Assembly: GCA_038087875.1 (NCBI GenBank)
Contig: CM075987.1
Span: 28,212,001-28,276,000, forward strand
Source: Malacoraja senta
Lineage: Eukaryota
Length of the DNA stretch: 64,000 nt
Reading direction: 5' to 3'
The notes under the pieces were generated by a model. That model did not search any database and was not told where the DNA came from. It saw only the letters and a program-made list of their open reading frames with translations. A program made the translations under genes and the position numbers. Shown piece after piece: positions 1 to 64,000 of the stretch (its first letter is position 1; each line of letters begins with the position of its first letter).

Positions 1-544
1 CCCCCCCCCCCCCCTCACCTTATGTCCCTCTAAACCCTCTAGTAGATTAAACCCTCTACTGTCACACTCGGATTATTTCGGGCTGAAACACTCGTGTCAC
101 ATATTTTTTATTAAGGCGGGGCTTTACCTGGTTTTACACTATTCCGCAGCCCTGTGGTGTGGATGTTTCCGCCGTGTCCGGAGCCTTGTTGCTGCTTGTT
201 GCAGCTGCTGCCGTCCCTGGACTCAGAGGCAGGCTCTGACCAAAGGCTCAGAGTCGACTAGTTTTGCTCCTCGGCAGCTGCCACAGAGCTCTCAATGCCA
301 CTGCCGTTCCCTGCCTTGGCTTCACTCCCACCGACCCGTCACAGCCCTCGTTGAAGTGTTAGTTTGATCCGCTTGATAAATGGAGATTGTGACATTACAT
401 CTCACATCATCCACCCCACCCCGCCACATCTGGAAGGATTATTTTAAAAAACTAAGCGCTGGAGGAAGACAGCGGCTCTGGGGAGGGAATAGACAGGTGA
501 CGGTTCCAGTCGAGATTCTCCAAAGGATTTTAAAAGTTAGGTTG

Positions 545-790
545 CTATTTTGTGAAAGGGTAAGGATTTAATAGGAAACTGAATGGTAACTTTTCCATAC
601 AGAGGGCGATGGATGACTCCAGGGAACCAGAGGAAGTAGTTGAGGCAAGTACTGGAACATGTAAAAGACATTTAGACAAGTACATGGATAGGACAGGTTG
701 AGAGAGCTATAGGGCAAACGCAGGCAGATGGGACTAGTTGTAGATGGGGCATGTTGGTCGGTGTGGAGAAGTTTATGACTAAGCCAGTCA
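545..790 (+). mobile_element. CR1-type LINE 3' fragment (degraded)
   Basis: Matches the CR1 ORF2 end/3'UTR seen elsewhere in the window (…CATTTAGACAAGTACATGGATAGG…GGGCATGTTGGTCGG). Confidence 0.65.
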
Positions 791-1179
791 ATGTTTTCAT
801 CACACAATAACTGCTCGAGACTGAGAGTCACACGACTGTGAGGTTTGTTGCTGCCACATCCAGTAATATTGTTTGTTTCATTTTACAGTGTAGAGCTGGG
901 TAGCAGGGTGTTGAGTTACATAAGGAAATAGTTTGATTAGAGCTAGAGTGGAGGTGGAAGGGTGTTTTTCTGACTGGGTATATGTGACCCATGGTGTATC
1001 TCTGGATTCTTTGTAACACTGTTTAGAGATGTTGGCTTTACAGGCTGAGCCAGCCTTTAATCACCCATAGCTGCCTCTTTGACGTGCGTTTGTATACACT
1101 CGCCAATGCTGTCAGGGAAGTAGTTCGTGGATTTGGACCCAGTGATGGTGAAGGAACAGCGACATATTTCTGAGGATCG

Positions 1180-1570
1180 TCTTCCAAGGAGCACAGGAGG
1201 ATGAGGGGTGATATAAGTGTACAAAATTGTGAGGAATAGATCGGGTAAACGCAGTGTCTATTGCCCAAAGTAGGGGAATTGAGAACCAGAAAATATGTTT
1301 AAATTGAGAGGGGAAAGATTTAATAAGAACCCGAGGAGTAACTTTCTCACAAAAAGGGTGGTGAGTGTTTGGAATGAGCTGCTGGAGGAGGTAGTTGAGG
1401 CAGGTATCATCACAACATTTAAGAAACATTTGGACAGGTACATGGACAGAATGGGTTTAGAGGGAAATGGGCCAAACATGGGCAGGTGGGACTAGCGTAG
1501 ATGGGGCATGTTGGTCAGTGTGGGAAAGTTGGGCCAAAGGGCCTGTTTTCCATGCTGTGTGACTCTATGA
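1180..1570 (+). mobile_element. CR1-type LINE 3' fragment
   Basis: ORF 1295-1495 (…NFLTKRVVSVWNELLEEVVEAG…FKKHLDRYMD) is the CR1 ORF2 C-terminus, followed by the 3'UTR and a short-repeat tail. Confidence 0.85.
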
Positions 1571-2259
1571 ATCAGGATGGTGTGGAGGCAACCTGTACGT
1601 GGTGGTGTCCCCGAGCTTCTACTGCCCTTGCTCTTCTAGCTAGTGGAGGTGCCGTCTGAGGAGTCTGTGAGTTGCAGCAGTGAATCCTGTAGATGGTACA
1701 AACTGCTGCTGTTGTGTGTCGATGGTGGAGTTAGTGAATGGGTGTGGATGGGTCTGTATCAAGCAGGCTGCTGTGCCCTGTCAAGCCTCTTGAGTGTTGT
1801 TGAAGCTGCACCCATCCAGGCAAGTGGAGAATGTTCCATCACTCATTGGAGACTCGCAGACTATCTTTGATCGGACTTTATCTTACACTAAATTTTATTC
1901 ACGTTATTCCCTTTATCATGTATCTTTACACTGTGAATGGTTCGATTGTAATCATGTTTCGTCTATCCGCTCACTGGTTAGCATGCACAAAAGCTTTTCA
2001 TTGTACCGTGGTACACGTGACTATAAACTAATCTCAAACTCCGGACATGAGCCTGGTAGATGGTGGAGTTAAGATACGATTTATCCACCACTCTCTAGCC
2101 TCTGACACCTCTTGTTGCCGCGTTGTGTGTATGGTTACTCCTGTTCAGTTTCATTGGTACAGCAATCCGCTGTGGTGGAAGTTTATGATAACTATTTGTA
2201 GTTGTGTGTTTTGTTGCTTTTTTTTCGTGTGGCTGTATGGTAAATCACATATCACTGTA

Positions 2260-2425
2260 GATTTGGAGCGAAGGAACTAGGCAAAGTTTCGGGTCGAGAC
2301 CCTTCTTCAGACTCGACCCGAAACGTTACCTATTTCCTTCGCTCCATAGATGTTGCCTCACCCGCTGAGTTTCTCCAGCATTTCTGTCTACCTTCGATAT
2401 TCCAGCATCTGCAGTTCCTTCTTAA
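2260..2425. mobile_element. Short fold-back Penelope-derived insertion with hammerhead-like core
   Basis: Flanked by a 13-bp direct repeat ACATATCACTGTA (2247-2259, 2426-2438). Has internal inverted arms. Minus strand 2283-2310 reads CTGAAGA-AGGGTCTCGACCC-GAAAC. Confidence 0.7.
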
Positions 2426-3499
2426 ACATATCACTGTACCTTAACTGGTACACGTGACAATAAAAGACCTTTGAGACCTTTGAAGCTGAATTCAAAGTCA
2501 TTCTTTGTCAGGCCCAGGTAGAGGAGTTTGACCAAAGTCTCATCTGGTCTATCAGGATCAGGGGTTTTCTACAGGATATTTTTAACCACCTGTATGCCCC
2601 TATCTATTTCTATGTTTGTGTACAGCTTTCAATGCTATGATAAATACTATGGTCATAAGTAAAATTAAGTCCTATTCTGCGAGTTAAGAAACTAGTCATT
2701 GTATTCTGTGAAACTGTTAGATTCACATCTGCAGTGAGATACAATGGGCTTCCTGGAGCTATTTCCCCAAAACTATTGAACGTTGAATTCTCCAATTTTC
2801 GGTATTTACAACCATCTTTGAGGTAACAAAGTAACACTTAAAGAGCTTTTAAAGAATATGAAAAGCCAACTTTTATAGACACATTTTGATCACTACTGTC
2901 TGCTTCTCTCAGAATACAAGTATCTTGTATATGAATCTCATTCTCATTCACCAAAGACATCTTTGGGCAGGTTGTGGTTACTGAGGTGAATCCAGGATTC
3001 TGGTCTTGATGTCTGGAGCTTCCAGCGATCTTGCAGCTGCTCCAGTAATTCTGCAGGCGGATGCAGATTCTTCTTCCAAACAAAGCTTCTCACCAGCATC
3101 GGTCACAAAGACATCGAATCAGAAGTTGATGAACTGATTCTGTCTGTCTGTTCTGGAAATACCCGAAACGTCGCCAATTCCTTCTCTCCATAGATGCTGC
3201 CTCACCCGCTGAGTTTCTCCAGCATTTTGTATCTACCTTAGAGTTCAGAGAGTTCTCTTTCAAATGAGAATCGAGCAGAGCATACATTTTTCTTTGAAGA
3301 GTTGTTTGTGCTTGTGGATTGTGTGCTGAAAATAGAAGCAGGCCACGTGTCGATCTCTCAACAGTCGACCCGAGAATAAAACAACCTGAGCAGCATTCTC
3401 TGCCAGCAGTAATGTGTTTAAATATTCCTCCATCATCACTGCTGCCATGAGGACACAAAACATTTAACACATTGTGAATTTCAACCCAAATATTGATTT

Positions 3500-6400
3500 T
3501 AGAAACATAGAAAATAGGTGCAGTAGGCCATTCGGCCCTTCGAGCCTGCACCGCCATTCAATATGATCATGGCTGATCATCCAACTCAGTATCCTGTACC
3601 TGCTTCTCTCCATACCCCCTGATCCTTTAGCCACAGGGCCACATCTAACTCCCTCTTAAATATAGCCAATGAACTGGCCTCTACTACCTTCTGTGGCAGA
3701 GAATTCCAGAAATTCACCACTGTCTGTGTGAAAAATGTTATCCTCATGTCGGTCCTAAAAGATTTCCCCCTTATCCTTAAACTGTGACCTCTTGTTCTGG
3801 ACTTCCCCAACATCGGGAACAATCTTCCTGCATCTAGCCTGTCCAACCCCTTAAGAATTTTGTACGTTTCTATAAGATCCCCCCTCAATCTTCTAAATTC
3901 TAGCGAGTAGAAACCGAGTCTATCCAGTCTTTCTTCATATGAAAGTCCTGACATCCCAGGAATCAGTCTGGTGAACCTTCTCTGTACTCCCTCTATGGCA
4001 AGAATGTCTTTCCTCAGATTAGGAGACCAAAACTGTACGCAATACTCCAGGTTGGTCTCACCAAGACCCTGTACAACTGCAGTAGAACCTCCCTGCTCCT
4101 ATACTCAAATCCTTTTGCTATGAATGCTAACATACCATTCGCCTTCTTCACTGCCTGCTGCACCTGTATGCCTACTTTTAATGACTGGTGTACCATGACA
4201 CCCCAGGTCTCGTTGCATCTCCCTTTTCCTAATCGGCCACCATTCAGATAATAGGAGATAATAGTCTACATTCCTGTTTTTGCCACCAAAGTGGATAACC
4301 TCACATTTATCCACATTATACTGCATCTGCCATGCATTTGCCCACTCACCCAACCTATCCAAGTCACCTTGCAGCCTCAGAACATCCTCCTCACAGCTAA
4401 CACTGCCCCCCAGCTTCGTGTCATCCGCAAACTTGGAGATGTTGCATTCAATTCCCTCGTCCAAATCATTAATATATATCGTAAATAGCTGGGGTCCCAG
4501 CACTGAGCCTTGCGGTACCCCACTAGTCACTGCCTGCCATTGTGAAAAGGACCCGTTTACTCCTACTCTTTGCTTCCTGTCTGCCAGCCAGTTCTCTATC
4601 CACATCAATACTGAACCCCCAATACCGTGTGCTTTAAGTTTGTATACTAATCTCTTATGTGGGACCTTGTCGAAAGCCTTCTGAAAGTCCAGATATAACA
4701 CATCCACTGGTTCTCCCTTATCCACTCTACTAGTTACATCCTTGAAAAATTCTATAAGATTCGTCAGACATGATTTACCTTTCATAAATCCATGCTGACT
4801 TTGTCCAATGATTTCACCACTTTCCAAATGTGCTGCAATCCCATCTTTAATAACTGATTCTAGCAGTTTCCCCACTACCGACGTTAGACTAACTGGTCTG
4901 TAATTCCCCGTTTTCTCTCTCCCTCCCTTTTTAAAAAGTGGGGTTACATTAGCTACCCTCCAATCCTCAGGAACTACTCCAGAATCTAAAGAGTTTTGAA
5001 AAATTATCACTAATGCATCCACTATTTCTGGGGCTACTTCCTCAAGTACTCTGGGATGCAGCCTATCTGGCCCAGGGGATTTATCGGCCTTTAATCCATT
5101 CAATTTACCTAACACCACATCCCGGCTAACCTGGATTTCACTCAGTTCCTCCATCTCATTTGACCCCCGGTCCCCTGCTATTTCCGGCAGATTATTTCTG
5201 TCTTCCTTAGTGAAGACAGAACCAAAGTAGTTATTCAATTGGTCTGCCATGTCCTTGTTTCCCATGATCAATTCACCTGTTTCTGACTGCAAGGGACCTA
5301 CATTTGTTTTAACTAATCTTTTTCTCTTCACATATCTATAAAAGCTTTTGCAGTCAGTTTTTATGTTCCCTGCCAGTTTTCTTTCATAATCTATTTTCCC
5401 TTCCTAATTAAGTCCTTTGTCCTCTGCTGGACTCTGAATTTCTCCCAGTCCTCTGGTAGGCTGCTTTTTCTGGCTAATTTGTACGCTTCATCTTTTGTTT
5501 TGATACTATTCCTGATTTCCCTTGTTATCCATGGATGCACTACCTTCCCTGATTTATTTTTTTGCCAAACTGGGATGAACAATTGTTGTAGTTCATCCAT
5601 GCAGTCTTTAAATGCCTTCCATTGCATATCTACGGTCAACCCATTAAGAATCAATTGCCAGTCTATCTTGGCCAATTCACTTCTCATACCCTCAAAGTTA
5701 CCTTTCTTTAAGTTCAGGACCCTTGTTTCTGAATTAACAATGTCACTCTCCATCCTAATGAAGAACTCAACCATATTATGGGCACTCTTGCCCAAGGGGC
5801 CACGCACAATAAGACTGCTAACTTACCCTTCCTCATTACTCAATACCCAATCTAGAATAGCCTGCTCTCTCGTTGGTTCCTCTACATGTTGGTTTAGAAA
5901 ACTATCCCGCATACATTCCAAGAAATCCTCTTCCTCAGCACCCTTGCCAATTTGATTCACCCAATCTATATGTAGATTGAAGTCACCCATTATAACTGTT
6001 TTACCTTTGTTGCACGCATTTCTAATTTCCTGTTTGATGCCATCCCCAACTCCACTACTACTGTTAGGTGGCCTGTACACAACTCCCACTAGCGTTTTCT
6101 GCCCCTTAGTGTTTCGCAGCTCTACCCATATCGATTCCACATCCTCCAAGCTAATGTCCTTCCTTTCTATTGCGTTAATCTGCTCTCTAACCAGCAACGC
6201 TACCCCACCTCCTTTCCCTTTCTGTCTATCCCTCCTGAATATTGAATATCCCTGGATGTTCAGCTCCCAGCCTTGGTTACCCTGGAGCCATGTCTCCGTG
6301 ATCCCAACTATATCATAGTCATTAATAGCTATCTGCACATTCAACTCATCCACCTTATTACGAATGCTCCTTGCATTGAGACACAAAGCCTTTAGGCTTG

Positions 6401-7820
6401 TTTTTACAACACTCTTACCCCTTATACAATTATGTTGAAAAGTGGCCCTTTTTGATTTTTGCCCTGGATTTGTCTGCCTGCCACTTTTACTTTTCACCTT
6501 GCTACCTATTGCTTCTACCCTAATTTTACACCCCTCTGTCTCTACGCTCACACATTTAAGAAACCCTTTCCCTTTAACTCCATCCTCAACTATCCTATTC
6601 GATACCCCACCCCCCTTATTCAGTTTAAAACCACCCGTGTAACAGTGGCAAACCTGCCTGCCAGAATGCTGGTCCCCCACCTGTTAAGATGCAATCCGTC
6701 CCTTTTGTACAGTTCCCTTTTACTCCAAAACAGATCCCAGTGATCTAAGAATCTAAATCCCTGCCCCGTGCACCAGTTCCTCAGCCACACATTCAGGTCC
6801 CGTATCTCCCTGTTCCTGCTCTCGCCAGCACGAGGAACTGGAAGCAAACCGGAGATAACAACCCTGGAGGTCCTGCTTTTCAGCATTTTTCCAAGCTCTC
6901 TAAAGTCACGCTGCAGAATATTCATCCCCTTCTTTCCGACATCGTTTGTGCCGACATGCACTACCACTTCCGGCTGTTCACCTTCGCCCTTGAGGATTTT
7001 CTGCACTCTGTCCGTGACATCCTGGATCCTGGCACCAGGAAGGCAGCACACCATCCTCGAATCCCGTCTGTTGCCGCAGAAACCCCTGTCCGTACCTCTC
7101 ACAATGGAGTCTCCCACTACAATGGCGTTGCCTGACTTTGGCATTTTTGGTTTTGGCTCAACAGCCCAATTCGCATCGCAAGCCAGTCTGCCGCTCAGTG
7201 TTAAAACATCTTCTGTCCCGACAGCTTCCAAGTGGGTGAACCTGTTCACAAGAGGTACAACATCCGGGGACATTTGCATTCCATGCTTCCCTCCCTTTCT
7301 CACTGTCTCCCACCTTCTCTCTTCTAGTACCTTAGGTGTAACAATCTTACTGTAGGACTTGTCGAGAAACGACTCCGTTTCTTGGACAAACCTGAGGTCA
7401 TCCACTTGCTTCTCCAGTTCCCCAACACGGTCCTTCAGGAGCTGTACCTGGATGCACTTGTCACATTTGTAGCAGCCAGAGGCACCAGCAGTGTCCTTGA
7501 CCTCCCACATACTGCAAGCATCACACTGAATCAGCTTGCCTGACATCTCCTTCTTTTGTCTCTCCCTCTGCAGTGTTTTGCTTAGCCTCCTCTCCTCAGC
7601 CTCCTCGCCGAAGACTCTCGAGCCAAAGACTCACACTTTTCTCCCAGGGCACTTCCCTCACAAGGCCGCTCCCTAAGAGCAGTCTTGCTTATATAGACTG
7701 ATAAATTGCCTAATTTACAATCCAAATTCCTCAGTTTTCCCTCCTCTGACTCACTTCTCTCCTCCCTCTTGGGCTAGAGCCAATCAGTGTTTTCTCTTGC
7801 TAATCTTCTCCTGCTGTTGC
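3500..7820 (-). mobile_element. Near full-length CR1-clade LINE (5'UTR, intact ORF1, frameshifted ORF2, 3' tail)
   Basis: ORF1 is 6620-7546. ORF2 pieces: 5823-6680 (APE endonuclease: LNARSI, GITETW, VYRPP, MGDFN), 5391-5807, 4105-5331 (RT: NYRPVSLTS, GVPQGSVLGP, KFADD), 4014-4196, 3586-3954. The 3' short-repeat tail is at ~3500. The 5' boundary is approximate. Confidence 0.95.
6620..7546 (-). CDS. CR1 ORF1 protein, 308 aa: Cys zinc-finger/leucine-zipper N-terminus plus SGNH/GDSL esterase-like domain
   Basis: CDAC…CDKC, heptad leucines (LLKDRVGELEKQVDDL), and SGNH blocks GDSIVRG, HVGTND and DGLHLN. This is the known architecture of vertebrate CR1 ORF1p. Confidence 0.9.
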   Translation of the reverse strand: MSGKLIQCDACSMWEVKDTAGASGCYKCDKCIQVQLLKDRVGELEKQVDDLRFVQETESFLDKSYSKIVTPKVLEERRWETVRKGGKHGMQMSPDVVPLVNRFTHLEAVGTEDVLTLSGRLACDANWAVEPKPKMPKSGNAIVVGDSIVRGTDRGFCGNRRDSRMVCCLPGARIQDVTDRVQKILKGEGEQPEVVVHVGTNDVGKKGMNILQRDFRELGKMLKSRTSRVVISGLLPVPRAGESRNREIRDLNVWLRNWCTGQGFRFLDHWDLFWSKRELYKRDGLHLNRWGTSILAGRFATVTRVVLN

Positions 7821-7931
7821 TTCCAAATCTACAGCAGCTCTGAGTCTAAAGATTCTATTTTACACTTTGTTAAGAGATATATCATCTCTAGTTCACTGAT
7901 AAGCAGATTGTGAACAGAAATTCGAATAATT

Positions 7932-8205
7932 GGGCAGCACAGTAAAGCTGCTGCCTCACAGCACCAGAGACCTGGGCTCAATCCTGACCTCGGCTGCTAT
8001 CTGTGTGGAGTTTGTACGTTCTCCCCGTGACATCTGGGTCCTCCAGAATGCTTCCTTATTCCAAAGATATGCAAGTTTGTGGGTTAATTGGCCTCTGTAA
8101 ATTGCCCCTAGTGTGTAGGGATTGGATGAGAGCTAGTGTGACCCGGGTGACAATGGTCGGCATGGACTCAGTGGGCCGAAGGGCCTGTTTCCATGATGTA
8201 TCAGA
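7932..8205 (+). mobile_element. tRNA-derived SINE (HE1/V-SINE-like)
   Basis: Same head and body as the copy at 18512 (GCTGCCTCACAGC…GGGCTCAATCCTGAC…GGAGTTTGTACGTTCTCCCC), with a LINE-like tail. Confidence 0.75.
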
Positions 8206-8814
8206 CTTTGAGTATTTGCCAGTAACTTGTACTTGGACTCAATCTGTTCATATTCATGTTATTGATCTTTTACAAACATTTTAGTTACCAATGTCAGAAT
8301 CGACAGCTTTTTATACTTCATGTTCTTCTTTCATTGCAGTGATTCTACTTGATCTTCCTCTATATCTTTGTCATCCACTAGTTCAGCGTTGGCTAAATTG
8401 TTTTGTCTTATGGGAACAATCCTACACCCTGTCTGCTTTAAAGGGCAACCATTGATCAATTACAGCTCTTGGGCAGAAACCAACCCTAACTTGCAGAAAC
8501 TGATCATCCCTTTTTACACAACCGGTCCAAATGCCGTTATTTTCACCATACCCCAAGACTTCTCAACTTGACCCAAGCTTTTGTTTAACAGAAATGCTGG
8601 AAAACCTCTCGGGTCAGGGCAACGAACTGAAATATTAAATAGACTTCACCAGAGCTACTGAATGTTCCTAGCATTTCCGGTTTGTCTTTCAGTGGATTTC
8701 TGCTTCCCTGGAGGTGAAGGACGACAACATCCCCCTTGTGCTTCAGTGGGGTGAACCACTCCAAATCACACTCTCTCCTGCTAATGCTCAGTCTGCACCC
8801 AGACACAAGTCAAT

Positions 8815-9008
8815 GGTTTGGTTAAGAGATACAGCGTGGAAACGGGCTCTTCACCCCACTGAGTTTGCACCGACTGATGATCACCGTACACTGGCTCTGT
8901 GTTATCCTAGTTTCATACCCTACGCAGTAGGGACGATTTACAGAAGACAATTAACCTACAAACCCGCACGTCTCTGGGATGTGGGAGGAAATCAGAGCAC
9001 CTGAGAGG
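8815..9008 (-). mobile_element. SINE 3' portion (same family as 18512), truncated by the gap
   Basis: Reverse complement of the SINE body and tail (…CAATTAACCTACAAACC…). Confidence 0.65.
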
Positions 9009-9010
9009 AC

Positions 9011-9210
9011 NNNNNNNNNNNNNNNNNNNNNNNNNNNNNNNNNNNNNNNNNNNNNNNNNNNNNNNNNNNNNNNNNNNNNNNNNNNNNNNNNNNNNNNNNN
9101 NNNNNNNNNNNNNNNNNNNNNNNNNNNNNNNNNNNNNNNNNNNNNNNNNNNNNNNNNNNNNNNNNNNNNNNNNNNNNNNNNNNNNNNNNNNNNNNNNNNN
9201 NNNNNNNNNN
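9011..9210. other. Assembly gap (200 N)
   Basis: Run of N. Confidence 1.
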
Positions 9211-10028
9211 CTACAGTAAACTTGCTGTAATGGACCCCTTATAACGGATGTTAGTTATAGTAGACGGACCTGCCACACCACCACCCCACTACTGGTACCG
9301 CCTCCTCAGCCACCTACTGGCCTGGCTTCCGACACCATCCCTGACTCGCAAGGTGCACCAGCGATCCCTTCTTCACCCATCAGTCCGGTTAATGCAGCTC
9401 ACGTTATAGCCCCTTAGGACAGCACTCTGTTCAGGCAGCTACCACCAACAGGACGGGCTTGGTCACTGTGGGGCTCTCTCCCCCTCACCAGCTGTCGCTT
9501 TGTCTGCTCCACTGCCTCCTTCTCCACTGGAGTCGCTGACAGACTCCACCTTGGAAGATGTCGGTGAGGGTGGAGGAGGTGGTGGCAACAGGGAGTGAAC
9601 AAAGTGATGGCCAGTCGAAGAAGCGGCGGCTAGTGAAAGGGAAGGGAACCGCACGTGACTGAGTGCGTCCTGTCGGTGGCACGGCCTGAAGAAAGCGCTG
9701 TCCCCAGGGGCTACAACGCAAGCCACAACAACAGCTGTGTCAACCGGATCGTGCAGCGGGTGTTGGTCTCGCTGGTGCAGACCGGGGGTATACGGTGAAA
9801 TGACAAAGTACTGGAGTAACTCAATCAGTCTGAAGAAAAGTCTCGATGTCACCTATCCATGTTCTCCAGAGATGCTGCCTGACCCGCTGAGTTACTCCAG
9901 CATTTTGTGTCCTTTTGTGTATTAACCATCATTAGTTCCCAATTTCAAGGCAGAAGTATCAATGTCTATCTAACTCTTCCCTCCATGATCCTACATTTTT
10001 GGTGCGCTGTTCCCTTCTGTTTGCACAG

Positions 10029-10109
10029 ATCCTGGAGAGCTCACAGACCTTGCTGACTGTCCTGAAGCGGGAAGCTGGAACCCTGAATCAGGTCAACGAC
10101 AACAGCTGA
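10029..10109 (+). CDS. SSNA1: SSNA1 (NA14/DIP13) terminal coding exon; upstream exons not found in the window
   Basis: Polypyrimidine tract plus CAG acceptor, then ILESSQTLLTVLKREAGTLNQVNDNS*. This matches the human SSNA1 C-terminus (ILESSQTLLSVLKREAG). AATAAA at 10266-10271. Convergent with TPRN, as in mammals. Confidence 0.9.
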   Translation: MLESSQTLLTVLKREAGTLNQVNDNS

Positions 10110-11679
10110 GTAGCAGTCCTGGTCTTCTGCAGTCGGCTTCAATCACAACAGTGAGAAATGTGTCATTGGATGCCTCATAAAAGATAACTCTTGTATAGTT
10201 TCAAATTATGCATTTATCAGGGATTCTTGATTACTTAAACACTTGAATTTGTAGTTCTGCTTTATAATAAAGTATACAGATATGAAAAGTTTGGATTATT
10301 TAAATATAGTGATTATAATGGATGACTTACAATCCAATGTTTCCCTGTCTTTGATGATAGGAGTGGAGGGATAGTGATTCCAGAATTCTATAATAATTGT
10401 ATCATTTGAACTCCACCGAACAACTCAGTGTTGCAGGAAAATGATACATTTTGAAGAAAATTCATTGCTGGAGGTAAAGCTGATGTTCTGGTCAGCACTG
10501 GCTAGAAAACTCTTGTGCATTGTACTTTGTAACAAACCCTTTGCTGTTCAAACGGAAGATGTTGTCAGTGTTCTGGTGGATGTGAAGACCTGATAACTTC
10601 CAGCACCGTGGGTTTATGACTTCTGCAGTCATGTTTTTTTGAACAGCAGATAGAACAACTGAGTCCATCCTCGTAGTTTTAATAAAAGATTCACACCCTA
10701 AGATTGTTGGAAGTATATGAAAAAGGAACAAAGAGAGGAGAAAACATGCAAATTCATGGTTTAAAAACATTAACAAGTTGAACTTAAGTGTCTGTTCATT
10801 TCTGTGGGACGGATAACTGGGTCATGGGGTCCGTTCCTGTGCCATTCTATGTTTAATGCTGTAAACACAAACATCAAGCTGCAATCACTCCAATACCGCA
10901 GACTCCCAAACCCAGCATCAAACACTCCAATACCGCAAACTCCCAAACCCTGCATTAAACACTCCAATCTTGCAGTATCCTCAAGCCCGGCATAAAAAAC
11001 TCCCCTCTCCCGTGTAGAGCCCTCTACATATTGCCACAGGAAACTCTCCTCAACACATTGACATCAGTGATTAACAATGGGTAAACGTTGGCAGTGTTGC
11101 TACATGTAGTGCAGCTGTTCCACAGCATCAAACACCTGTATTCATTTCTAACCTCCATTGCAGTCTGTGTGTAGTAGATTTGCCCTGTTGTGAATTGCTT
11201 CTGGTGTTAGTGAGGTGACAGGAGAATTAGTAGAGGTATTAATAAATAAATATGACAGAATGGGTTACTGAGAAATACTGGGAAGGAGATAGTTCTGAGC
11301 TGCTATAAATTGGATAGGTTGACTGGCCTCCTTTGATGTAAGTAAATATGAACAAATGATGTATTCAGTCATATTGATATCGTCACTGAGGATGCGGGCA
11401 ATTAGATTTATCTCCAAATAAAAATGTTGGACAAATGGCCAGGCAGCAATCTGTGGAAAGAGTTGGTGTCAGCATTTTGGGATAATTTCCATAATTGGAA
11501 AAGTTAATAAAGTGCTACAGAGTAGGAAAGGGGGGCACAAACTAGAAAGGATTGTACTGGTTTGAAATGCTTTAAGGACGATGGTCCGATATAAATGAAG
11601 GTTAACAGGAGCAAGAAACAGAGGCTGAGCAGTCCTTCACAACCTTGTAGAATGGTTCTACTACCTTGTAGAACCTCGG

Positions 11680-12290
11680 TAGTAAAGAAAGCAAACGCAC
11701 TGCTAGCATTTATTTTGAGAGGGCTTGTATACATAAACAGGGATGCAATGCTGAACTCTATAAGGCGCTGGTCAGGCTGCATTTGGAATATTGTGAGCAA
11801 TTTTGGGCACCATATCTGAGGAAGGATGTGCTGACCCTGGAGAGGGTCCAGAAGAGGTTTACAAGAATGATCCCAGGAATGAATAGGTTAACATATGATG
11901 AGTGTTTGACGGCACTGGGCCTGTACTCGCTGAAGTTTAGAAGAATGAGGGGGGGCCTCATTGAAACGTACAGAATAATGAAACGTTTTATGTTTCCACT
12001 AGTGGGAGAGTCTAGGACTAGAGAATCATAGAATCAGAATTAAAGGACGTTCTTTTAGGAAGGAGATGAGGAGGAATTTCTTTAGTCAGAGGGTGGTGAA
12101 TCTGGAATTCTTTGCCACAGAAGGCTGTGGAGGCTACAAGCCAGTGGATATATTGAAGGCAGAGATAGATAGATTCTTGATTAGTACGGGTGTCAGAAGT
12201 TATGGGGAGAAGGCAGGATAATATAGTTAAGAGGGAGAGATAGATCAGCCATGATTGAACAGCAGGATAGACTTGGTGGGCTGAATGGGG
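11680..12290 (+). mobile_element. CR1 LINE 3' fragment
   Basis: Translations KKANALLAFI… and EYCEQFWAPYLRKDV…RVQKRFTRMIPGM. Confidence 0.9.
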
Positions 12291-12694
12291 ACGACTGTAA
12301 TGGAGGCGACGGCTGCAATGGGCCTTTGTAGCCAGCTGCAACTGGGACTGTAAAATGGCACCTCTTGCATAAGACTCAGTGGGCTGTTCTGCACCTTCTG
12401 TACTATCTGAGGGATTGTGCCCATGTACGGTGATAGTCTTGCTGAGCCGTATGCAAAAACGTATTTCACTGTACCTTGGTATACGTGATAATAAAGAAAC
12501 CATTGAAGTCCGAGGCAGGAAAATAACAGTACTAAGTACAGGAATAAAACGGGTACACAAGTTAAATGACAGATCTGCCAGAGTTCAATTCAACACAGTA
12601 CAGGCGGTAAGTCATGTCCTGTTTGTTTCTTCAGTACTTGAAGGTAAATCTATTTTAGACACTTTTCCACACAAAAACTATTGCCAGTGTATTT

Positions 12695-12700
12695 TTTATT
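12695..12700 (-). terminator. Candidate polyadenylation signal for TPRN (implies a ~3.2-kb 3'UTR)
   Basis: AATAAA on the minus strand at the end of a long repeat-poor stretch (12560-15915) downstream of the TPRN stop. Other signals are possible. Confidence 0.4.
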
Positions 12701-15700
12701 TTAAATCAATCACATCTCTGAAAATCATAAATCATAATGAATATTATTACATCTACAACCGAAAAGTACAAAATTTCTATCAAAATAAGCCTTGCGAATC
12801 ACTGTAAAGAAAGAAACCTGCAGAGGACGTGTCCTTAATTGAGGTTTTTTTTTCCTTTAAATAATGTGTTTTCTAAGCATTTTCATTCCAGGTGAATGTT
12901 GGTACAAACAATGCATTTGGCCTTATGACTGGACAGTGGCAACTTTCAATTCTTCCTTTCAGTTCAATCTCTAAGTGCAAAATTCTACAGTGCATACGGA
13001 ATTTCATGGAATAACATTTCTTTCACCTGGCCCCCAGACTTATGATGATGGGCCAGCCAATTTCAGAATCTTTTTGTGTTCATCCCTCTTCTGTTAACGG
13101 TTTTTATCAAACGTGGTCATTTATGTCAACGGTCACTGAAGACTGTTTTCAAATGTTCTAGCTACTAATAATATGCTTACGACATTACGATTATAAAATC
13201 CTCCTATAAGAATGCTGTTAGTCTGAATGTTTTTGGAGTGTGCCATATGTGGTGTTGAGAGAGATGGTGAAGATTGTTGGGAGTGGTCAGATGGTGTGAG
13301 CTCCTTGTGCCTATGGAACTGCACCCAGTTCTCACATAAACCTTACTATAGCTAAACCCCAAACACCTCCATTCATAAATAATTAGAATATATTCAAAAT
13401 AAGTGGTCAGCATCAAAAACATTAAAATAGACACCAGTTTACGTAGAAATCTTTTGCGAAACAAATCTATGATTACAACATAGTCTAACAGTTACCAGAT
13501 TTGTTCTAATTTTCCAGTGTGTTTCGTATCACATAACAAAACCATGGGACTAGAGTAAAGCTCAGAGGGAAGTGTGTCGAGAGCAGAGGTGGATGAGGTG
13601 CTGGGCGACAATTGCCTGACCTCGTACATGTCTGGCTCATGAACGCTGACACAGTAACTTGCAGTTAGCTCACACACTCGCTCATCCCCAGGCAGACGTA
13701 ACACATCCAGTGACTGCGACCTCAGTTTACGTGGATGGTTTGATAGTAAAGTGCAAGTCGGTAGAGAATAATTCCACACATCTCTCGGTGGTTTTCATAC
13801 GATGACACTGGTTCAACACTGGAACAATGTCCATCCCTGACCACTGCAGATTATCTCTGTGTTCAACCACTACCTTTATCACCCTGACGGAGATGAATCC
13901 ATCATTATGAATAACAATGCAAATGCTTTTGGACTCCAAGAACCAAGGCAAAAACTACATGACAATAGCTTCAAATGATCCCTAATAACAGGTTTCTTCG
14001 TACACCTCAGCCCAAGCATGACTTAAACCCAGAAAATAAGATACATTTCAGCGTGAATAAAGAGATAGATATTTCATGGGCCATTAAATACCCATACAAC
14101 ATCAGGGCCAACAATACTCCAAAGACCATTCAGTGCTCTATTGCCAAGTCCTGATCTAACATTTTAATCTAGTTTTAATCAGAAAATTATAAAAATCTAG
14201 TCTCTCAACTAAACATTTCACTTCCACTTGTAACAGCAGATAATTTCCCTTGAGTAACAAGGAATTTCCTGCAGTTTCCCACTCACAGTTCATTGCCCTG
14301 AATTGCATTGAATTAACAATGTTTTCTAACTAATCAAAGTGAAAAGTGAGACAGAAGTAATGCAGCCTACAAACCTAATTCTGCACCTTTCCCACCCCAC
14401 CCCACCCCACTCAGAGCCAATGCCAAATCCAAACTAAATGTCTTTCTCCACACATTTATGCTGCCATCTGGTTGCTTGGGCTGAGATTAAACAGAATCCT
14501 TAGTTTTTCTTTCTAATTTCCTTTTAGGAAATCCAGTAGGCACTGCTGCATCAGAATTATTGGCATTGGGTGCTCTCAGCTCTGCAACATTTCAGAAGAC
14601 AGTGTAGTTGCCAAGACAATAAAGATAGCAGCATGTCCCCTGCCCTCTCCCCATCACACAAGTACAATCCTCTCCACCGTCAGGAAACACAATTTCAGAT
14701 CCACATTTTGCTTAATTGAAGATTTTCTTTGTAGGATCTGAGAGTGCAATGTCATTCCTAGACTACCCAAGAGGAACTAAATCAACAACAGGTAATATGC
14801 AGGTGATGGCGTTGAGCTACAGAAAGTCTTTCCATTATTTCTGCCTCAAATAAAACACTCCCACGGTTATTTATTGCATTTTACATCGGTCCATTTGCAC
14901 GGACCATTCTACACCTTTTTTCAGGTGCATTAGGGCTAAATGGATTCAAAAAGAGAAGAGCTTTGTCCCCGAAGACTGATCATTTGAAATCACACAAATA
15001 TTTGATGCTTCAGTTCGAGGCATCAACAAATGTTCATTCTGGTAGAACAGCAGCAACATGCATCCATTCTTGCCCTTGTACATGGAGCAACTCTCTCGCA
15101 CTGTCCTAACTACCCAGTGGATACATGGCACTAAAGACTTTCCATAGAAATCCCATCTTCAATGCAAGGAGGGGTTTGGTGTTCTCAGCCTCCACGCCTC
15201 ACCAGGAGGTGCTCAGAAGCCAAGGTGCCGGGATGGTTCATTACATCATTTAAGACACAGGAAATGAGCATTGAAAACGGAAAGAGTTATACCCATCAGT
15301 GAAACCTGTGGCACAACGCAAATTACAAACTAGAGAGGTTCATTATATACATAATGTTGCAATGTGAAATGCAACTGCAATCGTCAATGCTTGAAACAGG
15401 AACCAGGGTCCCAATACTCAAAGACAAATGTGGTCAAAGCCACAAAACACAGGGTGAAAGTAAAGTCTCCGCTGAGGGAGGAAGTAGTCAGCATCTTCCA
15501 GAAAGAGCTTCACCTTGGTGGTCCCGCCTATCCAGGAATGATTTAGAATCAGGTCAGAGCCCTTAGAGAGCAAGTGCAAAAGTAGCAAATTGGGTGCAGG
15601 GGGTAAGAGGTCTCTGTGCTTCAAGGCTGCCACATAAATGCAGCAGTGTGCCACCTGTAATCTGGAGACTGGACTCCTGGAGGCGCAGCAGATACTCAAA

Positions 15701-15915
15701 GGAATGTCAGGAAACAAACTGAAGTTCTTTCAAGATTACCCTTGGTCCTGGGACACGCAGTGTGACCTGCATAGCTACAAGGAGACGGGAGCTTCTGGAA
15801 GGAGTCCTGGCCACAGCTCAGATGGCACGTAGCCTGCATGTACCATCCGAACAACTCCTGGCACATTAGTCCCTAAAGAAGCATTGTTACCATCCCGAGA
15901 TCCACCTGCTTCAGA

Positions 15916-18900
15916 TCAGAAGTACAGCGCTGGTTCACTGCTGTAGTCTGAATGGCAGCTGTTGTCTGTTGGTGTGAGCTGTGGACAAAAGGGAACAAGA
16001 GTGAGTGCTGGGGACTAATAGACAGCAAGGGTACAGAGAGGAGTTAGTCAAAAGCCATGACATTACTCTGGTTTAATTTCCTTTTACCCTTTTAATCCAG
16101 TCCCGATGAAGGGTCCTGACCCAAAACATCTGTCCGTTTCCTTCCACAGATGCTGCCTGACCCACTAGTTCCTTCACTTGTGTGTCCAACCCTAACCCTG
16201 GTCCTGCATTCCTGACATTAAACCCTATTGCCACGTGCTCACCTAATCCTGTCATTGGTCCATTATACTTTATTGCAGTGGCTGTGCCCTCACTGACTTC
16301 ATCCAAGTCATTCATACAAACAGTGTGAAGAAGGGTCCCGCCCCAAAACGTCACCCATCCTTTTTCTCCAGAGATGCTGCCTGCTCCACTGAGTTACTCC
16401 AACACTTCCAGTCTTCTTTAATTCTCTGGACTATTCATCCTTTAAAGCAATTAGCCCGTGCGGTGCGGAACGATCTTGAATTATCTTTCCAAATTTAGAC
16501 AAGCTGATAATGCTCCCTTGGAGGGAGGAGGTCCTTGTGTGTCACCCACCTGATTATAGTTTACAACAGTGTTTTATGTGACACAATAAACACATGCTTC
16601 TGGGTTCCTGCTCTCACCCAGGCCGCTCATGCGATCAACCCATGGCTTACACACCTCTAATAAGGTAACCATCGTACACCAGTCAGCAGCCGTACTTTGC
16701 CACAGAATAAACTCACCATGTTGTCCTCTGTCGTGGATTCTCCACCCTGCAGCGAGCTGTCCCGACTGGAAAAGGGTTCATTCAGCTTCTGTTCCTGCCA
16801 CGTGTCGAAGGGCATCGTGTGTTTAGGCGTGTAACTTGACAGGGCTGCCGAAGGAAAAATTATATCAGTAATGGCCACCCAGTGCTAGATTGCTAAGTTT
16901 GTCGTAAATGATCCCGTGGAGTGAGAGAGATCAGACCACACCTCCACCGACTGGAAATACGTGAAAGTTTACAGAGCTCAAATGTGGAATAGCACAGAAC
17001 TGAAACTGTATAAAAGATTTCTGAAGTCATCAAGAGGGATAGCAGAGAAAAAGCTAGCCCAAGCAAAATATGAGCTGCTCACACCCCAGCGGTATTAACA
17101 TTGACTTCTCTAACTGCAAGTAACCCTTGCCTTTCTTCTCTCTCCATTCCTCCCCTTCCCGGTTCTCTGACTTGATCTCCATCCCCTTTGTCTCATTTTC
17201 ACACCTTACATTTCCTTATTTCTGTATCTCCCTCTCCCCTGATTCAGTCCAAAGAAGGGTCGCGACCTGAAACGTCACCCATTCCTTCTCTCCAGAGATG
17301 CTGCCTGTCCCGCTGAGTTACTCCAGCATTTTGTGTCCATCTTCGGTTTAAACCAGCACCTGCAGTTCCTTCCTACACCAAGATCGCCCAGCTAAGGCAT
17401 CGACTTCAACCCTTTGATTCATCTTCACTTCTTACTTCACTGTTTACTTTTGCTATTGTTTCACTTTCAGGATAATTCCATCTGTGTGTCTACAAACTAT
17501 CTTGCAGTACCTTGTTACAGCCACGAGGTAGAGCTGTAGCACCAGTTCTGCCCAAAACTAATGGAACACCAACCCTGGCCATAAGGACATTCCCCATGTA
17601 AATAAATACTCAGAGCTCGCAATTCACAAGAAAAATACATTCGTACCGATACACTTAACAAATAATGCACTGTAGTTTTCTAGTAATCCTTCCATGGGAT
17701 GTAGATTCTGCTGACAAGGCCCGGACATAGTAGTTTGTGAGAGTCAAGGCACATTGTTGGGCGCCCAGAACAAACATGGATGGTATCCAATCATCTTTCC
17801 TGGAGGACATCACTGAACCAGCAGGAATTTTACAACAGTCTGATTATATCACAATCACTACTCTTCCTACCAGCTTTATATTACAGATTGATTAACAGAA
17901 TGTCTTTAGCTTTTGCAACTGGAAGTGAGCCCATCCCTCTGGCTCATACGTGCATCTCTCTGGATTAACACCCAATACAATCACTGCGTTACCATTGCCC
18001 AGAATGTTTCAAAGTCCTAAGCAAAATGAAGAGCAAGAGTAATCAATGTAACTGGTTTCTGTTATGGTTTCTGTTGCAATTGAACAGTAAATTCTCTCCT
18101 ACACACCCACTTTCATCCACAAAAAAACCACAATTACTTCTCCTCTCCCACGTCTACTTCGAATGAAATAGTATTGCATGAAGCAGTGTAATGTTGTAAG
18201 CTATTGACAAAGACCTGCATCATCAGATTACATTCTGCCTTGATGAGGTTACTGTGAGTTCCTGATTTATTCTATTTACCCGCTTCATCATTCAGCCTCC
18301 CATGGTTGTGACACCAGCTTCATCACAGACTCCCAGCTTCCCAATCTAGAATGTTGCTTTTGTAAAGGTGTACAGGAGTTGTGTTTGATTCACCCTACCA
18401 AGGCCAGAAGGATTGCTGTGTAGCTGTGTAAGTGTCCCTCAATGAAAGGCAGGATTAGCGGCAGGATTGTCAAATCAGTCCGCTCGACTCTTCCTTAATA
18501 ACTGTGTTCCAGGGGGCAGCACGGTGGCACAGCGGTAGAGTTGCTGCCTCACAGTGCCATATACCCGGGTTCCATCCTGACTACAGGTGCTGTCTGTACA
18601 GGATTTGTACGTTCTCCCCATAACCTGTGTGGGTTTTCCGGTTTCCTCACACACTCCAAAGACGTGCAGGTTTGTAGGTTAATTGGCTTGGTAAAAATTG
18701 TAAATTGTCCCTAGTGTGTATAGGGTAGAGTTAATGTTTTGGTAACGCTGGTCGACGCGGACCTGAGGGGCCGAAGGGCCTGTTTCCGTGCAATGTCTCT
18801 GAACTGAACTAAACCGAAGATGAGATGGTGTGAAAATAAAAAGAAAAGGAAAAAGCACCCGTAGTCAGGATGGAACCTGGGACTGGCGCTGTGAGGCTGC

Positions 18901-19280
18901 AACTACACCCGTAGTCAGGATGGAACCTGGGACTCTGGCGCTGTGAGGCAGCAACTCTACGCTGTGCCGCCACTGAAGTGCCTGTAATGAGAGAGAGCCT
19001 TCCACAGTAATTTGGGTAGAGAGACTTCACCAGTGATGAGTGGCCCCACGCCTCATGTGGTGCTGTTTGGACAAGTACCTGAGGTGACGGTGTTGGAGTG
19101 CATGGGGCTGCTGGCGGACGTAGGGGAGCTGGTGTAGCTGGGACGCGGGAAGAAGGTGGTCAAGGGTCGCTCCTCCTCATCGTCCTCACTCCCGTCAGAA
19201 TCATCCTCTTGAATTAGCGAGCTCTCAGATGGGTACTCGAATGTCGTGTGCAGACTAGAATCATTGAACGAAATCTTCAT
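15916..19280 (-). CDS. TPRN: Taperin, last three coding exons (5' exon not found)
   Basis: Exon 19079-19280 encodes MKISFNDSSLHTTFEYPSESSL…, carrying the PP1-binding KISF motif. Exon 16717-16844 encodes (A)LSSYTPKHTMPFDTWQEQ…; exon 15916-15978 encodes LTPTDNSCHSDYSSEPALYF*. All introns are GT-AG with compatible phases. The C-terminal SEPALYF is characteristic of taperin. Confidence 0.93.
17080..17380 (+). mobile_element. Penelope-like element 3' end (end of ORF plus pseudo-LTR)
   Basis: 17082-17123 reads HPSGINIDFSNCK*, resembling the PxG(L/M/I)N end of PLE GIY-YIG ORFs. It is followed by a pyrimidine-rich spacer, a degenerate hammerhead core (…AAGAAGGGTCGCGACCTGAAACGTC) and the shared GAGATGCTGCCTG…CCGCTGAGTTACTCCAGC tail. 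Confidence 0.7.
18512..18812 (+). mobile_element. tRNA-derived SINE (HE1/V-SINE-like), followed by inverted partial heads at ~18857-18975
   Basis: Box A TGGCACAGCGG and box B GGTTCCATCC, a conserved body, and an (AACTG)n-like tail. Confidence 0.8.
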
Positions 19281-19964
19281 CTGGCAAAAACATTACAAAA
19301 AAGAACATGAATAAACCAGGCACAAACTTCAAACAATGTTCTTCCAAGACAGTTTTAATCAGTTTAAAAACAGTTTTGACCATCACGGCAGCCTCAGAGA
19401 GGAAGTGGGAGGCATGGCTGGTGAAAGATGAGGGGGAGAAGAGTTGTAGCTAGAACCAAGAGAAGTAGCAGGGTGGAAAACAGCCGAGGTGGCAGCACGA
19501 AGAGTTAGTGATGGGGATACAAGGTCACCCCAGAGCAGGCATTCAGCAAATAGAAACAGCTGATGGGACAGTGTGAGCTGAATGTGAGGGGCAAGAGTGA
19601 GCCAGGAGCATGAAGAGCAGGGAGCCAGCACAGTGGCCAAATGGCCCAGAGTGGACTGACAAACTATTCCACTACACAACAAGGTGGATGGATGGATGGC
19701 TGGCTACTGAGAGTCAGTCGTTTTCTAAACTTAAGTTAGGATAATGGATTAAACAAACAGGAAGGGAGATAGAACTTGATTTATCAACTGGGCACAATAG
19801 CCGTCATGTGATACGGGTGTGAAAGCATCACACAAGAGGAACAAAACAGCTACATGACGTGAGCTGAAGGAAGTCGCCATTGGTGAGTAGATTACAATTA
19901 TGTTTCTTCCTTCTTGTTCAGATGAACAACATGTCTTAACATCATTTATGGCAAGATTATTTTA

Positions 19965-20465
19965 GTCATAGAGTCACAGCCCCTAGCATAGTCATATAGT
20001 GTGGAAACAGGCCATTCAGCCCAACATGCCCACACCGACCAACATGCCCCATCTACACTAGTCCCAGAGTCACGGAAATAGGCCCTTCAGCCCAACTTTC
20101 CCACAGCGACCAACATACCCCATCTACACTAGTCCCAGAGTCACGGAAACAAGACCTTCAGCCCAACTTGCCCACACTGGCCAACATACCCCATCTACAC
20201 TAGTCCCAGAGTCACGGAAACAAGCCCTTCAGCCCAACTTGCCCACACCGACCAACATACCCCATCTAAACGTCCCACCTGCCTGCATTTGTCCCATATC
20301 CTTCTACACCTATTCTATGCATGCACCTGTCCAAATGTCTTTTAAACATTGCGATACCTCTTCTGGTAGCTCGTTACATACACCCACCATCCTTTGTGTA
20401 AAAAAGGTTGCCCCTCAGGTACCTATTAAATCTTTCCCCTTTCACCTTAAACCCATGTCCTCAGG
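19965..20465 (-). mobile_element. CR1 3' end with an internal tandem ~71-bp amplification
   Basis: Units begin at ~20063, 20134 and 20205 (CCCAGAGTCACGGAAA…CCCATCTACACTAGT), followed by CR1 3' sequence. Confidence 0.8.
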
Positions 20466-20808
20466 GGCAGATACTTTTGGTGGCAATGATTAGAATTCAG
20501 TTAAATTCAGTTAAATTTAGTATAGACAAGGCAAGAGGACAAAGATGTGGTCTGGCAAATATGGACTGGGGACTTGCTTATGGTGAAATAGATGACCAAA
20601 CTGTGGGAAGCATTCCAAGAGCACATTCTCACAGAGGTATAAAGAAGGATTACAAGAGCTCGACTCTCATTGAATGTCAAAAGTTTATCTACAGTAGTTT
20701 AATACAGGAACCAACAATAACCTAATAGGGATCTCAACACAGTAGAAACTTACAGAATACAAAGTGTCAGATGAGAATCGATGGGGATAGAAAGATGCAG
20801 ACAAATAA

Positions 20809-21325
20809 TGGCTCTGTCTCACGGGGTTGCGGTCATTGGCGGTGAAGCGCGGCGTCGTCGGAAGAGGGGACCGCACGGCAATCGCGAGAGCGCTGCACGG
20901 ATGCTGCGCGGGGGCCGAGTGATCTCCGTACGGCCGGTTCCACGAGCTTGCGGCGTCGGGTGATGACAATATCACGCAACGCGACGCGCTACGCGATGAC
21001 GTCATTTCGGATTGCGGGGCTGTGGCGGCAGTAGTGCTGATCGCGGCGGCTGTGGCGGTGCCCGTGCCGCACACGTGCCTCACTGGCGGCGGCTGTGGCG
21101 GCGAACGTTGCCGTGACGGCGCTCGTGCCTCACTGGCGGCGGCTGTGCGGTAGGAAGAGATTTTTAGACATTGTTGGTTTTTTGTGAGCACCGTGCGGTG
21201 TTGGGACCAACACCGCACGGCCCCGGCAGTGTGCGTTGGACCGAACCCGCGGTCTCTAGCGGTCCATGAGCGGTAGAAACTTCCTGTTTCACCGCCAATG
21301 ACCGCAAATCCGTGAGACAGGCCTT
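20809..21325. mobile_element. Non-autonomous DNA transposon (MITE), possibly PIF/Harbinger-like
   Basis: Terminal inverted repeats of ~38 bp (CTGTCTCACGG-x-TTGCGGTCATTGGCGGTGAA). TAA flanks at 20806-20808 and 21326-21328. The interior is CpG-rich and non-coding. Confidence 0.8.
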
Positions 21326-22138
21326 TAAGGCCACACACAGAAAAATATAAAGCAGGTGCTGTAGTAGACACCCTCATGCCTCCTCAGCGCCACTTTCCGG
21401 TGAAGTATCCCTCAATTATTTAAAACATTATATATCACCCTCTTTGACCAGTAAGTTGACCAGGTCAAGATTAGAGTCTGCAGTGAGCGGCCAAATAAAA
21501 TATAATTGCTCTTAACTACGGCAATGCTGGACAGCACGTAACAAAAGCTTTTCACTGTACCTTGGTACAAGTGACAATAAACTGAACTGAGAGCGAGCTT
21601 TGCACTGACCCGTGCAGTGGGATCAGTGTCAGGGCCACAGGCTGAGTGTAGGGCAAGGGCTGGAATCACTAACAGCCGGAGGTTGGGGTAAATTCAACAT
21701 TCAGAGATAAATACTAAAGTTAACTCTACATCATTCACAAATTACATTCAACTTAGGTGTATTTAGTTTAAAAATCTAGCCTTTTCACACTTTCCTCTGA
21801 TGAGAACGCAAAATGTTAGTCCTTTACGTCAGGAAGCTTGATTCATTTCTCTCTGTCCACTCCAAATTATCATGGGATTTCAGCTCCATCTGGGAGTGTT
21901 TTACCTTGATGTTCACTGACCTCCCCCTCCCCCTCCCCACCACTGCCTCACTCCCAGATTTCACTCTGGTTAGAGAGGTGGAAATGTACATGAACTTGAA
22001 AGACTCCGACGCAAAGCTGATATCGCAAAGTCCAGTGATAATTCAGAGTGGCCAAAGAGGAAATGAGGCAAGTTTCCTCACTCAAGGGCAACCATTTCCA
22101 GTTCTCGTGAGGTGTGATAACTTTAATGCAAATTTAAA

Positions 22139-22196
22139 AGAGAGAGAGAGAAAGAGAAAGAGAGAGAAATAGAGTGAGTGAGAGAGAGAGAGAGAG

Positions 22197-22227
<31 letters not shown>

Positions 22228-22276
22228 CATGTGTGCGTGTGTGCGTGTGTGCGTGCGTGCGTGCGAGAAAGAGAGG
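22139..22276. repeat. Compound (GA)n-(GT)n microsatellite
   Basis: Directly visible. Confidence 0.98.
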
Positions 22277-24117
22277 GACAATAGTCTTGGTAAGGATTGA
22301 TGCAAGTAACCAAATGGGATACTACCGCGCATGTTTTTTTTTAGTGACTACCTGAGATGTGGTGTCAGACATTGCGTTTCTCATTTGCTGAGTTGTCAGT
22401 GATTCTTTCAAGGAAATACAGAATAACTATTAGGTTATAGGAAACATATACAGTGCATGGTGGGGATTACAGCTCAATGGTTATGATCGAAAACTCAAAA
22501 CAGAGGTTATGAATTGAATGTTTATGAACTGGATTCAATAATATGCTATTTTTGTTAGTTCATACATTATTGCGAAGGCCATCATTTGGTTCACTGACAA
22601 TACTTCCCCGCCCACCCAGTAAAGCTGGCTTGTGACTCATGTAATGTGGTTGACCTTTAGTGACTTCTGTAGTGACCCAGCAAGTCACTCAGTTGTCATT
22701 GGAACTGGGGTTGGGCACCAAACCAAAGGCCTGCCACATCATTCACACAGAACAAAACAACAGGCGTGCAATGAGTTACTGTACTTTTCCATGAAAATCC
22801 ACAATAAATCCTGCAGAACGGTTCAGTTTCCATACACACTGACCTTCCTCAACCTGCTTAGAATGGCTCTGTAATAATGGCTCCAGCACAAAATCAAGTC
22901 TTCGGTTAGGTTAAATGAAGCTTCCTCACAGTGTTCCTGCTGTACGTCACTGAATAAGGAACCATAGAATCACAAAATCTAGAACAGAGGTGGCAAAACA
23001 CCCCTAATGTACAGGGCAGCCACGAATGCAACCTCCAATGTACTTCCACTCTGGCATTCCATCAGTGGCTGTCCAGCTACTACTGCACTGTCAGGAAACA
23101 ATACTCTCTGAGGAATTCACATTCACAGAAACTCAGCCTCATATTCCTCTGATGGAGGCAGCAAATAAAACCTGCACCTTCAATCATTTGCACGGTATTG
23201 TTCCATGCACTGCTCTGCCAGAGAGTTAATCTGTGGTAACACTACCATGTAAAAGCGGCTCAATGCTGCACACACAGAGAGAGCATTTATGCAGTTAAAT
23301 CTGCTTGTGTCATTTGTTTCTCAAGAATCATATTTTCAGAGCAAAATCATGCTCTAAATTCACCAGAGAGCAATTATGATTCAACTCCATTTGCAGAAGA
23401 GTACTGTGTGTATTAGACATGCATGCTCTGCATAAATCACATTACATAATGAGTGAAGACTGTGGAGATTTATCCTCTCTGCATTAACAAGCTCTCTCCA
23501 GTATACCCAACACACACGGGGCTGAGCGGATTAACAGAGCACAGTTCCTGCAACAAGCAGACAGACAATATCAAACTACAACTGCCATTAATCCCTTCTC
23601 TCCAAGCACAGCATCAGTTCCAGCTCGATTTGTCACATTACCTACATCAGTGTGGCAAAAATAATTGTCGTTCTCATGTCGAAGTAAGTCCAGTTTTATA
23701 AAAATACATTTCCCTGGATGTTTAACCCATCCCCTTCCCCTGGACTCATTGCAGTCCTGCAGATGGCAGAATGAAATGTGAAGCACTCAGTGTACTTCAG
23801 TTCCCCACCATCAACCCCTGCCTCAGAGAGCTGGATTCAATGCTGCAAAATCAAGTCAATCTGATAGTGCCGGCCATGCTACTGGGGTGATCTGTAAATG
23901 TAAACCAGGCAACAAAGTTAAGTCACGTTGGGTACAGCTTTATTGAACAGTTGCAGAGAAACTCCCTGCTTCATACTCAATGCCTCAAGTGGCTCGTGGT
24001 CTTTGCAGAGATTGAGCAGACTTAAACAAATGTACAAAACAGGCCGACTACAATGGTGTTAATCTACTTACGACAAACCCAAACAAATTAAAGATCAGCT
24101 TCAACTTCCTAAACAGT

Positions 24118-24475
24118 CTGAGTCACACAGCACGGAAACAGGCCGTTTGGCCCAACTTGCCCATGCTGACCAAGATGCCTCATCTACACGTGTTCCATCT
24201 GCCTGTGTTTGGCCCCATATCCCTCTAAACATTCCTTATCCATGTAATTGTCCAAATGTATTTTACATTTTGATATAGTCCCTGCCTCAACTACCTCCTC
24301 TGGCAGCTCGTCCATACATCCACCACCCTTTGTGCGAAAAAGTTGCTCATCAGGTTCCTATTAAATCGTCCCCCCTTTCACCTTAAACCTGTGTTCTCTG
24401 GTTATTGGTTCCCCTACTCTGGGTAAAAGGCTCTGTGCATACACCTATCTATTCCCCTCGTGATTTTATACATCT
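24118..24475 (-). mobile_element. CR1 3' fragment
   Basis: Reverse complement of the CR1 3' end (MYKITRGIDR…). Confidence 0.8.
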
Positions 24476-27400
24476 CATTACAATTAATGCAAATAAAAAT
24501 GTAAACACAAAACTGGAGATAGACCAAAATGCTGGAGTAACTCAGCGGGATTCTATACAGAGATGCTGCATGTCCCCCTGAGTTACTCCAGCATTTTGTG
24601 TCTATCTTCGGTGTAAAACAGCATCTGCAGTTCCTTCCTAAACACAAACTAGAATGGTTCCTATTTCACTCACATCAGGAAACTTGCAAAATCAAAATGG
24701 AGGACATGGCTCCCATGAAAATAATCTCCATGTTCAGCCTATGTCACTTTAGTGCTGAGCACTGTTCTCCCATGGGATCACTCCAACCGGGAAACATGTG
24801 AAAAGGATCAGATGCTGATTGGCAGCTGCTAAATCATCACCAGCTACCTGTCGCAAAAGGAAGTGAATAGCTTCTAGCTCCTCACTGGAAAAGGGCCAAA
24901 CATTTAGAGAACTATGGCCAGCCAAGCAGAAAGGAAGCTGCAAGCAGTGTGTGACACACATTACAGTCACACCGCTGCAGAGAAACACTTGGTTATCCTG
25001 GAGCTTGTCATGCAATAACAGTTGCAGTGTGCACCCACATGCCAACACAGACCTACCCCGTCGGCACGAGCACGAGCACAAGTGAGCAGCCTCTTGTCGG
25101 GTCAGAGGGAAATGGAACCATCTCCAAACTCAAGCTGATATGGTGAATGGGACTGGTGCTACAAACTGTGGTGAGCAGGCCAGGCAATTCCTTAGGTCCC
25201 CCAATGCCTGAGTGTAGGCCAAGTGTGCTTTGGGATCCTCTGAAACCAACCCTCATTTTGTTCTGAGACATCAAGGTACAAGACCTGGTTGGTAGACTGT
25301 AAAAGAATGATTCCCCATCATGAAACAACCATTTGTTACTATTTTCCATTTTCTGACCTTGACCTTCCAATTCATTCTTCACTTCTAAGAATCTCAGTTT
25401 TGTTAACAAGCACAGGTTACCCGTCACAGGTTAACAGAGCATTTTGCTAACCTAGTCACAGGTTAACAGAGCGTTTTGTTAACCTAGTTGCAACTTGCAA
25501 AGCATGCCTGTTCCTTTGACAAGAACCTTCAAACACAATTTCAGCTTTTTAAGAACTTTGTCAACTGGTGTGGAGGGAAACCTCTTACTTTTCTCATGTG
25601 ACACTGTTCCAACATTTTTGAAGCCCACTAGTATTATAGAAAGCCTAAGAATGGTGTTCACCGTTAGTGTACCATCCCAGAGTTTTATTTGTTCATACAA
25701 AACAAAATACAGAAGATGATCACGTTCACGTAAGTTCCCGTAACAGGACATTTGATTTGACTAAAGATTTTCCTAACTACAATTTTCATCTGTGAAGACC
25801 AAATGCAATGCAATCATTTGCACCACACAGGTGAGATTATCAACCACTATTATACTATTAGCTGACATAGAAGTGTGTGTATTATTTTGAACAACACATA
25901 TAGAATGAGAGAGACCACAAACTATTCCCAATTCAATCTGTTACCTTCTTCCACAGCCCCAATGACAACAAAAAACCTCCTACAAGAGCAAACATCTGTC
26001 TTACAATGAGAATGTCTATGTCAACATCAAGAAAAATTATCTTTGTGCAAAGTGCTGGATTGTGTGCAGACAAGACTAATACAAATTTTTGGTGGTGCTA
26101 AATGAGCCGGGAAAAACAATGTGTGACAACATTTGCAGATCAAGGTTGTTGTCATTTGCATCAGCTTGCAGAAGCATCGCAGGTACATAGACTCAGACAA
26201 ACACACAAACAAATAAATTAAACATAAACTACACATATAATTCTCAAAATAACATTTGTTGTAGTGCCTCATGTGGGGGGAGAACTGTTCCCGTGATGGA
26301 CCAGGCAGAGTCCACCACCCTCTCTGCAGCCTCTCTCTTATGCTCCTATGTGTTGGAATTGTTGCACCAAGCACGATGCAACCAGTCGGGATACCTTCTA
26401 CACTAGATCTGTGAAATCAGAGTATCCTTAGAAATTCTGAATCTCTTTAAACTTCTAAGAAAGTCACTGGCAAACCACCTTTGTGATTGTATGTCAGTGC
26501 TGGGCCCAGGACTAGTCATCCAAGATTTTAACTCTGCTAACTCCCTCCAATAAACACTGGCACGTGGTTTCCCCACTTCCCCTTTCTGAAGTCCTGAACC
26601 AGTTCCTTGGTCTTGTTGACATTAAGTGAGAGATTGTGATTGAGGCACCACTTAGCCAGGGGTTCGATCTCTCTCCTGTACGCTGACAAAGTAGGGGAAA
26701 GTACATGGTATTATTTTGTGCCACTCATACTGTTCACAACTGTCTACAGTCAGCAGATGTCTGTATTCTACTTGACAATGTGCTTCATTGTGAAACCTTC
26801 ATATTGATACAGTTCCTGGAGCAGAAATTAAAGATTTCTGTTGATTTGAGAGTAATCTAAATGTATGGAACATAACAAGACCAACCCTGGGTAGAATTTT
26901 AGTTTTGGGGCACTGATGGCATATTTTCCAATGCTCGATAATGTTGAGAAATATCTTCCCAGCTACCTTTCACGATGCAGTCAAAGTGACCGAGAAATAT
27001 GAATCGTTGGTGATTCATGTTGCACTGCCTTCGGGAACGGTCCTTCAGCCCGACACTGATGTCCTACATTGCAGTGGAGCTCCAGCAATCCAGTGTCATT
27101 GGTGACCTGCGTACTGTGTCGAGTTTGCACGTTCCTGGTTCCTTCCACGTGCTAAATATGTGCTGATTAGTAAGGTAATTGACCACAGTAAGTTGCCTCT
27201 TATGTGGGTGGCTGGTGGGAGAATTAGAGGATAGAGGAGATGAGAGGGAGAGTTCATGGATGTTTGAGAGAACAGGTTCCAGGAAAAAATAGAAAATATT
27301 ACATTCAAGGGATAAACAATGGGCCAATAGCCTTTTCCTCTGGTGCAATAGCCTTTAACCTTGAACCCTTAATAAGCAGGACTCACCAATAACCTGTTCA

Positions 27401-28694
27401 ATGATGCCCAGTTGGGTTTTGTCACTACTACTAAAAGAACTATATTGCAGTGGCAGGGTGAGAATGGCCGGCTTAGACATCACAGCAATGCTTGACCAAG
27501 AGTAGCATTGAGAATGTCTGACGACCTGGAAATATATCTGTTTCTTCCTCATTACTGAAATGCTGGAACTCCCTCCCCACCGGCATTGTTCCACAAGTTG
27601 AAGGGAATGGTTCACCACCACCTTCTCAAAGGCAATTAAGGCTGACTTTCCTGGCAACAGCCACAGCCCATAAATAAGGATATTAACAAAACGGTAATCA
27701 GTTTGCCAAATAACAGGAAGCTCACACCCGGATTAAGTCCAGCAAGGAGCTCTGAGATCACATGCAAACAGCCCGATGAGTAACACAGATCACGTAGCTG
27801 CTAAACGACTCACTGCAGCATTGAAAATCTAAATGTGTGTAGAAAGGCCATAGGTCCACACTGGCTCATTAAAATACTTTAAAGTCAAATCAAAATCAAA
27901 GGAAATCTGGTAATTGAGCTCTAACTCATCAACTGTGCTATTAAACAATGCGGGTAATAAACCTACTGCTCTGGGCCAGTTTCTCCACTCAATGATCATC
28001 CTGTAACTTGCTTCCCATTTACAAAAGACTGACAACCCCAAACCCATAACAGAAAGATCACCTTTCCGCTTCCCTGCATTAATACCTTCATGTACTTTAT
28101 CTTCAACATGCAGGTCCAATCACAGACACCAACTCCAATGCTCCGTTCATGCCAATGTTTACAAACTAACTCCGATTGTCAATCAAATCTTGATTTGATG
28201 GCATAATTTAAATAATCACGTTATCTAATTATATAATAACAGAATTAGAACTTTATCTTAGGCTCAAAGATTTTTTTGCCAATTCAAATAATAAGATTAA
28301 AATGCTTTGCCCTTACATAAACTTATTACCTTAATTTAACATTTTCACATTCAAATCCCCCTTTTGGTTTGCTTTCATCTCATAACCTCAGTCCCACAAT
28401 ACTCAATCCAATTCAACCCCCTTGCACTTTCCTACTTTCTTTTACCCCAGCATTGGCGGTGATGTGCTATCACGACATAGCTAGCTCACATTCACCAGTG
28501 TGAAACTCACATCTCCACATTCAGGGACAGTTTCTTCCCTGCTGTTATCAGGCAAATGAATCATCCTACCACAACCAGAGAGCAGTGCTGATCTACTATC
28601 TACCTCATTAGTGACCCTGGGACTGTTGCTCATATATTTGATCTATACTGGCTTTACCTTGTACTAAACATAATTCCCTTATCATGTACACTGC

Positions 28695-29390
28695 AAATTA
28701 AGCATGCAGGTACAGCAGGCAGTGAAGAAAGCAAACGGCATGTTGGCCTTCATAGCAAGAGGATTTGAGTATAGGAGCAAGGAGGTCCTACTGCAGTTGT
28801 ACAGGGCCTTGGTGAGACAACACCAGGAGTATTGTGTGCTGTTTTGGTCTCCTAATTTGAGGATGGACATTCTTGCTATTGAGGAAGTGCAGCGTAGGTT
28901 CACCAGGTTAATTCCTGGGATGGCGGGACTGACATATGATGAAAGAATGGATTGACTGGGCTTATATTCACTGGAATTTAGAAGGATGAGAGGGGGATGA
29001 GAGGGATCTTAAAGAAATATACAAAATTCTTAAGGGATTGGACAGGCTGGATGCTTGAAAAATGTTCCTCATGTTGGGGGAGTCCAGAACCAGGGGTCAC
29101 AGTTTAAGAATAAGGGGTAGGCCATTTATGACTGAGATGAGGAAAAACATTTTCACCCTGAGAGTTGTGAATCTGTGAAATTCTCTGCCACAGAAGACAG
29201 GAGGCCAATTCACTGGCTGTTTTCAAAATAAAGTTAGATTTAGCTCTTAGGGCCAAGGGAATCAAGGGATATGGGGAGAAAGCAGGAACGGGGTACTGAT
29301 TTTGGATGATCAGTCATGATCATATTGAATGGCGGTGCTGGCTCGAAGGGCCGAATGGCCTACTCCTGCACCTATTTTCTATGTTTCTAA
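28695..29390 (+). mobile_element. CR1 3' fragment nested in an older LINE tail
   Basis: ORF 28704-28955 (MQVQQAVKKANGMLAFI…); ends in the CCTATTTTCTATGTTTCTA tail. Confidence 0.92.
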
Positions 29391-29659
29391 ATGGCTCGAT
29401 TGTAATCATGTATTGTCTTTCTGCTGACTGGTTAGCATGCAACAAAAGCTTTTCACTGCACCTCGATACACCTGACAATAATCTAAACTGAATCTTGTAC
29501 ATTAAGGATTGTTTGATTTTTGAAGAACCATTGCAAGGACAGAGCAGCCCAGACGGTTGGATCCAGGTCCAGGAGACACCACAGTAATAGTGTTGGAGGA
29601 GGAGGAGGGGTGGGATCTGAGGACAGAAACATTGCTGTAGGTCTGAGACGGGATAGCAG

Positions 29660-31130
29660 CACATTTGGAAAGTGTTGAAATCATTGGACAAAGTCAGTAT
29701 GGATTTACGAAAGGTAAATCATGTCTGACGAATCTTATAGAATTTTTCGAGGATGTAACTAGTAGAGTGGATAGGGGAGAACCAGTGGATGTGTTGTATC
29801 TGGACTTTCAGAAGGCTTTCGACAAGGTCCCACATAAGAGATTAGTATACAAACTTAAAGCACACGGTATTGGGGGTTCAGTATTGATGTGGATAGAGAA
29901 CTGGCTGGCAAACAGGAAGCAAAGAGTAGGAGTAAACGGGTCCTTTTCACAATGGCAGGCAGTGACTAGTGGGGTACCGCAAGGCTCAGTGCTGGGACCC
30001 CAGCTATTTACAATTTATATTAATGACCTGGATGAGGGAATTGAAGGCAACATCTCCAAGTTTGCGGATGACACTAAGCTGGGGGGCAGTGTTAGCTGTG
30101 AGGAGGATGCTAGGAGACTGCAAGGTGACTTGGATAGGCTGGGTGAGTGGGCAAATGTTTGGCAGATGCAGTATAATGTGGATAAATGTGAGGTTATCCA
30201 CTTTGGTGGCAAAAACAGGAAAGCAGACTATTATCTAAATGGTGGCCGATTAGGAAAAGGGGAGATGCAGCGAGACCTGGGTGTCATGGTACACCAGTCA
30301 TTGAAAGTTGGCATGCAGGTGCAGCAGGCAGTGAAGAAAGCGAATGGTATGTTAGCTTTCATAGCAAAAGGATTTGAGTATGGGAGCAGGGAGGTTCTAC
30401 TGCAATTGTACAGGGTCTTGGTGAGACCACACCTGGAGTATTGCGTGTTAAAGAAGGAACTGCAGATGCTGGAAAATCGAAGGTACACAAAAATGCTGGA
30501 GAAACTCAGCGGGTGCAGCAGCATCTATGGAGCGAAGGAAATAGGCAACGTTTCGGGCCGAAACACTTCTTCAGACAGTATTGCGTACAGTTTTGGTCTC
30601 CAAATCTGAGGAAGGACATTATAGCCATAGAGGGAGTGCAGAGAAGGTTCACCAGACTGATTCCTGGGATGTCAGGACTTTCATATGAAGAAAGACTGGA
30701 TAGACTTGGCTTATACTCGCTAGAATTTAGGAGATTGAGAGGGGATCTTATAGAAACGTACAAAATTCTTATGGGGTTGGACAGGCTAGATGCAGGAAGA
30801 TTGTTCCCGATGTTGGGGAAGTCCAGGACAAGGGGTCACAGCTTAAGGATAAGGGGGAAATCCTTTAAGACCGAGATGAGAAAAAACGTTTTCACACAGA
30901 GAGTGGTGAATCTCTGGAACTCTCTGCCACAGAGGGTAGTTGAGGCCAGTTCATTGGCTATATTTAAGAGGGAGTTAGATGTGGCCCTTGTGGCTAAAGG
31001 GATTAGGGGGTATGGAGAGAAGGCAGGTACGGGATACTGAGTTGGATGATCAGCCATGATCATATTGAATGGCGGTGCAGGCTCGAAGGGCCGAATGGCC
31101 TACTCCTGCACCTATTTTCTATGTATCTAT
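29660..31130 (+). mobile_element. 5'-truncated CR1 (RT domain to 3' tail), same subfamily as 3500-7820, interrupted at 30447-30576
   Basis: ORF 29665-30609 has RT motifs (YLDFQKAFDKV, GVPQGSVLGP, KFADD). The frame resumes after the insertion. Confidence 0.95.
30447..30576 (-). mobile_element. Short Penelope-derived insertion with hammerhead-like core
   Basis: 10-bp target duplication AGTATTGCGT (30437-30446, 30577-30586). Minus strand reads CTGAAGAAGTGTTTCGGCCCGAAACGTT. Confidence 0.75.
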
Positions 31131-33374
31131 GAGACATTGTGGCAGGCTGGACCAAACGTGACCTGCGTCAGCTATTATTTTTCTCCACTAAATCCATAGA
31201 ATTAACTCAGATTTGCAATCTCATTATCACAATGAATTACCAACTGTATTGATAGCTAAAAGAAAATTATCCATACACAATAATTTGCTGCAAAGATTAG
31301 TAAAACTGTAGAGAAAGCAGCTGTGTTCACAGGCTCTTGAGGCAAATCGTATTTTTAAGACTTGGCTGTTTTCCATGTCTTTAGCTTCTGTTCCCATGAG
31401 CTAGTTCTTGTATGCCATGAATCAGTGTAGAATGTTTTACCAAATATATCTGAAATACAACATGCCTGGCTGAATATTGTACTGCTGATAAAAATCACTG
31501 GAAGAAATACAAGTGACCTAATTTTCTGTGTCCAAATGACAAAATAACACGGACAGATTATAACTCTGTAAATTATGAATCGGATTTATTATAGAGGATT
31601 AAATAAATGAACATAAATTTCAGAATTTTTGAGTACCTCATTCCAAAATACACGTAGGAAATCATGAACTCCGACTGAACTCTTACGTTGCAGATGTATT
31701 TGGGAAATTCATCACATTTTGCATCTTACACACACAGCCCGACAAGAACTGCATGCAACGTTAACATAGATGTGCTGCAATTAGATGTTGCTTTTAAACG
31801 GTTTGCTGGATTTGAACTAAAAATGCTTGCAATAAACTAAACCCTAGGTGGAAATTAACTGTGATATCACTGTAGGAAAGCAGGAAGTGCTCTGTTGGGA
31901 TATTAACAACTGTATTATTTTGTTAGCATTAACGTCAGAATAATCCTTCCTAATTCCCTTGTTTTCTCAGTTCTGTGCAAATAATCAGCTCTGCTGACAC
32001 ACCAAACCCCCCTCCTTGCTGCTGCAAATGCCTCTTCAATTATTCCTGGGCAAGGCCTATACTAAAATATCGGGGGGAAACTACCAACAGCAATCCGACA
32101 ATTTATTTGTACCAGATAAACATTTAATTTCCACACTTTAACATCACAAATTCTTTCTAAATATTCTGATTTACCTTTTCCTTTCAGTTTACCATCTTAA
32201 GAGTGCAAGTTGACTGAAAATGTCATATTTTCCCATCCATCCCTCGAAATTTAGGATTAAAAGAATTTCATTAATATTTTTGACAGATAAAATGAATTTT
32301 AGGCTTTCATTTGCTTTTTATCAATAATCATTTTCAGGACTGTACAAAACTAAGGGTGTGAGGATAGAGAATGCACAATTAAAGGTTTGAGGTCATTATG
32401 CATTAAAATATAATAGGTAAGCAAATGATTCATATCTGCTTGAATGCAGTATGTTTACTCCGTGTAGCTTCATATGGGAAATACGTTAAAATACAAAATA
32501 AACCCTCTTTCATTAGCTACTGAGTGTATACATGACTTCCAACCCAACATGACTTCCAACCCTCTTTCATTAGCTACTGAGTGCATACATGACTTCCAAC
32601 CCAACGTTTGTCAATTTTTGAAGGGTGTTTATGGACAAAAATAAAACTTGCCAGGTCTACTCATAACTCACTCTGACTAGTGGCTAATCCCATGACTGTG
32701 CTCTCCCTCCAATGGTCGAGTGCTCCTCTCATGTCTTGCCAACTTGAATTGGACCCAGTGCTCATGCTGGGACTAATGAGAACGGATCCCAAAAGCCCAG
32801 GTGCTGTGTGACAAGAACAAGCTCTCGCTGAGTCCGAGTCTCTCTGAGTCTGACCACTGATCCGCAAACTCAAGTTGTAGCCTGACCAGAAGGTGTGTCT
32901 AACCCAAGGTCTGTAATATGTGATTACGGCTGTCTCCGCTCTGCATTCTGTTGTGATGGTTCAGTTATCCTTTTGTCTTTGTTGAAATGTATTTGGACTT
33001 CAGTTGGCGCTGAACGTTCAGTCAACTAAACATGTGCTTGCAAATGTTCTGGACTTCCACGCATCTTCAGCAAAATGCTTCAGCCTGAAACAAACTGGAG
33101 CTTGGATGAAGGTGCATTTGACCTCCCACGGGTTTCATCTTTATGTCCAATCCCTCAATGTCAGGGTTAGCTGCAACCCATTCATTTAAATGATGTCCCC
33201 AACTTTGTAAAAAATGGCTGGTAAAAGTTGACATTGTTTTACACTATTTTTATGTTATTAATTCATTCAACTATTTTAAAAATTACTAAATTATATATTG
33301 AATCTATCTGAATGGTCTTTAATAGTCTCTGACTATTGGAGATATTTTTAAATGGTTCATAAAGCAGCCGAAGC

Positions 33375-34017
33375 CAAGTCAAGTCAAGTCACATTTATTT
33401 ATATAGCACATTTAAAAAACAACTCTCGTTGGCCAAAGTGCTTTACATTTGTAATAAGAATAGCACAAACAAAACAAACTACATACATATATACATGTAG
33501 CCCTCACTCAGAGGTCGTCAGGAAAGGCTTGGGAGTATAGATAAGTCTTTAGTCTTGACTTAAAAGAGTCGATGGAGGGGACAGTTCTGATGGGAAAGGG
33601 GATGCTGTTCCACAGTCTAGGGGCTGCAACCGCAAAGGCGCGGTCGCCCCTGAGCTTATGCCTAGACCGTGGGATATTCAGCAACCCCAAGTCGGCCGAT
33701 CTGAGGGGCCTGGAGGTGGAGTGGTGGGTGAGAAGACTTTTTATGTAGGTGGGGGCAAGCCCATTGAGGGCTTTGTAGACATGGAGGAGGATCTTGAAGT
33801 TTATACGGAACCGCACAGGGAGCCAGTGGAGAGAGGCCAGGATCGGGGTGATGTGGTCCCTTTTTCGAGTGCCCGTCAGGAGTCTCGCTGCGGCGTTTTG
33901 GACCAGTTGCAGGCGGGACAGGGAAGATTGGCTGATGCCAGTGTAAAGGGAGTTGCAGTAATCTAGGCGGGAGGAGATGAATGTGTGGATGATCTTTTCG
34001 AGGTCATCAAACTGGTA
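33375..34017 (-). mobile_element. L2-clade LINE 3' fragment
   Basis: …SRLDYCNSLYTG…LQLVQNAAARLL…HITPILASLHWLPV… is the L2 ORF2 C-terminus; (GACTT)n tail at ~33375-33390. Confidence 0.9.
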
Positions 34018-34504
34018 TTCCAGGAGTGTGATCTGGTCAATGTGCTGACGAGACCTACATGCCTCCCTAATGCTTCTGGAACCTTCTATATCTGGGCAGG
34101 TGGGCAGTGGTGGCGTGGAATGATCTGGAGGCCCCGATGGAGAAGGGGACAGTGGGAACTCTTGCATGATTCCCGGAGCAGAATGTCAAAGCCATTTGCA
34201 AGAAGACCTCACCAGCACAACTCTGAAACAAACAACTAAAGCGGGCGTGGCAGCTGGTGAGAAGGATCCTTCATGCCGAGCTGGATACTCACCCCTCCCT
34301 GGATACTCACCCCTCCCTTCCCACACAAGCTTCATGCCGAGCTGGATACTCACCCCTCCCTTCCCACACAAGTCATGACCCTCCTCTCACCTGGATGGTT
34401 TGAAGAGAACTGCGGTGGTCTATGTCAGGATTTGAGCTGCTGGTAAATATAGGACTCAGCGCTCCACTCTGATCAGGCACTGAGTGTCGCTGGACGATCA
34501 ACGT

Positions 34505-35346
34505 GACTTGGACAGGTTGGGGGAGTGGGCAGATGCATGGCAGATTAAGTTTAATGCGGATAAATGTGAAGTTATCCACTTTGCTAGCAAAAACAAGAAG
34601 GCAGATTACTATCTAAATGGCGTCAAGTTGGGAAAAGGGGAAGTACAACGGGATCTGGGGGTCCTTGTTCATCAGTCTATGAAAGCAAGCATGCAGGTAC
34701 AGCAGGCAGTGAAGAAAGCGAATGGTATGTTGGCCTTTATAACAAGAGGAATCGAATATAGGAGCAAAGAGGTCCTTCTGCCGTTGTACAGAACCCTGGT
34801 GAGACCACACCTGGAGTATTGTGTGCAGTTTTGGTCCCCAAATTTGAGGAAGGACATTCTTGCTATTGAGGGAGTGCAGCGTAGGTTTACAAGGTTAATT
34901 CCCAGGATGGCGGGACTGTGATATGCTGAGAGAATGGAGCAGCTGGGCTTGTACACTCTGGAGTTTAGAAGGATGAGAGGGAATCTCATTGAAACATATA
35001 AGATTGTTAAGGGTTTGGACACGCTAGACGCAGGAAACATGTTCCAGAACCAGGGGCCACAGTTTAAGAATAAGGAGTAAGCCATTTAGAACGGAGACGA
35101 GGAAACACTTTATCTCACAGAGAGTGGTGAGTCTGTGGAATTCTCTGCCTCAGAGGGCGGTGGAGGCAGGTTCTCTGGATGCTTTCAAGAGAGAGCTAGA
35201 TAGGGCTCTTAAAAATAGCGGAGTCAGGGGATATGGGGAGAAGGCAGGAACGGGGTACTGATTGGGGATGATCAGCCATGATCACATTGAATGGCGGTGC
35301 TGGCTCGAAGGGCTGAATGGCCTACTCCTGCACCTATTGTCTATTG
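34505..35346 (+). mobile_element. 5'-truncated CR1 flanked by a 42-bp direct repeat
   Basis: ORF 34484-34921 is the CR1 ORF2 C-terminal region. Identical 42-mers at 34463-34504 and 35347-35388. Confidence 0.93.
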
Positions 35347-37574
35347 TCCACTCTGATCAGGCACTGAGTGTCGCTGGACGATCAACGTCCAGGTGAAAGA
35401 CGCATTAGGGTCTGCCCAAAGCTATTGGTCTTGCAGAGGGACACAATGAAGTTTGGTGCAGTCACTGCAAGACCAGAGCCTGTCCCCGACCACCACTAGA
35501 CATGGAGTGGCTGGGCCCAGCCTCTCTAACATTTCACTCATGCAACATTTGTGATGTTGTTACACTGTAAGTGAATACTGTTTGATGCAGTGAATAAGAT
35601 AGTGACATGTCCTGATTGTGACAATCAAGTATTATTGAATTATTGTATTCCTAAAGTATATTTTGGGGGGGAAAGAGTAGATAGGCACATAGATAACATG
35701 TCCAGGTCAGTTGAACCCTGCAGTATTTCCAGCAATATTTCCCATAGCCTGTCCCTGACTTAAAATGTAAGATTATAAAGAATAATTACACTCCAGCTTC
35801 CATCAACCAAGTGAGCTCATCAGAGAAAAATCATGGAACTATGAATCAGTATAGTACGTAGTCACTGAACCAGCTCGATCACTGGAAATAGTATCATCAC
35901 CTGTGGCAGAAATATTGGGTAATCTCCTACATAATGCGACTAGCATTAGGTGCAGCACCAGGCCACTCCCTAATCACCAAAGGTGAACTGTGAAGCTAAA
36001 ACCAAGCCCATAAATATCATGCTGCATTCTTCAGTCCATGCCCCACCCACCATCACACACTCGGATCAAAAATAGAATGGCAGGAAGTCAACACCTCACA
36101 TTAATGCTGATAAAATATAAACCATTCAGACTAAAACAAAAAGCTGGTAATGTTCACTGAAACCCAAGGCTGCGGGGCATTCTCAGTGAAGTCCAAATGC
36201 TGTTCACCAGGCCTTGAATGGTCACATAAGCTCTGGTTTGTGACCATGGTGAGCAAGAAATAGTTTGGACTAAAGTTCCAACAACAAAATACAAGGCGGG
36301 GTTGTTCTTTCATAGGTTTTTCTTGCTCTCTGAACTACTGCTACTGATGAACTGTGAAGCAGCCACCTACTGATGAATTTCCTACCTACTCTTGAGGCAG
36401 GAACTTGTCGGAGCTCTACAAAGAGTTTCCAAAGCAGTAGCACTCTAACACATTATCCAGTGTTTAAACAATAGCCAGTGGAGTTACAGTGCAGTGGTTA
36501 TATCACGGGACCAACAATACAGACACCTGGAACTACAGACCCAAGTTCCATTCCCACAATATAGCATCCTGGCCATTCCTTTTCCTCTCATCTGCCTTCT
36601 AGGAGTATACAGAGGATTGAACGACTGCTGCTGTCACCTCTTTCACTGGCCATTGCCAGAGATGCTGACATGTACACTTACTCTTAACTCTGCCTCATTA
36701 GTTATTCCATCATTGTACTTTAATATTCTTTCACACTGCCCACTCTTACTCCTTCATCATTGTGCTTATCATTATTGTGTGCACACTATTTACATTGAGC
36801 TTCAAGTCAACACAGAATTTCATTACACCCTGGTATACATGACAATAAACTAATCATAAATTTGTAATCTATGAAATTAAGATTTAGTTTAGAAACTGGA
36901 GTCCAAGTCACACTTCTGCGACCGTTGTCTCCTTTCATGACCCATCAGCATGACGAAGGATGAGGAGGCGTCAGTTCATCAGCAATTATGGATGAACAAT
37001 AAAGACTGCCCATACCAGCAACACTCAGATCGCAGAAACCTTCAACATAGACTTTCCCCACGGTTTATTATAGGTGCACTTGCCCCATCTCATTCGCAAG
37101 GATAGTATCCAACGGTGTGTCCTTGTGTGTTAGAGTAGAAACATAATGCTCAGGAACATTACCCTGGACGCAGTTTAGAAACTCTTCTTCCTCTTTTCCC
37201 TTAACACTATTACAATCTTAGTTTACAGCAGAATCATCTGGTCCGATCTGGTTTATTATTGTCATGTGTACCAAGATATAGTGAAAAGTTTAGTTTGCGT
37301 GATATCCAGTCAAATCATATTGTACAATCAAGCCGTACACCAGGTAGTGCAAAGAGAAATAGACCAGAGTGCAGAATATAGTGTTACAGTATCATAGTGT
37401 TACAATTACAGAGAAAAGATCCAAAGTCCTTAGAGTAGGTTGCAAATTCAGGACTATACCCTAGCTTAAGAGAAGACTGTTAGTAGTCTGATATTGTGTT
37501 TGAGTTTGCCTTGATTGTATTTATGCATGGTATATCTAATCTGTTTGGATAGCATGCAAAACAAAGCTATACAC

Positions 37575-38159
37575 GTGGCAATAATAAACCCAGACCTAGT
37601 AGAGGGAATGAATCTTGTGGTACATGCTTTCAAGCGTTTGTACCTTCTGCCTGACAGGAGAGGGGAGAAGAGGGAATGGCGGGTGAAAAAGGTCCTTGAT
37701 CATGTTGGCTGCTTCACCGAGGCAGAGTGAAGAGTAGATGGAGTTGATGGTGGGGAGTCTGGTATGTGTGTTGGACTGGGCTATATCAACAACTCTCTGG
37801 TGGCAGAGCTGTTGCCAAACCAAGTAATGTGACATCCCCACAGGATGCTTTCCACATTGCATCTATAGAAGTTGTTAAGACTCTTTCTAGACTCTTGGAG
37901 AAATGCCAAACTTCATGTCTTCTGAGAAAACAGACCCGTTGGTGTGCTTTCTTGGTCATGACAACCCTAAGGTTGGTATAGGACAAAGTATTGGTGATAT
38001 TTAAGCCTACAAATTTGAAACTGTTGACCAATTCCACTTCATCGCCATTGATGCTGATTGGGGCATGTCCTGAAGGCAATAATTAGCTCCATCATCTTGC
38101 TCACATTAAGATAGAAGTTGTTGTCCTGGCACCATGTTACTAATCTCCCTATCTCCTTC
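37575..38159 (-). mobile_element. Rex1/Babar-type LINE fragment
   Basis: PISINGDEVELVNSFKFVG…KKAHQRVCFLRR and WCQDNNFYLNVSK motifs. Confidence 0.8.
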
Positions 38160-38359
38160 NNNNNNNNNNNNNNNNNNNNNNNNNNNNNNNNNNNNNNNNN
38201 NNNNNNNNNNNNNNNNNNNNNNNNNNNNNNNNNNNNNNNNNNNNNNNNNNNNNNNNNNNNNNNNNNNNNNNNNNNNNNNNNNNNNNNNNNNNNNNNNNNN
38301 NNNNNNNNNNNNNNNNNNNNNNNNNNNNNNNNNNNNNNNNNNNNNNNNNNNNNNNNNNN
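38160..38359. other. Assembly gap (200 N)
   Basis: Run of N. Confidence 1.
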
Positions 38360-38559
38360 CGACACAAGTGTCGCCATGTTCTGGCACTGACCAAGTTACA
38401 ATCTGTGATTACACTGACCAGACTGAATGTGACAATGTAATGAAATAAAATGGAGAGCAGCAGCTATGGGCTGCAGGATGGATCCCCTTGGTCTTGCTTG
38501 TGATGTTCTGAGCGTGATCGCAGATCTGAGGATACACGTGTTTTAGGTATCCTGTTCTT

Positions 38560-39120
38560 CCTGAAAGGTCTGGATAGAGTGGATGTGGAGAGGCTGTTTC
38601 CACTAGTGGGAGAGTCTAGGACCAAAGGGTACAACCTCCGAATTAAAGGATGTACCTTCAAAATGGAGATGAGGAGGGATTTCTTTAACCAGGGGGTGGT
38701 GAATCCGGAATTCATTGCCGGAGACAGCTGTGGAGGCCAAGTCATTGGGTGTTAAAGAAGGAACTGCAGATGCTGGAAAATCGAAGATACACAAAAATGC
38801 TGGAGAAACTCAGCGGGTGCAGCAGCATCTATGGAGCGAAGGAAATAGGTAACGTTTCGGGCCGAAACGCAAGGGTTTCGGCCCGAAACGTTACCTATTT
38901 CCTTCGCTCCATAGATGCTGCTGCACCCGCTGAGTTTCTCCAGCATTTTTGTGTACATTGGGTGTTAAAGCAGAGATGGATAGATTCTTTATTAGTAAGG
39001 GTGTCAAGAATTATAGGGAGAAGGCAGGAGAATGGGGTAGAGAGAGAAAAATAGATCAGACATGATGGCATGGCAGAGTATACTTGATGGGCTGAATGGC
39101 CTCATTTTGCTCCTATTATG
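38560..39120 (+). mobile_element. CR1 3' fragment containing a fold-back Penelope-derived insertion (~38750-38955)
   Basis: CR1 3' sequence on both sides. CATTGGGTGTTAAAG is repeated at 38743-38757 and 38956-38970. The insert is a long inverted repeat. Confidence 0.85.
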
Positions 39121-41984
39121 GTCTATTTAATAATTGATTATGAATGATTCACAATATCTAAATAAAGTTTTTTTTCCCTCATCAGTGATAAATGGTTTTG
39201 AGGAAATGTAACTGATATATATATATATATATATCTCATATGTTCATAGGATCATGTAGGAGCATTTAACTCATCAAGTCTGCTTTTCATTTAATCTTAG
39301 TTGATCTATCTTTCCCCTCTCAACCCCATTCCCTTTCCTTCTCCCCATAACCTTTGACACCGTACCAATCAAGAACCTGTAAATCTCTGCTTTAATAATG
39401 CCCATTGATTTGACCCCCACAGCATCTGTGGCAAGTGTTACACAGGTCTCAGGCACACTTGGCAACAGTGCATTGTGAAATGGTTCATGTAACTCCAAAG
39501 CTGATTTTTGTATCACAAGGCAATTATTGACTGTATTGAGAAACTGCCACATATGATTATGGATTGAAGCAGATGAAATGGAGACAGCATAGACTTTGGA
39601 TGGACAGAACAAAGGTATAATTAAAGTAAGAATGATCCACAGAGGGCAGTTACATACAGGTGTGTGTGATACAGGGGGTGGTGTGTGGTACAGGAGGCTC
39701 TTTGCTGCTGTATCCAGGGACAGACACATAAGTGAAGCTTTAGATGTTAATCTTCAATGAGGATGACTGAAATAACAAGGGCAACTCTCCAGGATCTTTC
39801 TATTATCCAGTGTTGTTTAATTTTGTTTAAACTTTTTGCTGACTATTGTTATGAAGATAATCCCGTACTGTTTTCATAAGTTACTGTGGAATGCAAGAGC
39901 TTGCATCAACTGAACTTTCTTTTGAACATTCCCGAGGGGAAGTTTAAATTAAAACAACAATATGCAGCCTGTGAGTCACCCTGTGAAGCAGAGGTAGAGA
40001 TTTGACATCAGAGTGAAAAATGTAAAAATCATCGGGAAGGCTTTTTTAGAAAAGAGACGGCGTTGGAACATGTGAAGAGTTGACGTGGTTGCATGAGGTG
40101 GAGACACAAGGAACTGCAATGGAATCTAGAGTGTGTGGTAGTCATGTTAGTGGACCTTGATAGGACAGGTACTGAGAATTAGCAGAAGTCTCTTCAATTC
40201 ACATGATAGTCATCAGTCAGGGTAACGAGTATGGTATATGTACCTCCCACTCCCAACATCAGTCTGAAGAAGTTCTTGACCCGAAACGTCACCCATTCCT
40301 TCTCTCCAGAGATGCTGCCTGTCCCGCTGAGTTACTCCAGCATTTTGTGTCTATGATGAGCATGGAAGTTGGGGCATCTTGGCTGGCATGGGCATCTTGG
40401 GCTGAAGGGCCTGATTCCGTGCTGTGTGACTCTATCTATGATAGAGTGCAAAACTGCTGGCTGTACTTAAAACCTAAGAGTCTGTGTGGATTATGGTAGG
40501 CAGGAGGAGCCCTGAAAGAGATAGATAGGAATGCATTCTTATCTTGAAGCAGCAGCAGCACACTGGCTAGTGCATTCACTGTCAGGCTGATAAATGTCCA
40601 GGGTATTCAATGGGGGAAGGGTCAATGGAGCAATGCTGTAACCACGAGGCTCATGCTGTCCTAATCATTGAACATTGCTGTTAAAACTTCAGCCTGTTGT
40701 CAGCTACAGGAAGAATGGCTTCCTTTGGTCCTGAGGAAAGATATACAATGTTTAGTTTATTGTCACGTGTACCAAAGTACAGTGAAAAGTTGTTTTGTTG
40801 CGTGCTATCCAGTCAGCGGAAAGACTATACATGATTACAATCGAGCAGTCCACAGTGTACAGATACAGGATAAAGGGAATAACGTTTAGTGCAAGGTAAA
40901 GTCCGATTAAAGATAGTCTGAGGGTCTCCAATGAGGTAGATTGTAGTTCAGACTGCTCTCTAGTTGTGGTAGGATGGTTCAGTTGCCTGATAACAGCTGG
41001 GATGAAACTCTCAGAATGTCACAACAAGAATTTCCAGGAAGATGGAAAAAAAAGTTTCCTTGAAATAAAAAGTAAGGGCATCACAAATTCATACGAATCC
41101 CTGCCACTCAAAATGGAGAAGTGACGGCCAGGAAGGTGCTGATTGCACGGTTGTCCAGTTCAGTCTCTCGCTGATCAATGCATGTGAGTGATGAAGACTT
41201 GGCTGTCTTGTTGTCTAAAATCCACACAAAACAAGAATAAAAATGCTTGCAACACCTTATGTTAACCCTCAGATCAACAATCAGACTATTATCAGGAGTA
41301 ATATTAAGAGATGCAGCACATTCCTACCTCACGAGGTATGATCACCTGAGAATCTTCACAATGCTGTGTACAAATTGTCCGGTTTCCTGCATTGTAACAG
41401 AGTCTGCATCTTAGAACATAGAACGGGCCATTTGGCCCACAATGTCTTTGCTGATCATCGTGCCAAGACCATTTCTTATCTAACTGCACATAATCATATT
41501 CCTCCAAATCTATGTGCCTATCCAAAAGCCTCTTCTATGCCATGATCGTATCTGCCATCACCACCACGTTCCAGGCACTCACCACCCTCTGTGTGAAAAA
41601 AAAGTTGCCCACACATCTCCTTAAAGTACTCGATTGGCTGCAAAGCTCTTACATGGATAGGAATATCATCTGATTCTAGTTCCATTGACATAGATGTTGC
41701 AACTCACTTCACAGTGTGTTACGGAGAGGGGGGTTCAGGAGTTTATGTGTTAGGTGGTTGAAAACAATGAGCAAGTGAAGGCTGAGAGACTAGTTGGAGG
41801 AAAGCAGAATTTAAAGTGTTGCAGTACTGAGGGAAGTTTCAGAAACAGGAAAGGGCAAGGACGGAAATAGAAATAAACTCCTGGAACACAGTCAGGCTGC
41901 CGTGAGAAATCTTTCTCTTAGACTGTCCCACAGTTGAGGATAACTTGCTTCCACTCGTTGTGAGGAGAGTGAAGAGTCCTGTGT

Positions 41985-42490
41985 GGAGTCAGTACAGAGA
42001 GTTGTGTAGACTTGTGGATGCAGCCCAGACCATCACACAAACCAACCTCCCATCCATGGACTCCACCTACACTTTGCGCTGCCTCGGCAAGGCCAGCAGC
42101 ATCAAAGATCCTATAGGATCTTTGAGCAGCATAATCAAGGACCAGTCTCACCCCAGTCACTATCTCTTCTCCCATCTCCCATTGGGCAAGAGGTAGAGAA
42201 GTGTGAAAACTCACACCTCCAGATTCAGGGACAGTTTCTTCCCAACTGCTATCAGGCAACTGAACCGTCTTCTTATCAGCTGGAGTGCAATCCTGAACCT
42301 CCCATCGACCTCATTGGAGACATTCAAACTATCTGTGATTGGACTTTTATCAGACTTTAACTTGCACTGAATGTTGTGCCCTTTATCTGTGGACACCTTG
42401 CTTGTCATTGTGTATTGTTTTCTTTGTCTGGATAGCACGCAAACTGAAGCTTTTCACTGCACCTCAGTACATGTGACAGTAATAACCTAA
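41985..42490 (+). mobile_element. Rex1-type LINE 3' fragment
   Basis: …AAQTITQTNLPSMDSTYTLRCLGKASSIIKD.SHPSH.LFS.LP.GKR. Confidence 0.8.
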
Positions 42491-43074
42491 ACTAGACAGA
42501 GGATACTGACAATGGTTTGCTTACCCTGCCAATTAATTTAGAAGATATTGTTGGAATTTCTCTAATGGAAGTTGAGGAGATAATCTATAAATAGTACAAT
42601 TATAAAAAGATATTAATGACTGATGCAGGTGTATAAGACTCAGTTTGGAAAGCAAGTTGAGAAAATGTGGTATTAAAAGCTACTGCTTAAAATGCAAGAT
42701 TGTTGTGCTAATAATTTTGTAAAACTTTGGTTACGTTCAGGAAATATGTATGGCTTTAGAGAATACAGAAGGGATTTGCTAGTCCCAGGAATCTTGGACT
42801 TCAGTAACTTGAAAAGGTGAGAGAATCTCGTGTGCGTTTGAGGCAGTGGGAAAACATTAAAGGATGGAACAGTGATGTCCAGAATCAGGAGGGTTTTTCA
42901 CAGACTAAATGAAAGTTCCATTAATTTCATTTACGAATTAGTCGTTAACCGAAGGTCATCGATGAAAGTTAATTGACAAAAGAGCCACTGGTGATATTTT
43001 ATAGTTGGTGAGGTGGAACTAGTTTCGTGTTTACATTCCCGCTCCCTTTGGCCGTTTGTGTGCCAGGGTGACTG

Positions 43075-43262
43075 TGGAGGGCGGATTGAGGAATGTCCAG
43101 TAGCGCCCGGACGGGCTGAAGGGCCGCAGCTTGTCCCGCCTCCACACCTCGCCCATTGGCTGTTGCTCGCCGCAGCGCCCGCCCAGTGACACCAATCAGA
43201 GGGCGAAGCCACGGATCCGTCATGTGTGTCCGTGTCCGCCCCGCAGTGGCGATCGCGTCCGG
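43075..43262 (+). promoter_or_regulatory. ALAD: Putative ALAD housekeeping promoter and non-coding exon 1
   Basis: CpG-rich island with ATTGG (43155), a GC box (~43179) and CCAAT (43192). Splice donor GG|GTGAGA at 43263, upstream of the acceptor at 44553. Confidence 0.7.
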
Positions 43263-43285
43263 GTGAGAGGTGAGAGGGCAGCGGC

Positions 43286-43730
43286 CTAGGCCCGGGGGAT
43301 GAGCCTGGGCCCGGGGGATGGAGCCTGGAGCCTGGGGCCCGGGGGTGGAGCCCGGGGGATGGAGCCTGGGGGTGGAGCCTGGGTCCCGGGGGTGGAGCCT
43401 GGGGCCGGGGATGGAGCCTGGAGCCCGGGGGGTGGAGCCTGGGGGATGGAGCCCGGGGGATGGAGCCTGGAGCCCGGGGGTGGAGCCTGGGGCCCGGGGG
43501 ATGGAGCCTGGGGCCCGGGGGATGGAGCCTGGGCCCGGGGGATGGAGCCTGGGGCCCGGGGATGGAGCCTGGGGCCCGGGGTGGTGAGCCTGGGGCCCGG
43601 GGGATGGAGCCTGGGGCCCGGGGGATGGAGCCTGGGGCCCGGGGGATGGAGCCTGGGGCCCGGGGATGGAGCCTGGGGCCCGGGGGTGGAGCCTGGGGCC
43701 CGGGGGATGGAGCCTGGAACCCGGGGGATA
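43286..43730 (+). repeat. G-rich minisatellite, ~20-22-bp unit GGGG(A/G)TGGAGCCTGGGGCCCG
   Basis: About 20 imperfect tandem units; it accounts for the Pro/Gly-rich spurious ORFs. Confidence 0.95.
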
Positions 43731-44575
43731 ACGCCGGCCTGAGCCCGGGGGAGGGGGGTGGTGCTGCAGGAATTCCGCGGGCCGGGCAGCCTCTGGGGAC
43801 AAGGAATGGGCGACGTTTCGGGCCTGAAGATGCTGCCCGACCCACTGAGTTACTCCAGCATCTGTGCAGGGCCCACACTGACATTGCTGTCCAGTCACTC
43901 ACTGTGTATTTGTGGATGGCCTCTGGCCATTCACCTGCTCGCTGGGCCCCTGCAGTGAGACATTGTTATCTTTCCTCATCGTGTTCACCAGAGCAGGCCT
44001 GTGCATTGGGCAGCGAAGGGTTAAACACTGGTGGGGCTGAAGTTGACGACAGGCCCAAGCAGGGAGGGAGGGACAGACTGACCACAGACTAGCTCTGCAG
44101 GTCAGCGGGGAATTGGGCGGTTCCCTCAGCCTGACTTCCCGTCTCCGTGCTGCGGCTCCACACACGGTCAGGGTCACTCTGGCGGGCTGCTGTGGTGGGG
44201 TTTAGCCGCGGTCTCTGGGTCTCCATCGTGTCCGAGTCCCAGCCTCTGGAAACACGTCCGCCACGGGGTAACTACCCACTCACCCCTCTCTCCCCACACC
44301 CCCTTCCCCACCACAGTTAGCTCCATGCCAGGTAACTTGGTGTTTGTGTTCTGCCCCCCTGCAGTGAGGGGGGTGGGGTAGGGTGGGTGTGACGAGGGAG
44401 GTGGGGCTTCACTGGGGAGCTCAGAGACAAGAACCCCTCCCTGTAGATCCAGACTCTTGGGCTGAAGGTCCCGGTGACACAGTTGTCCTGGTGTGTTGTC
44501 TCCCTGCCTCTCTGGGTCCTGGACCTCATCGCCCCTTGCCCCGTGTGTTCCAGGCGCTGAGTGCCGGCCGGGACG

Positions 44576-52487
<7,912 letters not shown>

Positions 52488-52848
52488 TGTTGCTCTGCCT
52501 GGACACTGGACACATGCAAGGCTCGCTCCCCCCTCCTGCACCCATCCTCAGCCCCCCAGCCTGCTCCGACCTCCACTCTCCCCTGCCAGGTAGTTTGTCA
52601 GACACCAGCCTTTACACCTGAACTCTAGTGTTCAACAGAGAGAGAGATTCACAGATGTTTAGCGCCTCTCGTGTGTGGTAGCATTATGTTTTTGAATGAA
52701 TCAGACCAAGAGGAAATATAAAAGATTCAAGGGACTGAGTGGATGATGTTTGAAAGATTCTGTGTGTAACTGATTTTACAAAGGATGTGAGTTTATTGCA
52801 ATAGACAGAATCAGGGATTGTAAAATGAGCGAATGCAAAGGTGTTGTT

Positions 52849-52854
52849 AATAAA
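52849..52854 (+). terminator. Candidate ALAD polyadenylation signal
   Basis: First AATAAA after the stop codon; a second lies at ~52963. Confidence 0.55.
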
Positions 52855-54073
52855 TCATGTATCTGGGGCATTACTGCGCTGTATAAAACTGCAGTTGCCG
52901 CATGCCTGCCAGTACCATCTGTGTGTGAAACCATGTGGACAAATGAAATGGAATCCTCTTTTAATAAAACCAACAATGAGAAATGACATTGTGTAGCTGA
53001 CGTGGGAATTGTTCAGTGTTTGCATGCAGTGCCGCACATTAGTCAAACTGAAGGTGTAGATTGAATATTCCTTTGGTTCAGTGGTGTTGGTTGTCCACTG
53101 TGCCAAGTGGAACACCTTTATCCTGTTTTATCAGCTGTCATGTCATGTACCTCCAGACCAGCTGATCATGGCTTGCACAACCCTTCACATCTGGCACTCC
53201 CTCCCCGTCAGAGATGCCTTGCTTCCACTCTGTCTCTGGGTCCACAGGTGGCTGATGAGGGACCTGCAGAGGCAGTTGTGTGACGGGGGGGAGGTGGGGG
53301 GGGGGGGGGTTAGTGCATGACTCTGAACCCCTGCAGAGGAACAATAATCTTAGACCCCTGTGTGCAAATTGTAAGTGATTAGACTGCAAGAGATTGGTGC
53401 GTGAGTGGCCATTACCAGTCCTTCATAACTTTTGATGTTGGAGCCACTGGGCGGCAGTCATTGAGACTGGTCATTATGCTTCTTGGGGACTGGGATAATG
53501 GAGATACCTTGAAGCCGACAGGGTCAATAGACTGAAGGGAGAGATTGAAGATGTCAGTGAAGACTGGCCAGTTGATTGGTGCATAAGTCCAGAGTCCATC
53601 TGGACTTTCTGAGTGTTTCCCCTTGTTGAGAGCAGATCTAGCTTCTGCCACACGATGCTTGGGGCAGAGCCTGCGGGGGGGGGGGGGGGGGGCACCATTG
53701 GGGGATCTCTTCCTGTTCATCTTTACGTGGCCTTTATCTGCACCCAGTAGAGATGTATCGGCTTGAGGATCAACTGTAGTCAATGAGTGGCCTTTTTAGA
53801 GAGCGTTTTGTTTTGAACACATACTACCCTTCGAACATTGAAAAAAAACGAGTACAAAAAAAACAGGCAAAATACACAAATTTAATCCGAGAGCAGTTAG
53901 CCTGGTCAGGGTTGGGAACAAAATGGTAATTGTCCTCATCAGAAACGTCATAATTGCCATCCTCATCAATGTCCTGATTGTCATCACACTGATTACCCAC
54001 CAGGTCTGAGTCATTGTCTTCCTGGATAGGGTTATGCATAATCTCTTTCAAGCGGTCCATCTGTTTCAAAATG

Positions 54074-54213
54074 ATGTTCTTCTTGCGAATGGCATGCACA
54101 GCCTAAAGTTGTCGGACAACTTGTTCAATTTGATCTTATTTGATTGTGCACGCCAGGTTGATTGCATTCGTTGAAACAGGGCGGACCACGTGAAGGTTGC
54201 AATCTCCCACCCC
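54074..54213 (-). mobile_element. 140-bp interspersed insertion with 10-bp target duplication
   Basis: TTTCAAAATG at 54064-54073 and 54214-54223. Removing the insert restores the frame …KLNILK|QMDRLKE. Confidence 0.8.
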
Positions 54214-54359
54214 TTTCAAAATGTTCAGCTTCTCTTTCTCTAGACCTTTGGTCATACGATGGAGCTCAAAATGCTTCAAGATTGTTGATCAAATGTGGTT
54301 TGTCTTTCCAAAGTTGTGACCAAAGGCTTTGCACTTCGTCCTGATCTATAAAGATGTTA

Positions 54360-55797
54360 TTTCCTCTGTATGGATCAGCTTTACATGATGCTGCAGGTAG
54401 CGATCAATCAGAAACACCTTGTTACCTTCTGGGGGGGGGGCAAGGTCTTTCGCGCACCTCTTCATGCTGCTCTTGTATGTGTTTCTTAAGTCCGTCAACT
54501 CCTCTGTAAACAGCACAGCAACCGTTATACTGACATCGATACACGGTGGGGAAATCTTCCCTCTCCAAGTTTAAATTTGGTTTCCGGCCACGTTTTTGTC
54601 CAGATTGTTTCTTCACATCCTTAATATTACACTTCTTAACTGGTATCTTACTCTTCTTCCAATATGGTTGAAAAGACTCATCTGAAGAGCCATTCTTAAC
54701 TTTTGTTTCTCTGTCATCTTCACTTGATAAATACCTTTCAGAAAGATCACTGGACTCCAATCCATCCACAACATCATTTCCTATAGAACAAGATGCTTCA
54801 TTGCAGTTAACTGTTTTTTTTCACATTTAATGGTTGAGTTGCATCTTGTACCTGAACTTTTTCCCAAGAGCACTCTGTATATTCAGGATCTGAGCGCAAG
54901 AACATATCCTTCTTCAATGGGGATTCCCAGTTGTCCACATCCACCGACCTCAAAGTGGTTCCACTGTATGTACAAGGCTGAAAGTCTGCTAACACTGGGA
55001 CAGGTTGATGCTTTGCAACATTATCACCCTCACCATTTTCAGTCACTGTTCCATTCTGAGTTGAAAGGGTTATTGAACCATCCAGAACCCTCCAATTAGT
55101 CCTTAATTCTACTGGATGGGCACTTTCTCTCATTCAAAACAACGCTGCGACTTGAATGCATGTCCAGGATGTAACTGTGGCCCTCTGTTATCAGAGTTCT
55201 GAACAGTCCTTCCAATTGCTAGGATTCTGCCTGATTCACCTCTATCCCATTGCAGACATTGGACTTTGTCTCTGGAACTGGTTTGCTATAATGCTCAGAA
55301 CTATATTCTCCACACTAACCTTTCCTTTGCTCTACCTATTTTAGGTGAGCCTGGCTTGATTGCATTTATTCATGTTAATCCTTTGTGTCTTGCTGACACT
55401 GAAAAATGGTGCGATTCTTTAGACTCATCATTTAGCTGTTGAATAACTATTAACTGGGTTCCTGCTTAATTAAAGTTTCTATACTTCGCTGACTTGATTC
55501 AATCTCAATAGGTTTGTTTTTATCTGTATTCTGGGTCAAGGGATGAAGCATGGACATGAACATTCAAATTGTGAGCCTTCACGAACCGCTTCTCACATTG
55601 GTCACAAGCAAATTCAAGTTCAGCTTCTGTCTTGTGCTTGGTCATATGGTATTTCAAGGATCTCTTTGCCTGCATTGGAATCCACAAACTTCACACAGCA
55701 AAGGTTTTATTCCAGTATGGCTCATTTGGTGAACTGACAGTTGTTTCCGCTGTTTGATAGTCTGTCCACATTCATCACAAATGTAGTTTCTTTTCAC
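54360..55797 (-). pseudogene. ZNF276: Processed, frameshifted and circularly permuted ZNF276 copy
   Basis: 55797-55450 encodes RNYICDECGQT.KQRK…CEVCGFQCRQR/SLKYHMTKHK…FACDQC…AHNLNVH…HPLTQ…IKQEPS*. ~55400-54360 encodes …GHSYILD…SDLSE…SSDESFQPY…YRCQYNGCCAVYRGVDGLKKHIQEQHEEVRERPCP/…KVFLIDRYLQHHVKLIHTE. No introns; several frameshifts. Confidence 0.88.
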
Positions 55798-56384
55798 AAA
55801 TCGAATCCTTCTTTCTCCCAAGTTGTCCATCAGCGTTTGAAACCAGCATTCCTCTTCCTTCTCCATCAATGAAAACTGGCTGTCTGATTCATCCCAACGC
55901 AGCTCCTCACTTTGATCCCGGCTGGGATTTACCTCAATCCAGTTCTGTAACTGAGTTGCACTCAAAAATCAAGGCTTTTCAACTCCACAACCTGATTGCT
56001 CTCCTTCAGCTGCTGTGTGATTGAAGCGAGATGGTCATTTTCAGATTGGGCATTGGTGAGCACATTTCTCATCTGTTTCAGCTCTGTCTGTAGCTCGGGG
56101 ATAAGCTGCCACCTTTTTCTGGCTACTTCAAGAACCTGTGGTAATGGATCCATCTTGGTCAGTGTTATAAACGTAAGGACAGTTGTCAGCCTTATTCAGG
56201 ACGTCTTGCTGCAGGGGTGTTTCCCCAAGTCTAGCTCATCTTGGCCAACCTCAGGATAAAAAGTAGGGTCAATAGCCCCATTTTCCTTTCTTGGTTCTCC
56301 TCCATTTACAGTCAATCGTATCAGATGTCTTCAACGGGAGTAATCTTCAATCTTCACGGCGGTTGGTGTCGTAGTAGCACCTGG

Positions 56385-57136
56385 TACTATCTAAATGGCG
56401 TCAAGTTGGGAAAAGGAGAAGTACAATTGGAACTGGGGGTCCTTGTACATCAGTCTTTGAAAGTAAGCATGCAGGTACAGCAGGCAGTGAAGAAAGTGAA
56501 TGGCATGTTGGCCTTTATAACAAGAGGAATCGAATATAGGAGCAAAGAGGTCCTTCTGCAGTTGTACAGAGCCCTAGTGAGACCACACCTGGAGTATTGT
56601 GTGCAGTTTTGGTCCCCTAATTTGAGGAAGGACATTCTTGCTATTGAGGGAGTGCAGCGTAGGTTTACAAGGTTAATTCCCGGGATGGCGGGACTGTCAT
56701 ATGCTGAGAGAATGGAGCAGCTGGGCTTGTACAATCTGGAGTTTAGAAGGATGAGAGGGGATCTCATTGAAACATATAAGATTGTTAAGGGCTTGGACAC
56801 ACTAGAGGCAGGAAACATGTTCCCGATGTTGGGTGAGTCCAGAACTGGGGGCCACAGTTTAAGAATAAGGAGTAAGCCATTTAGAACGGAAACGAGGAAA
56901 CACTTTCTCACAGAGAGTGGTGAGTCTGTGGAATTCTCTGCCTCAGAGGGCGGTGGAGGCAGGTTCTCTGGATGCTTTCAAGAGAGAGCTAGATAGGGCT
57001 CTTAAAAATAGCGGAGTCAGGGGAAATGGGGAGAAGGCAGGAGTGGGGTACTGATTGGGGATGATCAGCCATGATCACATTGAATGGCGGTGCTGGCTCA
57101 AAGGGCCAAATGGCTTACTCTTGCACCTATTGTCTA
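56385..57136 (+). mobile_element. 5'-truncated CR1 (same subfamily as 34505-35346)
   Basis: YYLNGVKLGKGEVQ…RPHLEYCVQFWSP… through to the CTATTGTCTA tail. Confidence 0.95.
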
Positions 57137-59159
57137 AAAGGTAAGAAATAGGAAAAAAACGTAAAGTTAAGAGAAAACAAAGAATAAACAATTATTTTTC
57201 ATAGATTGCAAGCTCATTCAATGACATCCTATTTAATCTGACAAGAGGCATATATATGAATATATAAATATAGCCTGGGACTGTATCCCATATCTGTCAA
57301 GTATCCCGATAGGCTTTGGGAGAAATTAAACACAGCAAAATCTTGAACACAGGAAAATCAAGCTGCTAGTATCTTGGTAGCATAGCCTTGAAAAGAACAC
57401 TGAGCACTCTAGTTAGATAAGAAACAGAACTTGGATGAGTGACAGCTTGAAAGAACCTTTTAAAATACCTTTTTGGAGAGCTTTTGGTTTTGAACACATA
57501 CTACCCTTCGAACATTTAAAGAAAACAAGTACAAAACAACAGGCAAAATCCACAAACTTAATCCGAGAGCAGTTAGCAAAAGTGGCGTAGCCCCCCTCGT
57601 TTCCAAACAAAAATCGTGCAAAACATTAGAGATGTCTCTCTGTATTCATTTTACATTCCCCTCCCTTATCTGACAATAGCCGTTCTGTTTAAAATAATCT
57701 TTGTTTCTATGGGAACCAATTTGCAGAATTACCAAGCTAGGGAATTCCCCAGGCAGATTTTGTGAACTAGGACTTGGAGGTTTGCAAAAGTCATCGTCTT
57801 TGTTGGAGTGAAAATTTAAAATGAACAAAGGGAGTAGTTTAATGTAATGGTGGGCGGGTTAATGTTCAAACTGGGAGTGGTCTGAGCTGTGATTGGACAG
57901 TCTACGCCAAATGTCAAAGTTTGTTTCTTAAAAGCGGATATCAACAAAAACTGTTAAAGGTAAAACCATGGCAATCTTTAATTGATTCGTCAGACGGGAG
58001 TGGCAATAGATCTACAATGAGCACAAACGTTGCTCAGTGCTTCTCGGGCTCCCACTCTCAGAACAAAGGCGAGTTAGCACAATTATACATTTTTCTTATC
58101 AGTAAAACACTCCAACCAAGTCTGAATATGGCATGACTGAAAGATTCTGTAGCCTTTCACAATATAGGAAAGCTGGGTCCAAATCAAGCTCATCCAATAA
58201 CAAGTTATTACTTATCTCTGGAGCATCAGCTATTTTTTTCAATCTTAGCTTCTTTATGGCCTTGAAAAGAAGCACATGTTATTACTGCAGGCTGCCATCT
58301 TAATGTCTTTATTGAAAAGACAACCTGTCCTTCATATTGTGTTCCATATAATTTACAATGTCATTCGGACTTGGCACCGAGCCATTCTTTTATTCTACTA
58401 GTCCATACTTTTGTAGAACGACTCCATTTCAGATTTGACTATTAGCTCTTTCATTACTACCCATTAATAAATGCCTTTAACTAGATAGATAAATACAGGA
58501 GGGAGAAATGAATACAATATATTGGTGGCAGCAGGCACAGCTGGAATGTATCGCTACATCAGTCGTATCGAAGCCTGTACATTCCATTCGATTATGATGT
58601 ACAATTGGAATGTACGGTAGCAACTACCGTAGCAACTTTGTGTTGGTGGACATTTTCCCAAGGTTTCGGCATAGTTCCCCAATCCTGAAAGGATGTTCTT
58701 GAATAAACATTTTAATTAATCCCAGGCTGGCAATGTGAAAAAATGCACCACTTCATCAAGAAGTGCTAAGTTTGCCAGCTGTAATGTCATACCTGGTGCA
58801 ATTTGGATAAACACCAGGAAGACCAGATGGTTGATGTAATGCTGTTTTGCTAAAAAAAAAAAGACCAAAATTGATGTCAATCCACGAGCAAAAAAACTGA
58901 TGGCTCGTTATTTCACTCTGTGATCGCGATGTACATTGCATTTCAGTTCTATGTTTCATAGAGAAACAAAGAACTGCAGGTGTGTGTTCATACACAAAAA
59001 GACAAAGTGCTGGAGTAACTCAGCGGGACAGGCAGCTTCTCTGGAGAGAAGGAATGGGTGACGTTATGGTCGAGACCCTTCTTCAGACCGAGAGGGCAGG
59101 AGAGACATAGACGGTGTAGTGGACAGAGCCATGCTGTGCCTGTGAGAGGTAGGTGCCAG

Positions 59160-59503
59160 TGCACAGGGCGCGCTCCCGCGGGTGCGGACCCTGGCCCAGG
59201 GCGCGCCGCCGCGCGCATTGTTTGAAGACGCGGCGGTTGCCGGGCGCTGTGTGACGCCGTCCGGCGCTGTGTGACGTCACAGGGCGCAGTGTGACGCGAC
59301 TGCGCATGCCCGTCGCCAGGCAACGCGCACTCAAACGCAAGCAACGCCCAGCGCCGGCGCGCCGACCAATAGCGAGGCGCTGTGGATGAGTGGCAGCGCG
59401 GCGGGCCAATGGCCATGTGGCGGCGGTGACGCGGGATGATATAACCGGCACGGCGGGCGTTGGACGCTCATTGCGCGACCGCTCGCTGCCCGCTCCACTT
59501 GCC
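59160..59503 (+). promoter_or_regulatory. CpG-island promoter of the beta-tubulin gene
   Basis: CRE palindrome TGACGTCA at 59272-59279 plus TGACG half-sites, NRF1-like TGCGCATGC at 59301, CCAAT at 59366 and 59406, TATAA at 59440, and Kozak GCCATG. Confidence 0.85.
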
Positions 59504-59560
59504 ATGCGGGAGATCGTGCACCTGCAGGCCGGCCAGTGCGGCAACCAGATCGGGGCCAAG
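59504..59560 (+). CDS. TUBB4B: Beta-tubulin first coding exon (probably TUBB4B); remaining exons lie outside the window
   Basis: MREIVHLQAGQCGNQIGAK followed by a GT donor after codon 19, the canonical vertebrate beta-tubulin intron-1 position. Isotype is inferred from Leu7 and linkage to SSNA1/TPRN. Beta-tubulin itself is near-certain; the isotype is less so. Confidence 0.8.
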
Positions 59561-60424
59561 GTGTGTAGCCCAGACCGCCTCAGCCTTAGCCATAGCAGCA
59601 CTACAGCACATGGTGGGGGACGAGGTAAAGGGCGCGACCCCGGTCTGAGGCGGGCCCGCGCCGGCCCCCAGACCGTTAGGCGCGGGGCCCCGCCTGTGCT
59701 CGCCGCCGACGCCGCTGGGCGTTTGAAAAGGCGGCGAATGCGCAGCCACGGCCCCAATCCCGCGATGGGGTTGTCTTGGCGGCGGTGGGGGGGAGGGGTT
59801 AAGGCGGCGTCCCCGCCGGCTGAGGGTCCCCTCTGGGGCCAGCAACAGGCGGCTGACAACTCGCGGCATTCACTGGGACCGAAGATAAACACAAAAAGCT
59901 GGAGTAACTCAGCAGGACAGGCAGCATATCGCATATAACATATAGTTTCGGGTCGAGACCCTTCAGACTGAAAGTCACGGGAAAGGGATACGAGAGATAT
60001 AGACGATGATGTAGAGAGATAGCGAACAATGAATGAAAGATATGCATTAGAGTCACTGGGACCATTGTCCCACTCCTTACAGTGGGGCATCGTTTACACT
60101 TCAAATAGTATTTAACTACCGTGGGAAAAAACTACCGGTTATCGTGCCTAGGCATCTCTATCATCAGCAACCTATCCCGGTCCCATCACGCTAAGTAGTA
60201 GGTTGCATTTATACAGAAGCCCAAGGTTTTGAAAGCGTTTAACAGGTGTATGAGCATATCAAACTTTGTCACTAAACCTCTGCGAAAGAGGAAGCCGTCG
60301 GATAGAATCAGAGCGTTGTACAATAGGTCTTGATGTGCGCTTGTGTTGACTCGGTGCTATCTCATCACGTTTCCCTGCCCCTGTCCAGCCAATCCAAACT
60401 CGGGCACAGACACATACCCCACAT

Positions 60425-61395
60425 TTGGATGATGGGATTGAAGCCTTTGTGGTCAACTTTGCGGATGATATGAAGATAGGTGGAGGGGCAGGTAGTGTAG
60501 AGAAAGCAGGGACTCTGCAGAAAGACTTGTGCAGATTGGAAGAGTGGGCAGAGAAGTGGCAGATGGAATTTGGCGTTGCAAAATGTGGAGCCATGCATTT
60601 TGGCAGGAATAAAGGCGTAGACTATTTTCTAAATGGGGTGAGAATCCAGAAATCGGAGGTGCAAAGGGACTTGGGAGTGCTGGTGCAGAATTCCCCAAAA
60701 GTTAATTTGCAAGTCGAATCGGTAGTAAGGAAGGCAAATACAATGCTAGCATTTAATTCAAGAGGGCTAGAATACAAAAACAGTGATGTAATGCTGAGGC
60801 TCTATAAGGCGCTGGCCAGGCTGCATTTGGAATATTGTGAGCAATTTTGAGCACCATACCTGAGGAAAGATGTGCTGGCTCTGGGGAGGGTACAGAGGAG
60901 GTTTACATACCTCCTCTGTATGTATGAAGAATTATCCCAGGTATGAGTTGGCTAACATATGATGGGCGTTTGACAGCACTGGCCCTGCACTTGCTGGAGT
61001 TTAGAAGGTTGAGGGGGGGCCTCAATAAAACTAACGAATAGTGAATGGCTTGGATAGAGTGGATGTGGAGAGGATGCTTCCACCAGTGGGAGAATCTAGG
61101 ACTAGAGGCCACAGCCTCAGAATTAAAGGACGTTCCTTTAGGAAGGAGATGAGAGATTTCTTTAGCCAGAGGATGGTGAATCTGTGGAATTCTATGCCAC
61201 AGAAGGCAGTGGAGTTCAAGTCAATGGATATATTTAAGGCAGAGATAAATAGATTCTGGATTAGTACGGGTGTGGGGTTATGGGGAGAAGGCAGGAGAAT
61301 GGGTTAGGAGGGAGAGATAGATCACCCATGATTGAATGGTGGAGTAGACAATGGGCCGAATGGCGTAATTCTGCTCCTATCACTTATGTCCTTAT
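60425..61395 (+). mobile_element. 5'-truncated CR1 in tubulin intron 1
   Basis: …NFADDMKIGG…RLHLEYCEQF and the CR1 3' end. Confidence 0.92.
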
Positions 61396-63819
61396 GACAT
61401 TCACGTTCCCAGAACCGCATCACCGTCACCCCTTCATCTGATGAATGCACTGGAGGTTTTTGTATCAAATCCAGAATGATGCCCACCCCGTTGGGGTTTA
61501 AGGAGCACCACGATGAAAAAAGTACGTACGTCGGCTAGTAAAATGCATAAGATCATAAGTGATAGGAGTAGAATTAGGCCATTCCACCTGATAAGCAGGA
61601 GAATTTTGGATGAGTACATAATTTTGTCGTGAGGAACAAGGGAAACTGATCGCAAGTGTTGGGATTATAAACATGGATGTGGGATTCAGTAATAAAAAAG
61701 CATTTTCTTCCTTGAATATTTGTGATGGTTATAATTTTTAATTTCTGAATGCCATTTTGTACAAATATTCCATGAGTGCAATTAGCCAAGTCATGAGTGT
61801 TTTATTGTCATATGTCCCAGATACCCAATAACATGATTGAAGAAATGTTGGGAATGTGAATCAAACGGAGAGGTGATTGGTTTGGAATCTTGTTTATTTA
61901 TTTAAATAGTGGAGATGTAACAATGACCCTCAATATGCTACAATGATGCATGGAGATTCAAGCATATTTCATTGTATTGATGACATGGTTTAGGCAGTAC
62001 GTTGAGTTTACACAGGCTTTTTCACAGGCTGGGATTATCACGTCCCACGTGATGGGAAATGATACGTGTGGAGAAGATTGTGACTGCTTCCAGATTACAT
62101 GCAGCACTACAACGTCACCTCCATCTAATCCAGCCTGTCCTGCCTGCCCATGGACTGTTTCTGTTGATGATTTTGTGTCACCCAGGACACTACATTCACA
62201 GCAACCTTCTAATCAATGACCTGTCATATTCCTCTGACCTCTGGATACTAGTGCTCTGAGGATTGCCCCTCCAGCGAGTCACTGGTCCAAAATGGCTGCT
62301 GCCCCCTGCCAGACGATGTAGGTGGTTCCTGTGTGCCATGCCCCTTTCTAACTGGCACTTTCCCAGTGCTGCCAAGATCTGAGCTGGCGCCTCATGAAGT
62401 CAAGCGTGCGATACAATATTCTGCTGTTCATTGTCATTCTGCCATTGTCACCTTGCTTCTTCCGCTCCTCTGTTCAGGTGGGATTGGGGGTGGGGAAACC
62501 TATCAATAATTGCAAAGAAAAAAATTGCAGATGCTGGAAATCCCAAAACCATCTAACCTGTTCTTGTCCCTCGTAATTTTCCACACCAGCCTCCATTGCA
62601 TTTTTTGTCCATCTTACCATTTGAGCAGGATCTTTCTGTCACCTAAGCCTATGGTCATCATCAACAACACCACTATTTGTTTAGCTAAACACAGTGTACT
62701 GGAGTAACTCAGAGGGTCAGGCAGCAGGGAATAGATTGGTGATCTGAGAGAGTGAGAATCAGGGCCATGGGGAGGAGGGTAAAAGAGCATGAAAACTGAG
62801 ACCCAGTGAGTTAACACGCAGCCTGAGATGCATCACCAAGTGAGTGAACGCCAAAACCGTCAGGATTTGTGAATAATCAAAAAGCAGATGATAGGAATGT
62901 TACTGTATTGCCTTTATAATAGTGAAAACACTTTAAAAGGGACAGGAACGCCGCATATAATACAATAGGAAAAAGATATAGCCAAAGTTGGCTGCAACCT
63001 GATCACACATTTAAGAAATTTGTGGATGGAGTGTTAGTAGATGAGAAGTTTGAGAAGACAAGTTGCTTTAGTGAACAGAAGCTATTCTGTTTCCTCTCCC
63101 CTTTTGTATTTGTGTATGGTACGATTACACTATTGGATGGAATGATCTGTCTGGATAGTGTACAAAACAAAGTTTTTCACCATCTGGGTAAATGTGACAA
63201 TATACCAACAGCGATTGAGTGTTTAAATTAGACCCCAAGAAGACCAACTGTAAAGGAATTGATGGGTTTGGGGGAACTGGAGATTATAGCCATCGCTATC
63301 TGTTTTGCCTCTCTCCAATTGGACATTGAGATCTGAGGAATGATGGAAGGAGGCCAGTTTTTGAAGAATAATCTGAGTAAGAGAATGATAGAATATGTAG
63401 GTAGTAATGATGGGGTTTGTGTAGACTGAGAATGGGTTGAATGTTTAAGAAGTTAAAGGTGGCTTGGTGCTATGTGTGACCTGAGCAAACACACATTTAT
63501 ATTTAGCATTACTCTGAGGGCAGCATTTCCCATTGTCTGATATGAAACTCTCAGGGTTCACTGTGTAGTTGCATGAAGAAAGGGCAGCAACTTTAACATT
63601 TCTGTGGATGCTTAGTTTAATATGGGAATGCCAGAGTTACTGTCAGCGGTGCAGTGCTCTGCTGGCAGTAGGTTATCCAGTCTGCTGCAACTAAAGAACA
63701 CGTTCAAATTGACTAAAGCATTTATGAACTTGTATTATTGCAAAATATCCCGCAAGTGCTGTGCTTTCTGATGTGGTCTAATTGATCTTTTAATAACATG
63801 TCACAATTTAATAACATGA

Positions 63820-64000
63820 CACAATTTAGAACGGAGACGAGGAAACACTTTTTCTCACAGAGAGTGGCGAGTCTGTGGAATTCTCTGCGGGCGGTGGAGG
63901 CAGGTTCTCTGGATGCTTTCAAGAAAGAGCTAGATAGGGCTCTTAAAAATAGCGGAGTCAGGTGATATGGGGAGAAGGCAGGAATGGGGTACAGATTGGG
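63820..64000 (+). mobile_element. CR1 3' fragment running off the window
   Basis: Near-identical to 35085-35265. Confidence 0.9.

Follow-up and report, generated by a model that had tools for sequence, protein, structure and literature searches.

The window analyzed here (one stretch of 64,000 nucleotides from Malacoraja senta, GCA_038087875.1 CM075987.1:28212001-28276000) contains pieces of four genes nested in one another, in the order thrombospondin-2 (THBS2), CRACR2/EFCAB4B-like, BICD and ZNF276, the last two lying inside the CRACR2-like sequence and the whole of this inside thrombospondin-2. When the residues of the parent proteins are added, the order is THBS2 [CRACR2 450-457 [BICD] 460-471, 110-147 [ZNF276 517-end, 242-517] 149-179, 328-352] THBS2 (Table 1). 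All four gene pieces are on the minus strand and are without visible introns, and the joints between them appear to be short shared sequences, these microhomologies having been deduced from the two ends in the window and from proteins, not from the parent mRNA sequences. The chimera is real and is bigger than first described, neither the permutation of ZNF276 nor the enclosing thrombospondin-2 pieces having been noticed before. An earlier note on this DNA had reported a ZNF276 insert splitting a CRACR2-like retrocopy; the insertion into a CRACR2-like copy stands, whereas the retrocopy is not the unit, since the CRACR2-like sequence is itself inserted in thrombospondin-2 and the whole is repeated. 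The chimera is not a single retrocopy: it occurs as a repeated element, at the head of which stands an LTR-like repeat, and the window copy of it is broken.

Table 1. Features of the chimeric element and its surroundings, listed in the direction of the minus strand
Feature	Position	Strand	Remarks
LTR-like repeat, 542 bp, TG...CA	57912..58453	-	depth step and unrelated loose ends
Primer-binding-site-like TGGCGTAG	57902..57909	-	two bases after LTR end
Leader (non-coding internal region), ends in pyrimidine tract	57137..57901	-	multi-copy; X1 summed depth 166-7,229
Repeat R (110 bp), first copy	57468..57577	-	91% identical to 53791-53901
LINE 3' end, taken to be CR1-type, in pyrimidine tract before CCAG	56385..57136	+	93% to 34607-35343; other copies in window
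Piece after splice-acceptor-like CCAG	56206..56380	-	multi-copy with cargo; bridged to THBS piece by X2 record 22
Thrombospondin-2 type-3 repeat, left (P0057 residues 843-859)	56151..56205	-	13/17 identical
CRACR2-like piece E1, residues 450-457	56127..56150	-	7/8 to P0020
BICD piece, internal deletion, crosses exon junction	55980..56126	-	Pfam BicD, E 2.6e-11
CRACR2-like piece E2, residues 460-471	55930..55962	-	12/12 to P0020
CRACR2-like piece B, left flank, residues 110-147	55815..55929	-	ungapped protein match
Junction unit, 21 nt: AAAGAA and 15 nt filler, then second AAAGAA	55794..55814	-	
ZNF276 back half with stop codon (residues 517-631), frameshifts	55450..55793	-	identity to P0001
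ZNF276 3'UTR, then old interspersed-repeat fragment	55188..55449	-	end of fragment is back-junction
ZNF276 middle part, residues 242-517, intron-free, frameshifts	54360..55187	-	protein match
CRACR2-like piece C, right flank, residues 149-179	54269..54361	-	ungapped protein match
CRACR2-like piece D, residues 328-352, interrupted	54043..54267	-	13/18 identical, left part
Very high-copy insert, 137 bp, 10-bp target duplication	54077..54213	-	loose contig ends at 54077 and 54213
Thrombospondin-2 type-3 repeat, right (P0057 residues 876-904, then about 941-956)	53902..54042	-	21/29 identical
Repeat R, second copy	53791..53901	-	end of THBS sequence in window copy

The two CRACR2-like flanks of the ZNF276 insert both match the skate proteins P0019 and P0020 (2 of 3 candidates), whose sources name them EFCAB4B-like and RASEF-like. 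Identities were 29/38 and 27/38 for the left flank and 23/31 and 24/31 for the right flank. Because the left flank ends at residue 147 and the right flank resumes at residue 149 of one parent, the two are adjacent there; residue 148 is broken, one base having been lost at the rejoin. The earlier note had proposed that the flanks join into one protein if one base is allowed, and had stated beforehand that flanks from different genes, or from separate parts of one, would speak against it; both flanks were found to match one CRACR2-like parent and to lie side by side in it. The GAAA that had been noticed at both junctions was likewise found on the minus strand, at 55815-55812 and 54363-54360, and the filler of about 16 nt at the junction exists, its size being corrected to 15 nt between two AAAGAA that are 21 nt apart. 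Beyond residue 179, the host skips downstream to residues 328-352 as had been described, whereas the peptide ELHRMTK...KQMDRLKE, given as contiguous, is split in the window copy by the 137-bp insert between residues 345 and 346. This insert must be later than the cargo because it is absent from the proteins P0054 and P0055, in which piece D is uninterrupted.

The identity of the insert as ZNF276 was consistent across all 18 matches among 210 candidates (segment identities to P0001: 38/44, 33/36 and 32/35). Compared with ZNF276 of Amblyraja, the insert is circularly permuted: residues 517-631, the stop codon and the 3'UTR come first and are followed by residues 242-517. One record (X15 record 11) spans 55413-55790, from the back half into the UTR, and the middle part is gapless across the exon borders 288/289, 340/341 and 364/365, which were inferred from protein isoforms. 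The UTR ends in the old repeat fragment (63-69% identical to 37492-37561, 40924-40996 and 45476-45564), and at the back-junction this fragment is joined to codon 242. As codon 242 lies inside the exon-border block 184-288, the back-junction is not a splice junction, and a back-spliced circRNA is therefore unlikely. The insert ends where it begins, with an overlap of GAAA (4 bp); two ends falling within 4 nt of each other on an mRNA of 1.9-3 kb would be expected by chance in about 0.3-0.5% of cases. Over the 384 covered residues, the ZNF276 pieces showed an identity of 90.6% with Amblyraja, 90.9% with Leucoraja, 88.3% with Rhinoraja, 79.7% with Mobula and 70-73% with sharks. Among 24 skate-diagnostic sites, 22 were as in skates, one as in the others and one as in neither, and the 20 sites separating Amblyraja/Leucoraja from Rhinoraja divided 14 to 4. 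These skate-type sites, together with the identities, indicate that the capture took place within skates.

The coiled coil that lies upstream had been read as a further CRACR2 piece; this assignment does not hold, as the segment at 56096-56001 is BICD (Table 1), with 24 of 32 residues identical to P0023 and P0024. A KKVAA motif upstream of the coil matches the same BICD exon, with a deletion between the two. In 29 of 31 genomic ORFs over this exon, KE or RE is followed by V (GT), and the window continues with SNQVVEL; judged from these sequences, the V is consistent with a GT donor site that is read through in the window. The BICD piece splits a CRACR2-like segment, residues 450-457 preceding it and residues 460-471 following it, and E1 directly precedes E2 in the parent protein. 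As a control for the short E1 match, 5 of 28 comparable 8-mer matches in the window fell outside the patchwork (3 places). From residue 471 the sequence returns to residue 110, so that residues 450-471 stand before residues 110-352, and the Asn codon common to both sides of this back-junction looks like a microhomology.

The outermost pieces belong to thrombospondin-2. The left one also matched residues 256-275 of PDB entry 2rhp (E 7.3e-5), and the right one stops at the second copy of repeat R; because other copies (P0054-P0056) continue into the THBS2 C-terminal domain, the window copy appears to have been cut short at this repeat. Around the CRACR2 block, the sequence between the two is short of 15-16 residues of THBS and of about 97 of CRACR2. 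The piece at 56206-56380 had no Pfam match in six frames and none in PDB in two frames. The protein P0022 (a coconut tandem repeat) was discarded as a chance match among 32, and the PDB 'Cake/Bagel' matches are designed repeats with low scores.

These observations support a spliced-mRNA origin for ZNF276 (three isoform-derived borders) and for BICD (the donor site read through). The claims that all pieces share one strand and that the junctions carry no poly(A) are borne out: a search for runs of at least eight A or T in 53700-58460 found them only at 53841, 53856 and 54814, and at none of the junctions. The features of an L1-type processed pseudogene, namely a poly(A) tail and a target duplication of 7-20 bp, were not found for the chimera. 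No Rfam family was detected in 53000-59500, and ARAGORN reported no tRNA.

Of 21 runs, seven served for mapping in all. We mapped the block on four, which came from the organisms A, B, D and H, and all 30 bins were covered in each of the four. In X1, the core bins had a summed depth of 3,038-9,127, compared with 24.4-30.7 for the unique flank contigs, which were identical to the window (depths 24.4 and 30.7, no differences); as summed depth is not copy number, the core depth was taken only as 'many'. Contigs that span the right ZNF276/CRACR2 junction are X1 record 2 and X4 record 25; X2 record 20 spans the left one, and X15 record 12 runs across the THBS-CRACR2-BICD junctions. Among the contig pieces listed (32 with 487,322 more, and 24 with 1,423 more), none bridged the ZNF276 back-junction or the LTR-leader border by 31 letters on each side. 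Predicted proteins carry the junctions as well: those of BICD occur in P0021 (98% identical over BICD), and the CRACR2-THBS2 junction occurs in P0054, P0055 and P0056, the last two being 'thrombospondin-2-like' gene models of RefSeq that lie on different Leucoraja sequences (61.9 and 113.5 Mb). The chimera has been further amplified, probably as a non-autonomous element. The template switching between cellular RNAs that the earlier note had put forward agrees with the intron-free pieces, the single strand, the lack of poly(A) and the short shared joints, whereas templated repair, its other proposal, would not as a one-off event account for the many copies.

An artefact in which the assembly joined transcripts or repeats is exceedingly improbable. 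It might be suspected from two 200-N gaps elsewhere in the window and from the fact that none of the contigs listed spans the whole block; however, the junctions recur in the runs of several organisms, where the bridging contigs largely refute it, and in proteins from independent assemblies, and the pieces have diverged by about 9% at the amino-acid level and contain stops and frameshifts.

We further considered the boundaries of the element. In the LTR-like repeat, an ATTAAA hexamer precedes the end by about 70 bp. Between 57994 and 58420 the summed depth of the repeat in X1 was 32,890-50,485, whereas past 58481 it dropped to 24.4; the repeat depth ends at 58453, the outer edge of the repeat. 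The block was about tenfold deeper than the interior of the element (in summed depth, not copy number). Contigs with unrelated loose ends stop at 58453 in X17 and X19 and at 57912 in X1 (13 contigs, agreement 0.4). Such an excess of depth, bordered on either side by loose ends that are unrelated, is the pattern that solo LTRs would give. In X17 and X19, which we guess to be RNA runs, the LTR was covered and the leader hardly at all. The 8-mer TGGCGTAG that follows the repeat occurs three times in the window when both strands are counted, once as an inverted copy in the leader (57583-57590). We take it to match the 3' end of tRNA-Ser over these 8 nt only, an assignment that our literature search did not confirm. 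The leader did not fold more stably than shuffled sequences (z -1.45), and exact-pattern scans of metagenome and viral contigs gave no match to repeat R. The LINE 3' end, which we take to be CR1, appears to have been inserted into the pyrimidine tract after the cargo; X4 record 30 reaches no further than its edge, where 13 letters of the record remain.

A second LTR was not found in the 64-kb window, nor was a target-site duplication or a polypurine tract beside a 3' LTR, the only 4-mer match lying at 53726 and 53415, away from any LTR end. Pfam domains of gag, pol and env were absent from all six frames of 53699-59102. Terminal inverted repeats were not found, and the true 3' end of the element may be missing. 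Two other interpretations of the upstream region found no support. As a transposase gene, the upstream repeat had no Pfam match and Atlas values all <0.9 (UvrD 0.83, in a stop-free frame of 59 aa). For a pair of head-to-head LTR units, the leader halves gave a score that 13 of 300 shuffles equalled or exceeded (score 36), and comparisons of the LTR with the R region or the 3' flank gave scores as high in 42-149 of 300 shuffles.

The same boundaries bear on the possibility that the patchwork arose either at the DNA level, from cDNA fragments put in at breaks by templated insertion, or from template jumping of the non-LTR kind, that another carrier spread it (such as a Helitron or DNA transposon, or else segmental duplication), and that the LTR is only a neighbor, inserted at the edge of the patchwork. 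Such an origin, which we regard as quite unlikely, would agree with the lack of a 3' LTR and target duplication, with the LTR-leader link that is unbridged among the contig pieces listed, with the intron-like tract and acceptor inside the element and with repeat R on both sides of the cargo; however, the primer-site-like motif directly follows the LTR end in the orientation of the cargo, the repeat depth stops exactly at the outer edge of the LTR, and neither terminal inverted repeats nor poly(A) were found.

Taken together, we consider it probable that a non-autonomous LTR element of skates carries the chimera as its cargo and captured it by template switching, with a loop-back on a linear mRNA, guided by ends that RNase H would produce, in the case of ZNF276. 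Features opposed to an LTR carrier are the missing 3' LTR, target duplication and gag/pol/env and a primer-site match of 8 nt. With packaging in LTR particles presumed, reverse transcriptase would have switched, in successive rounds, onto co-packaged mRNAs of THBS2, the CRACR2-like gene, BICD and ZNF276. Template-switch capture alone leaves two reciprocal fits unexplained, namely that the ZNF276 insert ends at its own start and that CRACR2 resumes one base off. While the minus strand is being made, RNA that has already been copied is removed by RNase H (PMC12789967). In the sequence of events that we propose, the enzyme would leave the element RNA within the CRACR2 piece, land, by way of a common AAA, at codon 517 of the ZNF276 mRNA, copy back to codon 242 and then jump to the 3'UTR of that mRNA. 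Its own RNase H would cut at the landing site, leaving the ZNF276 mRNA with a new 5' end, and at the exit site, leaving the element RNA with a new 3' end. Copying from the 3'UTR could then proceed until run-off at the new 5' end, after which the enzyme would return to the element RNA at the point of exit. The outcome would be one full permuted turn with a short GAAA overlap and a near-exact host rejoin, reached without a covalent circle.

Alternatively, within the same LTR capture, the permuted ZNF276 may derive from a covalent circle, either a non-canonical RNA circle or a circularized cDNA, entered through the shared AAA in one round of copying or by crossover into the CRACR2 piece. A covalent circle predicts a ZNF276 order identical to that of a linear loop-back. 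We consider a circle unlikely, although a single crossover would yield the permuted insert, the short duplicated overlap and the exact host rejoin that are seen, and although circRNA-derived pseudogenes of the mouse are flanked by LTRs and lack poly(A), as described in the passages cited from PMC4897178. The back-junction of ZNF276, as shown above, does not have the position of a back-splice, and that of CRACR2, with its common Asn codon, resembles microhomology.

The linear loop-back might also apply to the CRACR2 block within THBS2. Owing to the 15-16 THBS and about 97 CRACR2 residues that are missing, this block is not an exact turn; it could have followed the same path with a later deletion of these residues across the left junction, and its out-of-order arrangement fits a second turn only if such a deletion occurred. 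The chimera would then have been amplified, and the window copy would later have gained the CR1 end and the 137-bp insert and lost its 3' end. More tentatively, and with doubts that outweigh our confidence, we suggest that reverse transcriptase with RNase H can loop back once round a linear mRNA and regain its first template with nearly single-base precision, that it did so twice here (exactly in ZNF276, blurred by deletion in CRACR2), that the element preserves this reaction as a set of nested fossils, and that some retrocopies regarded as circRNA fossils arose likewise.

These results would extend LTR-mediated exon shuffling to cartilaginous fish, in the form of a four-gene nested chimera amplified across skates, and they suggest how gene copies could become circularly permuted with no circular RNA involved, a route that can be tested. 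In practical terms, the 'thrombospondin-2-like' copies in RefSeq (P0055 and P0056) would inflate gene-family counts, and copies of the chimera would cause reads of THBS2, ZNF276, BICD and CRACR2 to be mis-mapped in skates.

Helitrons and Pack-TIR elements capture mainly genomic DNA. The skate cargoes differ from theirs in being spliced or without visible introns; terminal inverted repeats were not found either. The likeness to Helitron and Pack-TIR capture, as outlined in the cited parts of PMC4778049 and PMC8277862, is that a mobile element carries fragments of several host genes. The skate chimera also resembles circRNA-derived pseudogenes (Dong et al. 2016, PMC4897178) in its non-colinear mRNA order, its lack of poly(A) and its probable LTR context; however, in the passages cited from that study these pseudogenes are defined by an exon-exon back-splice, whereas the skate ZNF276 joins the 3'UTR to the middle of an exon. 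The same source states that such pseudogenes can be mimicked when reverse transcription crosses from one end to the other of a linear RNA whose ends lie near each other.

Another close likeness is to LTR-mediated retroposition. As described by Tan et al. 2016 (PMC5131818), reverse transcriptase switches onto co-packaged mRNAs at short matches, amplification cycles follow, and the mouse four-gene 'Super' retrocopy lies in MERVL. The skate chimera shares with the cases presented there the partial spliced mRNAs of several genes, in its case inside a probable LTR element, the lack of poly(A) and the amplification, and it may share the short common or few untemplated bases at the joints. It differs from them in that its pieces are nested, that ZNF276 makes one full permuted turn with a near-exact rejoin, and that it is common to several species; moreover, the cargo in those cases usually replaces part of the element, whereas the skate CRACR2 rejoin loses one base only. 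The words 'circular' and 'rearrange' are absent from the main text of PMC5131818. The maize Bs1 element (three genes) and the human FAM8A1/HERV-K, both cited in PMC5131818, are likewise LTR elements with host mRNA fragments, but the citing passages mention no permutation and no vertebrate four-gene nested family. In the literature searched, which covered few subscription papers, we found no report of the skate element or of a permuted cargo in an LTR element. LTR-mediated capture of several genes is already known; judged by the literature searched, the nesting and the one-turn permutation are new.

A 110-bp direct repeat stands on both sides of the cargo of the element, and at five sites where its two copies differ, the letters of the 3΄ copy were found in other copies. 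A contig from X19, a sequencing run that we only guess to be RNA, matched this repeat, ending at both of its boundaries as in the window, and had different flanks. The primer-site 8-mer also recurs in an inverted copy, which follows a purine run approximately 320 bp downstream of the LTR; in the predicted fold it is paired with the primer site, and this fold was not above those of shuffled sequences.

Features of the window (strand where given)
Feature	Position	Strand	Content
Long LINE	3508-7630	-	ORF1, a GDSL/SGNH esterase; endonuclease; reverse transcriptase
GC-rich short-unit tandem repeats	43274-43898; 48829-49230		long open frames
ALAD exons (Pfam)	48675-52220		one side of element
110-bp direct repeat	57468-57577; 53791-53901		both sides of cargo
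Piece after CCAG	56206-56380	-	pyrimidine tract and CCAG, then directly a 60-codon frame with one stop
Inverted 8-mer	57583-57590		
MREIVH start	59471		other side of element

The LTR lies approximately 1 kb upstream of the MREIVH start, on the opposite strand. We take this start to be beta-tubulin-like; a Pfam search with it returned no match.

The frame that follows CCAG may belong to the element itself, or it may come from a fifth gene that the element captured. In Leucoraja, the RefSeq models P0055 and P0056, annotated as 'thrombospondin-2-like', carry CRACR2-derived residues at their start. These models are copies of the skate element carrying the cargo, rather than ordinary paralogs.

What the first reader, a model, noticed from the sequence alone, without database searches (positions are those of the whole stretch)
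54360..55797. Circularly permuted, intronless ZNF276 copy: possible trace of a circular RNA/cDNA intermediate
Seen: on the minus strand the last zinc fingers and the natural stop (RNYIC…IKQEPS*, 55797-55450) come first. After ~50 nt they are followed, in the same orientation, by the middle of the protein, which ends at …KLIHTEE (54360). The insert therefore ends where it begins (HTE|xRNYIC), with only a few nt of overlap (GAGGAAA vs GTGAAAA). Known: vertebrate ZNF276 is multi-exonic, so an intronless copy is RNA-derived. Ordinary LINE retroposition gives colinear, 5'-truncated or 5'-inverted copies, whereas circRNA-derived pseudogenes show this order swap. Inference: a circle (back-spliced RNA or circularised cDNA) was opened inside the finger array and integrated. 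Caveat: the internal join at ~55400-55450 follows the last exon, so back-splicing would need a cryptic donor in the 3'UTR.
Basis: partly seen in the sequence, partly recalled or inferred. Interest (0 to 1): 0.8.

Follow-up and report, generated by a model that had tools for sequence, protein, structure and literature searches.

The report
Amplified one-turn ZNF276 cargo, not back-spliced
A dead, intron-free piece of a skate zinc-finger gene lies with its tail before its middle, joined at a 7-letter match that is not a splice join and nested among scraps of three other genes in a unit repeated in several organisms, so it was likely written by a retroelement's copying enzyme looping once round an ordinary messenger RNA, and its spread may explain why this gene ranks among the most 'retrocopied' in sharks and rays.

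Summary
The order swap is real and exact. Parent-type contigs join 54360 straight to 55790-55793 with 3 nt of overlap, and both halves differ about 5% from that parent. Three details need correcting. The spacer is about 265 nt of likely 3'UTR with a repeat, not 50 nt. The closing join is a 7-nt microhomology in mid-exon with no GT donor, so back-splicing is not supported. The insert is not a lone retrocopy. It sits at a 6-7-nt shared word inside a captured EFCAB4B-like mRNA piece, which is itself order-swapped and carries BICD2-like pieces. All of this lies inside a thrombospondin piece, all sense, between 110-bp direct repeats. Contigs from other organisms cross the outer joins, and four DNA runs show many variant copies. 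Best reading (0.55): reverse-transcriptase template switching in a retroelement looped once round a linear mRNA, and the carrier then multiplied. A microhomology-closed RNA or cDNA circle (0.2) leaves the same trace and is not excluded. LTR class is not shown here. It is a new variant of LTR-mediated retroposition that mimics circRNA pseudogenes. A 2026 preprint ranks ZNF276 among the five most retrocopied chondrichthyan genes; cargo amplification may explain that.

The parts
57468..57577 (-). terminal direct repeat R1 (110 bp), ending at a GT donor-like site
   Evidence: 9 mismatches and 1 gap in 111 columns against R2; sharp edges
57137..57467 (-). intron-like stretch (GT start, pyrimidine tract and AG end), by eye
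   Evidence: sequence; inferred; no Pfam hit in six frames
56385..57136 (+). later LINE insertion, antisense to the cargo (CR1-like: label recalled; Pfam gave no RT hit)
   Evidence: several copies in the window, best 93%
56210..56384 (-). unidentified piece
   Evidence: no credible hit
56149..56208 (-). thrombospondin-2-like type 3 repeat piece (2rhp chain 256-275)
   Evidence: whole-sequence E 1.7e-9, best stretch i-E 9e-4
56127..56150 (-). EFCAB4B-like aa 450-457 (short; weakest piece)
   Evidence: 4 of 500 shuffles reach the score
55977..56127 (-). BICD2-like aa 72-79, then aa 103-144
   Evidence: 90% over 42 aa; 0 of 500 shuffles
55927..55962 (-). EFCAB4B-like aa 460-471, placed before aa 110 (second order swap)
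   Evidence: joint 55959 to 54269, goes back 1691, in X15
55809..55929 (-). EFCAB4B-like aa 110-148, left half of the ZNF276 target; ends in the shared 6-7-nt word
   Evidence: uninterrupted form joined in X15, X17, X18 and X2
55794..55808 (-). 15-nt filler, an imperfect repeat of the start of segment A (last 8 nt exact)
   Evidence: position 55805 covered by 9-16 variant contigs in each of 4 DNA runs
55450..55793 (-). ZNF276 segment A: aa 518-631 and stop; frameshifted
   Evidence: X17 rec 9; table 4
55181..55449 (-). likely ZNF276 3'UTR, its distal part a high-copy repeat fragment (L2-like: label recalled)
   Evidence: X17 recs 9, 14, 13 tile it while X17 does not cover the filler; depth peak
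55181..55187 (-). 7-nt microhomology CAGAGGG closing the turn (UTR repeat to mid-exon aa 241)
   Evidence: parent 5' contig fits to 55187 (X17 rec 12); repeat contigs fit to 55181 (table 7)
54360..55187 (-). ZNF276 segment B: aa 241-517; frameshifts and an in-frame stop
54269..54358 (-). EFCAB4B-like aa 150-179, right half of the target
54214..54267 (-). EFCAB4B-like aa 328-345
54073..54213 (.). later high-copy short insertion with a 9-bp target duplication (SINE-like, inferred)
   Evidence: very high depth and loose ends at 54213
54040..54072 (-). EFCAB4B-like aa 343-353
53902..54042 (-). thrombospondin type 3 repeat piece (2rhp chain 290-335)
   Evidence: E 1.3e-6 (THBS1) and 2.9e-5 (THBS2)
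53791..53901 (-). terminal direct repeat R2

Best explanation
The insert is a dead, spliced, one-turn permuted piece of ZNF276 carried as cargo in a multi-copy mosaic element, and it likely arose when a retroelement's reverse transcriptase switched templates three times on one linear ZNF276 mRNA. Shown: order, exact ends, both microhomologies, filler, nesting, sense orientation, many variant copies. Not shown: the enzyme, the carrier's class, and whether the template was linear.
For: Exact permutation against one parent contig. Short shared words at both the closing join and the insertion point (7 nt or more in 85 of 200,000 random joins). No GT at the closing join (table 7). No poly(A) tract or long target duplication at the insert. 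Four isoform-derived exon borders are crossed without introns. Four host genes, all sense, nested like successive captures; in one skate ZNF276 and EFCAB4B-like lie on different contigs. EFCAB4B-like also jumps backwards (aa 471 to 110). The filler repeats the start of A at 16 of 19 positions; 0 of 7,418 other 30-mers and 81 of 20,000 shuffles reach that score. 110-bp terminal repeats. Depth over the cargo is like depth over its flanks in 4 of 4 DNA runs. Tan et al. 2016 (PMC5131818, passages) report a median 6-bp microsimilarity, 2-26-bp de novo fillers, a four-gene mouse chimera and secondary amplification. Houseley and Tollervey 2010 (PMC2923612, passages) show RT making exon-shuffled joins at short homologies in vitro.
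Against: A circle closed by microhomology and copied once, or a tandem-dimer template, gives the same sequence. TG...CA ends, a primer-binding site, a purine tract before R2 and a target duplication were not found at the repeats, and no gag or pol remnant was found. The inner join is bridged by only one listed contig, with 30 nt on the short side. That the repeat fragment lies in the parent's UTR rests on tiling contigs of one run; X17 rec 13 differs at 15 of 140 positions. Six of the 16 filler matches are the shared word and may be host. Four genes all in sense has a 1-in-8 chance. The EFCAB4B swap is not exact (aa 354-449 missing). Summed depth is not a copy number.
Confidence: 0.55

Rival explanations
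1. A true circle (cDNA circularised at the 7-nt match, or a non-spliced circular RNA) or a tandem-dimer template was entered and left at the word shared with the carrier, giving one full turn.
For: Exact one-turn ends; 7-nt closure; the same word at both outer joins, as a single crossover would give. Mouse circRFWD2 pseudogenes are LTR-flanked and number 33 or more (PMC4897178, whole main text).
Against: It needs an extra, unobserved molecule. The other joins in the mosaic (BICD2 79 to 103, EFCAB4B 179 to 328) are forward skips that need no circle. Joins at short homologies are typical RT products (PMC2923612).
Confidence: 0.2
2. DNA route: an older colinear ZNF276 retrocopy looped out between the two 7-nt sites as eccDNA and re-entered a break in a carrier copy by microhomology-mediated end joining.
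For: A templated filler fits polymerase-theta joining (own knowledge). eccDNA re-insertion gives permuted duplicates (PMC7188851, passages; PMC3245284 and PMC7450558, listings only).
Against: It needs a precursor retrocopy that was not seen. All cargo is exonic and sense. No colinear 55790-to-54360 joint is among the 15 listed of 20 DNA joints (5 hidden).
Confidence: 0.13
3. Tandem duplication of a colinear cargo followed by deletions, or a DNA-transposon or Helitron carrier that gathered the pieces by break repair.
For: Deletions are common in the mosaic. The carrier class is not shown. Bat Helitrons amplify retrogenes (PMC4224331, passages).
Against: Zero gap, and the permutation point coincides with the word shared with the host piece. 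No TIR pair or Helitron-type hairpin lies at the repeat ends. Four of the bat cases kept poly(A) and TSDs.
Confidence: 0.08
4. Back-spliced circRNA pseudogene.
For: Order swap, no introns, no poly(A); an AG lies in the shared word.
Against: The join is mid-exon to mid-UTR-repeat; no GT or GC follows any cut in the ambiguous stretch in the repeat family (table 7); the 7-nt homology is unexplained.
Confidence: 0.04

Closest known systems
LTR-mediated retroposition chimeras (Tan et al. 2016, PMC5131818; mouse 'Super' retrocopy; maize Bs1 as cited there)
   Same: Partial spliced mRNA pieces, about 6-bp microsimilarity, short de novo filler, no poly(A) or TSD, several parent genes, secondary amplification
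   Different: One cargo is an exact one-turn permutation and a second is order-swapped; cargo nests inside cargo; apparently far more copies than Bs1's 1-5; LTR hallmarks not shown here. The main text has 0 hits for 'circular', 'colinear' or 'rearrang'; supplements not read.
circRNA-derived pseudogenes (Dong et al. 2016, PMC4897178; circRFWD2)
   Same: Non-colinear, intronless, tail-less, multi-copy, linked to repeats
   Different: Those keep an exon-exon back-splice join; here the join is a mid-exon to UTR microhomology. The paper itself notes that RT crossing open-ended RNA could give non-colinear joins.
eccDNA-mediated permuted duplications (Takahashi and Innan 2020, PMC7188851; tilapia vasa, PMC3245284)
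   Same: AB to BA order with meeting ends
   Different: Those are genomic DNA segments; this is spliced mRNA within a mosaic of mRNAs.
Helitron-amplified retrogenes in bats (Thomas et al. 2014, PMC4224331)
   Same: Sequential capture and amplification of cDNA pieces in a vertebrate
   Different: Four of those cases have poly(A) and TSDs; this unit has direct terminal repeats and no Helitron ends were found.

Membership tests
circRNA-derived pseudogene | non-colinear order of mRNA parts | tested here: met
circRNA-derived pseudogene | reversed join at exon borders or splice sites | tested here: not met
   aa 241 lies between borders at aa 184 and 288 in 4 isoform pairs; no GT in the repeat family's continuation; the parent's own UTR letters were not read
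circRNA-derived pseudogene | the circle is expressed (RNase-R resistant) | not testable with these tools
   contigs only
LTR-mediated retrocopy | intronless partial mRNA | tested here: met
   4 isoform-derived borders crossed; parent introns not seen directly
LTR-mediated retrocopy | microsimilarity or short filler at switch points | tested here: met
   7 nt, 6-7 nt and a 15-nt filler
LTR-mediated retrocopy | no poly(A) tail or L1-type TSD | tested here: met
LTR-mediated retrocopy | flanked by two LTRs (TG...CA, primer site, purine tract, 4-6-bp TSD) | tested here: inconclusive
   110-bp direct repeats present; the hallmarks were not found at their ends; purine-rich runs precede R1, not R2
LTR-mediated retrocopy | remnants of internal gag or pol | tested here: not met
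   no Pfam hit in 15 read-through frames or in flanking ORFs
LTR-mediated retrocopy | secondary amplification with shared switch points | tested here: met
   joins crossed in other organisms; 9-16 variant contigs over the filler per DNA run
L1-type processed pseudogene | colinear or 5'-inverted, poly(A), TSD | tested here: not met
Helitron or Pack-TIR capture | TIRs, or hairpin plus CTRR at the end | tested here: inconclusive
   none at the repeat ends, but the true outer limits are unknown
Retrozyme or Penelope-like pLTR | hammerhead ribozyme in the repeat | tested here: not met
   Rfam scan of 52500-59000 gave 2 hits, both far below cut-off

The most novel reading that the evidence does not exclude
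A skate retroelement family habitually writes its mRNA cargo as one-turn loops (ZNF276 exact, EFCAB4B-like a second, later eroded case). It thereby makes circRNA-like fossils from linear RNA in the germline, and by copying one capture tens to hundreds of times it creates the reported top ranking of ZNF276, and perhaps of other odd genes, among chondrichthyan retrocopies.
Probability: 0.3. Interest if true: 0.7.

Novelty: new variant of a known kind. Interest (0 to 1): 0.5.

Why it matters
First, it shows that a permuted, tail-less retrocopy is not by itself a circRNA fossil: the join has to be read at base level. Second, a 2026 preprint on 244 vertebrate genomes (10.64898/2026.06.26.734816; passages and section 6 read, supplements closed) lists ZNF276 among the five most retrocopied genes in cartilaginous fishes, within a model of germline expression plus selective filtering. 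If most of those copies share the breakpoints seen here, they are one capture amplified as cargo, and retrocopy counts in such genomes partly measure transposon activity. That can be tested at once on public assemblies. Third, the nested cargo records an order of captures that could date the carrier across skates. There is no sign of function: the ZNF276 piece has several frameshifts and a stop.

Tried and rejected
No genome is held, so copies and the parent locus could not be read directly. A metagenome scan for the terminal repeat gave 0 matches. The piece 56210-56384 stayed unidentified: the 5 hits are repeat-inflated, unrelated proteins; the Atlas gave hypothetical clusters with low recognition; PDB gave nothing credible. 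No tRNA in the window. No stable fold round the inner join (z 0.52), and that test folds the product, not the template. A 13-bp match at 52751 and 58138 was considered as an outer target duplication and set aside: the left copy is next to ALAD's 3' end and about one such match in 20-30 is expected by chance (rough estimate). My first guess that the EFCAB4B piece was an exact 240-nt permutation was dropped when P0019 showed aa 179 and 460 far apart. A first guess of myosin tail for 55977-56102 was replaced by BICD2. X20 (share 0.06) and the other unlaid runs were not used: 8 of 21 listed runs were laid. Look-ups of earlier findings by place and by sequence gave nothing. Paper searches found no description of this element or of a one-turn, microhomology-closed cargo; subscription journals and supplements were not covered.

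Full report
Setting. The window is skate-like DNA: the best ZNF276 matches are Amblyraja and Leucoraja proteins, 87% identical over the 132-aa query. The feature lies between ALAD, which ends near 52490, and a beta-tubulin gene starting near 59505. No other part of ZNF276 lies in the window. No genome is held, so evidence on parents and copies comes from 8 of 21 listed public runs, all held as contigs.

The observation. On the minus strand, aa 518-631 and the stop of ZNF276 (P0001 numbering) come first, then aa 242-517. In runs X17 and X18 a contig reads 55790 and then 54360, with 3 letters fitting either side. X17 record 9 holds both halves in parent order, so both come from one gene. They are equally diverged: 20/378 against 26/531 and 11/217, p=0.78. 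The copy has several frameshifts and an in-frame stop. Four pairs of shark and skate isoforms give exon borders at aa 183/184, 288, 341, 365 and 549/550. The last four fall inside the insert, near 55046, 54890, 54817 and 55695, with no intron, and DNA contigs cross them (X2 recs 18 and 21, X1 rec 6). The parent's introns were not seen directly.

The inner join. X17 contigs tile the stretch from the stop to 55181 and beyond (recs 9, 14, 13), and X17's depth near 55794-55814 leaves no room for cover of the filler. I therefore read this stretch as the parent's 3'UTR, though on one run only. Its distal part is a very high-copy repeat. The parent's 5' contig fits up to 55187 and the repeat family fits down to 55181, so the sides share the 7-nt word CAGAGGG. 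Random joins of these sequences share 7 nt or more in 85 of 200,000 trials. The repeat family continues without GT or GC at any possible cut (table 7), and aa 241 is mid-exon. This is a microhomology join, not a back-splice. Only one listed contig crosses it (X19 rec 28), with 30 nt on the short side.

The outer joins. The flanks are an EFCAB4B-like (CRACR2A-type, name equivalence recalled) mRNA piece, aa 110-148 on the left and aa 150-179 on the right. Its uninterrupted form is joined in X15, X17, X18 and X2. The left flank ends in AAAGAA and segment A starts with the same word. Most DNA contigs differ from the window at 54359 and 54364, so that B's end carries it too. Host and cargo thus share 6-7 nt at the crossing point. 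The word occurs only twice in the 1,434-nt insert on the window's letters, so leaving where it entered is favoured by homology alone. A 15-nt filler lies at the left join. With the word, it matches the start of A at 16 of 19 positions; 0 of 7,418 other 30-mers and 81 of 20,000 shuffles reach that score. Six of those letters may be host; the last eight are an exact copy.

The carrier. Reading outwards, the unit is a nest. Thrombospondin type 3 repeats lie outermost (chain 256-275 left, 290-335 right). Inside them lies EFCAB4B-like sequence in the order aa 450-457, 460-471, 110-179, 328-353. BICD2-like aa 72-79 and 103-144 sit between 457 and 460, and ZNF276 sits at 148/149. All pieces are sense. 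EFCAB4B-like is therefore also order-swapped, though aa 354-449 are absent. In Rhinoraja, ZNF276 and EFCAB4B-like lie on contigs of different length. Direct repeats of 110 bp, 91% alike, bracket the nest. A LINE piece and a short element with a 9-bp target duplication inserted later. TG...CA ends, a primer site, a purine tract before R2, an outer TSD and gag or pol remnants were not found, so LTR class is not shown.

Copy number. In 4 of 4 DNA runs, labelled as four organisms, median summed depth is similar over segment B, segment A and the flanks: 5555/3028/8081, 1499/941/1093, 1018/983/1044 and 16111/5294/9300. Single listed contigs go as low as 6-40. Summed depth is not a copy number. The firmer signs are 9-16 variant contigs over the filler in each run, three distinct X2 contigs across the left join, and no parent-order joint among the 15 of 20 DNA joints listed. 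Tens of copies or more per genome is my rough inference. Outer joins are also crossed in X15 and X18, whose RNA label is a guess, so transcription is only hinted.

Mechanism. A reverse transcriptase copying carrier RNA jumps at the shared word onto ZNF276 mRNA, copies to aa 241, jumps at the 7-nt word to the UTR, and copies until the template ends where RNase H cut at entry. It stutters and returns to the carrier. All these steps are inferred. They explain the exact turn, both microhomologies and a filler only at the last join, with one linear RNA. A microhomology-closed circle or tandem dimer read once gives the same sequence, and my data cannot separate them (0.55 against 0.2). A DNA route through an older retrocopy (0.13), duplication-deletion or a DNA carrier (0.08) and back-splicing (0.04) fit less well.

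Literature. Tan et al. 2016 (PMC5131818; passages) describe microsimilarity, fillers, multi-gene chimeras and secondary copying; the main text has no hit for 'circular', 'colinear' or 'rearrang'. Dong et al. 2016 (PMC4897178; whole main text) define circRNA pseudogenes by back-splice joins and note an RT alternative. Takahashi and Innan 2020 (passages), Thomas et al. 2014 (passages) and Houseley and Tollervey 2010 (passages) frame the rivals. A 2026 preprint (passages and section 6) names ZNF276 among the top five retrocopied genes of cartilaginous fishes and has no hit for 'permut'. Nine searches found no account of this element. Supplements were not read and may bear on novelty.

Earlier notes. 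My reading was logged. later showed three notes on the same permuted cargo, one in this genome and two in others, with the same preferred mechanism. They are unchecked AI notes: they fit multi-copy spread but add no independent support for the mechanism, and I could not confirm their LTR label. This report documents the four-gene nest, the second order swap, the filler, the depth in four DNA runs and the link to the preprint; the short notes I saw do not mention these, apart from a second captured gene and spliced host fragments.

Verdict. A real and unusual structure, non-functional, a new variant of template-switch capture that mimics a circRNA fossil. Interest 0.5.

Noticed in passing
window 57468-57655 (minus): Two purine-rich runs (about 57670-57656, followed by TGT, and about 57604-57591) lie upstream of R1, where a 3' LTR would have one, while R2 has none; R1 ends at a GT donor-like site and R2 is followed by different sequence. 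The unit may be part of a tandem or rearranged element, or R2 may be a spliced-exon copy.
   Followed up: partly
window 56210-56384: Unidentified piece with long stop-poor frames just after the acceptor-like AG; possibly a fifth captured mRNA.
   Followed up: partly
window 53415-53790 (minus): Decayed LINE reverse-transcriptase-like fragment (L2/Rex type, recalled from its look; Pfam and PDB gave no hit) directly after R2.
   Followed up: partly
window 50738-52490 and from 59505: ALAD exons and the first exon of a beta-tubulin gene flank the element, both on the plus strand.
   Followed up: yes
window 48814-49188 and 51474-51771: Tandem arrays: a 25-bp unit, and an array built of 11-, 16- and 27-bp steps, within or near ALAD.
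   Followed up: no
window 9011-9210 and 38160-38359: Two 200-N assembly gaps, far from the feature.
   Followed up: no
joints, e.g. 54556-54871, 54955-55160, 55275-55492, 55376-55809: Single contigs in DNA runs show internal deletions of the cargo, so copies decay independently.
   Followed up: no
preprint 10.64898/2026.06.26.734816, section 6: The other top chondrichthyan parents (MIPOL1, SUDS3, SDF2L1, SLU7) and amphibian PIWIL2 may also be single captures amplified as cargo.
   Followed up: no
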